NCBI GenBank assembly: GCA_044228875.1
Contig: JBGAUA010000003.1
Coordinates: 8,401-72,400, forward strand
From: Anaerolineae bacterium
GTDB taxonomy: Bacteria > Chloroflexota > Anaerolineae > Epilineales > Epilineaceae
Direction of reading: 5' to 3'
DNA: 64,000 nt
Shown: positions 1 to 64,000 of the stretch, one piece after another
Numbering within the stretch: position 1 is the first letter of the stretch
Layout of the letters: every line of letters begins with the position of its first letter
The notes under the pieces: generated by a model
What the model was told of the DNA's origin: nothing
Databases searched by the model: none
The model's input: only the letters and a program-made list of their open reading frames with translations
Program-made: the position numbers and the translations under genes

Positions 1-612
1 AACCCGGACACAGTGGTCCCGGCGGGAGCGGTGCGCCAGTTGGTGGAAGACCTGGAGGCGGAGCCGACGCTGGCCGTGGTCGGTCCGCGCCTGCTGCTAC
101 CGGACGGCTCGCTGGACCCGGCCTGCCGGCGCTCCTTCCCTTCGCCGTCGGTCTCCTTCTACCGGCTCCTGGGCCTCTCCCGCCGTTTCCCACGTCATCC
201 GCGCTTCGGCCGCTACAACATGACCTTCCTTCCGGAGGACCAGGCGGCCGACGTCGACAGCGTGGTGGGCGCCTGCATGCTGGTGCGCGGCGCGGCCATC
301 GCCGAAGTGGGACTGTTCGACGAGCGCTTCTGGATGTACGGCGAGGATCTGGATTGGTGCCTGCGCTTCAAGAAGGCGGGCTGGCGCGTCGCCTACCGGC
401 CGCGGACCGTCGTGCACCATGTCAAGCGAGCCGCCAGCCGCGCGAGCTCTCGGGCGCGCTTTGAGTTCCAGCGCGCCATGTGGCTCTTCTATGACAAGCA
501 TTACGCGCGCGAGACCAGCTTGCCTGTGCACCTGCTGGTCTTGCTCGGCCTGGCCCTGCGCGGAGGGCCGCGGCTCCTGGCGGAGATGCTGGGACGCGGC
601 CGGTCGGCCTGA
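1..612 (+). CDS. glycosyltransferase family 2 protein, C-terminal part (5' end lies upstream of window)
   Basis: Frame-1 ORF is open from nt 1. The translation ...VVGACMLVRGAAIAEVGLFDERFWMYGEDLDWCLRFKKAGWRVAYRP... is the conserved C-terminal region of GT-A/GT2 enzymes. Stop at 610-612. Confidence 0.8.
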   Translation, partial: NPDTVVPAGAVRQLVEDLEAEPTLAVVGPRLLLPDGSLDPACRRSFPSPSVSFYRLLGLSRRFPRHPRFGRYNMTFLPEDQAADVDSVVGACMLVRGAAIAEVGLFDERFWMYGEDLDWCLRFKKAGWRVAYRPRTVVHHVKRAASRASSRARFEFQRAMWLFYDKHYARETSLPVHLLVLLGLALRGGPRLLAEMLGRGRSA

Positions 613-645
613 GCCGATGAGCGCCTTCACGCCGTCCCGGCGGCC

Positions 646-2124
646 GTGCTATGCTCAGCGCCGAGGGCCGGTATCGGGTGCCCTCGGCATGGAGAACCCG
701 TCTTGCGCCTAGGTCATTCCACCCGACGCCGCGCCTGGCTGGAGCGGGCGTCGCTGGTCGCCCTCGACGGCGCCGCTTTTGCGGCAGGGTTGCGCATGGC
801 CCACGACCTCTACCTGGTGCTGGCGCCACTCAGCCCGGCCAGCATGGGCGCGCTGCCTCCCTTCGAGGCCCTCGCCCCGCTCCTTCCGGTGCAGGTGCTG
901 ACCTTGAGCCTGGTGTTCTTCTTCTCCCGCCTGTACCACCAGCCGCGCTTCGTCTCGCGCGTCGACCTCGCGGCGCGCCTCCTGCGTGCCATCTCGCTGG
1001 GGATCATCCTCGTGTTCGCCGCCGCCAGCCTCCTGCTCCCGGATCTGGCATACCCGCGCAGCCTGCCGTACCTGGATTGGACCACCTGCTTCATCGCCGT
1101 GCTGGGGCTCCGGCTCTTCCACCGCCAGGCCTGGACCACCCTGCGCCTGCTGGGCTTCGGCCGCACCCGCATCCTCATCGTCGGGGCCGGAGCGGTCGGC
1201 CAGGATCTGGTCGGCCGCATCCATCGACAGCCATCGCTCGGCTACGACATCGTCGGCCTCGTGGACGACACCCCCGGACGCAGCCGCGCCCGCGGCGTGC
1301 CGGTCCTGGGCGGCAGCGACCAGTTGGGCGAGTTGGTGGAACGCCTGGGCGTGGACGAGGTCATGGTGGCCCTTCCCGAGGCCACCCGCTCCGAACTGCT
1401 GGGCCTGATCAACCAATGCCAGGCCGAAGGCGTCTCCATCCGCATCTTCCCGGACGTCTTCCAGATGATCGCCGGCGAGGTGCAGATCAGCGCCCTCGAC
1501 GGCCTGCCGCTTCTGAGCGTGCGCGATGTGTCGCTGCGGGGCTGGCGGCTGACCCTCAAGCGCTCCGTCGACCTGCTGCTCAGCGCGACCACCCTGGTGA
1601 TCCTATCGCCCTTGCTGCTGCTGATCGCCATCCTGATCAAGCTGGAATCGCGGGGTCCGGCCTTCTTCTTCCAGGAGCGGATGGGCTTGGACGCCCGCCC
1701 CTTCTCCATGATCAAGTTCCGCTCGATGCGTCTTGATGCCGAAGCGCAGACCGGCGCTGTATGGGCGCAGCGCGATGACCCGCGGCGCACCCGTTTCGGC
1801 CAGTTCCTGAGGCGCAGCAACCTGGACGAGCTGCCGCAGCTCATCAACGTGCTGCTGGGGGACATGAGCATCGTGGGTCCGCGCCCTGAGCGGCCCGAAT
1901 TCGTTGCCGAGTTCCAGCGCCTGATCCCGCGCTACATGGAGCGGCACCGCGAGAAGGCCGGGATCACGGGCTGGGCCCAGGCCAACGGCCTCCGGGGCAA
2001 CACCTCCATCGAGGAGCGGACCAAGTACGACCTCTACTACGTGGAGAACTGGTCGCTGCTCCTGGACTTCAAGATCATGCTGAAGACCCTCATGGCGGGC
2101 TTCCGCGATCCCAACGCCTACTGA
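646..2124 (+). CDS. polyprenyl-phosphate sugar phosphotransferase (WbaP/EpsB-type 'bacterial sugar transferase', initiating enzyme), copy 1
   Basis: Catalytic block SRGPAFFFQERMGLDARPFSMIKFRSM...DELPQLINVLLGDMSIVGPRPERPEF. N-terminal TM helices plus a RILIVGAGAVGQDL nucleotide-binding-like linker. GTG 646 comes from the ORF track; TTG 703 behind GGAGAA is an alternative start. Confidence 0.9.
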   Translation: MLCSAPRAGIGCPRHGEPVLRLGHSTRRRAWLERASLVALDGAAFAAGLRMAHDLYLVLAPLSPASMGALPPFEALAPLLPVQVLTLSLVFFFSRLYHQPRFVSRVDLAARLLRAISLGIILVFAAASLLLPDLAYPRSLPYLDWTTCFIAVLGLRLFHRQAWTTLRLLGFGRTRILIVGAGAVGQDLVGRIHRQPSLGYDIVGLVDDTPGRSRARGVPVLGGSDQLGELVERLGVDEVMVALPEATRSELLGLINQCQAEGVSIRIFPDVFQMIAGEVQISALDGLPLLSVRDVSLRGWRLTLKRSVDLLLSATTLVILSPLLLLIAILIKLESRGPAFFFQERMGLDARPFSMIKFRSMRLDAEAQTGAVWAQRDDPRRTRFGQFLRRSNLDELPQLINVLLGDMSIVGPRPERPEFVAEFQRLIPRYMERHREKAGITGWAQANGLRGNTSIEERTKYDLYYVENWSLLLDFKIMLKTLMAGFRDPNAY

Positions 2125-2178
2125 GGTCGCGGCGCGACGTTCGCACCGACAGGCTGCCGGCGACGCCCGCCGGCCCTG

Positions 2179-2187
2179 TGCTATACT
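2179..2187 (+). promoter_or_regulatory. candidate extended -10 promoter element (TGcTATACT) for the rib leader
   Basis: TGTGCTATACTGGC lies about 50 nt upstream of the riboswitch. The same TGCTATA(C/G)T / TATACTGGC pattern recurs upstream of other operons in the window. No convincing -35. Confidence 0.4.
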
Positions 2188-2234
2188 GGCCGGGTCCGCA
2201 GCGGGGGTCCGCCTCGCGGCGGCGGCACAATCTA

Positions 2235-2430
2235 TCCGACCTTCAGGGCAGGGTGAGACCGTGGCGCAGCGCGCCGGGCGGTCAATTCCCGACCGGCGGT
2301 ATGGGGCGTCAGCCCCGAGCCCGCGAGCTTCTCTGGACGACGCGCCCTCGCGGGGGCGGGCTGCTTCCGGGGTGGCAGATCCGGTGTGATGCCGGAGCCG
2401 ACGGTACAGTCCGGATGGGAGAAGGTCCCA
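2235..2430 (+). promoter_or_regulatory. FMN riboswitch (RFN element)
   Basis: Conserved RFN strings read directly: CTTCAGGGCAGGGTGA...AATTCCCGACCGGCGGTA...AGCCCGCGAGC...GATCCGGTGTGATGCCGGAGCCGACGGTACAGTCCGGATGGGAGAAGG. It sits immediately upstream of a ribD-E-BA-H operon. Confidence 0.9.
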
Positions 2431-2658
2431 CAGATCACACGCTCCGTGACGAGGAGGAGGGTGTGGTTCTGTTTGGCGTCGCGCGCCGTTGCGCCGCTGC
2501 GCTCTGTCCCGGACCCTACGATCCGGAGTCAGGGCGGCGGGAGCGACGGGGTTCGGCGTCGGTCTGCCCTGCGGGTCGCTTACCTGGAGGGCATTGCCTT
2601 GTTCGTCACCCGCCAACCCTGGCATCCTGGGGATGGCCTGGACTCCCACAACCCGCAC

Positions 2659-3741
2659 ATGCGCCTGGCCTTGGCCCTGGCCCGCCGGAGCCTGGGACGC
2701 AGCAGCCCCAATCCGGCCGTCGGCGCGGTTGTGGTGCGCGACGGAACGGTGGTGGGTCGCGGCAGCACGGCACCGGTCGGCGGTCCGCATGCCGAGGTGC
2801 TGGCCCTCGCCCAGGCCGGCGCCGCCGCGAGGGGCGCCGATCTCTATGTCACCCTGGAGCCCTGCTGCCACCACGGCCGAACGCCGCCTTGCACCACCGC
2901 GGTGATCGCCGCCGGAATCCGCAAGGTGCACGTGGCCACGCTGGACCCCAATCCGCAGGTGGCCGGCGGCGGGGCAGCCGCGCTGCGCGCCGCGGATGTG
3001 GCGGTGGAGATCGGCTTGGGCGGCGCGCCGGCACGCCGCCTGATCGCGCCCTTCCGCCAATGGGTGCTCCGGGGCCGTCCGCAGGTGCTCGCCAAGTACG
3101 CCATGACCCTGGACGGCCGCATCGCCAGCCGTAGCGGCGACAGTCGCTGGGTCAGCGGGCCGGAAGCGCGGCTGCTGGCCCACCGTCTGCGGGACGTCAG
3201 CGACGCGATCATGGTGGGGTCCGGCACCGTGCTCGCCGATGATCCGGCGCTCACGACGCGCCTCCCCGATGAGACCGCGCCGCATCATCCCCTGCGGGTG
3301 ATCCTGGACAGCCGCGGGCGACTGCCGCTCACGAGCCGGGTATTCGATCCCGCCCTGGAGGGACAGACCCTGGTGGCCACGGTGGCGGCGCCCGATCCGT
3401 GGCGCCGCACGTTGGAGGACCGCGGCCTGTCCGTCTGGTCCTTGCCGCCCGACGCGCAAGGCCGCGTGGCCCTCGGACAGCTGCTCGCGCGCCTCGCCGC
3501 GGAGCGCGGCGTGGCCAGCCTGCTCCTGGAAGGCGGGGCCGCCGTGTTGGGCGCCGCCTTCGGCGCCGGGCTGATCGACCATGTCCTGGCCTTCATCGCC
3601 CCCAAGGTCATCGGCGGGCGGGATGCCCCCGGCCCTGTCGGCGACCCGGGTCGGCCGCGCATGGCCCAGGCGCTGTCCATAGACCGCTTGCGCTGGCTGC
3701 GGGTCGGGCAGGACCTCGCCGTCTGGGGCGCCTTGCCATGA
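2659..3741 (+). CDS. ribD: bifunctional diaminohydroxyphosphoribosylaminopyrimidine deaminase / 5-amino-6-(5-phosphoribosylamino)uracil reductase
   Basis: MRLALALARRSLGRSSPNPAVGAVVV...HAEVLAL...YVTLEPCCHHGRTPPC (CMP/dCMP-type deaminase Zn motif), followed by a reductase domain. The ATG at 2386 in the ORF track overlaps the riboswitch and is rejected. An in-frame GTG at 2461 behind GAGGAGGAGG is an alternative start. Confidence 0.9.
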   Translation: MRLALALARRSLGRSSPNPAVGAVVVRDGTVVGRGSTAPVGGPHAEVLALAQAGAAARGADLYVTLEPCCHHGRTPPCTTAVIAAGIRKVHVATLDPNPQVAGGGAAALRAADVAVEIGLGGAPARRLIAPFRQWVLRGRPQVLAKYAMTLDGRIASRSGDSRWVSGPEARLLAHRLRDVSDAIMVGSGTVLADDPALTTRLPDETAPHHPLRVILDSRGRLPLTSRVFDPALEGQTLVATVAAPDPWRRTLEDRGLSVWSLPPDAQGRVALGQLLARLAAERGVASLLLEGGAAVLGAAFGAGLIDHVLAFIAPKVIGGRDAPGPVGDPGRPRMAQALSIDRLRWLRVGQDLAVWGALP

Positions 3742-3762
3742 GACCGGGATCGGAGGCTTGAC

Positions 3763-4392
3763 ATGTTCACCGGAATCGTCGAGGAGCTAGGGCGGCTGCG
3801 GTCGGTGCAGGACCGCGGCGAGCTTGTCGTGCTGGGCATCGACGCGCCGCTATGCGGCGCCGGCCTGGCCTTGGGCGACAGCATCGCCGTCAACGGCGTC
3901 TGCCTGACGGCCACCAAGGTGGCCGAAGGCTCCGCCAGAGACGGGTTCACCGTCGACATCGTGCCGGAGACCCTGCGGCGCAGCAACCTGGGCCGGCTGA
4001 CCGTCGGTGACAGCGTCAACCTGGAGCGGTCGCTGATGCCGACCTCCCGGATGGGCGGCCATTTCGTGCAAGGGCATGTCGATGGAACAGGAACCGTCCA
4101 GGACCTGACGATGGAAGGGGAGTCCATCCTCATGCGCTTCGGCGCCGATCCTTCGCTGCTGTCCCTGGTCGTGCCCAAAGGCTTCATCGCCATCGACGGC
4201 GTCAGCCTGACCGTGGTCGATGTCGCCGACGACCGGGGGTTCAGTGTCGCCTACATCCCGCATACCCTGGCCCACACCATCGCCGGCGCCTATCGCCCGG
4301 GACGGGTGGTCAACCTGGAGCCCGACATCCTGGGCAAGTACGTCGAACGCTTCATCGCGGCCCGCCTGGCGGCCACCGAGAGGACATCCTGA
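3763..4392 (+). CDS. ribE: riboflavin synthase (alpha chain)
   Basis: MFTGIVEELG...GDSIAVNGVCLT...IAIDGVSLTV: the duplicated lumazine-binding repeat typical of riboflavin synthase. Confidence 0.95.
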   Translation: MFTGIVEELGRLRSVQDRGELVVLGIDAPLCGAGLALGDSIAVNGVCLTATKVAEGSARDGFTVDIVPETLRRSNLGRLTVGDSVNLERSLMPTSRMGGHFVQGHVDGTGTVQDLTMEGESILMRFGADPSLLSLVVPKGFIAIDGVSLTVVDVADDRGFSVAYIPHTLAHTIAGAYRPGRVVNLEPDILGKYVERFIAARLAATERTS

Positions 4393-5789
4393 TGAACACC
4401 ACAAGCCCTGCCTGGGCGGATCTGGTCCTGGCCCCGCTGACCGCGAGCGTACCCGGCGCGGGCGCCGACCACGGTCCGGCGCCGGCCGACGCCGACCACT
4501 CCACCGACGAGATCGTCTACTGCGATGTGGAGACTGCGGTCGCCGCGATCCGCGCCGGACGGATGGTCATCGTCACCGATGACGAAGACCGCGAGAACGA
4601 GGGCGACCTGGTGATGGCCGCCGTCCACGCCGACAGCGCGGCCGTGAACTTCATGACCCAGGAGGGGCGGGGCCTGGTCTGCGTGCCCTTGCTGCCCGAT
4701 CGCCTGGCGGCGCTGGACCTGCCGCTGATGGTCCAGGACAACACGGCGCCCTTCGCCACGGCGTTCACCGTCCCGGTGGATGCCCGCGGCCGCACGTCCA
4801 CCGGCATCTCCGCACCCGATCGCGCCGCGACCATCGCCGCTCTGGTGGACCCGAACAGCCGGGCGCACGACTTCGTGCGCCCGGGACACATCTTTCCCCT
4901 GGCCGCCCGGCCCGGCGGTGTGCTCGAGCGCCCGGGCCATACGGAGGCAGCCATCGACCTGGCTCGCCTGGCAGGTCTGCCGCAGGCCGGGGTGATCTGC
5001 GAGATCCTCGCCGCAGACGGCAGCATGGCTCGCGGCGCCGTCCTGGCCAACTTCGCCCGCCGCCACGACCTGCCGGTCCTGTCCATCGCGACCCTGAGCG
5101 CCATGCTCCGCCGGGCAGGGGCGACCGAGCCCCCGGCAGCTCCGGTGGCCGGGCCGCGGCTGCACCTGGCGTCGGAAGCCGATCTGCCGACGGCCCACGG
5201 CCGTTTTCGGGCGCTGGCCTTCACCGAGGCCGGGGCCGCCACGCACCTTGCCCTGCGCATGGGCTTGGACGGCGCTGCCCGTGAGACCGGGCCCGCGGCG
5301 CTCGCGCCCCTGGTCCGCATCCATTCCGAATGCCTCACCGGCGATGTCTTCCATTCGCGGCGCTGCGACTGCGGCGCGCAACTGGACGACGCCCTGGCCA
5401 TGATCGCCGCTGAGGGGGAGGGTCTGCTGCTCTACCTGCGCCAGGAAGGCCGCGGCATCGGCCTGGCCAACAAGATCCGCGCCTACGGCCTGCAAGACGC
5501 CGGATTGGACACGGTAGACGCCAACACCGCGATGGGGCTGCCGGCCGACGGACGCGACTACTCGGTCGCCGCGGCGCTCCTGGCGCAACTCGGCCTGCGG
5601 GCGGTGCGCCTGATCACCAACAACCCCGCCAAGGTTCGCGGCCTGGCCGCTCACGGCATCACCGTCGTGGAGCGGGTTCCGCGCCGGCCGGCCCTGACGC
5701 CGGAGAACCAGCGCTACCTCGAGACCAAGCGAGACCGCATGGGGCATGTCCTGGACCTGTCCCCAAGATCCGACGACCCCCGCCCCTGA
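4392..5789 (+). CDS. ribBA: bifunctional 3,4-dihydroxy-2-butanone-4-phosphate synthase / GTP cyclohydrolase II
   Basis: VIVTDDEDRENEGDLVMAA (DHBP synthase) and RIHSECLTGDVFHSRRCDCGAQL...LYLRQEGRGIGL (GCH II). Its ATG overlaps the ribE stop by 1 nt (TGATG). Confidence 0.95.
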   Translation: MNTTSPAWADLVLAPLTASVPGAGADHGPAPADADHSTDEIVYCDVETAVAAIRAGRMVIVTDDEDRENEGDLVMAAVHADSAAVNFMTQEGRGLVCVPLLPDRLAALDLPLMVQDNTAPFATAFTVPVDARGRTSTGISAPDRAATIAALVDPNSRAHDFVRPGHIFPLAARPGGVLERPGHTEAAIDLARLAGLPQAGVICEILAADGSMARGAVLANFARRHDLPVLSIATLSAMLRRAGATEPPAAPVAGPRLHLASEADLPTAHGRFRALAFTEAGAATHLALRMGLDGAARETGPAALAPLVRIHSECLTGDVFHSRRCDCGAQLDDALAMIAAEGEGLLLYLRQEGRGIGLANKIRAYGLQDAGLDTVDANTAMGLPADGRDYSVAAALLAQLGLRAVRLITNNPAKVRGLAAHGITVVERVPRRPALTPENQRYLETKRDRMGHVLDLSPRSDDPRP

Positions 5790-5822
5790 AGCCGAAGACG
5801 CCCGGGGCACGCGACAGAGGAG

Positions 5823-6305
5823 ATGGCCGACATGGTGCATGAAGGCAGCCTGCATGGCGATGGTCTGACGGTGGGCATCGTCGTAGCGCGTTGGAACAGC
5901 TTGATCACCCGCGAGTTGCTGGCCGGTGCGACCGACACCTTGCGCCGTCACGGCGTGGCCGAGAATGCCGTGGACGTCATCTGGGTGCCGGGAGCCTTCG
6001 AGATCCCGCTGGCCGCCCGCTGGCTGGCGGAAACCGGACGCTACGCGGCCATCGTCGCCTTGGGAGCGGTGATCCGCGGCGGCACCCCGCACTTCGATCA
6101 TGTGGCCAACGCGGCCCTGGGCGGCATCGCGGCGGTAGCCCAGAGCACGGGGGTGCCGGTCACCGCCGGCATCCTGACCACGGACACCAGCGAGCAGGCA
6201 TTGGAGCGCGCGGGCATCAAGGCCGGGAACAAGGGCGCAGAGGCGGCCCAGGCCGCCATCGAGATGGCCACTCTGGCGCGCAGCCTACGCGAACGGGTCG
6301 GCTGA
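5823..6305 (+). CDS. ribH: 6,7-dimethyl-8-ribityllumazine synthase
   Basis: [19 protein letters not shown]...[13 protein letters not shown]...[18 protein letters not shown] are hallmark lumazine synthase motifs. Confidence 0.95.
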
Positions 6306-6343
6306 CGCCTGCCCGACCATCTCCGGCCCCGTGGTTCGGAGGC

Positions 6344-7714
6344 TCATTCCACCCACACCGCCAGCTGGTCGATCTCGCTCAGGTAGTCATGCCCGGAGGT
6401 GCCCACCTCGATGCGGATCAGGTGCGTGGGCACGGGACAACCGCGGTTGGCGAAGCCCCGCGGGTTGCTCCCGTCCAGGAGATTGCCGCTCTGGAAGGCG
6501 TGCCATTCCCCCGGCTGGACCAGGACCCCCTTCTCAGGCGCCTGGGCGCCGGCAGGGGCCGGGACGGCGTAGAAGCCGACCATCCACTCGCAACCGTCCT
6601 GGTTCGGCGTCGACCGGTCGACGCTTCGCAAGCGGAGGATGAGCGGGTACTCGCTGTCCAGTTCGCCGCCACCGGGCAGCGACTGCTCCAGCACCCGGAG
6701 CACGGCGCTGATGCCGATGAACGCGGCCCGCCGCACGTCCAGGTCGCCGGTCGCGGCCTCCCCGTCCGCCATCCCGCCTTCCAGCGGGTCCAGATGCAGG
6801 CGCTGTTGGAAGAACAGGTCGGCCGAACTGCCGGCCGAGCCGCGACGCTCGAAGCGGATGACGCTGCGCGGTACAACGCCGGTGTCGCCCATGGCTGTGG
6901 TGCGGACGGCCCGGCCCGAATCGACCGGTCGATCCGGCAGGCGCTGCCCGAACTCCCAGGTGTCCGGCTGCAGGTCGTTGTCGAAGCCATCATTGCGCAC
7001 CACGTTCTGGGGGCCGGTCCTGGGTGCGGCGGGCGCCGCGCCGCGCCCGACCAGGGTCCGCTCCTCGGGACCCAGCACCACCTGTCCAATCGCATTCGTC
7101 ACGGTGACCGCGCCGCGCTGGCCGAGGACCCGGAACGCGCCTTCGCCCATGAAATCCAGCCTGGCGCGCGCGTCCGGCGCCAACGCGAGATCACCCAAGG
7201 CGGCGCCGGCAGGATCCTGAACCTGGAGGCTGACCCTGCGAGGGCCCCAGGCGCTGCTGATCGTCAGGCCGCCGGCAAAGGCCTGGGTGGCACGCACGGT
7301 CAGGTCCAGTTCGGGTATCCCGCGGCCGAGCGCGAAGCGCGGCCGGCGCAAGCGGTCCAACCGCAATTGGGTCTGCGGCTGGAGGCTGATCACCGTACCC
7401 GGCTGATCGTCACCGCCTTCGCCGTCGGCAATGCTGATGAAGGCCTCGCTGGCGGCGTCGGCGCTGAGGACCGCCCATCCTTCCGCCAGCTCCCGCTCAC
7501 CGTCGCCGGGGAGGAGCACCCCGGCCTCGACGCCGTGGCTGACCTGCAGGGCGCCCTGCACGGCCTCAACGCGGACGGCCGGAACCTGCGTCGCGCCGCG
7601 CAGGTAACGGAGAAGGGCGACAGGACCGCCGAACGCCAACGCCAGGAAGACGCCGAACGCGGCCAGGAGCACCGTCCAGGCGACAGCCTGGCTGTTGCGG
7701 GCGAGAGCGGTCAT
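6344..7714 (-). CDS. membrane-anchored FecR-like domain protein with uncharacterised C-terminal domain
   Basis: Start chosen at MTALARNSQAVAWTVLLAAFGVFLALAF (single TM), downstream of the stop of the preceding gene (7773). The segment VEAVQGALQVSH...ISIADG...TVISLQPQTQLRL resembles FecR-type beta-rich domains. The C-terminal ~230 aa are not recognised. Confidence 0.6.
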   Translation of the reverse strand: MTALARNSQAVAWTVLLAAFGVFLALAFGGPVALLRYLRGATQVPAVRVEAVQGALQVSHGVEAGVLLPGDGERELAEGWAVLSADAASEAFISIADGEGGDDQPGTVISLQPQTQLRLDRLRRPRFALGRGIPELDLTVRATQAFAGGLTISSAWGPRRVSLQVQDPAGAALGDLALAPDARARLDFMGEGAFRVLGQRGAVTVTNAIGQVVLGPEERTLVGRGAAPAAPRTGPQNVVRNDGFDNDLQPDTWEFGQRLPDRPVDSGRAVRTTAMGDTGVVPRSVIRFERRGSAGSSADLFFQQRLHLDPLEGGMADGEAATGDLDVRRAAFIGISAVLRVLEQSLPGGGELDSEYPLILRLRSVDRSTPNQDGCEWMVGFYAVPAPAGAQAPEKGVLVQPGEWHAFQSGNLLDGSNPRGFANRGCPVPTHLIRIEVGTSGHDYLSEIDQLAVWVE

Positions 7715-7772
7715 GGAGGCTGGCGGTCGGACGGTGCGGGCATTGACCGCGTCGCTCGGCGATGCCAGGCTG

Positions 7773-8462
7773 TCAGTCGCGGCTGCGACCGGAAAGCCGC
7801 GAGACCCAGTAGAGCAGCTGCAGCACGGCGCCGGCAGCCGCCGCCACATAGGTCAGGGCCGCGGCGTCCAGAACAGCATCCACCGCCCGTGTCTCGACGG
7901 GTGAGACGAGACCCGCCGCGACCAGATTCCGCTTGGCCCGGCGGCTGGCGTCGAACTCCACCGGCAGCGTGACGAGGGTGAAGGCCACCATGGCGCCGAA
8001 GAGCAACACGCCGGCCCAGGCCACCGGGTACCAGTTCAGGGCCATCCCGATGATGATGACCCAGACCCCCAAGCCCGATCCCAGATTGGCGACGGGTACC
8101 AGGGACGCCCGCAGGTTCAGCAGGGCGTTGCCGGTCTTGTCCTGCTCAGCGTGACCCAGCTCGTGGGCCACCACGGCCATGGCCGCCACCGAGTTACCGA
8201 GCGATGCCTCGGAAAGGCGCATGGTCTTGTCGCGCGGGTCGTAGTGGTCGGTCAGAAAGCCCGGCGTTCGCTCGATCCGGACGCTCTCCAGACCCTGGTG
8301 CCGCATGAGCAGGCGCGCGGTCTGCTCGCCGCTCAAGCCCTGTTCACCGGGCATCTGGCTGTAGCGCCGAAACGCCGATTCCACCCGCCAGCGCGCGTAG
8401 AGGGTCAGGGCCAGGGTCGGCAGCATGACCCAAAGCATGTAGCCGGTGTTGTACATGAACAT
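7773..8462 (-). CDS. YugP-like neutral zinc metallopeptidase (Zn_peptidase_2 family), membrane protein
   Basis: MFMYNTGYMLWVMLP..., DHYDPRDKTMRLSE..., HELGHAEQ (HExxH), C-terminal TM helices. ATG 8462 is preceded by AAGGAG with a 9-nt spacer. Confidence 0.85.
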   Translation of the reverse strand: MFMYNTGYMLWVMLPTLALTLYARWRVESAFRRYSQMPGEQGLSGEQTARLLMRHQGLESVRIERTPGFLTDHYDPRDKTMRLSEASLGNSVAAMAVVAHELGHAEQDKTGNALLNLRASLVPVANLGSGLGVWVIIIGMALNWYPVAWAGVLLFGAMVAFTLVTLPVEFDASRRAKRNLVAAGLVSPVETRAVDAVLDAAALTYVAAAAGAVLQLLYWVSRLSGRSRD

Positions 8463-8616
8463 CGTCAACGACTCCTTACCGCGGTGGGGCGGCAACGGAC
8501 GACGGGCTCCCCGCCGCATGGAGGCAAGGATAGCGCGGCGTGCGAGGCCGGGCCATCAGCGTTGTGACAGAACGGAATCGGCGTGGCCGCACGGCCTCCG
8601 TACCGCCATCAAGGTT

Positions 8617-9129
8617 TCATTCCACGCCAGCGATGGGGGCGCCCAGGCTCGCGGCGAGGGCTTCGATTGCCGCCGAATCACTGCCGGCATAGATGACCAA
8701 GAGCCTGCCGCGGCGGTAGACGTGGGGCGGCGCCGGCCACTGGACGGCGATCTTCGCCCCGGGGTCCTGGGGATCGACCATCATCAAGCCGTCGCGGCTG
8801 ATGCCGGAGGCCGCCTTGACAGCTTCGGCCTCGTCGGCATAGCTGTAGAACTCCACCCGCTCGTCGCCGCCGTCCACGGAATAGATGCGCGCCGTGCCGG
8901 GCAGGTAATGGGTGGGCAGCTCTGAATCCAGGGTCAGGGTCAGCCCCGCCGCTTGCAGCGTCTCCTCCAGGCCGGCCGCGTCGACGATGGCGGCGGCCGG
9001 CGGCGCCGCGGCCTCATCGGCGACGGGCACGGTGTCCAACGGCAGGGGCGGCTGCGGTGCAGGGCGACAGGCGCCCAGCAGCAGGCCGGCCAGGAGCAGG
9101 GTCATCGGGGCGGGTCGCGTCTGGGTCAT
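8617..9129 (-). CDS. hypothetical lipoprotein
   Basis: MTQTRPAPMTLLLAGLLLGAC is a signal peptide with a lipobox (LLGAC). GAGGAGG lies 6 nt upstream of ATG 9129. No recognisable domain. Confidence 0.7.
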   Translation of the reverse strand: MTQTRPAPMTLLLAGLLLGACRPAPQPPLPLDTVPVADEAAAPPAAAIVDAAGLEETLQAAGLTLTLDSELPTHYLPGTARIYSVDGGDERVEFYSYADEAEAVKAASGISRDGLMMVDPQDPGAKIAVQWPAPPHVYRRGRLLVIYAGSDSAAIEALAASLGAPIAGVE

Positions 9130-9194
9130 GCCAATCCTCCTCTGGTAGGGGGGCCATTCTACCCCATGCCGCCGCACGCATGGACCGCCTGGCC

Positions 9195-10817
9195 TCAGCC
9201 GTCGGCTGCCGAAGCCGCGTCGGACGCACCTTCCGGTAGCGTGAAACGGAACACCGCACCACCCCCGGGGTTCGGTTCCATCCAGATCCGGCCACCATGG
9301 GCCTCCACGATGCCCTTGCTCACCGCCAGGCCCAGACCGGTTCCGGACACCTGCCTGGCCTGGCCCTCCGGGCCGCGGAAGAAAGGCTCGAAGATGCGCT
9401 CGGCCAGTTCGGGCGCAATACCCGGGCCGCGATCGGCCACGCCGATCTCCAGCGACGCCGGTATCCTCTCGCCTGACCGCCGCAAGGTCAGCACGATCTC
9501 TCCCCCCTCAGGCCAATACTTGACCGCGTTGGCCACGAGGTTGCCCAGAACCTGCGCGATACGATCGCGATCGATGCTCAGGCGGCTGGAAGCAACCTGG
9601 AGCGTCAGCAGGATGGGGTGACGATCGCTCAAGGTCGACAGGTCGTCGACGGTCTCCCGCAGAAAGGCCACCAGGTCCACCGCTTCCCGGCGCAGCACGA
9701 AGTTGGCGCTGCCCAGTCGCGCGAGGTCGCTGATCTCGTCCACCAGACGGGCCATGAGCCGCGCCTTGTCCAGCACCAGCTCGCCCCATCGCGCCCGCGA
9801 GCCCGGCGGGGCGTCAAGACGATCGTGGAGGAGGCGCGCATAGCCCAGCACGCTGGTCAGCGGCGTGCGCAGCTCGTGGCTGACCACTTCCACCACCGCC
9901 CGCAAGCGATCTCTCGCCTCGAGGGCGCGGGCGTTCTGGGCCCGGAGCTCGGCTTCCAATCGTGCGCGCTCGGTGATGTCCAGCACCAGGATGACGATGC
10001 CCACCACCCCCCGCGACGGGTCTCCCAGGGGAATGAAGGACAGGCCCAGCGACTGCTCCAGTCCATGGGGATCGGCGCCGCGGACCAGACTGAGATGTCC
10101 CGGCGTGCCCCTGAGGGCCGCCTCCATCGCGTCGCGCGCCCGCGGACGGCCCAAGACCGGCAGGACGGCAATGGCCGCCCGGCCCACGAGCGCCTCGACC
10201 GGCTGTCCCAGGAGCCGCGCCAGGGCGGCGTTGGCGCTGGTCACGCGCTGCCGGGCGTTCACCGTCAACATGCCCAGGGGCGCGTCCTCGGAGACAACCA
10301 TCTGCTCCAAGGCCGCGGGTGGCGGCTGTGACGCCAGCCGGGCTTGTTCGATCAGGAGCGCCGCGGCATCGGCGAGCATCGCCACCCGCACCCGCTCCTG
10401 CGGCCCGAACGCGTCGGGGCGGCGGGAGGTCAGCTCGACCACGCCCCAGACCACCGAGCCCGCTCTCAGGGGCTGCCCCAGAAAGCTGCGGACCGGATCG
10501 ACCCCCTCCCAGTCCTGGCGCCGGCGGAGCGCACGCGGGTCCAGGGTGGCGTCGGCGCTCAGGACGGAGCGACCGGTCGCCAGCACCTGGCCCACCAGCC
10601 CCTCGCCTGAGGCGACCCGGTGACCCAAGGCACCGGCGGGCAGCCCCGCGCCGCCGACCAGGGCCAGATCGCCATGGTCCACATCCAGGAGGTAGAGGGC
10701 GCCGGCTTCCGCCCCGGCGGCGGCAGCGAGCCCGTCCACCAAGCCATCAAGGGTGGTCTGGAGGTCGCGCCGGGGGATCGTGGGGACGGTGGGGGCCACC
10801 GATGTCGACCGCTGCAT
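9195..10817 (-). CDS. cytoplasmic sensor histidine kinase (GAF-PAS-HisKA-HATPase_c)
   Basis: H-box VSHELRTPLTSVLGY and G-boxes GTGLGLAVSKGIVEAHGGRIW. Upstream GAF-like (LYLLDVDHGDLALVGGAGLP...GLVGQV) and PAS-like regions, no TM. The upstream ~720 codons of track ORF 9195..12980 are antisense to ntrC/rpoN and are rejected. Start is at MQRSTSV (ATG 10817). Confidence 0.9.
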   Translation of the reverse strand: MQRSTSVAPTVPTIPRRDLQTTLDGLVDGLAAAAGAEAGALYLLDVDHGDLALVGGAGLPAGALGHRVASGEGLVGQVLATGRSVLSADATLDPRALRRRQDWEGVDPVRSFLGQPLRAGSVVWGVVELTSRRPDAFGPQERVRVAMLADAAALLIEQARLASQPPPAALEQMVVSEDAPLGMLTVNARQRVTSANAALARLLGQPVEALVGRAAIAVLPVLGRPRARDAMEAALRGTPGHLSLVRGADPHGLEQSLGLSFIPLGDPSRGVVGIVILVLDITERARLEAELRAQNARALEARDRLRAVVEVVSHELRTPLTSVLGYARLLHDRLDAPPGSRARWGELVLDKARLMARLVDEISDLARLGSANFVLRREAVDLVAFLRETVDDLSTLSDRHPILLTLQVASSRLSIDRDRIAQVLGNLVANAVKYWPEGGEIVLTLRRSGERIPASLEIGVADRGPGIAPELAERIFEPFFRGPEGQARQVSGTGLGLAVSKGIVEAHGGRIWMEPNPGGGAVFRFTLPEGASDAASAADG

Positions 10818-10844
10818 GACGGCGATTGTATTCGGGTTTATAAT
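10816..10844 (+). promoter_or_regulatory. candidate promoter of the ntrC-like/rpoN operon (ATGACG-17-TATAAT)
   Basis: A perfect TATAAT at 10839-10844 lies inside the only AT-rich patch of the 63-bp divergent spacer. The -35 is weak (ATGACG) at 17-nt spacing. ATG at 10881. Confidence 0.35.
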
Positions 10845-10852
10845 GTCCGCAA
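10825..10852 (-). promoter_or_regulatory. candidate promoter of the kinase gene (TTGCGG-16-TACAAT), apparently leaderless
   Basis: The minus strand reads TTGCGGacattataaacccgaaTACAATcgccgtcATG. The -10 ends 7 nt before the ATG at 10817, and no SD is present. Confidence 0.3.
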
Positions 10853-10880
10853 AGCGTACACGGACGTCAGGGTATCGCCC

Positions 10881-12260
10881 ATGCCATCCCAGGTCCTCAT
10901 CATCGACGACGATAGCGCCATCCGCGAGTTGCTCCGGGAGTTTCTCGCGGAGGAGGGCCTGACGACGCGTGAAGCCGCCTCGGCGGCCGAGGCCCGCCAG
11001 GCCATGATGGCCGCGGATCCCGACGTCATCCTGCTGGACATGTGGCTGCCCGACGGCGACGGGCTGGACGTGCTGGACAGCCTGCGCGGTCGCCCGGAGA
11101 TCCCGGTGATCGTCATCACCGCTGACTCCAGTTCGTCGCGGACCATCCGCGCCATGCAGGCCGGGGCCTTCGACTACCTGGTGAAGCCGCTGGAGCCCGA
11201 AGCAGTGCGCGCCGCGATACGGCGGGCCCTTGAGCAGCAGCGCATGGCCCGCGACCTGCGCGCGACCGTCCTCCCCGACGGCCGCGAGCGCATCGTCGGC
11301 AGCGGCGCCGCCATGCAGGCCGTCTACAAGCTCATCGGCCGTATCGCAGACGCCCAGGCTTCGGTGCTCATCACCGGAGAGACGGGCACCGGCAAGGAGC
11401 TGGTGGCGGAGACACTGCACCAGAACTCCAGCCGTCGCGCCGGGCCGCTCATCAGGGTCAACTGCGCCGCCCTGCCGGAATCGCTCCTGGAGAGCGAGCT
11501 CTTCGGGCACGAGAAGGGTTCGTTCACCGGGGCGATCGGTCTGCGCAAAGGGCGCTTCGAGCTGGCGCACGGGGGCACGATCTTCCTGGACGAGGTGGGC
11601 GAGCTCAGCCCGGGAACCCAGAAGAAGCTGCTGCGGGTCCTGCAGTTCGGAGAGTTCGAGCGGGTCGGCGGGTCGGTGACCCTGCAGAGCGATGCCCGCG
11701 TCGTGGCGGCGACCAACCGAGATCTGGAAGCAGAGGTGCAGAAGGGTCAGTTCCGCGAGGATCTCTATTACCGCCTCAACGTCCTCAGGATCGCCTTGCC
11801 GCCGCTCAGGGAGCGGCGGGAGGACTTCCCCGCCCTGATCGCCCATTTCCTGGATCGCTACCGGCCGACCCCGGGCGCGCCGGCGGCCAAGATCAGCGCG
11901 CCGGCCATGCGGCAGCTCATCTCCGGCGACTGGCCCGGCAATGTCCGGCAGCTGGAGAACAGCATCCAACAGGCCGTGGTCCTCTCCGGCGGGCGAGTCA
12001 TCACCCCGGAGCACCTGCGTCAGTCGCCGGTCGGCCCCGCAGCGGACAGGAACCACCTGGATCTGGCCGCCCTCGTGCGTGAGTCCGTGCCGCTGAAATC
12101 CGTGCTGGCCAAGGTCGAGCGCGAGATGATCGTCGAGGCCTTGCGACAGGCCGGGGGCAACCGCAGCGAGGCGGCCCGCATGCTGCACATCTACCGGCGT
12201 CTGCTCTACGAGAAGATCGACGAGTACGGCCTGGGCAACGGCGCCAAGGAACGGAACTAG
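10881..12260 (+). CDS. sigma-54-dependent response regulator (NtrC family bEBP: receiver + AAA+ + Fis-type HTH)
   Basis: Receiver VLIIDDD...ILLDMWLPDGDG...YLVKP. AAA+ domain GETGTGKELVAETLH with ESELFGHEKGSFTGA (GAFTGA-type loop). C-terminal HTH GNRSEAARMLHIYRRLLYEKIDEYGL. Confidence 0.95.
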   Translation: MPSQVLIIDDDSAIRELLREFLAEEGLTTREAASAAEARQAMMAADPDVILLDMWLPDGDGLDVLDSLRGRPEIPVIVITADSSSSRTIRAMQAGAFDYLVKPLEPEAVRAAIRRALEQQRMARDLRATVLPDGRERIVGSGAAMQAVYKLIGRIADAQASVLITGETGTGKELVAETLHQNSSRRAGPLIRVNCAALPESLLESELFGHEKGSFTGAIGLRKGRFELAHGGTIFLDEVGELSPGTQKKLLRVLQFGEFERVGGSVTLQSDARVVAATNRDLEAEVQKGQFREDLYYRLNVLRIALPPLRERREDFPALIAHFLDRYRPTPGAPAAKISAPAMRQLISGDWPGNVRQLENSIQQAVVLSGGRVITPEHLRQSPVGPAADRNHLDLAALVRESVPLKSVLAKVEREMIVEALRQAGGNRSEAARMLHIYRRLLYEKIDEYGLGNGAKERN

Positions 12261-12263
12261 GCC

Positions 12264-13655
12264 ATGTTCCTGGGCATGAGCGGCAGTCAGCGGCAGGAGA
12301 TGCGTATCTCTCCCAGCCTGATCCAGTACACCCAGATCCTGCAGCTGTCGGGGTTGGAGCTGCGGGACCTCATCATGCAGGAACTGGAGGACAACCCCGC
12401 CCTGCGTCTGGAGGAGCGCGGCATCTGCCCGGCTTGCGGCGATCCGCTGCGGACCGATGGCATTTGCTACCGCTGTCGGCGCGGCGAACGACTGGAGGTC
12501 GCCGAAGCCCACGCGCTGCTGGAGGCCGGCGACCCCGATGAAGCCTACGACGCGATCATGGCCATTCCCGACCAGGCCAGCCTGGAAGAGCACCTGATCA
12601 TCGAATTGGGGGCGGTTCTCCAGGAGGAGGACCTGCCGATCGCCGAGTTCCTGGTGGGCGAGCTGAACGATCGTGGCTTCCTCGAGACGCCGCTCGATCT
12701 GGTCGCCGCCACCTTGTCCGTGCCTTTGCGCCGCGTGGAGATGGTTCTGGACGCCCTGCAGCATGTGGGTCCGCTGGGGATGGGCGCCCGCTCCGTCCGG
12801 GAATGCCTGGCCATCCAGCTGTCGCGGCTGGAGGAGCAGATGGGGCCCCTGCCCTTGGTGCGCGCCCTGATCGAGGAGCACCTGGAGGACCTGGCGGCCG
12901 GCCGCTACGCCCAGCTGGCCGGCCGGCTGGGCGTCGATCAGCCCGAGATCCTGGGCGCTCGCGACCTGATCCGCGCCCACCTGCGGCCCTATCCCATCGC
13001 CGAGGACATCGATTCGGCCATCTGGGAGCGGGGTTCCACGACGGGCGCCGCCGCCCCCGACGTCATCATCCGCGCGGCAGAGGACGGCGAGTCCTTCCTG
13101 GTGGAGGTGGTGGAGTCCCGGCGCTTCCAGCTCTCGGTCAACCCGGTCTATGACGATCTGGCCTCCAGATTGCAGGGAAGGGCCAAAGCCCCACCAGGGC
13201 TGTCAGCCCAGGACCGCCAGCACGTTCAGGACCAGGTGAAGCGCGCCCAGAGCTTCCTGGGCTTCGTCCAGGAGCGACGCAACACCTTGGAACGGGTCTC
13301 GTCCTTCATCGTGGGACAGCAAGCAGGGTTCCTGCGGCAGGGTCCGAGCGCCCTGCGACCGTTGACCAGGGCCGAGGTGGCCGCGGCCTTGAGCCTGCAC
13401 GAGTCGACCATCAGCCGCGCCACCAAGGACAAGTTCGCCATGCTGCCCAACCGGCGGGTGGTCCCGTTCAGCACCTTCTTCCACGCCGCACTATCGGCCC
13501 AGGACGCGCTGCGGTCCTTGGTGGAGGACGAGCCGCATCCATACACCGACATCGAACTGGCCGAGCTGCTCAAGGCAAAGGGCCATCCCATCTCCCGCCG
13601 CACCGTGGCCAAGTACCGGCAGCTGCTGGGCATCCTGCCGTCCAACCTGCGCTGA
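12264..13655 (+). CDS. rpoN: RNA polymerase sigma-54 factor
   Basis: Region I: MRISPSLIQYTQILQLSGLELRDLIMQELEDNPALRLEE. C-terminal HTH LHESTISRATKDKF. RpoN box ISRRTVAKYRQLLGILPS. Starts 3 nt after the bEBP stop. Confidence 0.9.
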   Translation: MFLGMSGSQRQEMRISPSLIQYTQILQLSGLELRDLIMQELEDNPALRLEERGICPACGDPLRTDGICYRCRRGERLEVAEAHALLEAGDPDEAYDAIMAIPDQASLEEHLIIELGAVLQEEDLPIAEFLVGELNDRGFLETPLDLVAATLSVPLRRVEMVLDALQHVGPLGMGARSVRECLAIQLSRLEEQMGPLPLVRALIEEHLEDLAAGRYAQLAGRLGVDQPEILGARDLIRAHLRPYPIAEDIDSAIWERGSTTGAAAPDVIIRAAEDGESFLVEVVESRRFQLSVNPVYDDLASRLQGRAKAPPGLSAQDRQHVQDQVKRAQSFLGFVQERRNTLERVSSFIVGQQAGFLRQGPSALRPLTRAEVAAALSLHESTISRATKDKFAMLPNRRVVPFSTFFHAALSAQDALRSLVEDEPHPYTDIELAELLKAKGHPISRRTVAKYRQLLGILPSNLR

Positions 13656-13667
13656 CCAGAGCCTGCT

Positions 13668-15392
13668 GTGGCCCATCTGTCGATCGCGTTGAGCGGAGGG
13701 GTCCGCTGTACCCTCGACGGCCGCAGCCTGCCCCCGCCGCCACGGCGCGACGTCGTCCGCCTGCTGGCATACCTGGCGCTGCACGCGCCGGCGGCCATTC
13801 CCCGATCGGCGCTGGCCGCGGATCTCTGGCCCCAGCTGCCGCCGCCGCGCGGACGGGGCAACCTGCGCCTGATCCTCCACACCCTGCAGCGCCACCTGAC
13901 CGCGGCCGGCGTGGATGCCGTCTGCCTGCGGGTCTCTCCGGAAACGGTGGGCTGGGATCCCTCCTTGCGGGTGACCGTCGACCTCCGGCAGACCCTGGAG
14001 CTGGCCGGGTCCCTGCCCGTGGCAGTGGACGCGGACGCGCTCACGGTTCCCGATGGCACCCTGCCCGATTGGCCTGATCCGTGGTTCGACGGCTGGCGTC
14101 GCCGCTTCGACGACGCTCGCGGGCAGCTGCTGGCGCATCAGGGAGCGCTGCTGGAGGCCGCCGGACGGCCGGCGGCCGCGCGTCAGGCCGCGCTCCGCCA
14201 GCTGACCCTGCGGCCGACGGATGAGGCGGCCCACATGCGTCTGGTCCGCCTTGCGGCGGCCGAGGGCGATCTGGCCGGCGCGCGGCAGCAGTTCGAGCGC
14301 TGCTGCCAGGTCTTGGAGGATGAGCTGGGCCAGTTGCCGGCGGCGGAGTCGCTGGCATTGGCCCGTCGGCTGTTCGGCCCACCGCTCGTAGAGCGAGCGA
14401 CGACGCCGTCCGTCGGCCTTCGGGCGAGCATGGGCGGCATGACTCGCGCCGCGGCGATCCCCTTCATCGACCAGCTGGGGCGGCTGGCCCAGGTGGCCGA
14501 TCTCAGCCGCGATCATCGACTCCTGGTACTGATCGGTCCGGCCGGCTGCGGCAAGAGCCGCCTGCTGCAGGCCTTGCGCGAGAGGCCGGGATCGGCGCCG
14601 ACCTGGGTTGACCTCGACGGTCTCGCACGCGACGGCAGGGTCGTCGCACACATCGATCGGGCGCTTGAACAAGCGGTGGCCCCCGGCGCGGCGAGGCTGT
14701 TGCTCATCGACCATGCCGAGGCCGCCGCGAACCCGGGCCTGGGGCCTCTGCTGCGGGACCGCCTGCGAGCGAGTCCATCCTTGCGCCTGGTAGTTGCCAG
14801 CAGGATTCCGCTTCTGATCGGTGGCGAGCGTCTCTGGCGCGTGCCGTCGCTGTTGACGCGAGCGTCCGCTGAAGCGGGCCAGTCCGTTTCGCGATCGGAG
14901 GGCTTCGCCTTCCTCGCCGCGGCCTTGGAGGACCTCGACCGCGATTCCACGGGCCGCGGCGACCCCCTGGAGGAACTGGTCGCGGCGCTGGAAGGTCGGC
15001 CGCTGGCCCTGCTCGCGGCGGCCACCGCCCTGCGGACGGCGCCGGATCGGGCCGCCCAGGCGCGACGGCTGGCCACGCAGTCCGAACTGCTCCTGGACAT
15101 CCCTGTGGCCGGAGCCCGTCATGGCAGTCTCGCCGACGGCCTGGCCGCGGACGCGTCCTGGCTGGAGCAGAATGCCCTGGCGAAGCTGCCCTACCTGGCC
15201 GGCATCCCAGGCAGCTTTGGCCCGCGGGAGGCCAGAACCTGCATGGCCGGGCTCGACGAAGACGCCGTCTGGGATCTCCTGGGCCATCTGGCGCGCGGCG
15301 GCCTGCTGTCCCCGCTCCCACCCGTTGGGGGCGAACCCCGCTTCCGGCTCGATCCCCTGGCGCGCGTCTTCTGGTCGCGCCGACTTGGTTGA
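13668..15392 (+). CDS. SARP/AfsR-family transcriptional regulator (winged-helix + BTAD + P-loop NTPase)
   Basis: N-terminus LSGGVRCTLDGRSL...VVRLLAYLALHAPAAIPRSALAADLWP...LRLILHTLQRHL (OmpR-type wHTH of SARPs). BTAD-like EAAHMRLVRLAAAEGDLAGARQQFERCCQVLEDELGQLP. Walker A LIGPAGCGKSRLL. Confidence 0.8.
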   Translation: MAHLSIALSGGVRCTLDGRSLPPPPRRDVVRLLAYLALHAPAAIPRSALAADLWPQLPPPRGRGNLRLILHTLQRHLTAAGVDAVCLRVSPETVGWDPSLRVTVDLRQTLELAGSLPVAVDADALTVPDGTLPDWPDPWFDGWRRRFDDARGQLLAHQGALLEAAGRPAAARQAALRQLTLRPTDEAAHMRLVRLAAAEGDLAGARQQFERCCQVLEDELGQLPAAESLALARRLFGPPLVERATTPSVGLRASMGGMTRAAAIPFIDQLGRLAQVADLSRDHRLLVLIGPAGCGKSRLLQALRERPGSAPTWVDLDGLARDGRVVAHIDRALEQAVAPGAARLLLIDHAEAAANPGLGPLLRDRLRASPSLRLVVASRIPLLIGGERLWRVPSLLTRASAEAGQSVSRSEGFAFLAAALEDLDRDSTGRGDPLEELVAALEGRPLALLAAATALRTAPDRAAQARRLATQSELLLDIPVAGARHGSLADGLAADASWLEQNALAKLPYLAGIPGSFGPREARTCMAGLDEDAVWDLLGHLARGGLLSPLPPVGGEPRFRLDPLARVFWSRRLG

Positions 15393-15504
15393 ACCCGTCC
15401 TGGACAACAGGCTCGAGCAGACGCGGCCACGGGCGGCTACCCGAAAGACGGCGGGCGGTGGTGGCCGATGCACGTTGCCCGATTCCGGATGTAGAATCGG
15501 CGCG

Positions 15505-18500
15505 ATGGCTGCCGATCCCCGCTGCTCGAATGATGGGTCCCCTCGACCGAGGACGCGTCGGCCGGGACAGGGTGCCTCTCGCCCGGCCCTGGTGATCGCG
15601 CTCGTCCTCGTCGCGGGCGGTCCGCCGCTGGCGCTGCGCGCGGAATCGCCCGAACACCGCGTCTTTCTACCCCTCCTGTCGCCATCACCGCGAAGGGCCG
15701 ACCCGCCGGACTTCAGCCGGACGCGCGGCTTTCAGGAACGCCCCTTCACCTTGAGTCTGCGGGCTGCCGACGGCCTCGTCATCCGTTACAGCCTCGACGG
15801 ACACGCGCCGGTGCCGGACCGCGGTCAGATCTACACGGCCCCCATCCCCATCGCCCACAGCGTCGTGGTGCGCGCCCTGGCCTACCGGCCGGAGGGCGGC
15901 TTCGCTCCGTCGGCGGTGGAGACCCATAGCTTCGTCTTCGGTGAGTCTGTGTTCCGCCAACCGGCCGCTCCACCGAGGCTGCCCAGTGAATGGGGCGTCG
16001 GCGTGGAGATGCCGGAGTTGGGCCCCGTAGCCGCCGATTACGGCATGGACCCGCGGGTGATCGACGATCCGCGCTACGCGCCCCGCCTGCAGAAGGCGCT
16101 GCGCGATCTTCCAGCGCTGTCCCTGGCCCTGGACCCGGATGACCTGTTCGGTGCGGAGCGCGGCATCTACCGCCACGCCACCGGCGAAGGCCCCGACTGG
16201 GAGCGGCCGGCTTCGGTGGAGCTGATCCGGTCGGACGGCGTCGCCGGCTTCCAGGTGGATGCCGGATTGCGCATGGCGGGCGTGGCCAGCCGGCATCACC
16301 AGTTCACGCGCAAGCACAGCTTCAGCCTGCGTTTCCGCTCCCGCTACGGCAGCCCCCGCTTGGACTATCCGCTCTTTCCCGAGTCGTCCGTGACCCGCTT
16401 CGACACCCTGCGCCTGCGCGCAGGCTTCAACGACAGCTTCGCCTTCGTTCCCTGGCGCGGGCAGTACCTGCGCGATGCCTGGGGGCGGAGCAGCCAGCGC
16501 GACATGGGCTGGCTGGCCCCACGGGGCCGCTTCGCGCACCTCTTCCTGAACGGCCTGTACTGGGGTCTCTACGAGATGGCCGAGGAGCCAACGGCGGCCT
16601 TCGCCGCCGATCACCTGGGGGGGCGCGAAGCGGACTACGACGTGGTCAAGTCGGCCGAGCGCGGCGAGGAGGGCGTGGAGGACGGCAACCGCATCGCCTA
16701 CGAGCGCCTGATCGCGATGACGGATCTGGCAGATCCGGTCCATTACCGGCAGGTGGCCGATCTTCTGGACATCGACGCCTTCGCCGACTACATGCTGCTC
16801 AACATCTACGCCCTGAACCTGGACTGGCAGACCAACTGGCGCGCGGCCCGCGATCGGGTCACCGGCTTCGGCTTCCGCTTCTTCAGCTGGGACACGGAGA
16901 TCAGTCTGGACCTCCTGCAGCCGGGCCATCGGCTGTACGAGCCGGCCTACGAGGATGACGTCTCCGTCACGATGGGGGTCGACGGCCTGCACGATCGGCT
17001 GATGCGCAGCCCGGAGTACCGACTGGCCTTCGCCGATCGTGCGCGCCGCCAGCTCTTCGCCGGCGGTGCCTTGACCGACGGGGCGGCGGCCGAGCGCTAT
17101 CGCCGCCTGGCGGCTCAGATCGAGGACCCGATGATCTTGGAGTCCGCCCGCTGGGGGGACAGCCCCCCCGGCGGGCTGGCGCGGCGGGACGGCGGCGCGC
17201 TGTGGGATGCCTATTTCGCCGCCAAGGGTCCTGGCGCGCCACAGACCCAGGGCCAGGAATGGGCCGCGGAGCGCGACCGTTTGCTGAACGACTTCTTCCC
17301 CCGGCGGGCGAACCGGGTGCTGTGGCAGCTCTGCGACCGGGTGCTCTACCCCCCCCTGGTGGCGCCGGTCTTCGAGCCGGGTGGGGGGCCGCTGGTCGCG
17401 GCCACCCGCGTGCTCATGGCACCGGACGCGGGCGGCTGCCCGGGCGCCGACCGGCGCGGCACCATCTATTACACGACGGACGGAAGCGACCCGCGCCTGC
17501 CCGGCAGCGGCCATCCGGACATCCCCTGGTCGGGGCAGATCGCCCATACGGCACAGGCCTACAGCCATCCCGTCGCGCTCGACGGCTACACCGTCCTGAA
17601 GGCCCGGGCCGCGTTGACCCACCAGGGCAACCTGATCTGGAGCGCCTTGAGCCACGCGAGCTACGGCAGCCCGCGCCTGGCCTTCGACGAGCTGCATTAC
17701 CAGCCGCCCGGTGAGGGCCAAGACCTCGAGTTCGTCGAGATCGTCAACCTGGAACGGCAGCCGGTGGACCTGAGCGGCGCGTCCACGGGCGGCATCACCT
17801 ACACCTTCCCGGCCGGCGCCCTGCGGGCACCAGCCGCGCGGGCCGTCCTGATCCGCGATCCGGACGCCTTCACCCTGCGACATCCCACGGTGCCCGTCGC
17901 CGGGGTCTATTCCGGGCGGCTGGCCGATGATGGTGAGCGCCTGACCCTGACCTCCTCCGGCGGCCAGTTGCTGGCCGAGGCCGTGTACCGCTCCGACGGC
18001 TTCTGGCCGCAGGCTCCGGCGGGGCAGGGCTACAGCCTGGTGCGGGCCGGCGGCACCGGTTCCGGCGCCGCGGCGCCGGAAGGGCCCGATACCTGGCGTG
18101 CCAGCACCGCCCCCGGCGGCTCACCCGGCCGCGGCGACCCACCGCCACCCTACGTTCCGGTGTGGATCAACGAGGTGTTGCCGCGTCCCCAGCCGCCCCT
18201 GGAAGGCGCCGTGGAGCTGTTCAACCCCGGTCCGGCGCCGGCGGACGTCTCCGGCTGGTGGCTGAGCGACGACCGCTCTCGCCTGCGCGGACACCGGCTG
18301 CCGTCGGGAACGGTGCTGCCTCCTGGCGGCTACCACGTGGTCTACCAGGCCCATTGGGAGCGGGATCCCGCGCCGTTGCGGCTCTCGCCGGCCGGCGGCG
18401 AGATCCTGCTGAGCGCCGCCGACGCCCTCGGCCAGCCGACGGGTTTTCTGACCGGCTTCCGCTACGGCGCCGCCCAGCCCAACCGCTCCTTCGGCCGCCT

Positions 18501-19194
18501 GTCAACGGCCGGTGGACCGGTCGTGGCCCCCTTGGCCGAGCCGAGCCTGGGCAGCCTCGCGCCCGAGAGCCCGGAGCGGTTCCGGCAGGGTCGCGGTGAC
18601 CCCAACGGGCCGCCCCTGCAAGGCCCGCTGATGATCACCGAGCTGATGTACCATCCCGGGCCGCGGTCCGGTCCGGAGCCGGAATGGATCGAGATCCAGA
18701 ACATCGGCGATCGACGGCTGGCCCTGGACGGTGCGGCGTCTCTGCCGGGCGCCGCGTCGCTGCCCTGGCGCCTGGTCGATGCCGTCAGCTTCAGCTTTCC
18801 CCCCGGTGCGGTTCTGGAAGCGGGCCAGCGCGCTCTGGTCACCGGCGGTGATCCGGCCGCCCTGCGCGCCCTGCGCCGCCTGCCGGATGATCTGCCGATA
18901 TGGGGTCCCTGGCGAGGCAGACTGGCCAACGAAGGCGAGTCCCTGGCCCTGGGGCAGCCCAGCGACGCCGACGACGGAACTGCCCTCATCGTGACCGATC
19001 GCATCGGCTACGGCAACGCCGCCCCCTGGCCGGCGACGGCGGACGGCCGAGGACCCAGTTTGGAGCGAGTGGACCGGGACCGTTGGGGCGAAGACCCTGC
19101 CGCTTGGGCGGCACCCAGCCGAGACGGCACGCCAGGCCGGCCGAACGCCGTGCCCCGTCGCATCTGGCTGCCCTTGGGCATACGCGGGCGCTAG
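15505..19194 (+). CDS. secreted CotH kinase-family protein with CHB_HEX_C-like domains and three lamin-tail (LTD) domains
   Basis: Signal anchor PALVIALVLVAGGPPLAL. CotH core HSFSLRFRSRYG...RLRAGFNDSF...HLFLNGLYWGLYEMAEEP...DYMLLNIYALNLDWQTNW...FFSWDTE. LTD-like repeats FDELHYQPPG..EFVEIVN, VWINEVLP...VELFNPG, LMITELMYHPG...EWIEIQN. Start ATG 15505 was chosen after the upstream stop at 15392. Confidence 0.85.
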   Translation: MAADPRCSNDGSPRPRTRRPGQGASRPALVIALVLVAGGPPLALRAESPEHRVFLPLLSPSPRRADPPDFSRTRGFQERPFTLSLRAADGLVIRYSLDGHAPVPDRGQIYTAPIPIAHSVVVRALAYRPEGGFAPSAVETHSFVFGESVFRQPAAPPRLPSEWGVGVEMPELGPVAADYGMDPRVIDDPRYAPRLQKALRDLPALSLALDPDDLFGAERGIYRHATGEGPDWERPASVELIRSDGVAGFQVDAGLRMAGVASRHHQFTRKHSFSLRFRSRYGSPRLDYPLFPESSVTRFDTLRLRAGFNDSFAFVPWRGQYLRDAWGRSSQRDMGWLAPRGRFAHLFLNGLYWGLYEMAEEPTAAFAADHLGGREADYDVVKSAERGEEGVEDGNRIAYERLIAMTDLADPVHYRQVADLLDIDAFADYMLLNIYALNLDWQTNWRAARDRVTGFGFRFFSWDTEISLDLLQPGHRLYEPAYEDDVSVTMGVDGLHDRLMRSPEYRLAFADRARRQLFAGGALTDGAAAERYRRLAAQIEDPMILESARWGDSPPGGLARRDGGALWDAYFAAKGPGAPQTQGQEWAAERDRLLNDFFPRRANRVLWQLCDRVLYPPLVAPVFEPGGGPLVAATRVLMAPDAGGCPGADRRGTIYYTTDGSDPRLPGSGHPDIPWSGQIAHTAQAYSHPVALDGYTVLKARAALTHQGNLIWSALSHASYGSPRLAFDELHYQPPGEGQDLEFVEIVNLERQPVDLSGASTGGITYTFPAGALRAPAARAVLIRDPDAFTLRHPTVPVAGVYSGRLADDGERLTLTSSGGQLLAEAVYRSDGFWPQAPAGQGYSLVRAGGTGSGAAAPEGPDTWRASTAPGGSPGRGDPPPPYVPVWINEVLPRPQPPLEGAVELFNPGPAPADVSGWWLSDDRSRLRGHRLPSGTVLPPGGYHVVYQAHWERDPAPLRLSPAGGEILLSAADALGQPTGFLTGFRYGAAQPNRSFGRLSTAGGPVVAPLAEPSLGSLAPESPERFRQGRGDPNGPPLQGPLMITELMYHPGPRSGPEPEWIEIQNIGDRRLALDGAASLPGAASLPWRLVDAVSFSFPPGAVLEAGQRALVTGGDPAALRALRRLPDDLPIWGPWRGRLANEGESLALGQPSDADDGTALIVTDRIGYGNAAPWPATADGRGPSLERVDRDRWGEDPAAWAAPSRDGTPGRPNAVPRRIWLPLGIRGR

Positions 19195-19300
19195 CAGCGG
19201 TCTGGTGCCGGCGGGATTGCAGCGGCTCACGTCTCCCCTCCGGCTCGCGCCTGACGTCCGGAGGATGGGAGCGGGCGGGCATGGCGCCGGCGCGATGCCG

Positions 19301-19343
19301 GAAAACGACGAACCGGCGAGAAGCAGGGCTTCTCGCCGGTTCG
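19301..19343 (-). terminator. intrinsic terminator candidate downstream of the S8 protease gene (may act bidirectionally)
   Basis: Perfect 16-bp stem CGAACCGGCGAGAAGC/GCTTCTCGCCGGTTCG (19309-19324 / 19328-19343) with a 3-nt loop. On the minus strand it is followed by TCGTTTTC. It lies between the convergent CotH and S8 genes. Confidence 0.6.
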
Positions 19344-19409
19344 GTGCGGTCAGGTTCTGATCCGCAGACCGGGCGCTCTGGCCGCCGGGTCTGATCGGAT
19401 CGGGTTCGC

Positions 19410-22400
19410 TCACGGGGTCGGCGTGGGCTCCTGATACGGCGCGGTCAGGTCGTGGTTGGGCATCACCAAGGGCAGGTAGAGGGTGGGATTGGGCTCCCGA
19501 CCCAGCATGATGTCCCTGAGGCCCCATTCCATGCCCGGCATGTTGTAGACGTAGTGGGAGAGGATGCCCAGCGCCATCGGTTCGGCATCCGCGGCCACGG
19601 GCTCGCAGATCCAGGACAGCTCCGCGTCGGCGTTGCCCGTGCTCGCCGGCAGCTCGACCATCGCGTCGATGTCCATCCAGTTGGTCTCGCCCGTCATGAG
19701 CTTGACGCAGTCCAGCTGGGCCTGATCGAAGTGGTAGCGACCACCCTCCTTCACGTCGCTGGGGGCCCAGTCGCCGACCGCCGTGGTGTCACCCTCGGCC
19801 GTGAAGTCGCCCATGTCGTCGACCGTCTGCACCGCGAAGTCGAAGCTGAGCGTGCCGTCGAAGGTCACGTCGGCGCCGAAGAGCTCCAAGGGCAGAGCCA
19901 GGCTGGCGAAGAGGTCCTGGACGTTGTAGTTCACCGACTGGAAGGCGGCGTCACTGAAGACGAGCCACTGCGCCTGATCGGCGATGGGGGTGGGGTAGCC
20001 GTCGGCACCCGTGGCCGCCGGGGCGAAGACATTGAGCGCGTTGACGCCCTGGCCCAGACGGAAGACCACGAAGTCGAAGGTGCCGTCCTTGTCCGCGTCG
20101 AGGAACACCGACACACGGCTGTCGATGACCAGGTTGCTGCTCTGGAAGGTGGCCACGCCGAACTGCAGTACCGGTGAGGCGCTGCCGTCGGCGAAGACGC
20201 GGTCACCGTAGCGCACGCCGACCGCGGCCACGTCGAGGGTGGCGGGGATCATCTCCGCGGGATCGGCGCTCGCGCTTTCCTCGTCGTCCTGGCCCAGGGC
20301 CCAGTAGGTCTCGGCCAGGCCGGTGTTGTTGCATTCATTGGCCCAGCTCATGGGCAGCGCCTGATCCTGCTCCTGACCCAGGTAGACGGCGTCCATGGAA
20401 TCCGGAACCGTGCAGCTGCTGCGCATCGGCAGGGTCTGGAAGGGCACGCCCACCACGTCGCCCTTGTCCACCGGCATGCCCGCGGCATCCACCTCGGTGA
20501 TGTGCAGGTAGCCGTCCACCTCCTGGTCCTGGAAGCGGTCCTCAGGCATGATCGGCGCGGCGCCATAGACGTCGAATTCCTTCATCTCCGCCGGATCCGC
20601 CGTCAAGGTGACCGCCACCTCGGCCGACTTGCCGCCCTCGATTGTGAGCGAGGCCGGCTCCATGCTCAGGGTGACGCCGCTGTCGGCGTCCTGCTCGGGG
20701 AAGGCCAAGGCGTAGTCCAGCGTGTAGGAGGCCGCCTTGTCCGACAGGTTGCGGACCGTCAGATTAATGGTCTTGGAGCTGGGCTCGCCCGCGGCATGCG
20801 TCACGCCGAAGCTGAGCTCCGCCAGACCGCGCTCGGAGCGCACCAGGGTATGCGCCACCGCGCTCTTGTAGGCCTGGGTCAAGCCGGCGCCCTGGCGCGT
20901 CACGCCCTCCAGCGGGCCGGTGTCGTTGCGCGAGCGGTGGATGACCGGGTCGGCGTAGTTCATGGCCAGGGCGGCGATGTCATCGGCGCTGAGGCCCAGG
21001 TTCTGGGTCTTGTTACGTTCCCACAGGAGGGCCGTCACGCCGGCCACCGCCGGGCCGGACATGGAGGTGCCGCTGAAGCTGACCCCCTCCGTGCCGGTGC
21101 CGCTGGCCACGGAGAAGATGTTGTGCCCCGGCGCGGTGATCTGCGGCTTGATATGGGCGTAGAAGCGCCCCGGGCCGCGGCTGCTGGAATCGTCCATGGT
21201 GTCGGTGAGCCAGATCTGCTCGATCTTCGACGCCGGGTCCAGGGTGGCCCTGACCACGGTGCCGCCGACCAGAAGGTCCTTCAGGGCCACGCCCGGCGCG
21301 TTGTCGATCATGACCCCGGGGATCTCGACTTTGGTGTCGCAGGGCGAGGGGGCAAGGCAACCCATGGCCGTCTTGGGGCGGGCGTCGCTGAAGACCACGG
21401 CGGCCGTCGCGCCCATCTTGGCGGCGTTGACCAGCTTGTCGTAGAAGGGGCAGGTGCCGCGCTCGATGAGGGCGATCTTCTCGGTGACGTCCTGCACCGG
21501 GGCCGTGGGGTTGCCCATGTCGTCATTGCAGGCCAGACCGTACCAGGCCAGCTCGCCGGTGCGCACGCCGGTGGAGGCCAGGGAGGCTATCCACTCCGCG
21601 CCCTCAAGGGCCTCGTGAAGTTCTTCCATGGCCGTGCCGTCATCGGTCCAGTTCACCTTGAGCGCCAGGGCCGACTCGCCCGGCGCCACCGAGTTGGCGA
21701 CCGAGAGAACCTTCTCCGTGGCGGAGGGCGACCCGACGATGAAGGGCGTGGGGCCGGAGTTGCCGGCCGAGGCCACCACCGTCACCTCGTGCTCGATCAG
21801 GCTCTCGACCACCTCTTCGTAGTCCCTGGTGCCGCCGCCGAAGCCGGCGCCCAGGCTCATGTTGATCACGTCGATCCTGGTGGCGGGCCGGGTGCCCGGC
21901 ACCTTGTCCGAAACCTGGCCCAGGTACAGGTTGTGGTTGGCCACCCATTCCATGGCCCCGGCCGTGATGTTGGTCGAGCCGCTGGCGCCGAAGACCTTCA
22001 GGGAGACCAGGGTGGCGTCAGGCGCCATGCCCTTGTCCACCTTGCCGCCGCCCGGGCTGGCCGAGATGCCCGCCACGTGCGAGCCGTGGCCGCCGTCATC
22101 GATCGGGTCCTCGTCCGGCTTGGGGGTGGAATTCGCCGCGTTGTTGGCGTCGTAGAGGAAGCCCACAAAGTCCCAGCCGCCGACCACCTTGGCCGTCGGG
22201 AAGGTGCCCGCCTCGATCACCGTGTCGTCGTCGGCGTCGCGCTTGGCCTTGTCGCCGTGGCCGCCGAGGGCCGCATGCATGTAGTCGATGCCGGTGTCGA
22301 TGACCGCGATGGTCGTGCCCTTGCCGGTGAAGCCAAGCTCCTCGGCCACCCTGGTGGCGCCGATATGCGGACGCGCATCCCCAAGATCCACCTGGAAGGT

Positions 22401-22901
22401 GGGCATGCGGCCCATCGAGCGGATGCCCGGGATGGCGGCCAGATCGGCCAGCCGGTCGCGGCGGATCCGCACGTGCAGGGCGTTGGACGTCGTCTGCAGG
22501 CGCTCGATCAACTGCCCGCCGGCGGACTGGATGGCCCGGATGACCGGCTCCTGCCCGCTCGCCAGCGTGTTATGGATGCTGCTGATGGCATCCAGGCTCA
22601 TCGGGGCGCTGGCGTCCTGGATGGCCGCCGTGTTTGTCGCCACCTGGTCCAGGACCTGGTAGAGCGAGGGGGCGTCCAGGCGCAGGAGCAGGTCGAGCGT
22701 CGCGTCGGGCGCCAGACCCTGCAGCGCCGGGGCGCTCACGTCGCCGTCGGTCTGGTCGAGCGGGGCGCCTTCAAAGGTGACCGCGCCCAGCGGCATGGCG
22801 ACGGAGGACTGCTGAGCCTCCGCCGACCCACTACCCAGGCCGGACACCAGGATGGATGCCGCCATCAGGGCGGCGGCCAACGGCCGGTGCTGCAACTTCA
22901 T
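19410..22901 (-). CDS. secreted subtilisin-like serine protease (peptidase S8) with PA-domain insertion and long C-terminal extension
   Basis: Signal peptide MKLQHRPLAAALMAASILVSGLGSGSAEA. Catalytic motifs IAVIDTGIDYMH (D), GHGSHVAGI (H), SGTSMSGPAVAG (S). PA-like IALIERGTCPFYDKLVNAAKMGATAAVVF. ATG 22901 follows CAGGAGGG. Confidence 0.9.
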   Translation of the reverse strand: MKLQHRPLAAALMAASILVSGLGSGSAEAQQSSVAMPLGAVTFEGAPLDQTDGDVSAPALQGLAPDATLDLLLRLDAPSLYQVLDQVATNTAAIQDASAPMSLDAISSIHNTLASGQEPVIRAIQSAGGQLIERLQTTSNALHVRIRRDRLADLAAIPGIRSMGRMPTFQVDLGDARPHIGATRVAEELGFTGKGTTIAVIDTGIDYMHAALGGHGDKAKRDADDDTVIEAGTFPTAKVVGGWDFVGFLYDANNAANSTPKPDEDPIDDGGHGSHVAGISASPGGGKVDKGMAPDATLVSLKVFGASGSTNITAGAMEWVANHNLYLGQVSDKVPGTRPATRIDVINMSLGAGFGGGTRDYEEVVESLIEHEVTVVASAGNSGPTPFIVGSPSATEKVLSVANSVAPGESALALKVNWTDDGTAMEELHEALEGAEWIASLASTGVRTGELAWYGLACNDDMGNPTAPVQDVTEKIALIERGTCPFYDKLVNAAKMGATAAVVFSDARPKTAMGCLAPSPCDTKVEIPGVMIDNAPGVALKDLLVGGTVVRATLDPASKIEQIWLTDTMDDSSSRGPGRFYAHIKPQITAPGHNIFSVASGTGTEGVSFSGTSMSGPAVAGVTALLWERNKTQNLGLSADDIAALAMNYADPVIHRSRNDTGPLEGVTRQGAGLTQAYKSAVAHTLVRSERGLAELSFGVTHAAGEPSSKTINLTVRNLSDKAASYTLDYALAFPEQDADSGVTLSMEPASLTIEGGKSAEVAVTLTADPAEMKEFDVYGAAPIMPEDRFQDQEVDGYLHITEVDAAGMPVDKGDVVGVPFQTLPMRSSCTVPDSMDAVYLGQEQDQALPMSWANECNNTGLAETYWALGQDDEESASADPAEMIPATLDVAAVGVRYGDRVFADGSASPVLQFGVATFQSSNLVIDSRVSVFLDADKDGTFDFVVFRLGQGVNALNVFAPAATGADGYPTPIADQAQWLVFSDAAFQSVNYNVQDLFASLALPLELFGADVTFDGTLSFDFAVQTVDDMGDFTAEGDTTAVGDWAPSDVKEGGRYHFDQAQLDCVKLMTGETNWMDIDAMVELPASTGNADAELSWICEPVAADAEPMALGILSHYVYNMPGMEWGLRDIMLGREPNPTLYLPLVMPNHDLTAPYQEPTPTP

Positions 22902-23312
22902 GTTCGGGGTCCCTCCTGAGGATCGTGGTGCGGACACCGTCGTCTGCCGGTGATGATGGCGGCGGCATGCGGTGACCTGCGGGCCGAATATATCGCGCCA
23001 CCCGTGGGCGGCGCCTTATGGTTCGGGGTTGAACGTGCCCTGTAACGCCGCCAGACCGGCAAGCGTGACCAAGCGCCAGGCCGTCGGCGCGCGCGAGGCG
23101 AGCGAAACGCGGGCAAGCCTATCACGGAAGCCGCTGCGGAGCAAGGGATTTCCCGACCGACAGGTTTCGACAGGCCCCGGGCCGACGGCCCTGGCCCGCC
23201 ATCCGCTATCGGTTGCCATGTCGCAACCATCGGTCTCCGTGTTAGCATGAAGCGCCAGCCCGCCGATCGATCCCGTACCGCATCCCTATCGTTCCGCCCC
23301 GTGGAGGTTGCC

Positions 23313-25343
23313 ATGACCGCTCCCCGACGCGCGCTCCAGTTCCTCGGCTCGGTCCTCTTCCTGTCCCTGATCGCGTTCGTCAGCGGACCGATCCGGCAGC
23401 CGGCCGCGGGCGCTCCGGATGCTTCGATCGGATCGCTGGAGATCGACGACTACAGTCTGGGCGAGATCCTCGAAGGGTCGGGACCGGCCATCGAGCGCTT
23501 CCCACCCGGCGCCCTGCCCGCCGCGCCTCGGATCCGCGCGCAGGAGCCTCTGCCGGCACCGGCCGCGGGCTCGCCGGTGGACTTCCGCCATTACCCCAGT
23601 CCGGAAGAGATCCGTGCCTTCCTGCAGGATCTCGCCACGGCGCATCCGGACCTGGTGACAGTCCAGACCATCGGACAGAGCTGGCAGGGTCGCCCCATCG
23701 ACGCCGTCCGCCTGACCAACGCTCGCGCGCCGCAACCCATCGCCGACCGGCCGGCGATCCTGATCGACGCCCAGCACCATGCCCGCGAGCTGATCAGCGC
23801 CCAGGTCGCCTTGTACAACATCTGGCGCCTGGTGGACGGCTACGGCAAGGATCCGGTGGCCACGCGCATCCTCGACACCCGTGTGGTCCACGTGATCCCC
23901 AGCGTCAACGTCGACGGCAACGCCCTGGTGCTCTCCGACAACCAGAACAACCGCAAGACCCTGAGCCCCGCCTGCTGCGACGACGACGGCGACGGCACGG
24001 TGGACGAGGATCCACCCCTGGGCTACGGCTACGGCACCGACACGCTCAGCCGCTACACCTTCGACCAGGCCTGGGCCGACGCCCATCCCGAGAACCCCTT
24101 CGTCGACGACTGGCGTAGCCATGTCATCGGCCAGGCCCAGCCGCTGGGTCGCTTCACCGGGGCCCTGGGCGGCGAGCGGCGCCCCATCGCGCGCGTTGAC
24201 GCCGACGGCGACGGCCGGATTCAGGAAGATCCGCTGGGCGGCGTGGACCCCAACCGCAACTACGACTGGTTCTGGGAAGGCGGCGACGCGCGCATTGGGT
24301 CGGACGCCTTCCGCGGTCCAGCCGCCTGGTCGGAGCCCGAGGTGCGCACCCTGCGCGACTACGTGGCGGAACTCGACACCATCGCGGCCTCGGTCTCCTA
24401 CCATTCCGGAACCGACCTGCTGCTGCATCCCTGGGCCTATTCGGAGTCGGATCCCTTGCCGGACGAGGGAATCTACGAGCTCCTGGGCGCCAAGGGCAGC
24501 CAGCTGACCGCGGTGCACGGCTTCGATGGCACCGTCCGCACGTGGACGGCGCGCGGCCTCTACGGGGCCATGGGCAGCTCCATGGATTTCATCTACGCCA
24601 GGATGGGTGCCCTGGCCTTCGCTCCGGAGACCTTCGGGGACAGCGGCATCACCCGCGTCGAACGCCTGGGCGCCACCGCCACCTTCACCGTCGGTCAGGC
24701 GACAGGCTTCTCCTTCAATCCTCGCCCGGATCGGATCCTGCCCGTGGCCGATCGCTGGGACCGCTGGGCCCGTTACCTGATGGCCGCCAGCCCCAACATC
24801 GCCCTCAACGCCTTGCGTCGGGACGGCGACGGTCTGCTCGTCGCCATCGGCAGCGAAGGCGTGATGCCCATTAGGCTCCGTGTCACTCTGACCACCGCGG
24901 ACGGTCGCCGCCTGGAGCTGGCGCCGGAGGGCGACCGCGTGGTCCATGCCGAGCAGCTGCGCTGGCGGGTGCCTTTGACCGCCCTGGGCGCCGAGGGCAA
25001 CCGCTTGGAGGCCGAGGCCATCCTGGCTTCGGGCACGCGCCCGCATCGGGTCGAGCTGGCCCACTGGTCCTTCGACCTGGGTCCGGCAGGCCCCCGCTTG
25101 ACCGCAGGCGACATCGAGCCCTTCACCGACCTGTCGGCGCATTTCGGCGGCTGGTGGGCCGGCCCCGAATGGAACGATCCACGCTACCGCTGTTCGAAGG
25201 ATCCCTGCCAGCCGCAGATCCTGGTCACGCCGCCGACGATCCCCACCGTCCCGGCCGAGCCGACGGAAGCGCCGGCCTTGACGCCGACGGCATCGCCGTC
25301 CGGCGCCCCGGAGCTGGTCCTGCCGCTGCTTGGCGCGCCCTGA
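23313..25343 (+). CDS. secreted M14-family zinc carboxypeptidase
   Basis: Signal anchor MTAPRRALQFLGSVLFLSLIAFVSG. YPSPEEIRAFLQDLATAHPDLVTVQTIGQSWQGRPI...ILIDAQHHARELIS (HxxE zinc motif)...VSYHSGTDLLLHPW. GGAGG lies 6 nt before ATG 23313. Confidence 0.85.
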   Translation: MTAPRRALQFLGSVLFLSLIAFVSGPIRQPAAGAPDASIGSLEIDDYSLGEILEGSGPAIERFPPGALPAAPRIRAQEPLPAPAAGSPVDFRHYPSPEEIRAFLQDLATAHPDLVTVQTIGQSWQGRPIDAVRLTNARAPQPIADRPAILIDAQHHARELISAQVALYNIWRLVDGYGKDPVATRILDTRVVHVIPSVNVDGNALVLSDNQNNRKTLSPACCDDDGDGTVDEDPPLGYGYGTDTLSRYTFDQAWADAHPENPFVDDWRSHVIGQAQPLGRFTGALGGERRPIARVDADGDGRIQEDPLGGVDPNRNYDWFWEGGDARIGSDAFRGPAAWSEPEVRTLRDYVAELDTIAASVSYHSGTDLLLHPWAYSESDPLPDEGIYELLGAKGSQLTAVHGFDGTVRTWTARGLYGAMGSSMDFIYARMGALAFAPETFGDSGITRVERLGATATFTVGQATGFSFNPRPDRILPVADRWDRWARYLMAASPNIALNALRRDGDGLLVAIGSEGVMPIRLRVTLTTADGRRLELAPEGDRVVHAEQLRWRVPLTALGAEGNRLEAEAILASGTRPHRVELAHWSFDLGPAGPRLTAGDIEPFTDLSAHFGGWWAGPEWNDPRYRCSKDPCQPQILVTPPTIPTVPAEPTEAPALTPTASPSGAPELVLPLLGAP

Positions 25344-25348
25344 TCTCC

Positions 25349-25366
25349 GACCGGCGTCGGCCGGTC
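25349..25366. terminator. short GC hairpin between convergent M14 and rdgB genes (weak terminator candidate)
   Basis: GACCGGC-gtcg-GCCGGTC: 7-bp stem, no U tract. It overlaps the rdgB stop codon. Confidence 0.25.
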
Positions 25367-25955
25367 AGCGCAGCTGCCGCAAGAGGGCGTCCAAGGCACG
25401 GGCGCGGTGGCTGAGCGCCGCCTTCTGGGCCGGTTCCAGTTCCGCCATCGTCAGACGGCCGTCGATGTCCCCGTCCTCCACCAGGAAGACCGGGTCGTAG
25501 CCGAAGCCGCCGCTGCCACGGGCCTGCAGGCTGATGCGTCCCGCCACCCGGCCTTCCGCCGTCAACAGGCGGCCATCCGGCCAGGCCAGGGCCAGGGCGG
25601 CGCGGAAGCGGGCGCCGCGCTCGGCCATCGGCACGGCGATGAGCCGGGCCAGTAGGGCGGCGACCCGATCGGCGTCGCTGCCCGGCGCCCAACGCGCGGA
25701 GTTGACGCCCGGCTCACCGCCGAGGGCGTCCACCTCCAGGCCGCTGTCGTCGGCCAGCGCGGGCAGGCCGCTGGCCGCCGCGAAGGCGCGCGCCTTCAGA
25801 ACGGCGTTGTCCAGGAAGGTCGCCCCGGTTTCCGCCACCGCCAGCTCCAGGGCCAGATCCGTGGGCACGCGGACCTCCCAGCCGACGGCCGCCAGCATCC
25901 GGCGGAACTCGACGACCTTGCCGGGATTGGTGGAGGCGATCAACAGCAGGCGCAT
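25365..25955 (-). CDS. rdgB: dITP/XTP pyrophosphatase (RdgB/HAM1 family)
   Basis: MRLLLIASTNPGKVVEFRRML...ETGATFLDNAVLKA...ALADDSGLEVDALGGEPGV...GFGYDPVF. Confidence 0.9.
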   Translation of the reverse strand: MRLLLIASTNPGKVVEFRRMLAAVGWEVRVPTDLALELAVAETGATFLDNAVLKARAFAAASGLPALADDSGLEVDALGGEPGVNSARWAPGSDADRVAALLARLIAVPMAERGARFRAALALAWPDGRLLTAEGRVAGRISLQARGSGGFGYDPVFLVEDGDIDGRLTMAELEPAQKAALSHRARALDALLRQLR

Positions 25956-25970
25956 GGGCGCGGCCGCGCC

Positions 25971-26585
25971 TCAGGCGGCGTAGAGGCCACGGGCCTCGAT
26001 GTAGGCCCGGACCCCCTCCGGCACCAGGTAGCGGATCGAACGCCCTTGGGCGCGTCGGCGGCGGATGTCGGTGGCCGAGATCTCCACGCGCGGGCCGTCG
26101 AGCAGCGCGACCCGGCCGGACAGGAAGGGCATCCGCTCGACCAGAGCCCCCAGGTCCAAGGCCACGCCGGGCCGCGCGAAGACCGCCAACCGCGCCTGGG
26201 CGGCGATCCGAGCCGGCTCCTTCCATCCGGACAGGCCGACGAGGCTGTCGGCGCCCAGGACCAGCACCCATTCGGTGGCCGCCGGGATTGCGGCTCGCAG
26301 CAGGGTCAGGCTGTCGATCGTGTAGCTCGGTGGTGGTCGGTCCAGGTCAACCGTGCTCAGGGCGAAGGCCGGATGATCGGCGATGGCCAGCTCGACCATC
26401 GCCCGGCGATGGTGGTCATCCGCCGGCGCCTGGCCGCTCTTGTACGGCGAACGGGCCGCGGGCATGAACAGGAGCCGCGACAGGCCCAGCTGCTCGCGGG
26501 CCTGCTCGGCCATCAGCAGATGCCCCAGGTGGATGGGGTCGAAGCTGCCGCCGAAGACGCCGATGGTTGCGCTGCTCGGGGCCAT
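25971..26585 (-). CDS. nadD: nicotinate-nucleotide adenylyltransferase
   Basis: IGVFGGSFDPIHLGHLLMAEQA (HxGH nucleotidyltransferase motif) ...ISATDIRRR. Confidence 0.9.
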   Translation of the reverse strand: MAPSSATIGVFGGSFDPIHLGHLLMAEQAREQLGLSRLLFMPAARSPYKSGQAPADDHHRRAMVELAIADHPAFALSTVDLDRPPPSYTIDSLTLLRAAIPAATEWVLVLGADSLVGLSGWKEPARIAAQARLAVFARPGVALDLGALVERMPFLSGRVALLDGPRVEISATDIRRRRAQGRSIRYLVPEGVRAYIEARGLYAA

Positions 26586-26588
26586 GCC

Positions 26589-27857
26589 TCATTCGACCCA
26601 TTCCAGCTCGACGACGTCGCCGATGGCCACAAGGTCGCCGTCTACAACCCCCGCCTCGCGCAAGGCGACGCGGGCGCCCACGGTGTCCAGGAGCCGCTGG
26701 AAGCGGGCGATGGACTGGTCGTTGTCCCAGTCGGTGACCTCGGCGGCCACCTCAACACGCTCGCCGCTCAAACGGTAGTAGCCCTCGCCCAGACGCTCGA
26801 CCTTGATCTTCTCGGCATCCACCGCTGACGGCCGGAGCACGGGCAGGCTGATGGGCGTCGCTTCCGGCGCCGGCAAGGCCTTCACCCGCGCGGCGATGGC
26901 CCATAGCAGCTCCCGCACCCCTTCACCGGTGGCGCCGCTGATGGCCATGGCGTCGGGATAGCCTTGCGCCAGCTCGGCGCGCAGCGCCGGCCAGCGCTCG
27001 CGCACGACGGGCAGGTCGAGCTTGTTGACCACCACCAGCTGCGGCCGCGCGGCCAGGGAAGGGCTGAAAGCGGCCAGCTCGGCGTTGATCACGCGCAGAT
27101 CGGCGAGCGGGTCTTCCGCCGAACCGTCCAGGAGATGGACCAGGATGCGCGTGCGGTCCACGTGTCGCAGGAAGCGGTCGCCCAGGCCGCGGCCCTGGCT
27201 GGCGCCCGCCACCAGGCCGGGTACATCGGCCAGCACCAGGGTCTGCTCGCCGACCTCGACCACGCCCAGGTTGGGTACCAGGGTGGTGAAAGGGTAGTCG
27301 GCGATCTTGGGCCGCGCTGCGCTGACCACCGCCAGCAGCGTGCTCTTGCCGGCGTTCGGCATGCCGATGAGGCCCACATCGGCGATGAGCTTGAGCTCCA
27401 GGCGCAGCCGGCGCTCCTGCCCGGGAAAGCCCTTCTCCGCGAAACGCGGCGCCTGGCGCACGGAGTTCTTGAAGGCCACGTTACCCCGCCCCCCGCGACC
27501 ACCGGCGGCCACGACCAGCCGCTGGCCGTGCTCGGTCAGATCACCGATGACATGGCCGGTCGCCGCGTCGTGGATCACCGTCCCCACCGGCACCTTGACC
27601 TCGCGCAGCGCACCGTCAGCGCCATGCATCTGGTTCGGCCCGCCCGGCCCGCCGTTCTCGGCCAGGAAGCGTGTCGTGTAGCGGAAGGCATAGAGCGTGT
27701 TGAGCCCTTCGTCGGCTACGAGGACCACATCGCCGCCCCGACCGCCGTGGCCGCCGGAGGGGCCACCACGCAGCACGAACTTCTCGCGGCGAAAGGTCGC
27801 GAGCCCGTTTCCGCCCCGACCCGCCACCACGTCGATCTCGGCTTCGTCCAGGAACAT
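26589..27857 (-). CDS. obg: GTPase Obg/CgtA with C-terminal OCT extension
   Basis: MFLDEAEIDVVAGRGGNGLATFRREKF...GGRGGDV; G-domain GMPNAGKSTLL...DVPGLV...NKLD; C-terminal RFQRLLDTVGARVALREAGVVDGDLVAIGDVVELEW. Confidence 0.95.
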   Translation of the reverse strand: MFLDEAEIDVVAGRGGNGLATFRREKFVLRGGPSGGHGGRGGDVVLVADEGLNTLYAFRYTTRFLAENGGPGGPNQMHGADGALREVKVPVGTVIHDAATGHVIGDLTEHGQRLVVAAGGRGGRGNVAFKNSVRQAPRFAEKGFPGQERRLRLELKLIADVGLIGMPNAGKSTLLAVVSAARPKIADYPFTTLVPNLGVVEVGEQTLVLADVPGLVAGASQGRGLGDRFLRHVDRTRILVHLLDGSAEDPLADLRVINAELAAFSPSLAARPQLVVVNKLDLPVVRERWPALRAELAQGYPDAMAISGATGEGVRELLWAIAARVKALPAPEATPISLPVLRPSAVDAEKIKVERLGEGYYRLSGERVEVAAEVTDWDNDQSIARFQRLLDTVGARVALREAGVVDGDLVAIGDVVELEWVE

Positions 27858-27858
27858 T

Positions 27859-28512
27859 TCACGGCCTCTCTGATGGCGGCGCAACACGCGCCGCGAAGGT
27901 CGACAACGCCGCCTTGAGCTGCTGCTGTCCCACCGCCACCGTCAGGTCGCCGCGGGTCCGCTCGGTGACGCCGCGGACCATGTCGGTGGTCTGCTTGAGG
28001 TTGCGGGTGATCACGGCCGGATAGTCCACCGTGGTCAGGAGGGTGTAGATCTCCTGCATCCGCCCCAGGATCAGCTCGGCGGTGGCCAGGTCCCCCAAGC
28101 GGATGACGTCCAGCGCGCTGCGACGCAGCTCGCCGGCCGCCTCGCCCAGGCCATTGAGCCACGAGGCGTCGTCCACCGCCAGCGCCTGGGGACCGGGCAG
28201 CGGCTCACCGCGACAGAGCGCCAGGGTCAGGTGCGCCTCCGCCAGCTCCTTCTGCGCATCCAGCATGTAGCCGGCCGCCTGCAGGTCGGGATGGCCCTCG
28301 GCGGCCTCGTGCATTCGCGTCACCAGTTCGCGGGCCTCAGCCAGGGTGTCCGCGGCCGCCGGCCACTCCTCGCGGTGCACGGCGCGGATGGCGCGCGCGG
28401 CATGCTGCACCAGCAGCCGGCTCAGCCCCATGATGGTCTCGCGGCGGGCGTTCTTCTCGTCCAGGCGGGCCAGGATGGCCACCCCCAGATCGTCGATGTC
28501 GCCGGCGGCCAT
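27859..28512 (-). CDS. translin-family protein (COG2178-like)
   Basis: All-helical ~217 aa. The central pattern WLNGLGEAAGELRRSALDVIRLGDLATAELILGRMQEIYTLL...LKQTTDMVRGVTERTRGDL matches the conserved translin/TRAX core (YL.G..D..GEL.R....GD......F.......L....LR.K.D). Its stop is 1 nt from the obg ATG. Confidence 0.65.
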   Translation of the reverse strand: MAAGDIDDLGVAILARLDEKNARRETIMGLSRLLVQHAARAIRAVHREEWPAAADTLAEARELVTRMHEAAEGHPDLQAAGYMLDAQKELAEAHLTLALCRGEPLPGPQALAVDDASWLNGLGEAAGELRRSALDVIRLGDLATAELILGRMQEIYTLLTTVDYPAVITRNLKQTTDMVRGVTERTRGDLTVAVGQQQLKAALSTFAARVAPPSERP

Positions 28513-28982
28513 CAGGTTGCGGCCGAAGGTGCCAGGCGCGCCAGACGCTCGGCCACCGCTTCCAACAGGGCGCGGTCCGAGGCCCCGAAAGCCGCCGGCT
28601 GGTCGCTGTCGATGTCGATCTCGCCGAGCACCCGGTCTCCGTCCCGGATGGGCACGACGATCTCCGAGCGCGTGCTGACGAAGCAGCTCAGGTAGCGCGG
28701 ATCCTGGCGCACGTCATCGACCACGATGGTGCTGCCCGTCGCGGCCGCCGCACCGCAGATGCCGCGGCCGATCGGAATGCGCACGTGCTCGGTAGGCATG
28801 CCGACGTAGGGCCCCAGGACGAGATCGTCGCCCTCGACCAGATAGACGCCGGTCCAGTTGAAATGGGTGAATGCCGCCGCCAGGTCCCGCACGGTCGTGT
28901 CCAGGATCTGGGTCCAGACGGACTCCCGCCGCTCGATCTCGCGATCGAGCCGACGCAGGATCGCAAGGCTGTGGTCGGGCAA
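28512..28982 (-). CDS. GAF domain protein (free methionine-R-sulfoxide reductase-like, COG1956)
   Basis: FNWTGVYLVEGDDLVLGPYVGMPTEHVRIPIGRGICGAAAATGSTIVVDDVRQDPRYLSCFVSTRSEIVVPI...GEIDIDS. Start placed at TTG 28982, 6 nt after CAGGAG, giving ~156 aa, the usual size. ATG 29084 is the alternative. The stop overlaps the translin ATG (TGATG). Confidence 0.8.
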   Translation of the reverse strand: MPDHSLAILRRLDREIERRESVWTQILDTTVRDLAAAFTHFNWTGVYLVEGDDLVLGPYVGMPTEHVRIPIGRGICGAAAATGSTIVVDDVRQDPRYLSCFVSTRSEIVVPIRDGDRVLGEIDIDSDQPAAFGASDRALLEAVAERLARLAPSAAT

Positions 28983-29137
28983 GGGGATCTCCTGGACTGG
29001 GGCCGAATCTCGATCGTCAGCGGCACCTGGTCTCGATTGTAGGGAGCCACACCCAGCGCTGCAAGTGCCTTGACGTGGAACCATCCGGACCGATGGGCCG
29101 TTCGCGGACATCGAGGCGCCTCTTGCCGGGACGGAAA

Positions 29138-29146
29138 TGCTATAGT
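29138..29146 (+). promoter_or_regulatory. candidate extended -10 promoter (TGcTATAGT) for the LCP gene
   Basis: aaTGCTATAGTcaaa lies 30 nt upstream of ATG 29176, in a locally AT-rich spacer. Confidence 0.35.
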
Positions 29147-29175
29147 CAAACCGATCGAGGGTTTTCGAGAAGTAG

Positions 29176-30432
29176 ATGTCCCTTTCCCAATCCACCGCTC
29201 CCCTGCTCAACCTGCCTCCACCGCCGCGGCGCTCCAGTTGGATCCTGCGCCTCTTGTTTGCGTTCCTGTCGCTGGGCATCCTGGCTTCCGGTACCGCGGC
29301 GGCCTTGGTGATCGGTCGGACGCTCTGGGCCCTCGCCGTCCCGGCTCGACCGGCGGCCGTGGCGGTGTCGCCTCCCGACCCGTCCCAAGTGCCCCAGGGC
29401 GAGTCCCTCGCGGTCGAGGCCCCCGAAGCCGCCGTCTGGGACCAGCACGGCCCCCTGGACATCCTGCTTCTGGGTCTGGACATCGATGACTGCGAGCAGG
29501 GCAGCGAGCTGGCCACCGCCAGCGAGGCCCGCCGCACGGACACGATGATCCTGGTGCACATCGATCCAGCCTCCGATCGTGCCGCCATGTTCTCCTTGCC
29601 GCGCGATCTCTACGTCTACCTGGACATTCCCTACGGCGGCGGGGTCGTCGGCGGCAACAAGCTGAACACGGCCCATGTCTTCGGCACCAGACTGGACGAG
29701 GACGGCAAGGCCGTCCCGCACAGCGGTCCCAACGCGGTGAAGCGGGCCATCCAGCAGAATCTCGACCTGTCGGTCCACCGTTACATCCGGGTGGACTTCC
29801 AGGGCTTCAAAGATGTCGTGGACGCCTTGGGCGGCGTCGACATCGACATCCCGCCCTCGGCCGACGATCCGACGGTGGGCCTGGTCGACACCGGCTATCC
29901 GGACGGCCATTGCGGCACGATGACCCTGCGCTTCCTGCCCGGCCTCCAGCACCTGGACGGCACGAAGGCCCTGCAATACGCGCGCTCACGCAAATCGACC
30001 AGTGACTTCGATCGCTCCCGGCGGCAGATGGAGGTCCTCCTGGCCCTGCGCGCGCAGGCGCTCAGGCCTGGCGTCATCCTGGACCTGCACAAGCTCATCC
30101 CGGCCACCATGGACGCCGTGGACACCGACCTCACCACGGAGGAGATCCTGGCCCTGGCGCGCATCGCCCGGCGCATCGATCCTTCCGCCGTGGGCCGCCT
30201 GCAGTTGGACACCAACGCCGGCTACGGCGACATGCTGCCCATCGGCAGCTTCGAGCAGTGGGTGCTCAGGCTCGACTCGGAGCGCTACGCCCCGCTCCGG
30301 GAGGCCTTCCTGAACTTCGGGCCGGATCCCTACGCCTCGCCTCCGGCCGTCACGCCGGCGGCGGACGGATCGGCGCCCGACACCGCGTCGTCGTCGCCGG
30401 ACGCCGCGCCGGGCGGCGACGCCTTGCCCTGA
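29176..30432 (+). CDS. LytR-CpsA-Psr (LCP) family cell-envelope polymer transferase
   Basis: N-terminal TM, then RTDTMILVHIDPASDRAAMFSLPRDLYV...NKLNTAHVFG...YIRVDFQGFKDVVDALGGVDIDIP...ALQYARSRKSTSDFDRSRRQ. Confidence 0.9.
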   Translation: MSLSQSTAPLLNLPPPPRRSSWILRLLFAFLSLGILASGTAAALVIGRTLWALAVPARPAAVAVSPPDPSQVPQGESLAVEAPEAAVWDQHGPLDILLLGLDIDDCEQGSELATASEARRTDTMILVHIDPASDRAAMFSLPRDLYVYLDIPYGGGVVGGNKLNTAHVFGTRLDEDGKAVPHSGPNAVKRAIQQNLDLSVHRYIRVDFQGFKDVVDALGGVDIDIPPSADDPTVGLVDTGYPDGHCGTMTLRFLPGLQHLDGTKALQYARSRKSTSDFDRSRRQMEVLLALRAQALRPGVILDLHKLIPATMDAVDTDLTTEEILALARIARRIDPSAVGRLQLDTNAGYGDMLPIGSFEQWVLRLDSERYAPLREAFLNFGPDPYASPPAVTPAADGSAPDTASSSPDAAPGGDALP

Positions 30433-30505
30433 TATCCCCGGGCCGGCCACGGCGTTCCGGGATGCTGGGGCCGCCCCGCAGTCCGGCCCCGCGATCGAAC
30501 ACCCG

Positions 30506-30514
30506 TGCTATCCT
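30506..30514 (+). promoter_or_regulatory. candidate extended -10 (TGcTATCCT) giving a leaderless helicase mRNA
   Basis: cgTGCTATCCTtggcgtccATG: the -10-like hexamer ends 8 nt before ATG 30523, with no SD. GTG 30505 of the ORF track lies inside this element. Confidence 0.3.
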
Positions 30515-30522
30515 TGGCGTCC

Positions 30523-33084
30523 ATGGCCAAGCCCGCCAAGACCTCCATCGCCGCCTGCTTCGCCCCCGGCGGCGCCCTGGCGCAGGCCCTGCCCGGTTAC
30601 ACGCCGCGCGCCAGCCAGGCGCAGATGGCCGAGGCGGTATGGCAGGCCATCCAGAGCCAGTCGCCCGCCCTGATCGAGGCGCCCACCGGCACCGGCAAGA
30701 GCCTGGCCTATCTCATCCCCGCGCTTGCGTCCGGCAAGACGGTGGTGGTGGCCACGGCCAACAAGTCCCTGCAGCATCAGCTCTTCCTCAAGGATGTGCC
30801 TTTGGCGGCGCGGATCCTGGGCATGGAGCCCGACGCCGTGCTGGTCAAGGGACGACAGAACTACGTCTGCCAGTGGAAGTGGGAGCGCGAATGGGTTGAA
30901 CGGCAGCTGCTGGCCCAGATCGAGGGCCCGGGCGGGCAGGTGAACGCCCTGCGCGACTGGTTGGCCGGCACACCCACGGGCGACGTCGACGAACTGCCCT
31001 TCCTGCTGGCGCCCGACCTGCAGCCTCGCGTCGTCAGCCTGCACGACGACTGCATCCAGCAGGCCTGCCGCCATTTCGAGGAGGGCTGCTTCGTCAACCA
31101 GATGCGGGACGCCGCGGCGGGGGCGCGGGTGCTGATCACCAACCACCACCTGCTGCTCACCGCCCTGCGCCTGGGCGAGGCGGGGCACCGCCTGCTGCCG
31201 CCGGGCCAGGTCTACATCATCGACGAGGCCCACCACCTGGTGGACACGGCCACGGCGGTCTTCAGCGTCGAGGTCACCGACCACGCCGTGGAAGGGCTGT
31301 TGGCCCGCACGGTCTACGCCGAGCATCTGGGCGCGGACACGGTGGACGAGCTGCGCTTCATGGCCCGCGCGGCCTTCGACGACCTGCGTGCCCAGGCCCG
31401 CACCGCCGGGGGCGAGGGCGGCGCCTGGCGCATCGAGGAAGAGCTGCCGCGCCTGCGCCAACTAGCCCAGGCGCTCAAGGCGCAATCCCAGCGCCTCCAG
31501 GATCACAACCCCTACGCCCGCGAGGCCGCCCGGGCGGCGGGCGGCCAGTCGCCGGAGGCGGCGGCACAGGCCGATGGGGTGGAAGAGGCCTGGAGAGCGA
31601 TGAAGCGCCTGCAGCCGACGCGGACGGCGACGCGCGGCAAGGCGGCGACGCCCCTGGACGAGGCCGCCGCGCGTCAGCTCTACGACCTCGCCGTCAGCAG
31701 CCTGAACGGCCTGGCAGACGATTTCCTCACGCTGTCCAGCGCCAGGCGCGACAATCAGACGGTCCGCTACGCCGAACCGGTCAGCGGACGGCGCCAGGTA
31801 CGCCTGGTGCTGCACGCCTCGCCCATCACCCCGGCCACGGAACTCTCCGAGCATCTCTTCGGCGCCACCGGGCGGGCGGTCATCTGCACCTCGGCCACCC
31901 TGGCCGCCTCCGACGGGTTCCGCTCGGTGACGACGCGCCTGGGCATCGAGCGACCACCGCTGGAGCTGGTGACCGAGACGGTCTTCGACTACCCCGCGCA
32001 GGCGCTGCTCTACCAGCCGGCTTTGCCGGAGTTCCGTTGGGATCAGCGCGAGGTCTACTACGACGCCGTGGCCGCGGAGATCGAGCGACTGCTCTCCGCC
32101 AGCCGCGGTCGGGCGCTCTGCCTCTTCACCAGCTGGGCCGGCCTGGAGCAGACGGCCGGGCGCCTGCGCGAGCGCGGCTGCTTCTGGCCCCTGCGCGCCC
32201 AGGGCGACGCCCCCCGGGAGGCCCTCCTCGGCTGGTTCCGCGGCACCGCCCACAGCGTGCTCCTGGCCACCCGCGCCTTCTGGGAGGGCGTGGACGTGCA
32301 GGGCGAGGACCTGAGCCTGGTGGTGTTGGACAAGCTGCCCTTCCCCTCGCCGAGCGATCCGCTGCACGGGGCGCGGATGAAAGCGGTTGAAGCGGCGGGC
32401 GGCAGCAGCTTCGACGACTACCTCCTGCCGCAGATGACCCTGACCCTCAAGCAGGGCTTCGGCCGCCTCATCCGCACCGACCGCGACCGGGGCGTCGTGG
32501 CCATCCTGGACGAGCGCCTCAGCCGCAAGGGCTACGGCCAGGCGGTTCGCCGCGCCCTGCCGCCGGCGCCCCTCACCCGCGACTTCGGCGCGGTGCCCCG
32601 CTTCTTCGACGCGGCGCTGGGGGGCGCGGTGGACTTTGCCTTGGAGGTTCGGGGCCGGGAGGTCGCGGAGGGCGACGCCCCAGGATGGCGCTGGACCCTG
32701 CGCCGGATGGTCGACGGGCGGGCGGACAGCGCCGCGGGAGACACCGACCAGGTGCTGGATTCGGTCTCGGCCGAGTTCTACGCCGCCGCGCTGGGCCTGA
32801 AAGACCTGGCCGCACGGGTGCGCCGCGCCGGCAAGGAGCCCGCGGCCTTCAGCGTGGAGCTGCGCTGCAGCCAACAGGCGGCCGGCTGGTTCGAGCGCGC
32901 CGCCGACCTGCCGGCAGACGCCTTCGGCGGCCGGGGCTTCACGCCCGCGGACTTCCTCGTCGAGCGCGCGACCTGGCGCGCGGTGACCGTTCTGGGGGCT
33001 GCCGTCGAGGCCGCCGACCCGGTGGACGCCGGGCCCCAGCCCCGGACATCGACCAAAGAGACTCCCCCGTGGACGCGATCCTGA
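30523..33084 (+). CDS. dinG: ATP-dependent DNA helicase, DinG/XPD (DEAD_2, Fe-S) family, with ~160-aa C-terminal extension
   Basis: Walker A EAPTGTGKSLAYL; Cys cluster NYVCQ...DDCIQQACRHFEEGCF; DEAH-like IIDEAHHL; C-terminal helicase motifs FWEGVDVQGEDLSLVVLDKLPF...QGFGRLIRTDRDRGVVAILD. Confidence 0.85.
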   Translation: MAKPAKTSIAACFAPGGALAQALPGYTPRASQAQMAEAVWQAIQSQSPALIEAPTGTGKSLAYLIPALASGKTVVVATANKSLQHQLFLKDVPLAARILGMEPDAVLVKGRQNYVCQWKWEREWVERQLLAQIEGPGGQVNALRDWLAGTPTGDVDELPFLLAPDLQPRVVSLHDDCIQQACRHFEEGCFVNQMRDAAAGARVLITNHHLLLTALRLGEAGHRLLPPGQVYIIDEAHHLVDTATAVFSVEVTDHAVEGLLARTVYAEHLGADTVDELRFMARAAFDDLRAQARTAGGEGGAWRIEEELPRLRQLAQALKAQSQRLQDHNPYAREAARAAGGQSPEAAAQADGVEEAWRAMKRLQPTRTATRGKAATPLDEAAARQLYDLAVSSLNGLADDFLTLSSARRDNQTVRYAEPVSGRRQVRLVLHASPITPATELSEHLFGATGRAVICTSATLAASDGFRSVTTRLGIERPPLELVTETVFDYPAQALLYQPALPEFRWDQREVYYDAVAAEIERLLSASRGRALCLFTSWAGLEQTAGRLRERGCFWPLRAQGDAPREALLGWFRGTAHSVLLATRAFWEGVDVQGEDLSLVVLDKLPFPSPSDPLHGARMKAVEAAGGSSFDDYLLPQMTLTLKQGFGRLIRTDRDRGVVAILDERLSRKGYGQAVRRALPPAPLTRDFGAVPRFFDAALGGAVDFALEVRGREVAEGDAPGWRWTLRRMVDGRADSAAGDTDQVLDSVSAEFYAAALGLKDLAARVRRAGKEPAAFSVELRCSQQAAGWFERAADLPADAFGGRGFTPADFLVERATWRAVTVLGAAVEAADPVDAGPQPRTSTKETPPWTRS

Positions 33085-33422
33085 TCCCCGACTCGCCGAT
33101 TCCCATCCTCGAGGTCCGATCCCCCGTCCGGTCGGTGGACGACGCCCTGGATCTGATCGCGGCCTGCTCCGAGCTGGGGACCGATCGCGTCCTGCTACCC
33201 GGCTCCATCCTGCCGGAGGCCTTCTTCGACCTGCACACGCGCTTCGCCGGGGAGTTGGTCCAGAAGCTGCTCAACTACCGGCTGCGCGTCGCCGGCCTGA
33301 TTCCCCCCGACCCGGCCCACGGCGATCGCTTCCGCGAGTTCCTCCTCGAAGCCGGGCGGGGGCCGCAGTTCCGCGTCTTCGGCGCGCGCGACGACGCGAT
33401 CCGCTGGCTCGGGGAGGGCTGA
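33069..33422 (+). CDS. DUF4180 domain protein
   Basis: VDDALDLIAACSELGTDRVLLPGSILPEAFFDLHTRFAGELVQKLLNYRLRVAGLI matches the conserved DUF4180 core (..FFDL.TR.AGE.LQK..NY..). GTG 33069 overlaps the helicase 3' end by 16 nt. Confidence 0.75.
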   Translation: MDAILIPDSPIPILEVRSPVRSVDDALDLIAACSELGTDRVLLPGSILPEAFFDLHTRFAGELVQKLLNYRLRVAGLIPPDPAHGDRFREFLLEAGRGPQFRVFGARDDAIRWLGEG

Positions 33423-33527
33423 GTGGTTGCGTGACGGTATCTGGACGCCGAACCCGGCCGGCCGCCGGGCCATCGCAGCGGACGGCATCGAATGACTGGC
33501 CGACGTCTACGGCGGCCAACGCCAAGG

Positions 33528-33588
33528 ATGATGCCTTCATCGACTCGCCATGATGCCTTCATAAGGTCGTTTTGAAGGCATCATGGCG
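33528..33588. repeat. ATGATGCCTTCAT repeat trio forming a perfect 16-bp hairpin
   Basis: Direct copies at 33528-33540 and 33550-33562, with an inverted copy at 33573-33585. Stem CGCCATGATGCCTTCA (33546-33561) / TGAAGGCATCATGGCG (33573-33588), 11-nt loop. Confidence 0.85.
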
Positions 33589-33596
33589 TCGCGCTT

Positions 33597-33644
33597 ACGG
33601 CATCACGTGCATGACGTGATGCCGTGAGCGCGGCGCGCTCACGG
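33597..33644. repeat. two abutting/overlapping perfect palindromes
   Basis: ACGGCATCACGT-gcatg-ACGTGATGCCGT (33597-33625) and CCGTGAGCGC-ggc-GCGCTCACGG (33622-33644) share 4 nt. ACGGCAT recurs at 33641. Confidence 0.85.
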
Positions 33645-33778
33645 CATGGTGGCTCACGCGCCGCTGTTGCGCCCGAATCCCCTCGCCACGGCCCGGCGCG
33701 CGGGCCACGGCTCCGCCTGAGTCCAGGCGTCTCCGCGCCAGAGATCCATGCTTGAAGGCAGGCGGAGCGCAGTCAATT

Positions 33779-33811
33779 ATGGATCGGTGTTATTGTGTAA
33801 CACCGATCCAT
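33779..33811. repeat. perfect 14-bp inverted repeat with AT-rich centre
   Basis: ATGGATCGGTGTTA-ttgtg-TAACACCGATCCAT. Confidence 0.9.
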
Positions 33812-33864
33812 GTTACCACGTAACACCGATCCCCAATTGACCCAATTACCGATCCCTAGTTACC
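33797..33864. repeat. iteron-like direct repeats (GTAACACCGATCC / TTACCGATCC) with 23-bp periodicity
   Basis: Core CCGATCC at 33803, 33826 and 33849 (23-bp spacing twice), with an inverted copy GGATCGG at 33781. Interspersed (G/A)TTACC at 33812, 33845 and 33859. Confidence 0.8.
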
Positions 33865-34116
33865 GCGAATCTCAGGCGCTGGGGGATGGCGAGGGCCGAA
33901 GCAAGCCGGGGAGACCGCGGCGGCGATGGCTTCCCAAAAGGAAAGACCGAGGGTCCGGCTGCCTGGACTCATGGCGCGCACCCCGCCGTTCCGCGGGCTT
34001 CGCGAGCCCCTCCGCCGTCCCTTTATGAACCTACAGGAGATTGGCCGCAGGGCAGCCACCCTGCGCTTCGGGCACGAAGGGGACCGGAATCGCGCCGACC
34101 TGTGGTACGGCCCTGC

Positions 34117-34740
34117 TCAGGCTTGAGGGCCTGCTTCCGCACCCGCCTTGCCCGCGGCGGCGGCACTGCCCGCCACCTGCTCCCGGATGCCCAGCACCTG
34201 CGCCAGCATCGGGAAGGCCGCGGCCCACATGAAGCCGTCCTTGATGGCCGCGAAGACGAACTGCGGCGTCAGCGTCACCTGCTTCACCGCCACCGCCTGC
34301 GCCGCGGCGTAGGACACGATGCCCAGGGCCAGGGAGATGCCCAGGATCTGCCTGCGGATATGCTTCGGCAGGACGCCGGCCATCGCCGCCAGCCAGAAGC
34401 TGAGCAGCACGCCCAACACCTCCGCGCCCAGGCCGCCCAGATGAGCGCCCCAGGTGCTCGTCAGGGAATGCTCCGCCTGGGGCACCAGCAGCACCTGCCC
34501 CGGCTTGATCTCCAACTGGGCCGGATCCGCCATGGCGTTGGCCTCGGCCAACTGGATCGGCGCCACCTCGAAGGCGCTGGCGATCGTCGCCGCGGTGTCG
34601 CCGGCCTGCACGGTGTAGCGCGTCACCGTCTCCACCGCGTCGGCCGGCACATGGGGCATGAAGTCCCGCGTCCACCAGGCCAGGGAAACGATCAACATCA
34701 GGCAGAGCCCCGCCGCAAGGTATAGCGCCGCCTTTCTCAT
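34117..34740 (-). CDS. LysM domain-containing polytopic membrane protein
   Basis: N-terminal TM MRKAALYLAAGLCLMLIVSLAWW. LysM YTVQAGDTAATIASAFEVAPIQLAEANAMADPAQLEIKPGQVLLVP. Then 3-4 predicted TM helices. ATG 34740 overlaps the upstream stop (ATGA). Confidence 0.8.
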   Translation of the reverse strand: MRKAALYLAAGLCLMLIVSLAWWTRDFMPHVPADAVETVTRYTVQAGDTAATIASAFEVAPIQLAEANAMADPAQLEIKPGQVLLVPQAEHSLTSTWGAHLGGLGAEVLGVLLSFWLAAMAGVLPKHIRRQILGISLALGIVSYAAAQAVAVKQVTLTPQFVFAAIKDGFMWAAAFPMLAQVLGIREQVAGSAAAAGKAGAEAGPQA

Positions 34741-34925
34741 CCCCGGCCTCCGCCCTGCAGGGCCGAGCCCACCATCCCCAAGGTCAGCCAGGCTGCCACC
34801 GCCAGCAGGGTCAGTCCGGCCACCGCGTTTACCGCGGCCAGTCCCGCGCCGGCCACCCAAAGCACGGCCAGTAGCAGAAAAGCACCCACCACCTGCCGCG
34901 GGGCCCAGGCCAATCGCTCGTTCAT
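34737..34925 (-). CDS. small (62 aa) two-TM membrane protein, translationally coupled to the LysM protein
   Basis: MNERLAWAPRQVVGAFLLLAVLWVAGAGLAAVNAVAGLTLLAVAAWLTLGMVG. AAGGAG lies 8 nt upstream of ATG 34925. There is a 4-nt ATGA overlap with the next gene. Confidence 0.5.
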   Translation of the reverse strand: MNERLAWAPRQVVGAFLLLAVLWVAGAGLAAVNAVAGLTLLAVAAWLTLGMVGSALQGGGRG

Positions 34926-34989
34926 CCTTCGCACTCCTTAACATTGTGCTCTTGTGCAACATGCCGATCGGCTGGCATCCGACCAGGCT

Positions 34990-36423
34990 TCAGCGACCCA
35001 CCAGACGCAGAACCTTGGCTGCGGTCCGGAGCAGGATCCAGCCGTCCAAGAGCAGTGAACGGTGCTTGATATAGTACAGATCGTACTGCAGTTTGAGAAG
35101 CGCGTCGTCCGTGGACGCGGCGTAGTCCTGGTGGACGGCCGCCCAGCCCGTCAGCCCCGGCGCCACCGCGTGGCGGGCGCGGTAGAAGGGAATGACCTCC
35201 GCCAGCCGGGCTACGAACTCCGGCCGCTCCGGCCGCGGCCCGATCAGGCTCATCTCCCCGCGCAGGATGTTGAAGGCCTGCGGCAACTCGTCCAGGCGCG
35301 AGCGGCGCAGCCAGCGCCCCAGCCGGGTGACCCGCGGATCCGCGGCCGCCGCCCACCGCGGCCCCGCAGCCTCAGCGCCCGGCTGCATCGTCCGCAGCTT
35401 GTAGAGGGTGAAGGGCCGCCCTCCGCGACCGAGCCGCGTCTGACGGAAGAGAATCGGCCCCGGGCTGTCCAACCAGATCAGGGGGGCCAGAAGCGGCAGG
35501 AGCAGCGCAAGGAAGGCCAGCCCGCCGAGGCCGGCGACGATGTCGCCGGCCCGCCGTCCCAAGCGGTACAAGCCTCTGGACTCCGGAAGACTGAGCGGCA
35601 GAACCACCGCCCATTGCTCGCCGATATGCTCCACCGGCACGCGACCGGTCAGCTGCTCGTAGAGCAGGGGCATGGGGGTGAGCGCAACCCCTTGCTCCTG
35701 GGCATCCAGCACGGCACGGAAGAGGCCGGCCTCCATGCCGTGGGTAATGGCCAGCACCACCTCTGTGACACCCAGATCACGAATGCCGGTCAGGAGGGAC
35801 TCGCGGCCGCCCAGGACCGGGAGATCCGCCACCTGGCGCCCGGCCAGTTCCGGGTCGTCGTCGATGAAGCCGACCACCTCGTAGAGCGGCGCCGCCTCGG
35901 CGCGGACAGCCGCCAGGATCGTCCGTCCGGCCTCGCCGGCGCCGACGATGATCAGCCGCGTGCGGAAGGCGCGGCGCTCGACCACCGCCAGGAAGGCCAG
36001 CCGCCAGAAGGGCAGGGCGAGTGCCGAACCCAGGGCGAAGAAGACCGCCACGTGCCGGACCAGGGTCCAGGGCGGGGGGATGAAGTAGGCAAGGGCCCAG
36101 AGGAGCAGCAGCTGGCCACCGACCGTCAACGGACCCACGAAGGCCAGCAGGCGGCGACGGGGGCGTCCCAGCTCGTAGAGGCCGTTGGCCCAGGCCAGGG
36201 CCAGCCAGAGCGGCAGAAGCAGAGCCAACCAGCGCAGGTACTCGCCCGCGAAGGGCCGTTCCGCCCAGTTCCACCCGGAGCGCAGACCGCCCATGCGCAG
36301 GGCAAGCGCGAGCAGGGCCGCCAGCAGAAGGAAGTCGCCGCCGGCAAGGATGGCCTGACGGCTGCGCCGGTCCAGGGGGAGAAAGGATGGCGCGTTCGCC
36401 GCCGCCGCGGGCGCGGCGCTCAA
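34990..36423 (-). CDS. polyprenyl-phosphate sugar phosphotransferase (WbaP/EpsB-type), copy 2
   Basis: SPGPILFRQTRLGRGGRPFTLYKLRTM...DELPQAFNILRGEMSLIGPRPERPEF, with a RLIIVGAGEAGRTIL linker. Start placed at TTG 36423 (TTGA overlap with the upstream stop). The upstream ATGs at 36495 and 36534 lie inside the preceding GT2 gene and translate to A/G/R/P-rich junk. Confidence 0.9.
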   Translation of the reverse strand: MSAAPAAAANAPSFLPLDRRSRQAILAGGDFLLLAALLALALRMGGLRSGWNWAERPFAGEYLRWLALLLPLWLALAWANGLYELGRPRRRLLAFVGPLTVGGQLLLLWALAYFIPPPWTLVRHVAVFFALGSALALPFWRLAFLAVVERRAFRTRLIIVGAGEAGRTILAAVRAEAAPLYEVVGFIDDDPELAGRQVADLPVLGGRESLLTGIRDLGVTEVVLAITHGMEAGLFRAVLDAQEQGVALTPMPLLYEQLTGRVPVEHIGEQWAVVLPLSLPESRGLYRLGRRAGDIVAGLGGLAFLALLLPLLAPLIWLDSPGPILFRQTRLGRGGRPFTLYKLRTMQPGAEAAGPRWAAAADPRVTRLGRWLRRSRLDELPQAFNILRGEMSLIGPRPERPEFVARLAEVIPFYRARHAVAPGLTGWAAVHQDYAASTDDALLKLQYDLYYIKHRSLLLDGWILLRTAAKVLRLVGR

Positions 36424-37439
36424 AACGCGTCCCGCCGCCGCGTGGCGCGGGTCGCCGGCGCGTCCAGGGCCTCCCGCCAGAAGCCCAGCCCCCATGAAAG
36501 ATGCATGCACAACAGGACGGGCGGCAGCAGGCACACGTCACGCAAGGCCGCCCGACGCCGCAGCTGCCAGGCGGCTGCCAGCAGGGCCAGCAGGTAGGCC
36601 GCCGGGAGCGTCGCCAACCAGAGCCGCAACGCCGGTCGGATGACGGCCAGGAACAGCGCCAACGACAGGAAGGCGACCCACAGCGCTGGCAGCAGCTGCC
36701 GCCAACGCAAGGAGCCGCGGTGCTTGCGCCAGGTGGCGGCCCGGCCCCGGCCGTAGCCCCAGTACTGGCGCACCAGGCCGGCGGCGCTGCCACGGGTCAG
36801 GGTGCTGCTGCGGATCGCCGGGTCCAGCCACACCGTTCCGCCGGCCGCGCGGATGCGCAGGGCCAGCTCGTAGTCCTGGTTACGCTCCAATGCCTCGTCA
36901 AAGCCGCCCAGGCGCGCGAGCGTCGCGCGCGGCCAGGCGCCCAGGTAGACCGTGTCCACCGGCCCCACCCCGCCGCGGCGGAAGGCGGCGTCGCCGGCGC
37001 CCAGAGGATGGGTCCAGGCCAGGGCCACCGCCCGACCCCAGGCCGTCGCGCCCCGCCCACGCAGACCCCCGCCCACGCAGTCGGCGCCCGTGGTATCGAG
37101 GGCCGCAAGGCAGGCCGTCACGTAGTCCGGGGCCGGCAGGGCATGGGCATCGAGGCGCAGGATCACCGCGCCGCGGGCGGCGGCCAGGGCGGCGTTCAGT
37201 CCCGCCGGCGTGCTGCCGGCGGCATTGTCCACCCAACGAATGGGGCAGTCCGCACACCGGCGCTCGTCGGCCAGGGCCACTGCCCTCGTCGCCCCGTCCC
37301 CCGGCAGGCCGGCAACGAGAATCTCCAGTCCCCCTGCCGGCCGCTCGCCGGCCAGGAGGGCGTCCAGGCAGAGGCCGAGGACCGCCCCAGCGTCACGGGC
37401 GGGAATGATCACCGAGACAGCAGGCGCCGTCGCGCTCAT
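36420..37439 (-). CDS. glycosyltransferase family 2 protein with C-terminal TM helices
   Basis: VSVIIPARDAGAVLGLCLDALL...ILRLDAHALPAPDY...FDEALERNQDYELALR. ATG 37439 overlaps the upstream stop (ATGA). The longer track ORF (to 38513) is out of frame with the real upstream gene. Confidence 0.85.
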   Translation of the reverse strand: MSATAPAVSVIIPARDAGAVLGLCLDALLAGERPAGGLEILVAGLPGDGATRAVALADERRCADCPIRWVDNAAGSTPAGLNAALAAARGAVILRLDAHALPAPDYVTACLAALDTTGADCVGGGLRGRGATAWGRAVALAWTHPLGAGDAAFRRGGVGPVDTVYLGAWPRATLARLGGFDEALERNQDYELALRIRAAGGTVWLDPAIRSSTLTRGSAAGLVRQYWGYGRGRAATWRKHRGSLRWRQLLPALWVAFLSLALFLAVIRPALRLWLATLPAAYLLALLAAAWQLRRRAALRDVCLLPPVLLCMHLSWGLGFWREALDAPATRATRRRDAF

Positions 37440-38680
37440 CGGCGACCGACCGCGATCCCTGATTGCCGCGGCGCCGCGGTCTGCGCGCGCCGGTAGACCG
37501 CGTCCGTGGCCCGCGCGGCATGATCCCAGGTCCAGGCCGCGGCCACGGCCAAGGTCTGGGATTCCAGCCGCCGCCGCCAGGCTGAATCGGCAAGCAAGCC
37601 GGCGAGGCCGGCCGCCAGGGCTGCCGGGTCTCCAGGCCGCACCAGCAAGCCGCCGCCGTCGGCAAGGGCCTCCGGCAGGCCGCCGACGGCGGTGGCCAGC
37701 ACCGCCCGCCCGCGGCCGCGTGCCGCCGCCAGCACCGCGCTCATGTCGATGTCGCGGTAGGGCAGCACCACCAGGTCCGCGGCGGCGAAGGCCATGTCTC
37801 GCTCCGCCCGCGGCAGGTAGCCGCTCTGGAAGTCGACCGCTGCCGCGCCGCCGGCCCGATCCACCCGCCGCTGCCAGTCCGCCAGGGCGGCCGCGCCGCC
37901 CGCCACCGCCCCACGGACCATCAACCGCGCCGCCGGTAGGCCGGCGCGGACCGCCGGCCAGGCATCCAGGAGCTGGTCCAGGCCCTTGTAGGGACGCACA
38001 TGGCCCAGGAAGAGCGCCAGGGGGACCGCGGGGTCGATGCCCAGGACCATCCGCGCGGTGACGCGGTCGACGGGCGTCGTCACCGGATCGGCCGGCATGG
38101 GCACGACGGTCACCGGTGGGGCAGCCGCTCCCAGAAGGTTCGCCATGCGCTGTCGCGAGACCTCGCAGTGGACGATCAAGGCCCCGGCGCTGCGGTAGAG
38201 CCGACGCCAGACCACGGCCTGGCCGGCATGCCTCTCGTGGGGCAGGACGTTGTGCGCGGTGTAGACCGCGGCCCGGCCGCGAGCCCGGGCGACGGCCAGG
38301 GACGCAGCATCGACCAGCGGCGCCAGGCTCCATTGCTGGTGGAACACGCCACCCCGCCCCCGGCGATTCTCCAGCCGCCGCAGGGCGACCAGTTCCAGCG
38401 GATAGGTCAGGAGGCGGGCCAGGCGGCGTGGCAACGGTCGCGATCGCAGGAGGCCGGCGGCCCGGCTCGGCCCGGACAGCCAGGGAGCAAAGGCGGTCAG
38501 GACCTCGGCGCATTCCGGAGCCTGGGCCCGGTCCGCCAGCAGCGGCGCGGCGGCGAAGGTGACACGCCAGCCGGCGCGCGTCATGGCCTCGGCCAGGAAC
38601 CGGTCGTAGTCGGGCACCTGGTGGGCGGGATCCACCATCAGCACCCGCCGGATGCCGGACGGCGCGGTGGCAGCGGCCAT
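37436..38680 (-). CDS. glycosyltransferase family 4 (GT-B) protein
   Basis: RVLMVDPAHQVPDYDRFLAEAM...VYTAHNVLPHE...VLPYRDIDMSAVLAAARGRGRAVLATAVGGLPEAL (E-x7-E-like C-terminal motif). Confidence 0.85.
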   Translation of the reverse strand: MAAATAPSGIRRVLMVDPAHQVPDYDRFLAEAMTRAGWRVTFAAAPLLADRAQAPECAEVLTAFAPWLSGPSRAAGLLRSRPLPRRLARLLTYPLELVALRRLENRRGRGGVFHQQWSLAPLVDAASLAVARARGRAAVYTAHNVLPHERHAGQAVVWRRLYRSAGALIVHCEVSRQRMANLLGAAAPPVTVVPMPADPVTTPVDRVTARMVLGIDPAVPLALFLGHVRPYKGLDQLLDAWPAVRAGLPAARLMVRGAVAGGAAALADWQRRVDRAGGAAAVDFQSGYLPRAERDMAFAAADLVVLPYRDIDMSAVLAAARGRGRAVLATAVGGLPEALADGGGLLVRPGDPAALAAGLAGLLADSAWRRRLESQTLAVAAAWTWDHAARATDAVYRRAQTAAPRQSGIAVGRR

Positions 38681-38687
38681 GGTCGCT

Positions 38688-39845
38688 TCAGCCTGTCCGC
38701 TCGGCCAGGATCGTGTGGTAGAGGGAGGCCAGCCGCCGTGCGGCATGGCCCGGCGAGCAATGCAGGCCGACATGGCGCCGGGCGGCCTCGCCCAGGCGGC
38801 CGGCTTGCTCCGGGTTGTCCACGAGGGCCAGCAGCCGCTCGGCCAGCTTGTCGGGGGAGCGCGGTGGGATCAGAAGGCCCGTCTCGCCGTCCTTGACCAC
38901 ATCCGGCACGCCGCCCACCCGCGAAGCGACCACCGGTCGCGACAGGGCCATCGCTTCCAGAAGCACCACCGGCAGGCCCTCCTGCCGCGAGGGCAGCGCC
39001 ACCAGATCGCTCGCGGCCAGGAGCGAGGGCACGTCGGCACGATAGCCCAGGAAACGCAGGACACCCTCCAGTCCCAAGGCCCGGGCCTGAGCCTCCAAGT
39101 CCTGCCGCAGAGGCCCGTTGCCGGCGACGAGGAAGCGGGCCTGCGGCCGGAAGGTGTGCACCACCTGCGCGGCGATGAGAAAGTCATCGATGCCCTTCTG
39201 CGGCGAGAGCCGCCCGATCAGGCTGATGACCGTGGCGTCCAGCGGCAAGCCCAGCCGGGTGCGCACGGCCTGGGGGTCATCGGCTTCGGCGGCGATACGA
39301 TCGACATCGATGACATTGGGCACCAGGACCACCCGCCGCTCGTCCAGACCACGCGCCAGGAGCATCCTGCTCTGGTCGCGGGAGACGGTGACGACCCGGT
39401 CCGCGAGGCGCAGGAGGAACAGATCGATGGCCCGATACAGCCGCAGGCGGCGGGAGGTGCCGGTATGCAGATGCACCGTGGCCACCCAGGGCAGGGCCCG
39501 GTCGGAGCGCCGCGCGGCCAGACCACCCAGGATGTTGCTCTTGTAGTCGTGGGTATGCAGCACGTCGGCGCCGCTCCCCTGCACCCGCCGGGCCACCCGG
39601 CGGGCCAGGCCCAGGCTGAACGGCCCGGGGTCTTCCATCTGCTCCGCCTCGAGGCCCCGCTCACGGGCGCGCTCCAGCCAGGGATGCAGCTCCGACCCGC
39701 CGTCCGGAGCGCGGTAGAGCGCCAGGATACGGGTGGCCACGGCGTAGTCCCGCAGGGCGTCCACCAGCAGCAGCAAGGCCTGCTCCGGCCCGTAGGACTG
39801 GGTTGAGCTGCGAACGTTGAGCACGGCCAGCGGCGGGCGGTTCAC
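38688..39845 (-). CDS. glycosyltransferase family 4 (GT-B) protein
   Basis: DVLHTHDYKSNILGG...GRLSPQKGIDDFL...VALPSRQEGLPVVLLEAMALSRPVVASRVGGVPDVV. GTG start in a GTGA overlap with the upstream stop. Confidence 0.9.
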   Translation of the reverse strand: MNRPPLAVLNVRSSTQSYGPEQALLLLVDALRDYAVATRILALYRAPDGGSELHPWLERARERGLEAEQMEDPGPFSLGLARRVARRVQGSGADVLHTHDYKSNILGGLAARRSDRALPWVATVHLHTGTSRRLRLYRAIDLFLLRLADRVVTVSRDQSRMLLARGLDERRVVLVPNVIDVDRIAAEADDPQAVRTRLGLPLDATVISLIGRLSPQKGIDDFLIAAQVVHTFRPQARFLVAGNGPLRQDLEAQARALGLEGVLRFLGYRADVPSLLAASDLVALPSRQEGLPVVLLEAMALSRPVVASRVGGVPDVVKDGETGLLIPPRSPDKLAERLLALVDNPEQAGRLGEAARRHVGLHCSPGHAARRLASLYHTILAERTG

Positions 39846-40999
39846 GCGGCGGCCCTCCGCCGATGGTCCAACGCCGCCAGCCAGTGGTCGTACTGGTCCT
39901 GGAGCGCCGCGGCATGCGCTTCGATGCTGAAGCGCTCCCGCGCCAGCGCCTGCCCGGCCGTCCCCATCCGTGCCCGACGGGCCGGATCCGTGATCAGGCT
40001 TCGAATGGCCGCGGCCAGCGCCGCGGGATCACGCGGCGGCACGAGCAACGCCGTGCTCCCGTCGTCCACCGCCTCGGCCACGCCTCCCACCCGCGTGGCG
40101 ACAACGGTCCGTCCCGCCGCCTGGGCCTCGAGCAATGCCAGGGGCAGGCCCTCGATGTCCGAGCCGAGGACCACCAGGTCGCAGGCGGCGTAGAGACGTG
40201 GGAGGTCGTCGCGCTGACCGAGGAACTGCACCCGGTCGGCCAGGCCGGCCGCCGCCGCGAGGGCCGGCAGCGTCGCGGTCAGGGGACCGTTGCCGGCGCA
40301 TAGGAGCCTCGGTCGCGGGAGGCAATCGGCCAACAGGACCATGGCGGCCAACAGGTCCGCGTGGCGCTTCTGGGGGTGGAGCCGGGCCGGCGTGAGGAGC
40401 AGCAGGTCATCGAGGGCCAGGCCCAAGGCGGACCGTGCGGCGCTGCGATCCTGCCCGCCGAAGGTCTCGAGCCGGATGCCGTTGGGCAACACCGCCACCC
40501 GACGGGGGTCGATGCCCTGGCGAACCAGCCAGGCGGCGTCGGCAGCGGAGACGGCCAGATAGCGTTGGCCGGGAAGGCGGTCCAGCAGCCGATCGGCCAG
40601 GCGGCGCGCCCGACCGGGCGCCAGGGGTCGGCAATGTTCGTGGGCGATGGTCAAGGGCAGGCCGGCCATGCGGGCGGCCAGGCGGGCATAGGGCGCCACG
40701 CGGCTGTAGAGCGGGGTCTGGACGATGGCTGCCCCGCTGGCACGCAAGGCGGCGGCCAACGCGAGCACCGCCCCCCCGTCGCGAGGGCCGCGCAACCGAC
40801 CCAGCACATGGACGGGAACGCCCATCGTCCGCGCCGCAGCCACCGAAGGGCCCTCGTCCCGGGCGCAGATGAGAACCGGACGGTAACGGGTGGGGTCGAG
40901 CCGCCGCCAGCCGTCCAGCGCCAGGCGTTGGGCGCCGCCCTGCCCGAAGTCCAGGAAGACATGGGCCACGGTCACCGGAACGCCCGGCACGGCGTTCAC
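39842..40999 (-). CDS. glycosyltransferase family 4 (GT-B) protein
   Basis: VAHVFLDFGQGGAQR...ARLHPQKRHADLL...VLGSDIEGLPLALLEAQAAGRTVVATRVGGVAEAV. GTG start in a GTGA overlap. Confidence 0.9.
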   Translation of the reverse strand: MNAVPGVPVTVAHVFLDFGQGGAQRLALDGWRRLDPTRYRPVLICARDEGPSVAAARTMGVPVHVLGRLRGPRDGGAVLALAAALRASGAAIVQTPLYSRVAPYARLAARMAGLPLTIAHEHCRPLAPGRARRLADRLLDRLPGQRYLAVSAADAAWLVRQGIDPRRVAVLPNGIRLETFGGQDRSAARSALGLALDDLLLLTPARLHPQKRHADLLAAMVLLADCLPRPRLLCAGNGPLTATLPALAAAAGLADRVQFLGQRDDLPRLYAACDLVVLGSDIEGLPLALLEAQAAGRTVVATRVGGVAEAVDDGSTALLVPPRDPAALAAAIRSLITDPARRARMGTAGQALARERFSIEAHAAALQDQYDHWLAALDHRRRAAA

Positions 41000-41403
41000 G
41001 AACGGAAGACCATGGCCACGCCGATGATGATCACCACCACGCCCAGGACCCGCTCAAGGGAGATCGTCTCCCCCAGCAGGTGGTGCGCGCTCAGGAGCAG
41101 CGGCAGGTAGCCCAGGGCCAACAGGGGATAGGCCCAGGACAGAGGCTCCCGCGACAGAACCCGGGTCCAGAACAGGGCGGCGACGAACGCGAGCCCATAG
41201 CCTCCGGTGAGCGCCGGAATGGTGAAGGCCTTCCAGAGCCCGGACAGGGAGAACTGCATCTCGCCGCCCATCTGGTTGGTGCCGTGCTTCATCAGCAGTT
41301 CGGCCACCTGGCCGATGGCGATGGCGACCAGCAGCAGCGCGAAGCTCCCCCAGCGTTGATCGGTTGGCATGGTTCTTAGGGTCTCCTGTGATTGCGCGCT
41401 CAC
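40996..41403 (-). CDS. small four-TM EamA/SMR-like (ArnE/ArnF-type) membrane protein, putative polyprenyl-phosphate-sugar flippase subunit
   Basis: WGSFALLLVAIAIGQVAELLMKHG...LSWAYPLLALGYLPLLLSAHHLLGETISLERVLGVVVIIIGVAMV (EamA half-domain pattern). GTG 41403 (GTGA overlap) or ATG 41370 as start. Confidence 0.65.
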   Translation of the reverse strand: MSAQSQETLRTMPTDQRWGSFALLLVAIAIGQVAELLMKHGTNQMGGEMQFSLSGLWKAFTIPALTGGYGLAFVAALFWTRVLSREPLSWAYPLLALGYLPLLLSAHHLLGETISLERVLGVVVIIIGVAMVFRS

Positions 41404-42158
41404 GCGACGCTGGATGATGGTGAACGACGCGCCGTGGCGATGACCGACAATCCGAAGGGCAGTCGATGGCCCGCGGCGATCCAGCGTCGCTCGACGTCGA
41501 GCACCGCGATCGCCAGCCGGTTTATCGGTTCTGGCGGGATGGTCAGGTCACGCGCCGGACCGGCCGGTGTGAAGCGCTCAGCGAAACGCCAGAGGATGGC
41601 CGCGCCGAGAAGCAGGCCGTTGGCGTAGGTCAACCGTTCGACCTCGAAGCCCGCCTGCCGCAGGCGATCCGCCAGCAGATGGGCGTTGTAGCGCTCGCGC
41701 GTGCCTACCTCGTCATCATGGCGGCCGCGCAGCCAATCATAGGCCGGCACTTGGATGAGCAGGCGCCCGCCCGGCCGAAGGATACGGTGGAATTCACGCA
41801 ACGCCGCCAGGTCGGAACCCACGGCCTGATGGTACACCACGTCCAAGGAGCTGACGCTGTCGAAGCTCTCCGACTTCAGAGGAAGCGCGGTGACCGTCGC
41901 CTGGCAGCGCTGCCGTATGCCGCGCCGCCCGGCCCAAAGGAGTGCATCGCGGTAGAGATCCACCGCGACCGCCGCCGGCGCTTCCGGCCGCGCCCGGGCC
42001 AGAGCCGCCAGCCAGCCGCCCGTGCCGCAGCCGGCGTCCAGCAACTCGCCGGGATCTCCCGTTCCCAGGAGCAGGCCCATGGCGGTCGCGCGCATGCCCA
42101 GGTACCACCAATGCAGATCCTCTACGCGGGCCAGGGTTCGATAGGCGGCTTGATTCAT
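41400..42158 (-). CDS. class I SAM-dependent methyltransferase
   Basis: HWWYLGMRATAMGLL...LLDAGCGTGGWLAAL (motif I)...FDSVSSLDVVYH...LRPGGRLLIQVP. Confidence 0.9.
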   Translation of the reverse strand: MNQAAYRTLARVEDLHWWYLGMRATAMGLLLGTGDPGELLDAGCGTGGWLAALARARPEAPAAVAVDLYRDALLWAGRRGIRQRCQATVTALPLKSESFDSVSSLDVVYHQAVGSDLAALREFHRILRPGGRLLIQVPAYDWLRGRHDDEVGTRERYNAHLLADRLRQAGFEVERLTYANGLLLGAAILWRFAERFTPAGPARDLTIPPEPINRLAIAVLDVERRWIAAGHRLPFGLSVIATARRSPSSSVA

Positions 42159-42231
42159 CGCTCAGAGATCTGCCTTGTCGCCGGGACCTGCAGGGGCTGT
42201 CGTGCCGGCTATCTTATCATCGCCCCCATCT

Positions 42232-42260
42232 TTGACCACCCTTGGGCCGGATCCTATAGT
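42232..42260 (+). promoter_or_regulatory. sigma-70-type promoter candidate (TTGACC-17-TATAGT) for the GT-C/GT2/FemAB/YdjC operon
   Basis: TTGACC at 42232-42237 and TATAGT at 42255-42260 with exactly 17-nt spacing, about 80 nt upstream of ATG 42342. The complementary strand offers TGGTCA-16-TAAGAT for the divergent methyltransferase operon. Confidence 0.55.
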
Positions 42261-42341
42261 CTGCGCGGTGGCTTCCTTCTCGCATCCAGCAGGCCTCGCC
42301 CGCTCTCGGCCAGGGCCTTCAGCTGTCTTCTCGTCGAAGTC

Positions 42342-44078
42342 ATGCTAGGGCCATCCCCTGCCGCGGGCAGGCGCTGGCTGCTGATCAGCCTCGTCCTGTA
42401 TCTGGCACTGCGCATCCTGGCCCTGGCCTCCGTGGCGGTGCTCGAAGACCGCGACAGCACGAGCCTGATCCGTGACGCCCAGGTCTTCGCCAGTTGGGAT
42501 GCGGCCCGGATCATCGACCTGCGCCCGGATGCCACGCCGCTCTACCCGCTGCTGACCGCTGTCGCGAACCGCCTGGGCATGTCCTGGGTCTTCGGCGCCC
42601 GCTTCGTATCCTGGTTGGCCGCCGCCCTGTTGGCCTTGGCGATGACCGGCATCGCGCTGCGGCTGGCGCCTCCTGACGCTTCAGGTCCGCCGGCTCCGGA
42701 ACGCTCGGCGACGGCACGGTCCTGGACCCTCCACGTCGCCGCGGCCGGCGTGGCGGTCATGGCCCTCAGCCCCACCTTGGTGGACCTGTCTCGCTCTGTG
42801 CTCACCGAGGGTCTGTACATCGCCGTGGTCTACGGTGGCCTGTGGCTGCTGCTTCGCCGTGGCGCCGCCCCGAGCCGGCGCGGCGCCATGCTTCTGGGGG
42901 CCGTCTTCGCCCTGGCATTCCTGGCGCGAACCGAAGGCCTGCTCTACCTGGCTGCCGTTCCCGTCATCCGGCTTGCCACCGCCTGGAGCGCGGACCGCGG
43001 ATCCGGCGGCAGGACGCGGTGGGTGTCCAGCACTCGCACCTGGCTGTCCTGGTCCGCCGCCTATGCCCTGGGCTTTGGGCTGCTGGCGCTGCCGCAGGTC
43101 TGGCGGGTGAGCCGGTCCATGGGGCAACCGGCATTCAACGGACGCCAGGTCTGGCAAGTCATCCTGAACCAACCAGGCGACAAGCCGTACGAGCAGAAGA
43201 TCTACGGGCTGGACCACAGCCCTTACCAGATCAACCTGGTCTACATCCAGAGCCATCCCGAGCAGGCGCGGCTCATGGCCGGCAACGTGGCCGGCTCCGA
43301 CCTTGTCGCCAAGGCCGCCGGCCTTGGGCGAGGCTTCCTGACCCGAAGCCTGCCCCGGCTCATCAGCCCGCTCGGCCTGCTGCTGGCCGCCCTGGGCGTG
43401 ATGGCGCTCTGGCAGGCGCGCCGCAGGGCGGACCTGGCATGGATGGGTCTCTTCCTGGGCGCCAGTCTGGCCGCCCCCTTGCTGCACGACCTGGACCCCC
43501 GCCACCTGGCGGTGTCCCTGCCAGTCCTCGCGCTCTTGCAGGGCATCGGCCTGGTCTGGCTGGCGGGTGCTTCGCCACCCGGTCTGGGGACGCCGCTCCT
43601 CCCGAAGGTCGCGGCGCGACCAAGGGTCGCGATGCGCGCGGCCTTGACGGTCGCGACCTTGGCCGGCCTGCTCTTGGGCATGCGAAAGGACCTGGCTTTG
43701 GCGACATGGCCGCCACCTGAGAGTCGCGACTACGCCATGGCCGATCAACAGGCGCTGCTGACGGCGCTCCGCCAGGCCGATTGGCCGAAGCCGGTGGATG
43801 GGCTGCGGATCACCGCCCGTCAGGGCTACTTCTCGCTGGCTGCCGGTGCCCAGGAAGTCTACCTGCCTTTCGCCGACTACGAGGCTTTGGTGACGTATTG
43901 CCGTTTCAACCAGGTGGACGTCCTTCTGCTGGAGCACGATCTCCTGGAACGCTACCCTTTCCTGCCGCGCTTCGCGGCGGAGAGCTCGCCGGACTTCATC
44001 CGCGTCCATCGCCACGTCAGCCCCAGCCATGGCCTCCTGGAGCTTTACCGCTTCAGCCCGCGCGGGGACGGATCGTGA
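42342..44078 (+). CDS. GT-C fold polytopic membrane glycosyltransferase (ArnT/PMT-like, GT39/GT83-type)
   Basis: Many TM helices, a first-loop acidic motif VLEDRDSTSLIRDA, and a periplasm/exterior-type C-terminal soluble domain. The track ORF start at 41466 is antisense to the methyltransferase and rejected; ATG 42342 is used. Confidence 0.75.
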   Translation: MLGPSPAAGRRWLLISLVLYLALRILALASVAVLEDRDSTSLIRDAQVFASWDAARIIDLRPDATPLYPLLTAVANRLGMSWVFGARFVSWLAAALLALAMTGIALRLAPPDASGPPAPERSATARSWTLHVAAAGVAVMALSPTLVDLSRSVLTEGLYIAVVYGGLWLLLRRGAAPSRRGAMLLGAVFALAFLARTEGLLYLAAVPVIRLATAWSADRGSGGRTRWVSSTRTWLSWSAAYALGFGLLALPQVWRVSRSMGQPAFNGRQVWQVILNQPGDKPYEQKIYGLDHSPYQINLVYIQSHPEQARLMAGNVAGSDLVAKAAGLGRGFLTRSLPRLISPLGLLLAALGVMALWQARRRADLAWMGLFLGASLAAPLLHDLDPRHLAVSLPVLALLQGIGLVWLAGASPPGLGTPLLPKVAARPRVAMRAALTVATLAGLLLGMRKDLALATWPPPESRDYAMADQQALLTALRQADWPKPVDGLRITARQGYFSLAAGAQEVYLPFADYEALVTYCRFNQVDVLLLEHDLLERYPFLPRFAAESSPDFIRVHRHVSPSHGLLELYRFSPRGDGS

Positions 44079-45130
44079 ACGAGCCCCTGCGCCGCACGGC
44101 GGATCAGCCGCGGCCATTCTCGGCGGCAATGGATGGGCCGCCGGACGCGCCGACGTCAGAGCTCCTGCTCAGCATCGTCATCCCGGCCTACGGGGAGGCG
44201 GGCAACCTGTTCCCGCTGTACGAGGAGATCCTGGAGGCGATGGTGGCGGTTCCCGGCTGGGAGCTGATCATCGTCGACGACGGCAGCCCGGACGACACCT
44301 GGGCGGAGGTGCGGGCGCTGAACGCCCGTGACCCACGGGTGCGAGGGCTGCGCCTCTCGCGCAACTTCGGCCACCAGTACGCCCTGTTCGCCGGCTTGGG
44401 CGCCGCCCGGGGTCAGGCGGTGGTGACGATGGACGCCGATCTGCAGCATCCGCCGGCAGTGATCGGGCAGCTGCTGGAGGAATGGCGCCTTGGCAGCAAG
44501 ATCGTCCACACCCTGCGCATCGACCAAGTGGGCATCAGCTGGCACAAAAAGCTGAGTTCGGCCCTGTTCTACCGGATCTTCTCCTTCCTCAGCGGCGTGG
44601 ACCTGTCGGCGGGCATGGCCGACTTCCGCCTGCTGGACCGCCAGGTGGTCCGCGAGCTGCTGCGCTTCCAGGAAGACGGACTCTTTCTGCGCGGCCTGGT
44701 CCAATGGGTGGGCTTCCCCAGCGTCCGGGTGCCCTTCCAATGCCGCGACCGCCTGGCCAACCGGAGCAAGTACGGCCTGCGCCGCATGCTGCGGCTGGCC
44801 GGCGCGGGCATCACCTCCTTTTCGGTCATCCCCCTGCGACTGGGCATCCTGCTGGGGTTGGTCACCAGCCTCTTCGCCTTCTACCAGCTGGGCGAAGCGC
44901 TCTACGTCCATTACGTTACCGGCCGCACCCTGCCGGGCTGGACCTCCACCTTCGGGGTGATGACCCTGCTCTTCGGCGTGATGTTCATCCTGATGGGCAT
45001 CCTGGGAGAATACCTGGGCCGCATCCTGCTGGAGGTGCGCGGCCGCCCGCGTTTCATCGTCGCCGATGCCATCGGCGAGCCGGCCGGGGCCGAGCCTCCA
45101 CCCGTCGACGTCCGCGGGGCGGGGCGCTGA
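44075..45130 (+). CDS. polyprenyl-phosphate glycosyltransferase (GT2; GtrB/ArnC/DPM1-like) with two C-terminal TM helices
   Basis: LSIVIPAYGEAGNLFPLYEEI...ELIIVDDGSPDDTW...RLSRNFGHQYALFAGL...AVVTMDADLQHPP...WVGF..., with a C-terminal membrane hairpin. GTG 44075 in a GTGA overlap with the GT-C stop; ATG 44129 is the alternative. Confidence 0.9.
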   Translation: MNEPLRRTADQPRPFSAAMDGPPDAPTSELLLSIVIPAYGEAGNLFPLYEEILEAMVAVPGWELIIVDDGSPDDTWAEVRALNARDPRVRGLRLSRNFGHQYALFAGLGAARGQAVVTMDADLQHPPAVIGQLLEEWRLGSKIVHTLRIDQVGISWHKKLSSALFYRIFSFLSGVDLSAGMADFRLLDRQVVRELLRFQEDGLFLRGLVQWVGFPSVRVPFQCRDRLANRSKYGLRRMLRLAGAGITSFSVIPLRLGILLGLVTSLFAFYQLGEALYVHYVTGRTLPGWTSTFGVMTLLFGVMFILMGILGEYLGRILLEVRGRPRFIVADAIGEPAGAEPPPVDVRGAGR

Positions 45131-45138
45131 GAGCCGCC

Positions 45139-46161
45139 ATGCGCACCATTCCCCTGGAACCCCGATACCGGCCGCAATGGGAGCGCTTCGCCACGGAGCA
45201 TCCCGCCGCCACGGTGGCCCATGACCTGCGCTGGGCCACCGTGGTCGAGAACAGCTACAGCCATCAGCCGCGGCACCTGATGGCCTTCGACGGGGACGCG
45301 GTGGCCGGCATCCTGCCCCTCTTCCTGGTGGACGGCGGACCCCTGGGCCGCAGCCTGGTGAGCAGCCCCTTCCTGACCTATGGCGGTGTGGCCGCCAGGG
45401 ATGACGAAGCGGCATGGGCCCTGGCGGAGGCGGCCAGGGCCATGGCCATCTCCCTGGGCGTGGACCATGCCGAGGTGCGCAACGACCGATTGGAGCCGGG
45501 CTTTGCCCACACCAAGACCCTGTACCATACCCTGCGCCTGGATCTCAGCGGAGGGCCGGAGCGCCTGTGGGCCGGTCTGCACGCCTCGGCGCGGCGCAAT
45601 GTGCGCAAAGCCCAGAAGGCGGGACTGGATCTGGTGGAAGGTCTGGAGCATCTGGACGCCTTCGTCGACATCAACCACCGCAACATGCATCGGCTGGGCA
45701 CGCCGGCTCATGGGGGCGCCTTCTTCGGCGAGGTGGCTCGGCAGTTCCCCCAGGCCCGGCTGCTCATGCTGCGCCGGGGGCGGGAAGGGGTTGGCGGGAT
45801 GCTGCTGCTGCCGCACAAGGACACCGTGCACATGCCCTGGGTGGCATCCCTGGAAACGTTCTTCGACCTGCGCCCCAACAACCTGCTCTACTGGGAAGCC
45901 ATCCGCGGCTCCGCCGAGCACGGCTTCGCCAGCTTCGACTTCGGCCGCAGCCGGGAGGACCAGGGTACCTTTCGTTTCAAGGTGCAACATGGGGGCTTGC
46001 CGGTGCCGTTGTACTACCAGTACCACCTGGCCAGCGCCAAGGCCGTCCCGCACCTGGACCCCAGCGCGCCGCGCTTCCGAGCCCTGGTGGCGGTCTGGCG
46101 TCGCCTGCCCTTCCCCCTGGCCCGCGCCTTGGGGCCGCGGCTGATCGGTTGGATCCCGTAG
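45139..46161 (+). CDS. FemAB-family (GNAT-fold) acyl/aminoacyl-transferase, EPS-locus type
   Basis: WERFATEHPAATVAHDLRWATVVENSY...AGILPLFLV...LVSSPFLTYGGV...ARRNVRKAQKAGL...HRNMHRLGTPAHGGAFF...VHMPWVASLETFFDLRPNNLLYWEAI...FDFGRS resembles the FemAB-related proteins found in exopolysaccharide loci. Confidence 0.75.
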   Translation: MRTIPLEPRYRPQWERFATEHPAATVAHDLRWATVVENSYSHQPRHLMAFDGDAVAGILPLFLVDGGPLGRSLVSSPFLTYGGVAARDDEAAWALAEAARAMAISLGVDHAEVRNDRLEPGFAHTKTLYHTLRLDLSGGPERLWAGLHASARRNVRKAQKAGLDLVEGLEHLDAFVDINHRNMHRLGTPAHGGAFFGEVARQFPQARLLMLRRGREGVGGMLLLPHKDTVHMPWVASLETFFDLRPNNLLYWEAIRGSAEHGFASFDFGRSREDQGTFRFKVQHGGLPVPLYYQYHLASAKAVPHLDPSAPRFRALVAVWRRLPFPLARALGPRLIGWIP

Positions 46162-46165
46162 ACCG

Positions 46166-47071
46166 ATGGCGAAGCCCGTGCGGTTTTCTCTGGCGGACCC
46201 TGCAGCGCGCCTGCTCATCGTCCACGCCGACGATTTCGGCCTGTCGTCGGATATCGACGCCGGCATCCTGCGCGCCCACCGCGAAGGAATCGTCACCTCG
46301 GCCTCCTTGGTGGCCGGGGGTGAGTCCTTCTCCGCCGCGGTGGCGGCGGCGCGGGACACGCCCACCTTGGACATCGGCGCTCACCTGACCTTGGTGGGTG
46401 AACGGCCGGTCCTGGACCCGCGGCTGGTACCTAGCCTGGTGGGTCCAGACGGGCGCTTCCACCGCCACGCCAACGGCTTCATCGCCCGCTTCCTGACCGG
46501 AAGGATCGTGATGGGGGAGCTGCGCGCGGAATTGGCTTCCCAGCTCGAACGGCTCCTGGCCACCGGCTTGCCCATCAGCCACCTGGACAGCCACCAGCAC
46601 CTGCACGTCCTGCCGGGGATCAGCCGCCTGACGGCCGAACTGGCCCGCGAACACGGCATCTCTTTCATTCGCCTGCCCCGGGAGCGGCGGCCGCCGGGTC
46701 GGGGATCTGACGCCGGACGGCTGCGGCGCCTTCAGCGCGTGGCCCTTCAAGGCTGCTCGGCCCTGGCACGGCGTCACGGGCCGCGCCAGGGCCGGCGCCA
46801 TCCGGATGCCTTCCACGGCTTCCTCGACGGCGGCCGCTTGGATCGGACAGCCCTGCTGCGCGTGCTGGACGCGGTAGGGCCGGGCCTGAGCGAACTCATG
46901 TGCCACCCAGGGCTGGGGGTGGCGCCCCTGCCCCATCACGTCGACTGGGGCTATCGCTGGTCGGCGGAGCTGGATGCCTTGACGGACCCGCGTGTCCGCG
47001 AGCGCGTGGACGCCCTCAGCCTTCAGCTGGTAGGCTACGGGGAGATCGGCCTTCGGCAAACGGAGACTTGA
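46166..47071 (+). CDS. YdjC/ChbG/HpnK-family carbohydrate deacetylase
   Basis: LLIVHADDFGLSSDIDAGILRAHREGIVTSASLV...DIGAHLTL...ISHLDSHQHLHVLPG are hallmark YdjC metal-binding motifs (D-D...H...H-x-H). Confidence 0.85.
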   Translation: MAKPVRFSLADPAARLLIVHADDFGLSSDIDAGILRAHREGIVTSASLVAGGESFSAAVAAARDTPTLDIGAHLTLVGERPVLDPRLVPSLVGPDGRFHRHANGFIARFLTGRIVMGELRAELASQLERLLATGLPISHLDSHQHLHVLPGISRLTAELAREHGISFIRLPRERRPPGRGSDAGRLRRLQRVALQGCSALARRHGPRQGRRHPDAFHGFLDGGRLDRTALLRVLDAVGPGLSELMCHPGLGVAPLPHHVDWGYRWSAELDALTDPRVRERVDALSLQLVGYGEIGLRQTET

Positions 47072-47159
47072 GCCCCAGAGGGTTGAGGGTTGGGATCCAG
47101 GTGAGGGACGCCGGCACCGACAGGACCACCGGGCCATCCCAGCGGGCGATCGCTGGACC

Positions 47160-48173
47160 TCAGCCGAAGCGCTCGCTCCGCCCAAAGCGCCCCCCGAGGT
47201 AGTCGGCGATCCCCCACAGCACCGCGACCGCGTCGCGCCGCCGGCTGGGGAAGAGCCATCGCAGCGGTTGGCGCGCGGCCAGGGTCATGGTCTCCAGCCA
47301 GCAGCGCCGCCTCGCCGCCCTGTCGCCCCAGCGCCGCGCGAAGCGCAGGCGGTTGCGGATGTTGTAGTAGCGCCGTCGCGCCGGATCCGTGGCGGTGCCG
47401 GCCGACCCCAGATGCAGTACCCATGCCTGCGGCACGTAGCAGATCCGCCAGCCGGCCTCCCGGGCGCGCAGACCCCAGTCCACGTCCTCGAAGTAGAGGT
47501 AGCAGGCTTCGTCGAACGCGCCCACCGCCTCCCAGGCGCGGCGGCTGATCAGGCTGGCCGCGCCGCTGGGGTAGTCCGGATCCGGTGAATGGTCGTACTG
47601 GCCCTCGTCGGCCTCGCCTTCGCCGCGCAAGGCGGCGAAGGCACGTTGGCGGTCGACGGCGCCCCCGGCCCCGTTTAGGATGCCCGGTCGATCGCGATAG
47701 CCCAGCCGGGCCGTTGTTGCCGCGATGCGGGGATCCTCGGCGAGGGCTCGGGCGAGCGCTGCGACCGCTCCCGGCTGGACGAGGGCATCGTCGTTGAGGA
47801 TCAAGACGGCCACCGCACCCATGTCCCAGGCCGCCTGCCCGCCCTGGTTCACTGCTGTCGGCCAACCGCGGTTGTCGGGATTGCGAATGACCCGGATCCA
47901 CAACGGCGGCGCGTTCACACGGGGCATCGTCGCGTCATGGCGAACGCCGTCATCCCTCTCGTGTACCGCTGCGCCCCGCCCCTCCAGCCAGTCGCCCGTT
48001 CCATCCGTAGAGGCATTGTCCACCACCACTGCGCCGACGATCTGGCCCCGGAGCGCGCTCAGGACCTCCGGCAGGCGCTGGCGGGCGTTCCAGGCCGGGA
48101 TGACTGCCCAGACACCCGCCCCGGGCTCCGTGGCGCCGAGCGCGACATCGCCCGACCGATCCGTCGCGGTCAT
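47160..48173 (-). CDS. glycosyltransferase family 2 protein (rhamnosyltransferase-like)
   Basis: WAVIPAWNARQRLPEVLSAL...VVVDNASTDGT...VLILNDDALVQPGAV...YLYFEDVDWGLRAREAGWRICYVPQAWVLH. Confidence 0.85.
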   Translation of the reverse strand: MTATDRSGDVALGATEPGAGVWAVIPAWNARQRLPEVLSALRGQIVGAVVVDNASTDGTGDWLEGRGAAVHERDDGVRHDATMPRVNAPPLWIRVIRNPDNRGWPTAVNQGGQAAWDMGAVAVLILNDDALVQPGAVAALARALAEDPRIAATTARLGYRDRPGILNGAGGAVDRQRAFAALRGEGEADEGQYDHSPDPDYPSGAASLISRRAWEAVGAFDEACYLYFEDVDWGLRAREAGWRICYVPQAWVLHLGSAGTATDPARRRYYNIRNRLRFARRWGDRAARRRCWLETMTLAARQPLRWLFPSRRRDAVAVLWGIADYLGGRFGRSERFG

Positions 48174-49792
48174 GGCCCCGGCATCCCGCGGCCTGTCAAC
48201 CGCCGTCCCAGGTCGCCGAGCAGCGCCTGATCATCGTCGGTCAGCTCGCCCGAGCATCGCAAAGTCGCCAGGGCGGCCGCCGCTCCCGCCGCGCCGCTCA
48301 AGAGCAGCCCCGGCCAAACGGCCGGAAGGCTGGTAATCAGACCTCCGGCCACGAGCCCCCCGATCGCCGCCGCCAGAACCGCTCGGCCATCGGGGAACAG
48401 CTCCCTCGCGCGCAAGCCCTGCTCCAAGGCGAAGGCCGCCAGCATCCACAGCCCGCCGGCGGCCAGGCCGCCGGTCAATCCGCAGGCGACGCCCGCGAGC
48501 CCCCAGGATCGGGCCAGGTAGGCACCGCCCAGGGAGACAGCGGCCGTGCAGAGCCCAGCCGCCGTGCTATGCGCGGGTTGTCCGGCCGCCTGGGTGATCA
48601 AGAAGGCCGGCAGGGCCATGAGGGCCAGCATCCAGCCGGGGCTGAGAATCTGGACCGCTCGAGCCACTTCGGGCGCCGGATCGCCCCCCAGCCACAGCCG
48701 GCAGAAGGCCGGCGCCAGAACGGCCATCAGGCACCAGCCGGGCAGCACCAGCCGGCCGGTCCAGCGCCAGGCCCGGGCGTGCAGATCGAGGATGGCCTGA
48801 CGACGTCCGGCTCCGGCGGAGATGCCGTCCAGCCGGGCCGCGGCGGGAAAGAGCCCCGCGGCAGCGGCCATGCAGGCACCGCCGAACTGGCCCGTGATGC
48901 GCGCGGCGAGTTCGTAGGCCGCCACGGCGCCCAGACCGCTGGCCGCACCCAGGATGACCTTTGCTGCCGGGTCGATCAGGGCGCTGGCCAGGTTGACCGA
49001 CTGAGCATGGCTGCCGAAGCGAAGGAGCTGGGCGGCGACCACCGGCGACAGACCAGGACGGGTTACCGCCAGCACTGGGTTGACGCGAGATAGCTCCCGC
49101 TGGATCCATAGACCGGCCAGTACCGCCATGGCGGCGTTCTTCGCGACGAGACCGACGAGGCCTCCACCGGCCCAGAGCACCGGCAACACCAGCCACGGTG
49201 ACAGCAGGCGCTGGACCACCGCATCGATCAGGTTGACCCGATCCAATCGCCCGAGGCCCTCAAGGGCGGCCTGGCCGGGAGCGAACAGGCCTTCCAGGGC
49301 AGCGACCGCGGCGGTACCCAGGAACACCCAGCCCGCCTCCCGGGCCAGATCGGCCGGTATTCCGAAGCGGGGATCGATCAGAGCGGGCAGGAGGAGCGAC
49401 ACGAGTGCGATAACCCCCAGGCCCACCAGAATCGCGAGGCCGCGAGCGGTGGCCAGGGCCTGGACGGTGGCCGAAACAAGCGGATCGGCGCGCCGCGTCA
49501 GGGCCGCCTGCCGGCTCAGCGCCCGCCCCACGCCCAGGTCCGCCAGCCGCAGCAGACCGATCAGCCCCCCGGCTGCGGCCCAGAGCCCGAAACGCGCCGC
49601 CCCCAGCCGATCCAAGGTGAAAGGGGTCACAAGGAGGGCGCTCAAAGCGCCGATGACCACCCGACCGCCGCCGCTCAGGGCGGAGACCGCCAGCCGCGGC
49701 GTATCCGGGTTCGCGTCGCCGGAAGTCGAGGGCTGATCGGTCGACTTCTGTCGACCTGTTGACGGCGGGTCAACGGTACTGGGTTCTGGCAT
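48170..49792 (-). CDS. polysaccharide flippase (Wzx-like, MOP/MATE superfamily)
   Basis: About 12-14 predicted TM helices with Gly/Ala/Leu-rich composition. N-terminal pattern LVTPFTLDRLGAARFGLWAAAGG is typical of the 'polysaccharide biosynthesis protein' family. ATGA overlap with the downstream GT2. Confidence 0.75.
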   Translation of the reverse strand: MPEPSTVDPPSTGRQKSTDQPSTSGDANPDTPRLAVSALSGGGRVVIGALSALLVTPFTLDRLGAARFGLWAAAGGLIGLLRLADLGVGRALSRQAALTRRADPLVSATVQALATARGLAILVGLGVIALVSLLLPALIDPRFGIPADLAREAGWVFLGTAAVAALEGLFAPGQAALEGLGRLDRVNLIDAVVQRLLSPWLVLPVLWAGGGLVGLVAKNAAMAVLAGLWIQRELSRVNPVLAVTRPGLSPVVAAQLLRFGSHAQSVNLASALIDPAAKVILGAASGLGAVAAYELAARITGQFGGACMAAAAGLFPAAARLDGISAGAGRRQAILDLHARAWRWTGRLVLPGWCLMAVLAPAFCRLWLGGDPAPEVARAVQILSPGWMLALMALPAFLITQAAGQPAHSTAAGLCTAAVSLGGAYLARSWGLAGVACGLTGGLAAGGLWMLAAFALEQGLRARELFPDGRAVLAAAIGGLVAGGLITSLPAVWPGLLLSGAAGAAAALATLRCSGELTDDDQALLGDLGRRLTGRGMPGP

Positions 49793-49824
49793 CGCGGGGG
49801 CGACGGGCGAGATGGGCGGCCTCC

Positions 49825-50949
49825 TCAGGTGAGGATCCGCTCCAATGCCCCCTGGTCCAGAGCGGCGCGCAACTCCATGGCGATGCGCTCGCCCACAGAA
49901 ACCGGGCGGCCATGGAGGTAGGCGCTGTAGGGCGTGGCGACGATGCCCGGCGATCCGGGCACACGAGGGCTGACGTCCACCACGACAAAGTCCTTCTTGG
50001 GTGGTCCGGGCACCACAATGCTCTGCAAGGCGAAGGGCCCGATGACCCCCGGCGGGTACAGCTGCGAAGCGGCGGTGGCGAAGCGCTCACCGGCGGCGAA
50101 GATATCCTCCAGCATGCTCTCCAGAACGGTCACGGCAAAGTGACCCGCCTCCTCGTATTTCAGCGGAATGGCGCCGAGTACCTCTGCCTGAAGTTCGGCC
50201 GGAAGCATCGCCAGACCTCCGATGTTGGTCTGACGCCGAGCATCGGTACCCAACAGCTCGAGGCGACCGTCCAGAGGCGATTGAAAGAAGTTGAAGTTGA
50301 CCGGCGCCCCCAGGACATACTCCTCGATGGTGGCTTCGGCCAGACTGTCCTTGGTAAACACGCCTTCGTTGATCTTGGCGGCCGCCTCGCGTCGGTATTC
50401 GTCTTCGTCGCGGGCGATGAAGAAGGCTCGTTCGAATCCCCGCGCGTTCTCCAAGGCCTTGACCAGCACGGGGCGGTCGATCTCCTCCGGAGTGGCGAAG
50501 ATCAGCGGACGGCGGACGCTGGCAGCGTCCAGGAGGTCATACTGGTTGGGATGCTGGCTGCGCTCCTCGATGCGCAGGAGAAAGCGGTTGCCGAACATGG
50601 GCACGCGGAAGGCGTGCTCGATGGCATCGTAGTCGCTCTGCAGGTAGACCTCAAAGGAGCGGTGGGGGACAAAGACGGCGTGGCGCTCGACCAGCTCAGC
50701 CTGCACCTCCGGCAGCAGGATGTCCGCGAAGCGATCCACCACGATCACGTCGTCCACGCAGCCCCGACCATCCTGAGCCCGGTAATGCTCGGCGTAGGTG
50801 CGCTCTCGGCCCTTCTGGGCGATGACCAGGGTGCGGAAGCCGCCCAGGCGGGCGCCGCGGCAGACCTCCAGGGCCGAATGGCTGCCGAGAACGGCCACGG
50901 TCAGGCGCCCTTCGTCCAGACGGGCGATGGATTCCTTCAACCAAGGCAT
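49825..50949 (-). CDS. purP: archaeal-type 5-formaminoimidazole-4-carboxamide ribonucleotide (FAICAR) synthetase family protein, paralogue B
   Basis: VAVLGSHSALEVCRGARLGG..., VFVPHRSFEVY, RVPMFGNRFLLRIEER, IEEYVLGAPVNFNFFQSPL...LELLGTD.R.QTN, VIGPFALQS, VSVGERIAMEL. Collinear with the MJ0136-type PurP ATP-grasp enzyme. Confidence 0.85.
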   Translation of the reverse strand: MPWLKESIARLDEGRLTVAVLGSHSALEVCRGARLGGFRTLVIAQKGRERTYAEHYRAQDGRGCVDDVIVVDRFADILLPEVQAELVERHAVFVPHRSFEVYLQSDYDAIEHAFRVPMFGNRFLLRIEERSQHPNQYDLLDAASVRRPLIFATPEEIDRPVLVKALENARGFERAFFIARDEDEYRREAAAKINEGVFTKDSLAEATIEEYVLGAPVNFNFFQSPLDGRLELLGTDARRQTNIGGLAMLPAELQAEVLGAIPLKYEEAGHFAVTVLESMLEDIFAAGERFATAASQLYPPGVIGPFALQSIVVPGPPKKDFVVVDVSPRVPGSPGIVATPYSAYLHGRPVSVGERIAMELRAALDQGALERILT

Positions 50950-50971
50950 GGCGGGCGGTCCTTTCCGGGGA

Positions 50972-52003
50972 TCAATCGATGATCTCGTCCATGCGCCCGG
51001 CCAGCCAGGCCTCGCGGATCTCGCGAGCGATGCGGCGGCCGGTGGACATGGGCTCGTCGAAGTACAGCGCGGCGTAGGGCGATCCGTTGACGAAGAGGTT
51101 GGTGCCGGCGACGATGCGGCAGCTGATCTCGATGACGTGGAAGGCCAGGTCCGGCGTGATGATGGTCTCCAAGCAGAAGGGGCCCCAGAAACCGCGCGGA
51201 CTCACCAACTCACGGGCGGCGGAAACCACCCGCTCCCCCATCTGGTAGGCCTCTTCCAGCATGGACTCCCGGAGCACCAGTTCCGAGTTGCCCACCACCA
51301 CGTAGCTGGGGCTGGGCTGGATCTCCGCCTGCACATGATGGGGCAGACGCCCCAGGCCGTCGACGTTGGTCTCGTAGCGGCGATCCATGCTGAGGATCTC
51401 CAGCCGGTCGCGCATGACGGACTGGAAGAAGTGGATGTAAAGGGTGACGCCCAGGACATAGCGCTGCACGGTATAGCGCCGCGGCCCCTGGTCCAGACCC
51501 CTCTCGGCCAACTGCTCATCCAGGTGCGCCCGCGAGCGGGCCAGGAAATAGCCGCTGCCGCCCGCCGCGCCGAAGGTCTTGACCAGCACCGGCCAACCGT
51601 CGATGGTGGCGAGGTCGGTGTATTCGGCCGGCTGGGGTATACCGGCCGCGGTCAGCCATTGGCGCTGCAGATCCCGGCTGCCCTCCCAACGCAGCACGGG
51701 CCGGCTGCCATAGTAGCCCACCCGCATGGAGGCGTTGACCGCTTCGCCCAGGTAGGCGACGAAGGAGCCGTGCGGCACCATGACGACGCCGCGCGCCACC
51801 AGATCCGTCTCGAGGTCCGCGAACGCCGCGTAGCTGTCGATGGTCAGCACATCGTCGACGAAGGGATATCGCCGATACAAGCCATCCTTGCCCTTCGGAG
51901 CGATCACCAGGTTGGGCAGGGCTTCGTCACGCGCGCCGCGCAGGATCTGCAGCGCCGAATGGCTGCCCAGGGTGGCGATGGTGGGAAGGGAGCGTTGGGG
52001 CAT
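50972..52003 (-). CDS. purP: archaeal-type FAICAR synthetase (PurP, formate- and ATP-dependent), paralogue A
   Basis: IATLGSHSALQILRGAR, MVPHGSFVAYLG, YYGSRPVLRWEGSR, VQRYVLGVTLYIHFF, LEILSMDRRYETNVDGL, SYVVVGNSELVLRESML, GPFCLETI, EISCRIVAGTN, MSTGRRIAREI: block-by-block match to Methanocaldococcus-type PurP as I recall it. Start at MPQRSL (52003), downstream of the purD stop. Confidence 0.9.
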   Translation of the reverse strand: MPQRSLPTIATLGSHSALQILRGARDEALPNLVIAPKGKDGLYRRYPFVDDVLTIDSYAAFADLETDLVARGVVMVPHGSFVAYLGEAVNASMRVGYYGSRPVLRWEGSRDLQRQWLTAAGIPQPAEYTDLATIDGWPVLVKTFGAAGGSGYFLARSRAHLDEQLAERGLDQGPRRYTVQRYVLGVTLYIHFFQSVMRDRLEILSMDRRYETNVDGLGRLPHHVQAEIQPSPSYVVVGNSELVLRESMLEEAYQMGERVVSAARELVSPRGFWGPFCLETIITPDLAFHVIEISCRIVAGTNLFVNGSPYAALYFDEPMSTGRRIAREIREAWLAGRMDEIID

Positions 52004-52065
52004 GGGTGGCTGCCGTGGGAGATCCGCCGGACGGGGGCAGAGTGTACCATGCGGCGGGATGGGCG

Positions 52066-53409
52066 TCAGACTGGAGGCGACTCCGGCGTCCGGGCTGCGA
52101 TGTCGCGGCGCCACTGCATCCCGGCGAACCCGACGCCCGTGGGATCGTCGCAGTCGTGGTCCTTCAGCCGTCCGTCGATGGCGCCGTAGGCCCGGTTGCG
52201 TGCCAGTTCCAGCGAATCCGCCACCGCCACCACGCTGAGCACCCGCCCGCCGTTGGTCTCTACGCCGCCACCATCCGTAAGTCGGCTACCGGCGTGCAGG
52301 ATCTTGACCCCCGGGGCAGATCCGACCACATCAAGCCCTCGGATCAAGTTCCCCTTTCGGCTTGACTCAGGGTAGCCGGCAGAAGCCAGAACCACACAGA
52401 TGGCTTCCTTGTCCTCGTGCATCTCCAATCGAAGCTCGCTCAGCCGGCCTTCGGCGGAGGCGCGGAGGATGACGGCCAGATCCGTCTTCAGCAGCGGCAG
52501 CTGCACCTGGGTCTCCGGGTCGCCGAGGCGGCAGTTGAACTCGATGACCTTGGGGCCTTCCTGGGTCATCATCAGGCCGCAGTACAGGCAGCCAACGAAG
52601 GGATGCCCTTCGTCGCACATGCCACGAAGGGTGGGTTCGACCACACCCTTTAGGATCCGCTCCAGCAACTCCGGCGCGACGGCCACCGGGGCGTAGCTGC
52701 CCATGCCGCCCGTGTTGGGGCCTCGTTCGCCGTCCTTGAGTCGCTTGTGGTCCTGGGCCAGGGGCAGGAGGCGGTAATGGATGCCGTCGGTGATGGCCAT
52801 CACCGAGAGTTCCGGTCCTTCCAGACGCTCCTCGATCAGCACCCGCTCGCCGGCCGCCCCGAAACCGCCATCCACCAACATGGTCCTCGCGGCGGCCATG
52901 GCCGCCGCCTCGTCGTCGGCTACCACCACTCCCTTGCCCGCGGCCAGACCGTCGGCCTTCACCACACAGTGGCCGCCCATGCGGCGAATCGCCGCTTCCG
53001 CCGTCACCAGATCACGCGTCACTTCGAAATCCGGGCTCGGAATGCCGTGGCGTGCCATGAACGCTCGAGCCCAGGCCTTGGAACTCTCCAAGCGCGCCGC
53101 AGCGGCCGTGGGGCCGAAGACCGTGAGTCCCGCCGCTCGGAAACGGTCGACGATGCCCGCCGCCAGCGGATCCTCCGGGCTGATCACCGTCAGGCCGATA
53201 CCTTCGACCAGGGCGTGGGCCACCAGCGCATCGAAGTCCATGACGCCGATGGGCACGTTGCGCGCCTTGGGCTCGGTGGCCGTCCCGCCATTGCCGGGGG
53301 CCACGTCGATGCGGGTGACCGAGGGCGAGCGCCCCAGGATCCAGGCGAGCGCATGCGCCCGGGCATCGGCGCCCACGATGAGGATGCGCCCGGGATCTGG
53401 TGGGGTCAT
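52066..53409 (-). CDS. purD: phosphoribosylamine--glycine ligase
   Basis: ILIVGADARAHALAW...APGNGGTA...VVKADGLAAGKGVVV...ERVLIEERLEGPELSVMAITDG...AQDHKRL.DGE.GPNTGGMGSY...GCLYCGLMMT..GPKVIEFNCRLGDPE. Confidence 0.95.
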   Translation of the reverse strand: MTPPDPGRILIVGADARAHALAWILGRSPSVTRIDVAPGNGGTATEPKARNVPIGVMDFDALVAHALVEGIGLTVISPEDPLAAGIVDRFRAAGLTVFGPTAAAARLESSKAWARAFMARHGIPSPDFEVTRDLVTAEAAIRRMGGHCVVKADGLAAGKGVVVADDEAAAMAAARTMLVDGGFGAAGERVLIEERLEGPELSVMAITDGIHYRLLPLAQDHKRLKDGERGPNTGGMGSYAPVAVAPELLERILKGVVEPTLRGMCDEGHPFVGCLYCGLMMTQEGPKVIEFNCRLGDPETQVQLPLLKTDLAVILRASAEGRLSELRLEMHEDKEAICVVLASAGYPESSRKGNLIRGLDVVGSAPGVKILHAGSRLTDGGGVETNGGRVLSVVAVADSLELARNRAYGAIDGRLKDHDCDDPTGVGFAGMQWRRDIAARTPESPPV

Positions 53410-53448
53410 GGCCTGTGCTCCTGGAGTCGAACGGCCGCCGTGTCCGCG

Positions 53449-55110
53449 TCAGGCCGCGTCCGTAAGAAAGACCTGGGCGACGATCACCGGCCGCCGCTTG
53501 AGCCGCTCAGCCACCAACTCGCCAAGACGGCGGACGATCTGGTCCTCCAAGCCGCTCCGTCCGGCGTTGGACGTTCGCAGAACCTCGACAGCGGCCCCCC
53601 GAAGCGCTTCCAGGAGGCCTTCGGCTCCCGGCTGGAAGACGCAGCCGCGGGTTGAGACGGCCACCTGCGGCTTGGATCTGGAGTCGGTGCGATCCAGGGT
53701 GGCGGAGACAAGGATGAAGCCGCTCTCGGACAGTCGGCGCCGCTCGCGCAGCACCGTCTCTCCCACGTCCCCCACGCCGGAACCGTCGACGAAGATGTAG
53801 CCGCCCGGTATCTCCCCCTCCTGCCGCGCGCCGGCATCGTCGATGCTGACCACCTGGCCGCTCTCGATGATGAAGATGTCCTCCGGGGCCATTCCCAGCT
53901 CTTGGGCCAGGCGACCGTGCAGCACCAGCATGCGGTACTCACCGCCGGCGGGGATGAAGTAGCGCGGCCGGGTCAGGCGGAGCATCAGCTTGAGTTCTTC
54001 ACGGCTGGCATGGCCGGAGACATGCACCGGCATCAGGGCCTGGTAGAGCACATCCACCCCCAGACGGAAGAGGTTGTCCAGGGTACGATGGACCAGCTCT
54101 TCATTGCCGGGGATGGGCGTGGCGGACAGCACCACGGTATCACCCTTGCGCAGGGTCACGCGCGGATGCGTGCCCTCCGCCATGCGGGTGAGGGCGCTGG
54201 TCGGCTCGCCCTGGCTTCCGGTGCAGCAGATGGCCACCTCGTCGGGCGGCAGCTTGTCCAGTTCCTTGATCCCCAGGAGGGTGCCGGGCTCCGGGGTCAG
54301 GAAGCCGAGATCCAGGGCCATGTCCCCGTTGTTCTCCATGGAGCGACCCACCAGTCCCACCTTGCGCCCGTAGAGTTCGGCGACGTTGATCACCTCCTGC
54401 ACCCGCGAGATGTTGGACGCGAAGGTGGCGATGATCACCCGCCCTTCGGCCCGCTCGAAGACGCGCTCCAGGGCATCGCGCACCAGCGACTCCGAGGGCG
54501 TGTGGCCGGCCCGCTCGGCATTGGTGCTGTCGGATAGCAGGGCCAGGACGCCGCGGCTACCGTAATCGGCCAGGCGGTGGATGTCGGTGGGCTCACCGGA
54601 TACCGGTGTCAGGTCGAACTTGTACTCGCCGGTGTGGATGACCACGCCCAGGGGCGTCTCGATGGCGAATCCAACGGCATCGGGAATGGAGTGGGCCACG
54701 CGAAAGGGTTCGACGGTGAAGGGCCCGGCCTGAATCCGCTCCCCGGGCTCGATGGTGGTGATCTGGGCCCCCGCGAGCCGCTTGTGCTCCTTCAGCTTGA
54801 CCTCAATGAGACCGCGGGTCAGTCGGGTGGCGTAGATCGGCGCCGGCGCGTTGGGCAACACGTAGGGCAAGGCCCCATGATGGTCTTCGTGGCCATGGGT
54901 GATGAAGTAGGCGACCAGCCGGTCCACATTGTCGACCAGATACTGGAAATTGGGCAGGACGAGATCGACCCCCGGCATGTCGCTTTCCGGGAACATCAGG
55001 CCGCAGTCGATCACGATGATCGCCCCGTCGTATTCCAGGGCGGTCATGTTGCGCCCCACCTCACCGTAACCGCCCAGGGGAAGGATCTTCAGATTGCCGC
55101 TTGGTTTCAA
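53449..55110 (-). CDS. rnj: ribonuclease J
   Basis: LKILPLGGYGEVGRNMTALEYDGAIIVIDCGLMFP...YFITHGHEDHHGALPYVL (metallo-beta-lactamase HxHxDH) ...beta-CASP...VHVSGHASREELK. Confidence 0.95.
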   Translation of the reverse strand: MKPSGNLKILPLGGYGEVGRNMTALEYDGAIIVIDCGLMFPESDMPGVDLVLPNFQYLVDNVDRLVAYFITHGHEDHHGALPYVLPNAPAPIYATRLTRGLIEVKLKEHKRLAGAQITTIEPGERIQAGPFTVEPFRVAHSIPDAVGFAIETPLGVVIHTGEYKFDLTPVSGEPTDIHRLADYGSRGVLALLSDSTNAERAGHTPSESLVRDALERVFERAEGRVIIATFASNISRVQEVINVAELYGRKVGLVGRSMENNGDMALDLGFLTPEPGTLLGIKELDKLPPDEVAICCTGSQGEPTSALTRMAEGTHPRVTLRKGDTVVLSATPIPGNEELVHRTLDNLFRLGVDVLYQALMPVHVSGHASREELKLMLRLTRPRYFIPAGGEYRMLVLHGRLAQELGMAPEDIFIIESGQVVSIDDAGARQEGEIPGGYIFVDGSGVGDVGETVLRERRRLSESGFILVSATLDRTDSRSKPQVAVSTRGCVFQPGAEGLLEALRGAAVEVLRTSNAGRSGLEDQIVRRLGELVAERLKRRPVIVAQVFLTDAA

Positions 55111-55889
55111 GAGAATGCCTCGTGAGATGGTGCGCCCCGGTCAGCCGCCGCCCGGACCAGCGCGGCGAAGGGCTCGGCTTCCAATGAAGCTCCGCCCACC
55201 AGGGCACCGTCGATGTCCGCGACGGCCAGGTAGGCCGCGATGTTCTCTGGTTTGACCGATCCGCCGTAGAGCAGCCGAGCGGCCGCAGCGCCCGCCGCTC
55301 CGAAGCGGGCACCGAGGGCCTCGCGCAGTAGACCCATGACCCGCGCCGCCTCGGCGGCATCGCAGGCCTTGCCGGTACCGATGGCCCAGACCGGCTCGTA
55401 GGCCAGCACGAGGCGCGCCGCCTCGGCTTCGGCGATGCCGTCCAGGGCCTTGAGCTGCGCCAGCACCACCGCATCTGCCTGACCCGCCTCGCGTTGGTCC
55501 AGGTGCTCGCCGACGCAGAGGATGGGGACCAGACCGTGGGCGAAGGCAGCGTGCACCTTACGTCCCAAGGCCTCGTCTGTCTCGCCGAAGAGGCTGCGCC
55601 GCTCGGAGTGGCCAAGGATCACGTAATCGGCCAGTTCCATCACCATGACCGGCGAGATCTCGCCGGTGTAGGCGCCTTGGTCCGCCCAATGCATGTTCTG
55701 CGCCGCGACGCTGAGTCCCCGCGGTCGCGCGATCTCAGCCACGGCGGCCAGGGCGATTGCCGGAGGTGCCAACAGCACCTCGACGTCGTCGATCCCGGCG
55801 ACGGCGGCAGCGACATCCGCTGCCAGCGCGCGGGCCTGGGCCACGGTCTTGTGCATCTTCCAATTGCCGGCGATGAGCGGTCTGCGCAA
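55107..55889 (-). CDS. tpiA: triosephosphate isomerase
   Basis: RRPLIAGNWKMHKT...ILGHSERR...CVGE...AYEPVWAIGTGK...YGGSV. The start is a TTG: an in-frame TAG lies two codons upstream and no ATG or GTG is available. Confidence 0.95.
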   Translation of the reverse strand: MRRPLIAGNWKMHKTVAQARALAADVAAAVAGIDDVEVLLAPPAIALAAVAEIARPRGLSVAAQNMHWADQGAYTGEISPVMVMELADYVILGHSERRSLFGETDEALGRKVHAAFAHGLVPILCVGEHLDQREAGQADAVVLAQLKALDGIAEAEAARLVLAYEPVWAIGTGKACDAAEAARVMGLLREALGARFGAAGAAAARLLYGGSVKPENIAAYLAVADIDGALVGGASLEAEPFAALVRAAADRGAPSHEAFS

Positions 55890-55951
55890 AGCCTACACCC
55901 CGGGGCGTCGTTCGAATGCGATCGGCGTCGAGCGGCTGTTTGTGGAGCGCC

Positions 55952-55981
55952 AGTATAGAGGATGCCGGGAAGGTGGCTCAA
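55952..55981 (-). promoter_or_regulatory. candidate promoter (TTGAGC-18-TATACT) for tpiA-rnj-purD...
   Basis: The minus strand reads TTGAGCcaccttcccggcatcctcTATACTggcg, about 65 nt upstream of the tpiA start. It shares TATACTGGC with the rib-leader promoter candidate. Confidence 0.35.
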
Positions 55982-56110
55982 ACCTACCGGCCGGGTCATC
56001 GCCATGAACCGTTGGCCAGACGATCCGCCGCAGCCTGCTTCTCGTCACTGGTCCCTCGGAAGCGCCCGTGATGTTGATCGACCCCTGGACACGCTCACCG
56101 ACCGGAGCGG

Positions 56111-56536
56111 TCAGTTCGTCACCAAGCGGCTGCGCAGCGAAATCGTCTCCACCGCCGCCAAGGCCTTGGACACCGGGCAGCCTTCCTTGGCCCGCAAGGC
56201 GATGACGTCGAAGGTCTCCTCGTCGATCCCGGGGACCACGCATTCGGTCTCCAATTCGATCCTGGTGATGGTCGGCCCGGCTTCCAGATGCACCTTGGCC
56301 GTGGTGCGGATCGTCGTCGGAGGATGGCCTTCCTTGGTCAGTTGGGCCGACAGGAACATGGAGAAGCAGCCGGCATGCGCGGCGGCGATGAGTTCCTCCG
56401 GATTGCTTCCCTTGGCCTCTTCGAAGCGTGAGCCGAAGCTGTAAGGCACCTCGACGAAACCACTCTCGACGCGCACGGTGCCGTCGCCCTCGCGCAAGGT
56501 GCCGTTCCAGACCGCCTTAGCCGAACGAACCGTCAT
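56111..56536 (-). CDS. osmC: OsmC-family peroxiredoxin
   Basis: MTVRSAKAVWNGTLREGDGTV...GSNPEELIAAAHAGCFSMFLS...EGCPVSKAL (two conserved Cys). AGGAGG lies upstream of ATG 56536. Confidence 0.9.
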   Translation of the reverse strand: MTVRSAKAVWNGTLREGDGTVRVESGFVEVPYSFGSRFEEAKGSNPEELIAAAHAGCFSMFLSAQLTKEGHPPTTIRTTAKVHLEAGPTITRIELETECVVPGIDEETFDVIALRAKEGCPVSKALAAVETISLRSRLVTN

Positions 56537-56895
56537 GAGCCTCTGCCTCCTGAGTTGGATGGATGCCGTCGGACCGAATGCGACATGCAATTATGGCGGC
56601 CGCGCCGGCAGGGTCCAAAGACCTGCGGCCGGCGGTTCGTGTCGCGCGGATGACACGCGACGCCCCGCGACCATGCCGGGACCAAGGTGATCGGGATCCT
56701 CGCCAGGGGAACCTGTCGATATCGTGAGAACACCCACGTTATAGAGGACGCAACGAATACGCGCGGCGGCGCATTGGCCGCCGCCGTCCTCGGAGCAAAG
56801 CCGGAACGTGCAGGTCGGCGCCGCGGGCCGCGATACGACGCCTTCGTCAATTGCCGGTCAAGCTGGTTTCCTGTTCCAAGAAAGGGCGATGCGTC

Positions 56896-59800
56896 ATGAC
56901 ATTCCAGAGTGCCGCGCTGGCGTTCACCGTCTGGTTGCGGCGGTCCGGTTGGCGACCAGGTCTGCTCGCGGGGATGGTCTTGACCGGTCTGGTCGGCGGC
57001 TGGATGCAGCGATCGCCGTCCACCGCTCTGCCTCGCGTTCGTTCGGCAACCGCGCAGGAGCCGTCTCCGCCGGGTTTCCTGGGTCTGCCCATCTTGAACT
57101 ACCTGGGTGAAGACGATGTCTGCCGTAGCCTGGTGGGCCTGCAGAACCTCGGTGACGAGGCGGCTCAAGCTGTCGTCCTGTTCTGGGACGATCAACGTGC
57201 GGGCGATCCTTGCGCCGGCCCCTTCAAGGTGGAATGCAGCGGGCTCCTCGCTCCCGGCGCCATCTGGTCCTTGCGCGGAGCCCAGATTCCTCCGGGCAGT
57301 CGCAGCGCCATGGCCTTCAGCGTGACCGCCAGGCGGCTGAGCGAGCTCGGCCTGGACATGGGATTCGACAGTACGGCGGCGCATTACCTTTGCGCCACCT
57401 TGTCCAGCGATCTGATGCTGGGCGACTGCGCCGCCTACGCGCGCTTCCGCGCGGCATGGGCCTCCGGCGGCAGCTTCGCCGGGCTGCCATTGGGTCTCGC
57501 AGCAGGGCCGCCACTTTCCGCCCAAGTGTTGCGCCACTGTCCCTCGGCAAATTCGCCGGGCCTGGAGGTCAGCTCCCTCTACGCCGCTTCCTGGCAGAGC
57601 GCCGCGGCGAAAGGACCCCACGTCTATCTGGCCGGCCGGATTCGCGTCCCCGACCCCTTTCTGTCCGCCTTCGTCCATCTGCAGAACCTGGGATCGCGGG
57701 AGGCTCAGGCCACCGTCGCCTTCCATGCGGCTGGAGATTGCCTGCCGGCTCGAGCCTGCGGCCGATTGACCGTACAGCCGGGCGCATCGGCGATGTTGTC
57801 CTTGGCGGACTGCGCCCCGACCGACGGCGGGCTCAGCATCCAGAGCGATGAGCCCCTGGCCGTGACCGTCGACCTGGAAGGAGCGGACAGCCTGTCCACA
57901 GTGGAGGGCACCGACGCCGTCAACTGGGGCACGCGGCTGGTCGGCGCCATGGACCCCGATGCGGCCCGCGGTTGGTCCACCACCACCTATGTGCAGAGCC
58001 CGCCAGGCGCCGAGCGCGAGACCAGGGTGCGCGTCGAGCATCTGTCGCCGGACGGTGCGGTGCTGCACAGCGCCGAACAAACGCTCTGCCCCGGAGGCAT
58101 GCTGACCTTTCCTCGGCCGGCCGCGGACTCGCGACCCGGACGTCGGACCGGGACCTTGCGCGTCAGCAGCCTCGACGGGATTTCGGTGGCGGCCGGTGCC
58201 CTGATGGAGCGCTCCGGCCGCTTCGGGCGGTCGGTCGAGGCGGCGCTCGTCAACCTGGTGCCGGATCCGGCGCCGGGGCGCGGGACTGTCCATTCCCTGC
58301 CCATCGTGGCCAAGGATCTGGATGGCCTGGGACTGACGACGGAGATTGCCCTGGCCAACCACAGCATCTCGCCCGGCTGGGTGGATCTGGCCCTGATGAC
58401 CTACGACGCGAGCGGCCCGCTGGACATCCGCTGCCGCCGTCTGGCCGCCGGACAGGTGGGCTACATCGATGTTGAGCAGATGGTTCAGATCCCGATTGGT
58501 TTCCTTGGCGGCATGGTGGTCTCCCCGGTATGGTGGTCGCACGCGACTCCGGACGGTGAATCGACGAGCCCCTCGCTGAGCGTCAGCTCGATCCTGCGCA
58601 CGGGAACCCGTGACGGTGAAGACATCCCGGGCGACGAACTGGCGGTCAGCCAGGGCATTCGGCTGAACAGCATCCCGGACTTCCTGCGCGCGGCTCCCGC
58701 GCAGCGTTGCCGGCCACTGCTGGCGGCGATCCAGCCACAGCCCACCGCGACGGCCGATCCGCTGGTCAAGGACGAAGCCCTTCAAGCCATGGCCTGGCTG
58801 CCCGCCTTGGCCTACCTGGGTCAGGATCCCGTTTGCCTCGCCACGGTGACGGTGACCAACGAAGGCGACAGGCCGGCGCAGCTGCTGTGGCTGGCTTGGA
58901 CGGAGCCTGGCTTCTGCCCCCCGAAGGCCGCAGGTCCTATGGCCTTCGGCTGCTCCGGTCTCCTGGCCCCGGGCGGAACCTGGGTGCTCGGCGAAGGCAC
59001 CTTGCCCGATACGGCGAACGGAGGTCTGATCTACAGTTTGAGCACAGCCACGCTGCTCGAACTGGAACTGGATCCTGTTTCACGGGAACCCATCGCCTCG
59101 GTCCTCTGCCAGCGTATGTCAGGGATCTCGGTTCCGGCCGATCAAATGGAAGGTCGCCTGCGGATGGCCTTCCAGACAGGAGGTCGCTTCGCCGACCTGC
59201 CCCTGGGCAAAGCCTGGGGGCCGCCGATCACGGCCTCGGTCAGCCGAACCTGCCCGGCAGACCAGACGCCGGGCTTCGAGGTGACCGACAGCTATGCGGC
59301 ACTGCGGCCGGACAAGGGGCGAGCGACGCGCATGGAACATCGCTACGCGGCCCAGCCCATCCTGGCCGACTGGGCCCAGCTCAACAGCACCCTCTACCTC
59401 CAGAACACCGGCCTTAGCTGCGCCGCGGTCAACCTGGCATTCCAGGTCCTGGGCGACTGCGTGTACACCCGCAACTGCCAGATCGGATCCCTGGCCCCCG
59501 GCGAGACCTTTGCTTTCGACGCCACGGATTGCGTCGGGCCGGATTGGCGGGGCAGCGCGGTCATCACGGCCAACGAACCGCTGGCCATCGTCCTGGACCA
59601 GATCGGGCGCGACCGCCTGCGAAGCAGTCGCGCGGGATCCAGCGCCCTGGCCTACGACATGGACGGCAACGGACAGCTGGAGTCAGCCGATGTGGATCGG
59701 GTCCTCGCCGCCCTGGGCCGCCGGCGGGGCGACGGCGGTTGGGACGCGCGCCTGGACCTCAACAGCGACGACGAGGTGAACGATCTCGATGTGGCCACCG

Positions 59801-61719
59801 CCCGGACCGGCCTCTGCCGACCTGCTCAGCCGGCGGGTGTCCCCGTCCCCAGGCCCGACGATCCGTTGCCCCGCCTGCAGACCTTCCTGCCGGCCCTGAC
59901 CGGCGATGGGTCCGGGCGCGCCGACTGCAACGCCTACGTGGACATCCAGAACCTGGGCCAGGTTCCAGCCAAGGCCATCCTCCTCCTGTGGAGCGCGGTG
60001 ACCGCCGATTCGGGCGATTGCCAGAGTCCCAGCCGCGTAGAATGCTCGCCGCTGCTGGCGCCGGGGACCCGTTGGCTGTTGCCGCGGCCGACGCTGGCGG
60101 GAGTCGGAAGCGCGGTGGCCTTCGGGGTGGACGGTATCGCGGATCCGACGGCAGTTCTTGGTATCGAAGCGGACGATACCGTGGCCGATATCCTCTGCGA
60201 GACCCTTCGCTTTGCTGTGGTCGGCGAATGCGCGGACTACCGCCGTTTCAAGTCCGCCTGGGACAGCAAGGGGTCCTTTTCCGGGATCCCCTTCGACAAG
60301 CTCAACGGTGTTCCGTTGGGCATCCGCGTCGAGCGGGATTGCGCCTCGTCCGGACCGCGGGTTCCGGCAGGCCGGCGCGAGCGCAGCGCCTACACCGGGC
60401 TGGATGCCGCGCAGCTCTCCGGCTGGGACGAAGCCGCCGGCGCCCATGTCAGTACCGTGCCGGTCCTCTACGCCAACAAGGCTGGCATCAACACCCGGCT
60501 CTGGCTGCAGAACGCCGGTGTCGCCGCCGCCCAGGTTGAGGTCTGGCTACAGGCCCAGAACGACTGCACCGGCAGCCGCCGCTGCACCTCCTTGTCCGTG
60601 CACCCTGGAGCGGTGGTCGCCGTCGATCCCTACGTCGACTGCCGACACATCGACTGGCAGGGCTCTGCCTGGCTGCGGTCGACAGCGCCTATCGCCGTGG
60701 TGGCGGAGACCGACGGGCGCGGCGTTCGGATGGCCGCCGCGGCACCGATGCGACAGCCGCCCCTGGGCGCCGATCCTGCAGCGCTCACCACGAACACCGT
60801 GCTCTTCGGCCCGCTCATCCAGGCGGACCAGCAGGGCTGGGACGTGGGGGTCAACGTCCAGAACCTGAGCCTGAGCCAGGAAGCCTGGGTGGATGTGGCC
60901 TTCCTGGACGGGCAGGGCGCACCGGTGTCCACCTTCGACGCCCGTATCTGCGCCGGCGACACCGAGACCTTCTTCCTGCCCGTGTCCGATGTGTCGCGGC
61001 AGCGGTTGGGGTCCTTGGGCACCGTCCGCGTGCTGAGCCGGCCGCCGGAAGGCCAGGCCGGCCTCGTCTCGACGCCCATCGCTGGAATTCTGATGATGAT
61101 GAACTATGCCGATCCCTCTCGCGCCACCTTGCTGGAGGCGGTCTCCTATCCACTGCTGACCTCAGACGCGGTGGGTCCATGGCCGCTTGGCCAAGGGCGG
61201 CCAGGCACGGCAGTGCTGGCCTTGCCGGGACTGGTTCATCAACCCGGACCGGAGGGCGAGACCGGCGAGCTGGTGATCAGCAATCTGGCCGGACTGCCGG
61301 GTGAGACGGTGGTGGACGTCACGCTGTTCGACGACAAGGGTGTGGTGGCCAAGACCGTGAGGCGATTGGCGGCCGGCGCGGTGGAGGCCATTCCGCTGGC
61401 GGAACTGGGCGTTCCCGCAGGCTTCCGAGGCGCGGCGCTGGTCTCGGCCGCCAGCTGGACCCATCGTCGGCCGGACCGGCCCGCGGACCCGGCGGTGATT
61501 GCCCTGGCGGCCGCGGCGCTGACCAAGGTGGGTGCTGACGACTCGCCACGCTTGAGCCCGGGGCCGCGCATGGCCGCTGAGCCGGGCATCCCGCTGGTGC
61601 GGCTGCCAGGTGTGGGGACGTCGGAGCCACGTCCACCGGCTCCGACCGCGGAACCGCGCACGCCTGAACCGCTAGGAACCGGAAAGGCCTGGCTGCCGCG
61701 GCTCGGAAAGGGGCGCTGA
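56896..61719 (+). CDS. giant (about 1,607 aa) secreted/anchored Cys-rich repeat protein: three paralogous super-modules, a dockerin-like Ca-binding pair, C-terminal Pro/Thr linker
   Basis: N-terminal hydrophobic anchor AALAFTVWL...GLLAGMVLTGLVGG. Three collinear modules (nt ~57076-57885, 58786-59595, 59872-60711) share LP.L..LG....C...V..QN.G....A...W......C......ECS.LLAPG..W ... LC..L.....C..Y.RF..AW...G.F...P. Repeated V.(V/L)QN.G / V.V.N.G beta-sandwich (CARDB-like) signatures. No enzyme motif recognised. Confidence 0.8.
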   Translation: MTFQSAALAFTVWLRRSGWRPGLLAGMVLTGLVGGWMQRSPSTALPRVRSATAQEPSPPGFLGLPILNYLGEDDVCRSLVGLQNLGDEAAQAVVLFWDDQRAGDPCAGPFKVECSGLLAPGAIWSLRGAQIPPGSRSAMAFSVTARRLSELGLDMGFDSTAAHYLCATLSSDLMLGDCAAYARFRAAWASGGSFAGLPLGLAAGPPLSAQVLRHCPSANSPGLEVSSLYAASWQSAAAKGPHVYLAGRIRVPDPFLSAFVHLQNLGSREAQATVAFHAAGDCLPARACGRLTVQPGASAMLSLADCAPTDGGLSIQSDEPLAVTVDLEGADSLSTVEGTDAVNWGTRLVGAMDPDAARGWSTTTYVQSPPGAERETRVRVEHLSPDGAVLHSAEQTLCPGGMLTFPRPAADSRPGRRTGTLRVSSLDGISVAAGALMERSGRFGRSVEAALVNLVPDPAPGRGTVHSLPIVAKDLDGLGLTTEIALANHSISPGWVDLALMTYDASGPLDIRCRRLAAGQVGYIDVEQMVQIPIGFLGGMVVSPVWWSHATPDGESTSPSLSVSSILRTGTRDGEDIPGDELAVSQGIRLNSIPDFLRAAPAQRCRPLLAAIQPQPTATADPLVKDEALQAMAWLPALAYLGQDPVCLATVTVTNEGDRPAQLLWLAWTEPGFCPPKAAGPMAFGCSGLLAPGGTWVLGEGTLPDTANGGLIYSLSTATLLELELDPVSREPIASVLCQRMSGISVPADQMEGRLRMAFQTGGRFADLPLGKAWGPPITASVSRTCPADQTPGFEVTDSYAALRPDKGRATRMEHRYAAQPILADWAQLNSTLYLQNTGLSCAAVNLAFQVLGDCVYTRNCQIGSLAPGETFAFDATDCVGPDWRGSAVITANEPLAIVLDQIGRDRLRSSRAGSSALAYDMDGNGQLESADVDRVLAALGRRRGDGGWDARLDLNSDDEVNDLDVATARTGLCRPAQPAGVPVPRPDDPLPRLQTFLPALTGDGSGRADCNAYVDIQNLGQVPAKAILLLWSAVTADSGDCQSPSRVECSPLLAPGTRWLLPRPTLAGVGSAVAFGVDGIADPTAVLGIEADDTVADILCETLRFAVVGECADYRRFKSAWDSKGSFSGIPFDKLNGVPLGIRVERDCASSGPRVPAGRRERSAYTGLDAAQLSGWDEAAGAHVSTVPVLYANKAGINTRLWLQNAGVAAAQVEVWLQAQNDCTGSRRCTSLSVHPGAVVAVDPYVDCRHIDWQGSAWLRSTAPIAVVAETDGRGVRMAAAAPMRQPPLGADPAALTTNTVLFGPLIQADQQGWDVGVNVQNLSLSQEAWVDVAFLDGQGAPVSTFDARICAGDTETFFLPVSDVSRQRLGSLGTVRVLSRPPEGQAGLVSTPIAGILMMMNYADPSRATLLEAVSYPLLTSDAVGPWPLGQGRPGTAVLALPGLVHQPGPEGETGELVISNLAGLPGETVVDVTLFDDKGVVAKTVRRLAAGAVEAIPLAELGVPAGFRGAALVSAASWTHRRPDRPADPAVIALAAAALTKVGADDSPRLSPGPRMAAEPGIPLVRLPGVGTSEPRPPAPTAEPRTPEPLGTGKAWLPRLGKGR

Positions 61720-61822
61720 CCATGGACCGGAACCTCCCTCGGCCGTTGCCCCGGTCCATCCGGCTGGCTATCGTTAGCCACAGCGATCAGCCACCCCTTC
61801 CGTAGTCCAAGGAGTTCTTCCC

Positions 61823-62335
61823 ATGACCGCCATCGACGTCCTGCGCTCGGCCTTCGGCGGAGCGCATCACTGGTACCAGGGCACTGTCGCCGACATCACC
61901 GCCGACCAGGCCAACCACCTGCCTCCGGGCATCGCCCATCCCATCGGCTCGCAAATGGCCCACATCCTGCATTCCGAGGACATGATGGTCGGTATGCTCA
62001 GCGGACAGCCCACCCTCTGGGAAAGCCAGGGCTGGGGGCAGAAGCTGGGGCTGCCCATGCTCAGCAGCCAGACCACCGAAAGCTCCCGCGCCTTCCAATG
62101 CGAGCCCGGCCAGCTCAACGACTACTGCCAGGCCGTCTTCGCGCGCACCGATGGCTATCTGGCCGGCCTTTCGGCCGATGATCTGGATCATCCCTTCGAC
62201 CTGTCGTCCTGGGGAATGGGCTCGATGCCGGTCGGCCAGATCCTGACGACGATGCTCCTGGGCAACACCTATGCGCATACCGGCGAGATCTCGGCCCTCA
62301 AGGGTACCTTGGGCTTGAAGGGCTATCCTTTCTGA
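61823..62335 (+). CDS. DinB-family (DinB_2/YfiT-like) metal-dependent protein
   Basis: DVLRSAFGGAHHWYQGTVADITADQANHLPPGIAHPIGSQMAHILHSEDMMV...GNTYAHTGEISALKG (His triad pattern of the DinB superfamily). AAGGAG lies upstream. Confidence 0.85.
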   Translation: MTAIDVLRSAFGGAHHWYQGTVADITADQANHLPPGIAHPIGSQMAHILHSEDMMVGMLSGQPTLWESQGWGQKLGLPMLSSQTTESSRAFQCEPGQLNDYCQAVFARTDGYLAGLSADDLDHPFDLSSWGMGSMPVGQILTTMLLGNTYAHTGEISALKGTLGLKGYPF

Positions 62336-62372
62336 TCACTCACCACCAGAACGCCATGAACCGGATCGATAG

Positions 62373-62407
62373 CAGGGGGCGCGGCTGGCCGCGCCCCCTG
62401 TTTCGTT
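62373..62407 (+). terminator. intrinsic terminator downstream of the DinB-family gene
   Basis: CAGGGGGCGCGG-ctgg-CCGCGCCCCCTG: a perfect 12-bp GC stem immediately followed by TTTCGTT. Confidence 0.65.
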
Positions 62408-62439
62408 CGGTCGAGGTTCCTTGTTCCCGTCCTTGCGGC

Positions 62440-64000
62440 TTAGCGTCGCTCGGTTCGCGGGATCCACAGCCGGCCGACCTGGGACGTGGCGCTGGCTGCG
62501 ACGGAGACCGTCGCGGCAGCCGTTGGACTGGGCGTGGCACTGGGCGCGGGGGTTGCTGTCGGCGGTGCGGGATCGACGGACAGCCAGATGGCGCGCGGAT
62601 TGCCCCAGCGGCCGGCAGCGGATCGGCCACGAACGATGAGGTAGTAGCGACCGGGCGCGAGCGTCGTCGTGTCCAGTTCCACCGAGGCCTCCTCGATCAG
62701 GCTGTCGAAGGCGCCGTCATCGGCCGTCAATGCGAGCCCGCTTCCGGGCTCGGCATCTGAGCGCGGCAGCGCGATCCCGGCCGGCGGCCCGCCCGGCCCG
62801 CCGACAGTGACCTCTGCGCCGTCCACCTTCATCCCGCCGACCCCCGTACCGTCCAGTCGTGCGGTGACCCACAGCGGATCGCCCTGCTGCAACTCGACCG
62901 TATCCAGGCGCACCTGCGACACTTCGGGGGCATAGACCCGCGCGTAGGGCTGGTCGGAAAGGGTGAGCATGCGCTGCAATTGAGGGAGCTGGCTGCGAAT
63001 GATGCCGGGAACCTGGCTGCAAGGGGTCAGGAAGGTGTCGCCCTCCAGTTCGATGACGTAGCCGGGGATGCCCAACTCGCCGTATGCCCAGTCTCGGGCG
63101 TCGCCGCTGACGGGGTACAGGCTGTTCTTGGTGACGTAGCCGATGGGTGCGGCATACTGGGCGGCGATGGTCGACAGGCCGTCGTGGTTCGGTGCCCGGG
63201 CATCGGTCCAGCTCCAGGGATAGAGCATGGTGCCGGGCGACGTGTAGTTGTGGAAGTTGATCATGGCCCCCACGGTATCCTCGGGGGCCTTGTCGTCGTC
63301 CGCCGGCCCGCGCTGGTCGGGGAAGATCCGGCGCAGCATCGTCTCGTAGGCCTGGGTTTCGGGCTCAGATCCGGCGGAGCGGCCGCGATAGGTCTGCTCG
63401 CAGGCATCAGTGCTATGACCGGGTGCGTTCCACTTGAAGATGTGGTTGCGGTTGAGATCGACACCATAATGGCTGCCGGTGGTAGGAGGCCATTCGCAGG
63501 CCTCCCGCTCCCGGTGGGCGTTCTTGCGCCATTCCCAAGGACGGCCGTCAGCCGACGTGGCGCCCAACTCCACCAGCTCCCGCCCGTCAGGGTTCATGGC
63601 CAGACCCACATAGAGCTCGCGATGGTCCAGGAGGTAGGTGATCTGGGGATCGCGGCCATAGCCCTCCACCATGGTCTGGATGAAGGCGCGCATGAGTTCG
63701 ATGGTGGGCAGCTCTCGCGCGTGCAATCCGCCGTCGGCCCAGAAGCGCCCCACTTTGGCGCTGGTCGCCTCCCGCGCGGTCACTTTGGCCACCAGGATAT
63801 CGTGCCCCGTCAGCGCATCGCCCTTGGGGCTGCGGCAGGGGCCTTCGGCCTTGCAGTAGCTGTCGCCGGCGTCGATGACCTCCACCAGGTGGGAATGCTG
63901 CGCGGCGTAGTCCTTCAGCCAGTCCAGGGCTTCGGCCACCTCCAGGTAGCAGCTGGGCCAGGCCTGGGGCGCGGCGGGCATCTGGCCAAGGACGGTCAAC
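62440..64000 (-). CDS. secreted M14-family zinc carboxypeptidase with C-terminal beta-domain and Pro/Thr linker (5' end beyond window)
   Basis: ADGGLHARELPTIELMRAFI (HxxE), LAMNPDGRE, GVDLNRNH, YRGRSAGSEPET, INFHNYTSPGTMLYPW. The ORF is still open at the window edge and no signal peptide is seen, so it is N-terminally incomplete. Confidence 0.85.
   Translation of the reverse strand, partial: LTVLGQMPAAPQAWPSCYLEVAEALDWLKDYAAQHSHLVEVIDAGDSYCKAEGPCRSPKGDALTGHDILVAKVTAREATSAKVGRFWADGGLHARELPTIELMRAFIQTMVEGYGRDPQITYLLDHRELYVGLAMNPDGRELVELGATSADGRPWEWRKNAHREREACEWPPTTGSHYGVDLNRNHIFKWNAPGHSTDACEQTYRGRSAGSEPETQAYETMLRRIFPDQRGPADDDKAPEDTVGAMINFHNYTSPGTMLYPWSWTDARAPNHDGLSTIAAQYAAPIGYVTKNSLYPVSGDARDWAYGELGIPGYVIELEGDTFLTPCSQVPGIIRSQLPQLQRMLTLSDQPYARVYAPEVSQVRLDTVELQQGDPLWVTARLDGTGVGGMKVDGAEVTVGGPGGPPAGIALPRSDAEPGSGLALTADDGAFDSLIEEASVELDTTTLAPGRYYLIVRGRSAAGRWGNPRAIWLSVDPAPPTATPAPSATPSPTAAATVSVAASATSQVGRLWIPRTERR

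Follow-up and report, generated by a model that had tools for sequence, protein, structure and literature searches.

Five C-terminal tails in an Anaerolineae genome are divergent members of the YLP-box, a putative sorting or retention tag

The C-termini of five proteins encoded in a 64-kb stretch of Anaerolineae DNA (the window) are divergent members of the NCBIfam YLP-box, a putative sorting or retention tag. NCBIfam holds two ultrashort models, NF050076 ('sort_motif_YLP') and NF053834 ('ultrashort_CTERM'), both described as "YLP-box putative sorting motif" and both matching canonical tails. The motif had been taken for an unrecognised signal in an earlier, sequence-only reading of the window; the phenomenon is in fact already curated, and the remaining value lies in the mechanism and not in the sighting. 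A literature search found no paper describing the motif, so 'sorting' is a curator's inference made without experiment. The window tails share with the YLP-box its core (aliphatic, aromatic, L, P, aliphatic, aliphatic, x, K/R), its site at the extreme C-terminus with no transmembrane (TM) helix, the same kind of cargo and the Chloroflexota. They differ in that four of them are degenerate, with Y replaced by W or V, the proline trailed by R or G, and ends rich in Gly/Arg, the S8 box carries a 15-aa extension and the CotH protein has an extra N-terminal copy.

The S8 tail, once trimmed, passed NF053834 (12.6 bits, cutoff 10) and fell just under the cutoff of NF050076 (13.5 bits vs. 15). The CotH, M14-1, giant protein and M14-2 tails gave no NCBIfam match at E ≤ 10, in an insensitive test in which these models of 10-11 positions reported 5 of 46 canonical IYLPLVLK carriers; one further canonical tail was also unmatched by the YLP-box models. 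These four tails are linked to the YLP-box because they grade into canonical boxes via their orthologues. The curated HMMs appear to overlook the degenerate W/V-L-P forms found in the Epilinea lineage. For annotation, 'YLP-box protein' is a suitable label for all five window products, denoting exoproteins predicted to be retained at the surface.

The five tails and their relatives

All five C-termini translate exactly as they had been given in the sequence-only reading. Pfam confirmed the domain calls (CotH with LTD, S8 with PA, and M14 in two proteins), while the giant protein had no Pfam match. The CotH/LTD gene (plus strand, 15121/15505-19194) ends in the YLP-box variant RRIWLPLGIRGR followed by the stop codon (19156-19194 including the stop, box at 19156..19191). 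It carries a second, N-terminal box, HRVFLPLLSP (15655..15684, plus strand), 5-6 residues past the predicted cleavage between LALRA and ESPE. In the S8/PA subtilase (minus strand, 19410-22937) the box TLYLPLVMP (19458..19484, minus strand) lies within the tail TLYLPLVMPNHDLTAPYQEPTPTP and is followed by a P/E/T-rich extension of 15 aa, NHDLTAPYQEPTPTP (19413..19457, minus strand). M14 carboxypeptidase 1 (M14-1; plus strand, 23247/23313-25343) ends in ELVLPLLGAP, with the box variant LVLPLLGAP (25314..25340, plus strand; to 25343 including the stop) behind a P/T/A-rich linker (25227..25313, plus strand). The giant three-module protein (plus strand, 56851/56896-61719) has a P-rich linker (61621-61686) and then the box variant AWLPRLGKGR in the tail GKAWLPRLGKGR (61687..61716, plus strand; to 61719 including the stop). 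M14 carboxypeptidase 2 (M14-2; minus strand, 62440 to beyond 63999, with its N-terminus outside the window) ends in GRLWIPRTERR, where LWIPRTERR is a degenerate box (62443..62469, minus strand) preceded by a P/T/A linker (62470-62574).

The proline is 4-6 residues from the end in four tails and 19 in the S8 tail, owing to its hydrophilic extension. None of the five is followed by a TM helix, which agrees with the earlier claim that they differ from LPXTG, PEP-CTERM and other X-CTERM signals. Signal peptides or anchors could be predicted by reading the sequence in the CotH, S8, M14-1 and giant proteins. A P/T/A-rich linker had been reported ahead of four of the five motifs; it was clear in M14-1, M14-2 and the giant protein and weak in CotH, but absent before the S8 box. 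As a general companion of the motif it did not hold, as only 6 of 62 canonical metagenome boxes came after a linker whose P+T content reached 30%, and it is consequently not part of the signal.

The box was kept by orthologues in four of the five families. In M14-1 the proline (P693) was invariant in 103 homologues of 37-91% identity, whose tails include IYLPLISR and FLPLVLRNAR. The closest homologues of M14-2 end in SIWLPLALR, RLYLPLALRQ and VVFIPRAAQRR, and 43 of 150 representatives had the box. It was present in 12 of 24 homologues of the giant protein (tails VWLPRLSKGR, IYLPFLVMRY and VYLPYAEQWRP) and in 49 of 120 S8 homologues (for example IFLPLVNK and IYLPLVMRAFTTP); an extension after the box is typical of the S8 clade, where it measures 16-40 aa. 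For CotH a single close relative was compared, from the Ca. Epilinea brevis MAG (the closest genome, 91% identity), in which both boxes were kept and the C-terminal tail was identical. Homologues of the window proteins are named Chloroflexi, Anaerolineae or Ardenticatenales, and the box was found on Chloroflexota M14 and S8 homologues and was absent from those of Bacillota, Acidobacteriota and others. This bears out the proposal of a short linear motif that is lineage-specific, here to Chloroflexota, and closes or opens Sec-exported proteins.

In the AlphaFold model of M14-1 the linker and tail had a pLDDT of about 45-55 (below 50 for residues 672-687), the body was above 90 and residues 26-45 formed a helix, which agrees with the predicted signal peptide or anchor; in this one model the tail was not docked on its own protein. 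The invariance of P693 across M14 homologues contrasts with a tail modelled as unstructured, and was counted for recognition in trans.

Position, cargo and residue preferences of the box

A position matrix (PSSM) trained on off-window sequences only was scanned over the 1343 Pro sites of 41 window proteins. The five highest scores were those of the S8 tail (15.8 bits), the CotH tail (13.1), the CotH N-terminal box (12.6), the giant protein tail (11.0) and the M14-1 tail (10.7); the M14-2 tail was weak when taken alone (6.2 bits, rank 17). The initial observation of the tails is real, and the pattern exceeds chance. When only the last 25 aa were considered, a strict form of the motif was present in 16 genes of the Chloroflexota loci (3.0 expected) and in 3 of non-Chloroflexi control loci (3.4 expected). 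Such tails might have arisen by chance, from the biased composition of a genome with 70% G+C, or from a repeat in the DNA at the ends of genes; the loose pattern of the sequence-only reading has a frequency of about 3 per 1000 residues whatever the protein, and look-alike motifs are present in histidine kinases and ABC ATPases. However, these explanations were refuted, to the point of retaining practically no probability, by the top five PSSM ranks of the window boxes, by the conservation of the box across orthologues, by the lack of enrichment in high-G+C non-Chloroflexi controls and by the synonymous codon diversity of the DNA encoding the box.

A position-blind DNA scan of metagenomes for the canonical IYLPLVLK returned at least 106 distinct occurrences. 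Among those listed, 73 of the 106 (69%) end 0-8 codons before a stop, where uniform positioning would put about 2%, and internal positions account for about 10% of occurrences. PSSM matches were likewise 100-200 times denser in the last 30 aa than internally. At one metagenome locus the box stands just past the signal peptide, analogous to the N-terminal copy in CotH. The box is under selection at the protein level, as 91 distinct 24-mers were counted among 121 matches listed. Leucine occupied position -1 in 94 of 118 cases and an aromatic residue position -2 in 88 of 118. The consensus, [RKEH]-[ILV]-[YFW]-[LF]-P-[LVIAW]-[VLAI]-x-[KR], is 8-10 residues long and is followed by 0-6 residues and the stop.

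Only signal-peptide proteins carry the motif, and they belong to many unrelated families. A Sec-type signal peptide was present in 24-25 of 29 complete carriers, and the correlation with signal peptides proposed earlier as a check was found: 42 of 59 carriers were signal-peptide-like vs. 110 of 319 neighbouring genes (odds ratio 4.7, p = 2e-7). Carriers cover at least 59 Pfam families, including DUF11, PKD, cohesin, dockerin, beta-helix, S8, M4, M23 and M28. The box is located at the extreme C-terminus of these Sec-exported surface or hydrolytic proteins, and occasionally after the signal peptide or between domains.

Known sorting systems and possible role

Like LPXTG proteins, YLP-box proteins are Sec-exported surface proteins with a proline-containing signature near the C-terminus, followed by hydrophobic and then basic residues, and a P/T-rich, wall-spanning region sometimes precedes the signal. 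By contrast, the YLP-box lacks T-G, and its hydrophobic stretch is 2-3 residues long instead of the TM helix of about 20 residues of LPXTG. PEP-CTERM, PGF-CTERM, GlyGly-CTERM and MYXO-CTERM, handled by exosortase, archaeosortase or rhombosortase, are also lineage-specific C-terminal tags on many unrelated secreted proteins and are built from the same three parts, a signature, then a hydrophobic stretch, then basic residues. They have a full TM helix and an identified intramembrane enzyme, whereas the YLP-box has neither, and no NCBIfam sorting-domain model of the PEP-CTERM, PGF-CTERM or GlyGly-CTERM kind matched any of the tails. The C-terminal domain of type IX secretion (TIGR04183, Por_Secre_tail) likewise tags the C-terminus of signal-peptide proteins from many families, but it is a folded beta-sandwich of 80-100 aa in Bacteroidota and not a peptide of 8 residues; it gave only two weak incidental matches among 46 canonical carriers.

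Among the candidate roles put forward for the motif, it is best read as a tag for sorting or retention. The YLP-box probably acts in cis and is recognised in trans, once the protein has been exported, by a putative envelope component. This component would be an enzyme, processing or attaching the protein, or else a receptor to which the strand binds. It would keep proteases, carboxypeptidases, CotH-type and adhesin-like proteins at the surface of the filament and prevent their loss by diffusion. We infer the sorting or retention role and a dedicated partner from the distribution of the box and from its sharp residue preferences, which argue for a specific binding site over generic hydrophobicity. 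Several observations count against the tag, besides the four window tails that the NCBIfam models did not report. No TM segment is present that could keep a substrate membrane-bound for an enzyme of the sortase type, and extensions of 16-40 aa and internal boxes (about 10%) are tolerated, which is unusual for a terminal sorting signal. Nor was a partner found: as the sequence-only reading had stated, the window holds no sortase- or exosortase-like gene, and the 79 genes flanking YLP genes included no sortase, no exosortase, no rhomboid and no other family that recurred.

The same hydrophobicity could serve without any partner, the hydrophobic heptad and its basic flanks inserting themselves in the cytoplasmic membrane, at its outer leaflet or interface, or in another hydrophobic layer of the envelope, and tethering the protein non-covalently. 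The composition (a basic residue, seven hydrophobic residues including an aromatic one, then K/R) suits such an anchor and resembles the N-terminus of the membrane-active frog temporins (FLPLIG[RK]...), the sole literature matches for such strings; the 79 flanking genes without a dedicated enzyme point the same way. Eight residues are, however, very short for stable membrane binding, and generic anchors do not keep an invariant proline and a near-invariant Leu-Pro over 37-91% identity. The P/T linkers of three window proteins would make a suitable wall-spanning spacer, but this spacer is missing before most canonical boxes. On balance we consider direct anchoring unlikely, though of the explanations set against the tag it deserves most attention. 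It is far harder to credit an intramolecular role, with the tail folding back onto its own protein to form a final strand or a plug, in a stabilising or pro-peptide-like manner. Most canonical boxes do come straight after a folded beta-rich domain with no linker, yet the same octapeptide ends proteins of at least 59 unrelated families, and the M14-1 box is set off by a 30-aa disordered linker and was undocked in the AlphaFold model. A signal for a tail-specific or PDZ-type protease, acting in quality control or maturation and not in localisation, would agree with the extreme C-terminal position and hydrophobic character of the box, and is equally improbable: the distance to the carboxylate ranges from 0 to 40 residues and boxes also occur N-terminally and internally. 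Boxes after signal peptides, together with the tolerated extensions, rule out recognition of a free C-terminus.

If the YLP-box is a tag read in trans, its partner might be a dedicated machinery, unrelated to sortases and exosortases, which would recognise an 8-residue signal with no TM helix at either mature terminus (both in CotH) and attach the protein covalently or specifically to the Chloroflexota envelope. We put this forward tentatively, as a possibility with the odds somewhat against it; if true, bacteria would have a further class of pathway, new to science, for sorting surface proteins. Activated sludge, sediments and hot springs are rich in filamentous Chloroflexota, which are believed to make their living from surface-bound polymer hydrolysis. 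A tag common to their proteases, carboxypeptidases and adhesin-like proteins offers an evident handle on the retention of surface enzymes in a probably monoderm, sortase-poor lineage.

Giant protein modules and the docking idea

The box-like copies at the module starts of the giant protein, noted in the sequence-only reading together with the N-terminal copy of CotH, are present and, like that copy, conserved. They are GFLGLPILNYLG in module 1 (57073..57108, plus strand), which is part of a repeated domain and not a terminal tag, MAWLPALAYLG in module 2 (58789..58821, plus strand) and TFLPALTGDG in module 3 (59881..59910, plus strand; PSSM 7.9 bits). The module is a repeated domain of 285 aa, and all 56 copies in 25 homologues start with the box-like x-[HYWF]-[LV]-P-x-L-N-[FY]-x-G. 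In the AlphaFold model of module 2 (pLDDT 93.2) residues 8-11 form a beta-strand ahead of the invariant P12. The module-start motif is thus an intrinsic first beta-strand, folded with confidence in the model, and no strand would be missing.

It had been speculated that the giant protein docks the enzyme tails, which would insert as a beta-strand into the modules of this 1622-aa scaffold. The idea draws on the box-like segment at every module start, on its being a beta-strand in the model and on the giant protein adjoining M14-2 in the window. The tails also resemble the short terminal strands of donor-strand complementation (chaperone-usher and type V pili), with alternating hydrophobics, in principle donatable in trans. 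The acceptor subunits of those systems miss a strand, whereas each giant protein module appears to have its own, modelled at high confidence with no sign of a vacant groove, and no usher- or chaperone-like genes were seen. Docking is unsupported and most improbable. With 24 homologues, the giant protein family is too rare to serve as general receptor for so widespread a tag, present on at least 59 Pfam families, and the giant protein has a tail box of its own. Its distant homologues keep the module motif without the C-terminal box, which fits plain domain homology.

Five tails in the window and their curated counterpart

The window has a G+C content of 70%. Its nearest genome is a MAG assigned to Candidatus Epilinea brevis, one of the filamentous Chloroflexota of activated sludge (91% identity at the M14 gene), and the Logan run SRR14092364 holds an S8 protein identical to that of the window. 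Translation agreed exactly with the five C-terminal tails given in the sequence-only reading. The CotH protein ends in RRIWLPLGIRGR and the giant protein (1622 aa) in GKAWLPRLGKGR, M14-1 ends in ELVLPLLGAP and M14-2 in GRLWIPRTERR, while the S8 protein carries TLYLPLVMP followed by 15 further residues. No transmembrane helix follows the tail in any of the five proteins. The domain calls of that reading were also upheld: CotH is joined by lamin-tail domains and S8 by PA, and two of the proteins are M14 carboxypeptidases. The giant protein had no match in Pfam or NCBIfam.

The loose pattern originally used to describe the tails is frequent (approximately 3 per 1000 residues), and the tails were therefore examined by three independent tests. 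A 9-column matrix was built from M14-1 homologues with at most 61% identity and 17 unrelated metagenomic tails, excluding the window sequences, and scored over every proline (1343 in all) in the 41 proteins predicted in the window. The five best scores belonged, in this order, to the S8 tail, the CotH tail, a second, N-terminal CotH box (HRVFLPLLSP), the giant-protein tail and the M14-1 tail; the M14-2 tail ranked 17. At the loci of M14 homologues, 16 genes in 24 Chloroflexota sequences carried the strict motif within their final 25 residues (3.0 expected), compared to 3 genes (3.4 expected) in 40 non-Chloroflexi loci, many of them equally G+C-rich; the proposal of a lineage-specific terminal tag was right. 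The motif closes almost all of the 120 M14-1 homologues, whether or not the linker is present, and when 103 sequences (37-91% identity) were aligned, its proline was among the mere 45 columns without variation. Giant-protein homologues end in VWLPRLSKGR, IYLPFLVMRY, VYLPYAEQWRP or LYLPFGERPQR. The motif was found in 49 of 120 S8 homologues and is missing from the named Bacillota homologues. The weak M14-2 tail is best read as a decayed copy, because its nearest relatives end in SIWLPLALR, RLYLPLALRQ and VVFIPRAAQRR.

No Pfam family covered the tail in the scan of the carriers. In NCBIfam release 20 the name 'YLP-box putative sorting motif-containing protein' is given to two ultrashort models: NF050076.1 ('sort_motif_YLP') spans 11 positions and has a cutoff of 15 bits, and NF053834.1 ('ultrashort_CTERM') spans 10 positions and has a cutoff of 10 bits. 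Both match canonical tails. The motif is this curated YLP-box and consequently cannot be claimed as new. The S8 tail, searched as a 20-residue fragment, scored 12.6 bits against NF053834, above its cutoff, and 13.5 bits against NF050076. The CotH, M14-1, giant-protein and M14-2 tails and the N-terminal CotH box were reported by neither model, and the two models found only 5 of 46 canonical carriers. As this test misses most true positives, the four other tails were counted as members by orthology. The window thus adds one detectable YLP-box member, four degenerate members and one rare N-terminal copy, and the remaining interest lies in the mechanism of the box. A full-text literature search (Chloroflexi sorting signal, box strings, YLP-box names) returned no paper on the motif; it matched only texts on temporins of frogs, peptides of myeloperoxidase and YLP-motif proteins of eukaryotes. 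Surface exoenzymes and the envelope are absent from a review of activated-sludge Chloroflexi.

The canonical box in metagenomes

Neighbouring genes at other Chloroflexota loci end in KIYLPLVLKGW and similar sequences. A metagenome collection was scanned for DNA encoding IYLPLVLK at any position, yielding at least 120 stretches. Among the matches listed, 73 of 106 distinct contexts (69%) end 0-8 codons before the stop, and in 12 distinct contexts the stop comes directly after the Lys. The box is conserved at the protein level, since the 121 matches listed include 91 different 24-mers; this codon diversity rules out a DNA-repeat origin of the tail. A Sec-type signal peptide was present at the start of 24-25 of the 29 complete carriers among these matches. 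Using one crude detector on the same matches, signal-peptide-like starts were found in 42 of 59 carriers vs. 110 of 319 neighbours (p = 2e-7). The 46 longer carriers listed match 59 Pfam families of the kinds usual in secreted and cell-surface proteins (including DUF11, PKD, InhA-MAM, cohesin, dockerin, beta-helix/NosD, FG-GAP, S8, M4, M23 and M28). At least 15 further neighbours, chosen without the pattern, close in VYLPLVMKDW, IFLPLVMRSS, VYLPLVLRH or the like.

In approximately 10% of the listed occurrences the box has a surface-type domain before it and another linker or domain after it, and no second, terminal box was found in the proteins with internal boxes. One canonical box (locus L109) immediately follows the signal peptide. 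A P/T-rich linker had been noted before most of the five window tails, but a P/T-rich stretch precedes only 6 of 62 canonical boxes among the matches listed; the linker is consequently a property of the window proteins and not of the signal. YLP-box genes on metagenomic contigs often occur two or three consecutively (L105, L122, L153, L173, L182, L092, L140), in parallel to the CotH-S8-M14 and giant-M14 groups of the window. A few boxes are unrelated cytoplasmic look-alikes: an ABC-type ATPase with internal IYLPLVLK, an O-methyltransferase/SAM methyltransferase and the HATPase_c end of histidine kinases, the latter in the C-terminal form G-T-T-F-x-x-x-L-P-L (loci L123, 5751-7118; L144, L138, L166, L178 and L111). 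Any survey for the box by regex would count these as false positives.

Possible mode of action

Leu-Pro is nearly fixed in the box, with an aromatic residue before it, an aliphatic one before that and K/R three residues after the Pro; recognition of the box, judged from its sequence, appears to be specific. AlphaFold modelled M14-1 from an alignment of 103 sequences with a pLDDT above 90 for the body, leaving the linker and the tail unstructured (pLDDT approximately 45-55). The unstructured tail, together with the presence of the same peptide on unrelated folds, indicates that the box would act in trans, and the M14-1 model argues against an intramolecular strand. A free carboxylate is not needed, as demonstrated by the internal copies, by the CotH N-terminal copy, which lies 5-6 residues past the predicted signal-peptidase site and is kept in Ca. 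Epilinea brevis, and by the S8 clade (homologues P0147-P0156 and P0178-P0180; window 19413-19457), where another 16-40 residues, rich in P/E/T and poorly conserved, come after the box. This excludes PDZ-like recognition of a free carboxylate. A ribosome-arrest peptide also fails, the carriers being large enzymes of many families in which the box may be N-terminal. No enzyme gene travels with the box: among 79 genes lying at most two genes away from a YLP-tagged one, Pfam revealed no recurrent family, and Pfam and NCBIfam detected neither a sortase or exosortase nor a rhomboid or CPBP family in the 40 other window genes (housekeeping, an EPS/cell-wall locus and sigma-54 regulators), in agreement with the absence of sortase or exosortase-like genes noted previously.

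Specificity, action in trans, a dispensable carboxylate and the lack of a linked enzyme gene favour a tag for sorting to, or retention at, the surface. Its reader would be an unlinked envelope component, working by either an enzymatic or a receptor/strand-binding route; stated in these general terms, we consider this reading probable. The main rival is a partner-independent interfacial membrane anchor, which we regard as unlikely; that the box resembles temporin N-termini is no more than an analogy. Far less credible is the donor-strand docking previously suggested, in which the enzyme tails would insert into the modules of the giant protein. The AlphaFold model of module 2 (pLDDT 93.2) already contains its own first beta-strand, formed by the module-start segment, and appears to have no strand missing; moreover, with 24 homologues, the giant-protein family is too rare compared to the tag.

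Giant-protein modules and surrounding genes

Self-BLAST of the whole giant protein gave the identity match only, and the modules emerged after it was split into parts. Three modules are homologous to one another: residues 79-609 correspond to 1026-1586, and 650-925 form an N-terminal half-module. An iterated HMM over the 24 homologues detected 56 copies of a unit of approximately 285 aa in 25 proteins, all 56 starting with x-[HYWF]-[LV]-P-x-L-N-[FY]-x-G-x-D-x-x-C. The box-like motif reported at the module starts is therefore genuine and conserved, but domain repetition accounts for it, and it is not a terminal tag. This Cys-rich, unannotated family (56851-61719) has no Pfam or NCBIfam model; Foldseek gave no whole-fold match, and only a sub-domain resembles TM1070/ASRT beta-sandwiches. 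A dockerin/EF-hand-like stretch lies at 59653-59802.

Many M14-1 homologues (P0012-P0034) have a second conserved motif, L-P-[LYF]-R-x-A-R-T-[QE] (e.g. GALYLPLRNARTQ), directly after the N-terminal signal anchor; in the window M14-1 (23313-23420) it is degenerate (VSGPIRQPAAG). Where the CotH and S8 genes converge, a G+C-rich hairpin with a 16-bp stem and a subsequent T-run (19309-19343) lies between them, probably a terminator that both share or that works in both directions. Directly upstream of the CotH/S8/M14 cluster (9195-13655) are a GAF-PAS histidine kinase, a sigma-54 enhancer-binding response regulator and rpoN; the 1261-aa kinase ORF and the regulator overlap on opposite strands, so that the long 5' part of this ORF is probably non-coding. 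The proteins at 6344-7849 (501 aa) and 41466-44078 (870 aa) had no match in Pfam or NCBIfam, and the latter has weak, non-terminal box-like sites (QEVYLPFADYE, 8.2 bits). A cell-envelope glycopolymer locus (29176-30432 and 34117-49792) lies between both YLP-box gene groups and encodes LytR-CpsA-Psr, a LysM protein, two Bac_transf priming transferases, GT4 and GT2 glycosyltransferases, a flippase, a FemAB/GNAT-like protein and YdjC. Two tandem DUF1246/DUF1297 genes (49825-52114), which we take to encode PurP-like ATP-grasp enzymes (archaeal-type FAICAR synthetase family), lie beside purD (52066-53409).

Follow-up and report, generated by a model that had tools for sequence, protein, structure and literature searches.

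The window, by which we mean the whole 64-kb stretch of DNA analysed here, covers positions 8401-72400 of contig C249 of G000, a 3.9-Mb assembly in 315 contigs. The spacer between its DUF4180 and LysM membrane protein genes contains an array of 23-bp palindromic units, which is itself part of a longer composite repeat. The features of this region are as follows (strand is given for the genes).

33081..33422, plus strand: DUF4180 gene (PF13788, E 7.9e-23), the left neighbour
33490..33950: composite repeat of ~450 bp, with approximate limits, delimited by Blast and a MAFFT alignment
33528..33650: family A module, with ATGATGCCTTCAT units at a 22-bp period plus TTACGGCATCA hairpins
33713..33723: CCGCCTGAGTC box, of the CGCCTGA/TCAGGCG type
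33774..33783: left cap half-unit CAATTATGGA, corresponding in inverted form to the right caps (TCCCTAATTG) of other arrays in a 15-array stack
33784..33806: unit 1, TCGGTGTTATTGTGTAACACCGA, with a single core mismatch (TGTTAT)
33807..33829: unit 2, TCCATGTTACCACGTAACACCGA, a consensus unit without mismatch
33830..33852: palindromic cap-cap unit, TCCCCAATTGACCCAATTACCGA, made of two cap half-sites and also present in the homologous copy on metagenome contig L065
33853..33875: unit 4, TCCCTAGTTACCGCGAATCTCAG, degenerate and merging into a CTCAGGCG box at 33871-33878
34117..34962, minus strand: LysM membrane protein gene (PF01476, E 7e-10), the right neighbour and the final gene of a minus-strand operon

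The two flanking genes converge, with their 3' ends at 33422 (plus) and 34117 (minus), and the array starts 350 bp past the end of the DUF4180 gene. Neither of the two small ORFs of this spacer, at 33810-34025 and at 33926-34123, matched Pfam, and an Rfam scan of 32500-35200 at E<=5 returned only noise (E 0.7-5, far under the gathering scores). No sigma-70-like promoter was found around the array, and no recombinase, rep, par, integrase or regulator gene adjoins it. The sole terminator-like hairpin is a minus-strand one beyond the array, at 33944-33959.

In its register, the array consists of four abutting 23-bp units (33784-33875) preceded by a CAATTA cap. The consensus unit of this type of array, hereafter the B array, is TC-S-R-TGTTAC-N-W-N-GTAACA-Y-S-GA, and the arrays are closed by CAATTA/TAATTG caps that are inverted relative to each other. 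Unit 1 and the left cap together generate a perfect 14-bp inverted repeat with a 5-nt loop (arms 33779-33792 and 33798-33811); from base composition, we estimate that ~0.02 perfect 14-bp short-loop inverted repeats are expected per 64 kb. Within the 64-kb window, the sequence TAACACCGATCC is confined to three places, 33781-92 (minus strand), 33798-809 and 33821-32, and the repeat period is exactly 23 bp. The GC content is 0.49 over 33750-33849, compared with 0.70 for the genome. The original prediction for this locus had described a perfect 14-bp palindrome, 23-bp-periodic repeats, an AT-rich patch and a spacer at which two genes end convergently, and each of these descriptions holds. It had also noted that the right arm of the palindrome recurs, which is correct, whereas the TTACCGATCC that it had listed as a variant is part of the cap-cap unit at 33830..33852.

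B arrays are a small genus-restricted family, not a singleton. We found five in G000 and five in G001 (Candidatus Epilinea brevis JADJUE01, a genome of the same genus), with orthologous sites for three of them. Besides the window copy, G000 has arrays on C260, C178 and C65, and the end of C41 bears a degenerate array; those on C260, C65 and C178 are the ones matched by G001 arrays at orthologous sites. None of 59 other genomes from the family, order and class contained the two-unit pattern with up to two mismatches, the exact two-unit pattern had no other match among ~185,000 species representatives, and viral contigs gave no match to the array pattern. Further copies occur on ten Epilinea-like sludge metagenome contigs (62-71% GC), and single isolated sites occur at background frequency. 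The original prediction had allowed that the motif might be one copy of a dispersed family rather than unique, and this proved to be the case, with five loci per genome and the window copy placed within the ~450-bp composite repeat.

The 23-bp register is exact across two to five units in all 15 stacked arrays, and orthologous arrays of G000 and G001 differ in the number of units. The window copy is the shortest of the B arrays, with two good units, one of them carrying the core mismatch. Four of the five arrays, including that of the window, have no HU-like gene nearby, and we refer to these as solo arrays. With respect to the neighbouring genes, two solo arrays lie in divergent and two in convergent spacers, and the others lie between tandem genes. 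They thus have no common position relative to their neighbours and do not resemble the operators of a shared regulon.

Next, we examined conservation within the units. In a logo of 49 units from 16 loci, the TGTTAC/GTAACA hexamers are 97-100% conserved, and the junction bases GA|TC (positions ±10 and ±11) are 84-94% conserved. The variable positions (the three central bases, ±8 and ±9) are at 43-53%, with A/T preferred at the dyad. Given that the flanks of paralogous arrays are only ~70-80% identical, the cores must have been kept by selection or by conversion among units, and gene conversion could imitate part of the array conservation. One solo array, which lies near a tRNA gene at orthologous sites in G000 and G001, is identical between them at 87 of 88 positions (98.9%), while its two flanks are 86% and 61% identical. 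Therefore, purifying selection acts on at least some of the solo arrays. We also calculated the complementarity of the variable mirror positions, which was 9/46 against 16.6 expected, 21/46 against 19.5 and 12/46 against 21.6, so that positions ±1 and ±9 are complementary less often than in shuffled controls. In the absence of covariation at these positions, it is the two half-site sequences that are conserved, and not hairpin pairing. Together with the near-identity of the tRNA-adjacent solo array, this speaks for a double-stranded site rather than for a hairpin in RNA or single-stranded DNA, and the array would fit a selected double-stranded site for a putative symmetric dimeric protein.

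The one B array of G000 that adjoins an HU-like gene, here called the home array, lies upstream of the following gene.

G000 C65, 7222..6707, minus strand: HU-B gene, encoding an HU-fold protein of 172 aa, with the home B array upstream

The HU-B start codon is preceded by this array at a distance of 145-250 bp in G000 and G001 alike, and the HU-B orthologs of the two genomes are 95% identical. HU-B scores 26.4 bits against the Pfam HU-HIG model PF18291, barely over the cut-off of 26.2, and its paralog on C77 scores 43.3 bits. A profile built from seven paralogs matches the PDB HU entry 1b8z (E 1.5e-5), and the AlphaFold model of HU-B (pLDDT 79) aligns with HU chains in Foldseek with target-normalised TM-scores of 0.83-0.89. 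HU-B thus has a predicted HU/IHF core fold. Both the alignment and the model indicate that its beta-ribbon arm is ~15 residues shorter than that of HU and that the intercalating tip proline is missing, so that the classical HU/IHF grip on DNA may not apply to this protein. Its C-terminus, which has a W-x-DAEFPDDP motif, comprises two short helices and then a predicted disordered basic tail, which may help to contact DNA; no Pfam wHTH, Ig or glycine-rich C-terminal domain was found in HU-B.

G000 and G001 have 11 matches apiece to the HU-HIG-like family, several further genera of their taxonomic family have 5-12, and one incomplete genome has a single match. Among the other families of the order, one genome gave two weak matches and the rest gave none. 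The HU-like paralogs are 27-67% identical to one another, which marks a lineage-specific expansion with rapid divergence. A private upstream array is present for six of the seven G000 paralogs with an assembled upstream region and for nine of the 11 G001 paralogs. Most of these arrays are palindromic with a period of 22-24 bp, and they differ from paralog to paralog.

C65: B type
C77 and its G001 ortholog: A module directly upstream, of the kind also found at 33528-33650 of the window
C97: GTTCCAATTGGAAC, three copies
C68: GCAAGTACGCTGCGTACTTGC, two copies
C271: GCGAAT/ATTCGC
C23: three direct repeats of 22 bp
G001 C6:171005: AACAGCTAGCTGTT, five copies

The array types of paralogs other than HU-B include an A type, a CCAATTGG type and a GCGAAT type. 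Other genera and metagenome relatives carry ATTCCTTATAAGGA, GTTCTTGAAGAAAC, CTCCCTATAGGGAG and GCGAAT arrays, again mostly with a 22-24-bp period. The linkage between arrays and HU-like genes also emerged when G000 was scanned in an unbiased way for recurrent palindromes that contain AT, where six of 32 loci fell within 700 bp of five paralogs, compared with ~0.17 expected. In G002, the array motif of a paralog occurs solely upstream of its own gene; in G014, a motif precedes two paralogs and is also found at a few solo sites; and a 2.26-kb duplication in G001 contains a gene together with its array.

The simplest reading of this pattern would have every paralog recognise the array that belongs to it, in which case the B arrays, including that of the window, would be sites for the C65 paralog. 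We name HU-B as the candidate binder from the adjacency of its gene to the home array, and on balance we lean towards the view that the window array is a solo docking array for this protein. We propose that one HU-B homodimer would bind each 23-bp unit on double-stranded DNA, and that adjoining units, being ~2.2 helical turns apart, would permit cooperative side-by-side loading. The home array upstream of the HU-B gene may then provide autoregulation. A loaded solo array in a convergent spacer could form a docking platform, acting as a roadblock or insulator between converging transcription units, as a nucleoid anchor or as a titration sink. The original prediction had proposed a multi-site protein-binding array; this core idea gains support from the position-specific conservation, the lack of covariation, the selection on solo arrays and the link to HU-like genes, but the binders that it had listed fared poorly, as described below.

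We also considered the possibility that the element is solely a non-autonomous mobile or duplicative cassette, made of a leader, tandem 23-bp repeats and a tail, to which protein binding is incidental. The composite repeat is organised in the order of a leader with a ACGGCGGC box, the A module, CGCCTGAG boxes, the B array and a tail. Homologous composites with ~70% identity are found in four other gene contexts (C41 in G000, C9 in G001 and metagenome contigs L065 and L070), and ~200 bp of leader plus A module and ~90 bp of tail can be aligned among copies at different loci. The A module represents a second dispersed family, which is present on 20 contigs of G000. CGCCTGA/TCAGGCG boxes lie on both sides of every B array and form runs with a 22-bp period in C41, in L070 and upstream of the HU-like gene, while the CGCCTGAG box octamer shows no genome-wide enrichment and is local to the cassettes. 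The orthologous DinG-LysM spacer of G001 has neither the DUF4180 gene nor the composite and instead bears three TCCCAATTGGAAC sites, which are of the C97 type. The occurrence of the composite in other contexts and its absence from the G001 spacer indicate that arrays undergo turnover from one species to another and that whole cassettes can be copied. In addition, the flank of the metagenome copy L067 changes exactly at the array edge, and the variable number of units in orthologous arrays would also suit a duplicating element. DUF4180 was considered as a partner of the array and rejected, because it is a single-copy gene that is missing from the other composite loci.

The architecture of the composite agrees with that of BrickBuilt, a minisatellite/MITE of Porphyromonas gingivalis (Klein et al. 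2015, PMC4596501), which is the closest published analogue of the window array. BrickBuilt consists of spacerless tandem repeats of 23 nt with dyad symmetry, bounded by a leader and a tail with small inverted ends; it is always intergenic, is restricted to a species or genus and varies in unit number between strains, and it occupies 19 loci with up to 23 units, promoter activity and IS5-like terminal repeats (PMC4596501). One of its copies, BrickBuilt_14, has a membrane-protein gene on one side and on the other PGN_0872, which encodes a DNA-binding protein of the HU family (PF00216) (PMC4596501). B arrays likewise are intergenic tandem 23-nt repeats without spacers and with dyad symmetry, and their caps, CGCCTGAG boxes, leader and tail are conserved around the repeats. 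This likeness is one of architecture. Unlike BrickBuilt, the B arrays occupy five loci with two to five units in a GC-rich Chloroflexota host. No sigma-70-like site was found at the window array, nor were IS5-like terminal repeats or target-site duplications seen in its comparison with the G001 spacer.

However, a purely mobile cassette seems unlikely to us. The comparison of the window with the G001 spacer, which is a single presence/absence comparison, revealed wholesale replacement rather than a clean empty site, and no terminal inverted repeat resembling an insertion sequence and no target-site duplication was found in it. The copies are old, at ~70% identity, with no recent burst, and three of the five loci are stable between the two species. 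Moreover, the half-sites and the orthologous solo array are conserved far above their flanks, which a cassette by itself leaves unexplained. This reading mainly concerns the origin of the copies and is compatible with protein binding. The window copy itself could be decaying, judging from its two good units, the mismatch in one of them and the lack of a G001 ortholog.

A second alternative is that the array is an operator or iteron array for some other sequence-specific dimer (TetR-, RHH- or phage-repressor-like), with the HU-like gene as merely one of its targets. Lambdoid and TetR-type operators are sets of palindromes that resemble the 15-bp odd-centred palindrome and 23-bp period observed here. 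In the lambdoid OR1-3 and OL1-3, several palindromes of 15-17 bp have their centres 23-24 bp apart, and one set precedes the gene of the binder, which is thereby autoregulated. B units are similarly spaced, and one array likewise precedes the gene of its candidate binder. They differ in having an HU-like instead of an HTH protein as candidate binder, in units that abut without spacers, in solo arrays far from that gene and in the lack of a phage context. On unrelated plasmid-like contigs, GTTAC-N3-GTAAC arrays do lie directly upstream of small RHH-like genes (10 sites in L068 and 2+1 sites in L079), but we rejected these RHH-like proteins as binders because no homolog of them is present in G000. 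In addition, the ~10 private arrays would each require a dedicated factor, whereas self-recognition by the paralogs requires none, and the window array has no adjacent regulator gene. We thus regard another dimer as improbable.

Could the element function instead as a hairpin in RNA or single-stranded DNA, either as a REP/BIME-like stabiliser or terminator or as a substrate for a Y1 (RAYT/IS200-type) transposase? The perfect 14-bp stem and the position between convergent gene ends would suit such a role, and in both species the single Y1 transposase gene of the genome is no more than 1.3 kb away from the home array. REP/BIME elements are intergenic palindromic repeats that form multi-module mosaics, often at convergent gene ends, and some BIMEs (the RIB/RIP class) bind IHF, which is an HU-family protein. 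The window array is similarly intergenic and palindromic and belongs to a multi-module mosaic at convergent gene ends. Nevertheless, the B arrays differ from REP/BIME and REPIN-RAYT elements in their very low copy number, their strict 23-bp phasing and the lack of hairpin covariation; in REPIN-RAYT systems, compensatory changes maintain the hairpin, the dispersed repeat also flanks the RAYT gene, and there are tens to hundreds of copies, compared with five B-array loci per genome. Most arrays are direct repeats without long perfect stems. For the window hairpin, no T-tract follows and, as noted above, no Rfam family matches. The Y1_Tnp gene (C65 6142-6580) is flanked by its own hairpins, which are unrelated to the dispersed B arrays and occur only at this gene, plus one partial copy; the link to RAYT/IS200 elements was therefore rejected, and with it the suggestion in the original prediction of recombinase or transposase end sites, for which no adjoining recombinase was found either. 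A hairpin function is, in our judgement, very improbable. The original prediction had also listed the operator or promoter of a small RNA, and the lack of a sigma-70-like promoter and of an Rfam match at the locus speaks against it.

Finally, tandem repeats of ~22-23 bp are typical of iterons and plasmid centromeres, but replication iterons, a parS-like partition site or the recombinase site of an integrated element, kinds of site that the original prediction had also listed, are scarcely credible here, since the arrays are dispersed over five chromosomal loci, no rep, par or integrase gene adjoins the window copy, viral contigs gave no match, the spacing of the array motif differs from that of parS, and canonical parS-like sites are present elsewhere, on contig C222.

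Returning to the docking of HU-B on its own arrays, the HU-B family resembles the HU-HIG clade (PF18291; PMC5499826) in its HU core fold, its ~5-12 rapidly diverging paralogs and its lack of conserved operon partners. It differs in occurring in Chloroflexota rather than Bacteroidetes, and in having a short helical C-terminal part in place of a wHTH, Ig or glycine-rich module. The expansions of HU-HIG proteins are large and evolve fast, and the sole published analysis of these proteins considered it unlikely that they act as sequence-specific factors (Burroughs et al. 2017, PMC5499826). The private arrays described here argue for sequence-specific binding, which is the opposite view. As a tentative generalisation that may well fail, we suggest that HU-HIG-like proteins are sequence-specific readers, each coevolving with a private 22-24-bp array before its own gene, and that in Ca. 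Epilinea the arrays have also been copied, alone or within composites, to other intergenic sites, where they are maintained by selection as docking or insulating sites on the chromosome. If this is true, it would constitute a protein-site system without a description in the literature, extended to Chloroflexota with a new C-terminal architecture, and it would supply both an origin and a binder for BrickBuilt-type minisatellites. A positive binding result would show that the architectural HU fold can evolve many private specificities and would reveal a role for solo arrays between operons. Such a genome would contain about ten orthogonal protein-array pairs, and the candidate system consists of a small protein and 100 bp of DNA. 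If binding fails, the element would be a low-copy intergenic repeat of local interest.

We also considered a Dam/SeqA-type reading of the GATC at the unit junctions. This was rejected, as no D12-class methyltransferase scored above the cut-off in either genome. The tetranucleotide itself occurs at every unit junction, and its observed/expected ratio in the genome is 0.96.

The DinG-LysM spacer of the sister species Ca. Epilinea brevis (G001) was compared with its counterpart in the window, where the ~450-bp composite repeat includes a family A module and the B array of 23-bp palindromic units. The sister spacer has neither the DUF4180 gene nor the A/B composite, and three TCCCAATTGGAAC-type palindromes stand in their place; this motif is also found upstream of HU-like paralogs of the C97 type (paralogs are named by contig). 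A single orthologous spacer carries solo arrays of differing families in the two species. The features concerned, together with a second palindrome family of the window's own genome (G000), are as follows.

G001:C3:604167-604690 (L059): DinG-LysM spacer, orthologous to window 33012-34135
Window 33528-33650: family A module, ATGATGCCTTCAT units with a 22-bp period, plus TTACGGCATCA hairpins
G000 C77:31913-32035, C97:5755-5908 and 18 more contigs: further copies of the family A module
G000 C68:56-143, C77:31322-31409, C40, C110, C167, C188 and C310: GCAAGTACGCTGCGTACTTGC palindrome pairs
G000 C22: single GCAAGTACGCTGCGTACTTGC site

The family A module, present on 20 contigs of G000, lies ~75 bp upstream of the HU-like paralog C77 and of its G001 ortholog; the C97-type paralogs have it ~600 bp upstream. 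In its second hairpin both arms are altered between copies (ACGGCATCA/TGATGCCGT versus CCGGCTTCA/TGAAGCCGG). The GCAAGTACGCTGCGTACTTGC palindromes are paired at exactly 67 bp at seven loci, with one pair upstream of paralog C68 and another directly downstream of C77.

Many HU-like paralogs from several genera have in common short ACGGCGG / GCGGCGGT boxes ~100 bp 5' of the start codon (seen upstream in L085, L086, L089, L098, L099, L101, L108, L109 and L111), which could be a family-wide leader or promoter element. The composite in the window has a leader, CTACGGCGGCCAA (33507-33519), that is similar to these boxes. The composite tail, which lies 3' of the LysM operon, has on its minus strand a weak hairpin resembling a terminator (33944-33959), with CTTTCCTTTT after it; the AAGGAAAGACC stretch is kept in the composite copy L065.

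Immediately downstream of the gene for HU-B, the HU-like protein with a B array upstream, lies a single-copy IS200/IS605-type Y1 transposase gene (PF01797), flanked by its own inverted hairpins and interrupted in G001 by a ~700-bp insertion bearing another ORF.

G000 C65:5947-6660: Y1 transposase region
G001 C7 ~94550-95950 (L048 2250-3650): Y1 transposase region

GTTAC-N3-GTAAC arrays also occur in two unrelated, plasmid-like metagenome contigs.

L068 (Ga0137829_10563488) 1-215: 10 sites, 22-24 bp period
L079 (Ga0118677_10181763) 318-353 and 639-651: 2+1 sites

Both arrays lie directly 5' of genes for 94-95-aa products with a common N-terminal NA(E/Q)RQAxY motif. In L068 this gene is followed by a convergent 157-aa ORF, which had no match in Pfam and which we take to resemble plasmid replication proteins. 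Contigs L075 and L076 (JGI24699/24697, 29% GC) consist entirely of a long 27-bp satellite, GTTACACAGTAACAAAATTATCTGTTT, which was retrieved solely because it holds the same palindrome as the B arrays; its origin is unrelated to theirs. Two parS-like sites on G000 C222, GGTTTCACGTGAAACA (5812) and GGTTTCACGTGAAACC (6276), are 464 bp apart and are probably chromosomal partition sites.

Follow-up and report, generated by a model that had tools for sequence, protein, structure and literature searches.

The window, the whole 64,000-nucleotide stretch of DNA analysed here, contains an operon for a GT-C glycosyltransferase, a GtrB/ArnC-type GT2 glycosyltransferase, a FemAB-like (FemX-type) enzyme and a YdjC-type deacetylase, whose catalytic motifs are conserved and whose genes remain linked in related genomes. 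The likely outcome is that the glycan of the divergent operon carries N-aminoacyl-hexosamine as a side group. We put the chances of the complete pathway at about even, from the loading of N-acetyl-hexosamine (HexNAc) through deacetylation and aminoacylation from tRNA to GT-C transfer onto a surface glycan; its tRNA-dependent step would be new for such systems.

According to the proposed scheme the GT2 would act at the cytoplasmic face, loading polyprenyl phosphate with HexNAc from a nucleotide sugar, and the cytoplasmic YdjC protein would strip the acetyl group to leave a free amine, in the manner of NaxD and LgmC. The FemX-like enzyme would place an amino acid from aminoacyl-tRNA onto this amine, and the product may be further modified by the adjacent methyltransferase. 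An ArnE/F-like four-TM protein would then flip the lipid-linked sugar and the GT-C enzyme would transfer it, outside the membrane, to the glycan of the divergent operon (PGT, three GT4, GT2, Wzx-like), which is perhaps attached to the wall through an LCP ligase. To our knowledge aminoacyl-tRNA occurs only in the cytoplasm, and tailoring should therefore precede flipping. We infer the identity of the sugar and the order of deacetylation and aminoacylation; both reactions would take place once the sugar is on the lipid carrier and not while it is nucleotide-linked. The earlier note on this DNA had proposed an Lgm/Nax-like logic in a non-lipid-A setting (polyprenyl-phosphate GT2, YdjC, small flippase and GT-C), and this holds at each point that can be tested computationally.

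Organisation and conservation of the cassette

The four plus-strand genes and the small four-TM gene lie where they had been placed, as an ORF check confirmed (Table 1). An independent gene caller, on metagenome contigs with identical proteins, reproduced the four protein lengths and the spacing, and gave 124 aa for the small protein against 135 aa for the ORF. The operon is as tightly coupled as supposed: the GT-C and GT2 genes share a GTGA overlap (44075-44078), 8 bases separate the GT2 stop from the FemAB-like ATG at 45139 and 4 bases separate the next stop from the YdjC ATG at 46166. The promoter claimed for it is present as the sole sigma-70-like match in 40900-47300 (6.4 kb; chance expectation 0.5), and both the -35 and -10 hexamers are identical in Candidatus Epilinea brevis, in a conserved block; by sequence, the site is promoter-like.

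Table 1 Features of the cassette and the surrounding glycan locus
Feature	Position	Strand	Remarks
LCP (LytR-CpsA-Psr) protein	29176-30432	+	PF03816 E 2e-35; one N-terminal TM segment
Glycan assembly genes	34117-40999	-	Pfam; translationally coupled to flippase-like gene
LysM membrane protein	34117-34962	-	Pfam
Polyisoprenyl-phosphate sugar transferase (PGT)	34990-36534	-	Pfam
GT2 of glycan operon	36420-37469	-	Recovered by tblastn
GT4	37436-38773	-	Pfam
GT4	38688-39845	-	Pfam
GT4	39842-40999	-	Pfam
Small four-TM gene	40996-41403	-	135-aa ORF
Class I SAM methyltransferase	41400-42158	-	First gene of divergent operon; Methyltransf_23/11/25
Sigma-70-like TTGACC-17-TATAGT	42232-42260	+	Within 183-bp divergent intergenic region
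GT-C gene	42342-44078	+	578 aa
GT2 gene	44075-45130	+	351 aa
FemAB-like gene	45139-46161	+	340 aa
YdjC gene	46166-47071	+	301 aa
Convergent GT2	47160-48173	-	Pfam
Wzx-like polysaccharide flippase	48170-49792	-	Pfam

The GT-C family comprises 157 representative clusters at E<=1e-30, and linkage was counted over 23 non-redundant loci. A GT2 gene is present in 22/23, YdjC in 10/23 and the FemAB-like gene in 6/23. Five of the six FemAB-like loci also have YdjC, and the contig of the sixth stops inside the FemAB-like gene; YdjC thus accompanies the FemAB-like gene at every family locus where this can be checked. Such a nested pattern (GT2 > YdjC > FemAB-like) is what one would expect if the GT2 product is tailored in optional, successive steps. 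The neighbourhood comparison bears out the claim that the four genes are conserved together, their order being retained in relatives whose GT-C identity is as low as 42%, and the pairing of GT-C with GT2 in all but one locus speaks against an unrelated co-occurrence. For the same reason an assignment of the GT-C protein as an unlinked Pmt was rejected.

These neighbourhoods also bear on a simpler reading, a plain Lgm/Nax-type system that leaves a free, positively charged hexosamine, with the FemAB-like enzyme a mere neighbour engaged, for example, in peptidoglycan cross-bridges. Building such cross-bridges is the classic role of FemABX enzymes, and five of the ten YdjC-bearing family loci, like cassettes of Hydrogenispora and Armatimonadetes, combine GT2, YdjC and GT-C but lack a FemAB-like gene. 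We nevertheless consider it unlikely, given that the FemAB-like gene sits between GT2 and YdjC with gaps of 4-8 bases and is never found without YdjC where this is checkable, that its product falls in an exopolysaccharide-locus family (TIGR03019) rather than with the peptidoglycan Fem proteins, and that its relatives in unrelated loci adjoin other sugar deacetylases or aminotransferases.

Enzymes of the cassette

The description of the GT2 as a GtrB/ArnC-type polyprenyl-phosphate transferase is upheld by PF00535 (E 4e-28), by its best NCBIfam matches (PgfS E 1e-62, ArnC E 4e-39), by PDB matches to GtrB (5ekp, E 3e-59, full length) and ArnC (E 2e-37), and by two C-terminal TM helices at about 245-272 and 293-311. 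It scores 19.5 bits against the PpgS profile (cut-off 370) and is therefore not PpgS-like.

The YdjC protein (PF04794 E 9e-67) carries HADDFG and DSHQHLH motifs, and neither TM nor signal-like segments were found in it; from its sequence it is predicted to be a cytoplasmic carbohydrate deacetylase. It is 41-50% identical to YdjC proteins encoded beside GT2 and ArnT-like GT-C genes, among them a Hydrogenispora protein (47%) adjoining an ArnT-like gene, as against 33-34% to HpnK proteins in an hpnI/hpnJ context and 32% to ChbG. Its closest relatives outside the GT-C family likewise adjoin GT2 and PMT/ArnT-like genes. The deacetylase claim had been exposed to the possibility that the protein clusters with ChbG; it separates from both HpnK and ChbG in 47/60 bootstrap trees. 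Identity as ChbG or HpnK is argued against by this grouping, by the lower identities and by scores below both cut-offs (132 vs 227 bits for ChbG, 215 vs 232.6 bits for HpnK).

The FemAB-like gene, left unexplained in the earlier note, is the most informative member of the cassette. Its product matches PF13480 and PF02388 and passes TIGR03019 (277 bits vs a 260-bit cut-off), and its AF2 model (pLDDT 96.7) has a double-GNAT fold, from which we confidently predict a FemX-type enzyme. All of the top 17 Foldseek matches are aminoacyl-tRNA-dependent transferases, the best including Sbb17/Sba18, solved with the bound amino sugar streptothrisamine, and the family profile finds the same proteins in the PDB by sequence. 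The invariant F280-K281 aligns with F304-K305 of FemX, of which K305 is catalytic (PMC12945691), and the FemX-like Orf11 glycylates streptothrisamine with Gly-tRNA (PMC12945691). As for neighbours, in a PEP-CTERM locus of Geomonas one relative adjoins a deacetylase (PF01522), and others adjoin a DegT aminotransferase or YdjC; at a further locus (L067) no amine-generating neighbour was found within 6 kb.

A tandem GNAT fold could also serve an acyl-CoA-dependent N-acyltransferase that swaps the acetyl group for, e.g., succinyl, propionyl or hydroxybutyryl rather than an amino acid. Pfam assigns the protein to an acetyltransferase (GNAT) domain, and tandem GNATs that use acetyl-CoA are found, together with a glucosamine N-acetyltransferase, among Foldseek ranks 18-50. 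The 17 higher-ranking structural matches, and every PDB match at the sequence level, are tRNA-dependent, however, and the Phe-Lys motif is invariant in the family, which makes this exchange rather improbable. The enzyme is probably an N-aminoacyl transferase that draws on aminoacyl-tRNA and has the deacetylated sugar as its substrate, with tRNA dependence and amino acid both inferred. A free or derivatised amine had been proposed; the FemX-like gene points to the derivatised, aminoacylated form rather than the free one.

A Pfam search with the GT-C protein itself gave no match, and no sequence-level match to ArnT or any solved GT-C enzyme was found. Its GT-C nature follows instead from homologues, which match PF13231 (ArnT/PMT-like), and from the fold: all of the top 37 PDB matches to its AlphaFold (AF2) model (pLDDT 82, pTM 0.84) are GT-C enzymes, including STT3, AglB, ALG9/12, PglB, ArnT, AftA/B and Pmt4. 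The ArnT-like logic of the earlier note consequently stands for the fold and falls for sequence membership of the ArnT/LgmB family. E35 and D38, in an LEDRDS motif after TM1 in the first external loop, are invariant. The protein belongs to a distinct family and is predicted to transfer the lipid-linked sugar outside the membrane.

The best structural matches are oligosaccharyltransferases (STT3, AglB and PglB at E 6e-9 to 4e-5, ArnT at 5e-5), and donor and acceptor therefore cannot be read from the fold. The protein could then be an oligosaccharyltransferase or ligase that moves a polyprenyl-PP-oligosaccharide of the divergent operon to protein or wall, the GT2 product being used elsewhere; in its favour, the surroundings of the locus showed no gene for a separate ligase or polymerase. 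Yet TM-scores to oligosaccharyltransferases and ArnT are alike (0.5-0.6), the WWDxG motif was not found, and the homologues match PF13231, not STT3. The partner is a polyprenyl-monophosphate GT2, often with overlapping genes, and many of the paired loci add a GtrA- or EamA-like small gene, the signature of monosaccharide side chains. We regard a ligase function as very unlikely and retain transfer of the GT2-derived sugar.

The ArnE/F-like designation of the small protein agrees with its matches to ArnF (E 8.5e-11), ArnE (E 1e-6) and EamA (E 9e-4; DMT/EamA-half type), all below curated cut-offs, and with its four hydrophobic segments and its place in the divergent operon. Its counterpart in Ca. 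Epilinea is 90% identical, and it is related to small EamA/TMEM234-like genes adjoining GT2 in other family loci; GtrA-like genes also stand beside GT2 in such loci. In the nearest non-Epilinea relative (L007) the gene is absent, and the GT-C gene is preceded by an unrelated one coding for 116 aa. Its sequence makes it a candidate flippase for the lipid-linked sugar. In 4/23 family loci homologues of the methyltransferase are encoded close to GT-C, and at two loci (L022, L025) methyltransferases adjoin YdjC; the enzyme is possibly a tailoring enzyme.

The glycan locus and the probable acceptor

The gene order of the glycan operon is identical in Ca. Epilinea brevis (L012) and L007. The convergent GT2 and Wzx-like genes, conserved together in L012 and L027 (the latter gene also in L031), likely belong to the same glycan locus; a Wzy-type polymerase was not found in the window. 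We take the divergent-operon glycan to be the probable acceptor. The LCP gene placed near the cassette does exist but is loosely linked: a helicase gene intervenes, and the distance is ~4.6 kb to the glycan operon and ~12 kb to the GT-C gene. Its product is possibly a ligase that joins the glycan to peptidoglycan.

Chloroflexota are regarded as monoderms, and the closest genome belongs to this phylum (the Candidatus Epilinea brevis MAG, with 69-93% amino-acid identity over 13 syntenic genes), which is why a non-lipid-A target is plausible. The window has wall-associated genes of the LCP and LysM types and lacks lpx, lpt, bam and TonB-receptor genes, and Chloroflexota are described as without a true outer membrane (10.1101/2025.08.19.671072). 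Together these observations favour the non-lipid-A context that had been proposed, and lipid A or another outer-membrane glycolipid, in a diderm lineage or cassette donor, seems a most improbable target. What speaks for it is that the GT-C family and the GT2 plus YdjC cassette are widespread in Gemmatimonadota, Thermodesulfobacteriota, Ignavibacteriales and Sulfurimonas, and that the Hydrogenispora cassette mentioned above pairs its ArnT-like gene with a two-component system. Since the GT-C family is also present in diderm phyla, the acceptor does not have to be one peculiar to the walls of monoderms.

Comparison with known systems

Bordetella LgmABC(D) and Francisella/Acinetobacter FlmF2-NaxD-FlmK, which modify lipid A with hexosamine, are likewise cassettes of polyprenyl-phosphate GT2, YdjC and GT-C, in which deacetylation of lipid-linked HexNAc is deduced as it is here; the window YdjC groups with those adjoining ArnT-like genes. 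In contrast, the present cassette has a Chloroflexota host without lpx in the window and a GT-C outside the ArnT/LgmB family, adds a FemX-like enzyme and a methyltransferase and sits in a PGT/GT4/Wzx glycan locus. The ArnC/ArnD/ArnE/ArnF/ArnT system (L-Ara4N on lipid A) shares an ArnC-like GT2, an ArnF/ArnE-like small protein, a GT-C enzyme and, as predicted here, N-acyl removal on the lipid carrier before flipping; here, however, ArnA/ArnB genes are absent, the deacylase is YdjC-type rather than PF01522-type as in ArnD, and no component reaches the NCBIfam cut-offs.

Gram-positive three-component glycosylation systems (CsbB/GtlA+GtcA+YfhO/GtlB; GacI/GacL; phage GtrABC; PMC7389260, PMC8035078) have the same core of GT2, small four-TM flippase and GT-C and likewise modify a polymer outside the membrane of a monoderm, and true GtrA-like genes occur in GT-C family relatives. 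They transfer unmodified Glc, Gal or GlcNAc and, unlike the window, none is known to have a deacetylase or Fem-like tailoring. In the mycobacterial and corynebacterial PpgS-Rv3632-Rv3779 pathway (GalN on arabinogalactan), the sugar of polyprenyl-P-HexNAc loses its acetyl group and a GT-C enzyme passes it on to a wall polysaccharide, with deacetylase and flippase "as yet unidentified" (PMC9671496); here YdjC lies inside the operon, the GT2 is of another type and a Fem-like step, of which none is known there, is predicted. Non-lipid-A targets of the same logic are thus already known in mycobacterial arabinogalactan GalN and teichoic acid glycosylation.

The FemX-like enzyme has comparisons of its own. 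It passes the cut-off of the PEP-CTERM-associated FemAB family TIGR03019, for which no assigned reaction was found in the literature searched, but neither exosortase nor PEP-CTERM genes were found in the window. Its best structural and sequence matches are Orf11, Sba18 and Sbb17 of streptothricin-type antibiotics, with which it has the double-GNAT fold and catalytic Phe-Lys motif in common; the substrate of those enzymes is a soluble intermediate of an antibiotic, whereas the window enzyme is predicted to act on the deacetylated sugar of the cassette.

Gene layout and surroundings of the cassette

An earlier note had proposed that this region encodes an Lgm/Nax/Arn-like cassette for polyprenyl-phosphate aminosugar modification in a non-lipid-A setting, comprising four forward-strand genes behind a promoter-like site and a small gene on the opposite strand. 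The finding is real: the elements are present as claimed, and the ORFs, their junctions and an independent gene caller agree, the latter returning the same lengths and spacing for the four forward-strand genes on metagenome contigs that encode identical proteins. Because the G+C content of the window is approximately 70%, reading frames were chosen by third-position GC. The genes are closely packed; GT-C and GT2 share a GTGA overlap, GT2 and the FemAB-like gene are separated by 8 bases, and the FemAB-like and YdjC genes by 4 bases. The sigma-70-like element upstream (TTGACC-17-TATAGT) is the sole match in 6.4 kb, with a chance expectation of 0.5, and is also kept in the closest relative. Rfam, tRNA and tandem-repeat scans of the cassette returned no matches.

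Coordinates of the features discussed, in the window or in the related locus named
Sequence	Feature	Position	Strand	Remarks
Window	Second glycan locus	13-2124	+	left edge
Window	FMN riboswitch	2235-2430	+	82 bits, above gathering score
Window	Sigma-54-dependent regulator and sigma-54 genes	10620-13655	+	
Window	CotH-kinase protein and subtilase genes	15121-22937		
Window	LCP gene	29176-30432		
Window	Helicase-LysM gap	33085-34116		about 1 kb
Window	Small four-TM gene	40996-41403	-	in divergent operon
Window	Promoter-like site	42232-42260		
Window	GT-C gene	42342-44078	+	578 aa
Window	GT2 gene	44075-45130	+	351 aa
Window	FemAB-like gene	45139-46161	+	340 aa
Window	YdjC gene	46166-47071	+	301 aa; last gene of operon
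Window	Tandem PurP-type genes	49825-53409	-	
Window	Large ORF	56851-61719	+	1622 aa
L021 (Hydrogenispora ethanolica)	YdjC, GT2, ArnT-like and two-component system genes	4369-9738		
L022	Methyltransferase pair beside YdjC	5620-7885		
L024 (Geomonas PEP-CTERM locus)	FemAB-like relative and deacetylase	7147-9035		
L025 (Planctomycetota)	Methyltransferase pair beside YdjC	5213-6795		
L025 (Planctomycetota)	FemAB-like relative and neighbours	7367-10089		
L066	FemAB-like relative and aminotransferase	6001-8359		

The divergent operon on the reverse strand encodes, in order, a methyltransferase, the small four-TM protein, three GT4 enzymes, a GT2, a polyisoprenyl-phosphate sugar transferase and a LysM membrane protein, with 4-base overlaps between its first genes; a further GT2 gene and a Wzx-like flippase gene converge on the YdjC gene from the other side. 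The small protein has four hydrophobic segments and gives weak matches, below the respective cut-offs, to ArnF (E 8.5e-11; 42 vs 99 bits), ArnE (29 vs 92 bits) and EamA (E 9e-4). Clear GtrA-like or EamA/TMEM234-like small genes stand beside GT2 in other loci of the GT-C family, and the nearest non-Epilinea relative (L007) has no recognisable small flippase gene; a 116-aa gene upstream of its GT-C was considered as a flippase homologue and rejected, having neither similarity nor a family match.

Several features elsewhere in the window deserve mention in their own right. The gap between the helicase and LysM genes contains no convincing ORF, Rfam match or repeat. The second glycan locus consists of the C-terminal fragment of a GT2 together with another phosphoglycosyl transferase, the second of the Bac_transf type in the window. 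An FMN riboswitch precedes the operon ribD/ribE/ribBA/ribH; the start called mechanically for ribD, at 2386, overlaps this riboswitch, and ribD probably begins further downstream. A sigma-54-dependent response regulator directly precedes the sigma-54 gene. A 1357-aa protein with CotH kinase, lamin-tail and chitobiase C-terminal domains adjoins an S8 subtilase of 1175 aa that has a PA domain. In this bacterial genome purD has as its neighbours two PurP-type genes in tandem (DUF1246 and DUF1297, the archaeal-type FAICAR synthetase family), and the large ORF has coding-like GC3 and no Pfam match.

The GT2 and GT-C core

Of the 52 related loci collected, 23 remain once redundancy is removed and a flank of at least 3 kb is required to one side of GT-C. 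All but one of these (22 of 23, from at least seven phyla) have GT2 no more than 6.5 kb away from GT-C; YdjC is found near GT-C in 10, a FemAB-like gene in six and a methyltransferase in four. YdjC never occurs without GT2 among these loci, and the FemAB-like gene is accompanied by YdjC in five of its six, the sixth contig stopping inside the FemAB-like gene itself. The order GT-C, GT2, FemAB-like, YdjC is intact down to 42% GT-C identity (locus L011). Nesting of this kind fits a core of GT2 and GT-C whose presumed GT2 product is tailored in optional, successive steps.

GT2 is predicted to be a polyprenyl-phosphate sugar synthase because it matches PF00535, aligns over its full length with the solved structures of GtrB (5ekp, E 3e-59, residues 30-334) and ArnC (E 2e-37), and carries two hydrophobic helices at its C-terminus. 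PgfS and ArnC are its best NCBIfam matches, and there was no match to HpnI.

The GT-C protein was classified by fold search alone, sequence classification having led nowhere. It has no Pfam match at E<=0.01 (PF13231 is found in 8 of 18 homologues), and the best NCBIfam match, to an LA_3751-like family, reaches only 15.7 bits. Searching PDB sequences with a profile returned no GT-C enzyme, ArnT included, and hhalign assigned a probability of 0.3% to an ArnT-like protein and less than 1% to individual ArnT-like or unannotated neighbours. In a Foldseek search of the PDB with the AF2 model (pLDDT 82, pTM 0.84), the top 37 matches are all GT-C enzymes (STT3, AglB, ALG9/12, PglB, ArnT, AftA/B and Pmt4), ArnT itself being a fold match at E 5e-5. 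The LEDRDS motif after TM1 is invariant, including the acidic residues E35 and D38 in the first extracytoplasmic loop. The family is small and distinct: its profile, run against 1.84 billion representative proteins, yields 157 clusters at E<=1e-30.

With STT3 and PglB as the top fold matches, GT-C could be read as an N-oligosaccharyltransferase of the STT3/PglB/AglB kind. We rank such an OST-like role low, because the sequence contains neither WWD nor WW[DE]xG (the acceptor-binding motif of OSTs being WWDxG) and the gene forms a close pair with that of a monophosphate-sugar GT2. As a separate observation, an extracytoplasmic loop at residues ~250-306 (QVWRVSxxMGxxAINGRQVW ... YGLDxSPxQINLxYIQSHPE) is near-invariant in 16 aligned members and kept down to 35% overall identity; its bearers come from loci both with and without donor-tailoring genes, and the family is present in several other phyla.

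YdjC and the FemAB-like enzyme

The YdjC protein matches PF04794 (E 9e-67), shows both the HADDFG and the DSHQHLH motif and lacks any transmembrane or signal-like segment. Two named functions were considered for it and dropped. HpnK, the name given to its relatives by automatic JGI annotation, would place the protein with enzymes that are only 33-34% identical to it and sited with hpnI and hpnJ; the score falls below the TIGR03473 cut-off (215.1 vs 232.6 bits) and no radical SAM HpnJ is found in the window. ChbG fares no better, at 132 vs 227 bits for PRK02134 and 32% identity to the Klebsiella protein, which is encoded in the chb operon with chbA/C. Identity is 35-50% to YdjCs outside the closest clade that lie beside GT2, GT-C or FemAB-like genes, and the 17 context-linked YdjCs split from HpnK and ChbG in 47 of 60 bootstrap NJ trees. 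Scores, trees and neighbours thus speak against the ChbG-like identity that the earlier note had set against its own proposal.

The nearest YdjC relatives outside the GT-C family also adjoin GT2 and GT-C-type genes: an Armatimonadetes MAG has PMT/PMT_2, GT2 and YdjC, and two more loci have YdjC with GT2 neighbours. In Hydrogenispora ethanolica (L021), YdjC, GT2 and an ArnT-like gene (PRK13279, E 1e-40) are followed by an OmpR-type two-component system, an arrangement that resembles a regulated cassette of the classic type for lipid A hexosamine modification, here in a diderm related to Firmicutes. In two unrelated loci (L022 and L025) a pair of adjacent class I methyltransferases lies beside YdjC, a hint that the unmasked amine may instead be tailored by N-methylation.

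The FemAB-like protein scores 277.4 bits against TIGR03019 (FemAB family XrtA/PEP-CTERM system-associated protein; cut-off 260.35). The window annotation contains no exosortase, EpsI or PEP-CTERM domain, and exosortase/PEP-CTERM genes are present at the relatives' loci L024 and L066. As a double-GNAT fold (AF2 model, pLDDT 96.7), the enzyme might use acyl-CoA as its donor. Its top 17 Foldseek matches are all aminoacyl-tRNA-dependent transferases, led by Sbb17 and Sba18, which were solved with the amino sugar streptothrisamine, and then FemX, FemA and MprF; the family profile recovers the same proteins by sequence (E 2e-14). F280 and K281, invariant in 25 homologues, align with F304-K305 of FemX_Wv and with the RFK of Sbb17. 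According to a recent review, Lys305 is the catalytic residue of FemX, and Orf11 glycylates streptothrisamine with Gly-tRNA as donor (PMC12945691). These matches favour aminoacyl-tRNA over acyl-CoA.

In the window, in the relatives of the cassette and in more distant family members, the FemAB-like family is repeatedly paired with enzymes whose product is a free sugar amine; two of these enzymes are non-homologous deacetylases. The relative in the Geomonas locus overlaps a PF01522 polysaccharide deacetylase, that in L066 adjoins a DegT aminotransferase beside exosortase EpsH/EpsI, that in the Planctomycetota locus L025 lies between a formyltransferase-domain gene and YdjC, and one in another locus adjoins YdjC; one further relative has no amine-generating neighbour within 6 kb. 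The modification might also end at the free amine, without aminoacylation, and more of the 23 loci carry YdjC than a FemAB-like gene; the pairing argues for aminoacylation. We tentatively propose that FemX-type, aminoacyl-tRNA-dependent aminoacylation of a YdjC-unmasked polyprenyl-P-hexosamine places N-aminoacyl-hexosamine side groups on the cell-surface glycan of a Chloroflexota bacterium, and that aminoacylating a newly freed sugar amine from tRNA is the unrecognised job of the large TIGR03019 family in exopolysaccharide loci including those of PEP-CTERM/exosortase systems. Literature searches turned up no account of a FemAB-like step in the biosynthesis of polysaccharides or of lipid-linked glucosamine.

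Predicted pathway and known systems

The best-supported mechanism has six steps. GT2 would produce polyprenyl-P-HexNAc, which YdjC would deacetylate; the FemX-like enzyme would then aminoacylate the freed amine from aminoacyl-tRNA, a necessarily cytoplasmic step, and the methyltransferase may modify the product further. The small four-TM protein would flip the lipid-linked sugar, and GT-C would move it onto the glycan of the divergent operon. The sugar, the donor, the acceptor, the amino acid and the stage at which the substrate is used (lipid- or nucleotide-linked) are inferred, and the whole reading is an in-silico prediction.

Lipid A would be the target if the resemblance to Lgm/Nax extended to the acceptor. 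Within the 64-kb window there are no lpx, lpt, waa, bam or TonB-receptor genes. The best genome match is the MAG of Candidatus Epilinea brevis (Chloroflexota; 13 syntenic genes at 69-93% protein identity), and one report describes Chloroflexota as increasingly regarded as monoderms without a true outer membrane (10.1101/2025.08.19.671072). The earlier interpretation of the cassette, with its probable non-lipid-A setting, is supported.

If true, lipid-carrier amino-sugar decoration, known from lipid A and mycobacterial arabinogalactan, extends to Chloroflexota, and a YdjC enzyme is named for the deacetylation step that is unassigned in the mycobacterial/corynebacterial pathway. A widespread FemAB-like family, hitherto named by context only, would gain a reaction, the tRNA-dependent aminoacylation of a sugar amine, and the assembly of envelope glycans would become a new role for tRNA. 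The surface of filamentous Chloroflexota would be predicted to carry a modification that is charged or zwitterionic; the relatives were found in metagenomes of activated sludge, where surface chemistry influences flocculation. A further outcome is the definition of a GT-C family, of ~157 clusters, that escapes current Pfam models.

Among known systems, the core of the cassette works like the three-component systems of Gram-positive bacteria (PMC7389260, PMC8035078) and GtrABC. The YdjC deacetylase step follows the same logic as in Lgm/Nax, where YdjC is likewise encoded with GT2 and GT-C. One known case of a non-lipid-A acceptor is mycobacterial arabinogalactan with its GalN, for which the deacetylase and flippase are unidentified (PMC9671496). 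The Arn pathway for L-Ara4N differs: GT2 scores 134 bits against an ArnC cut-off of 529, the ArnF and ArnE cut-offs also lie above the scores of the small protein, and no homologues of ArnA, ArnB or the PF01522-type ArnD are annotated in the window. Judged by sequence, the cassette belongs to none of the Arn, HpnK, ChbG or PpgS families. Its novelty lies in three things: the occurrence of these parts together in a monoderm phylum, a distinct family of GT-C, and a predicted tailoring step by a FemX-like enzyme.
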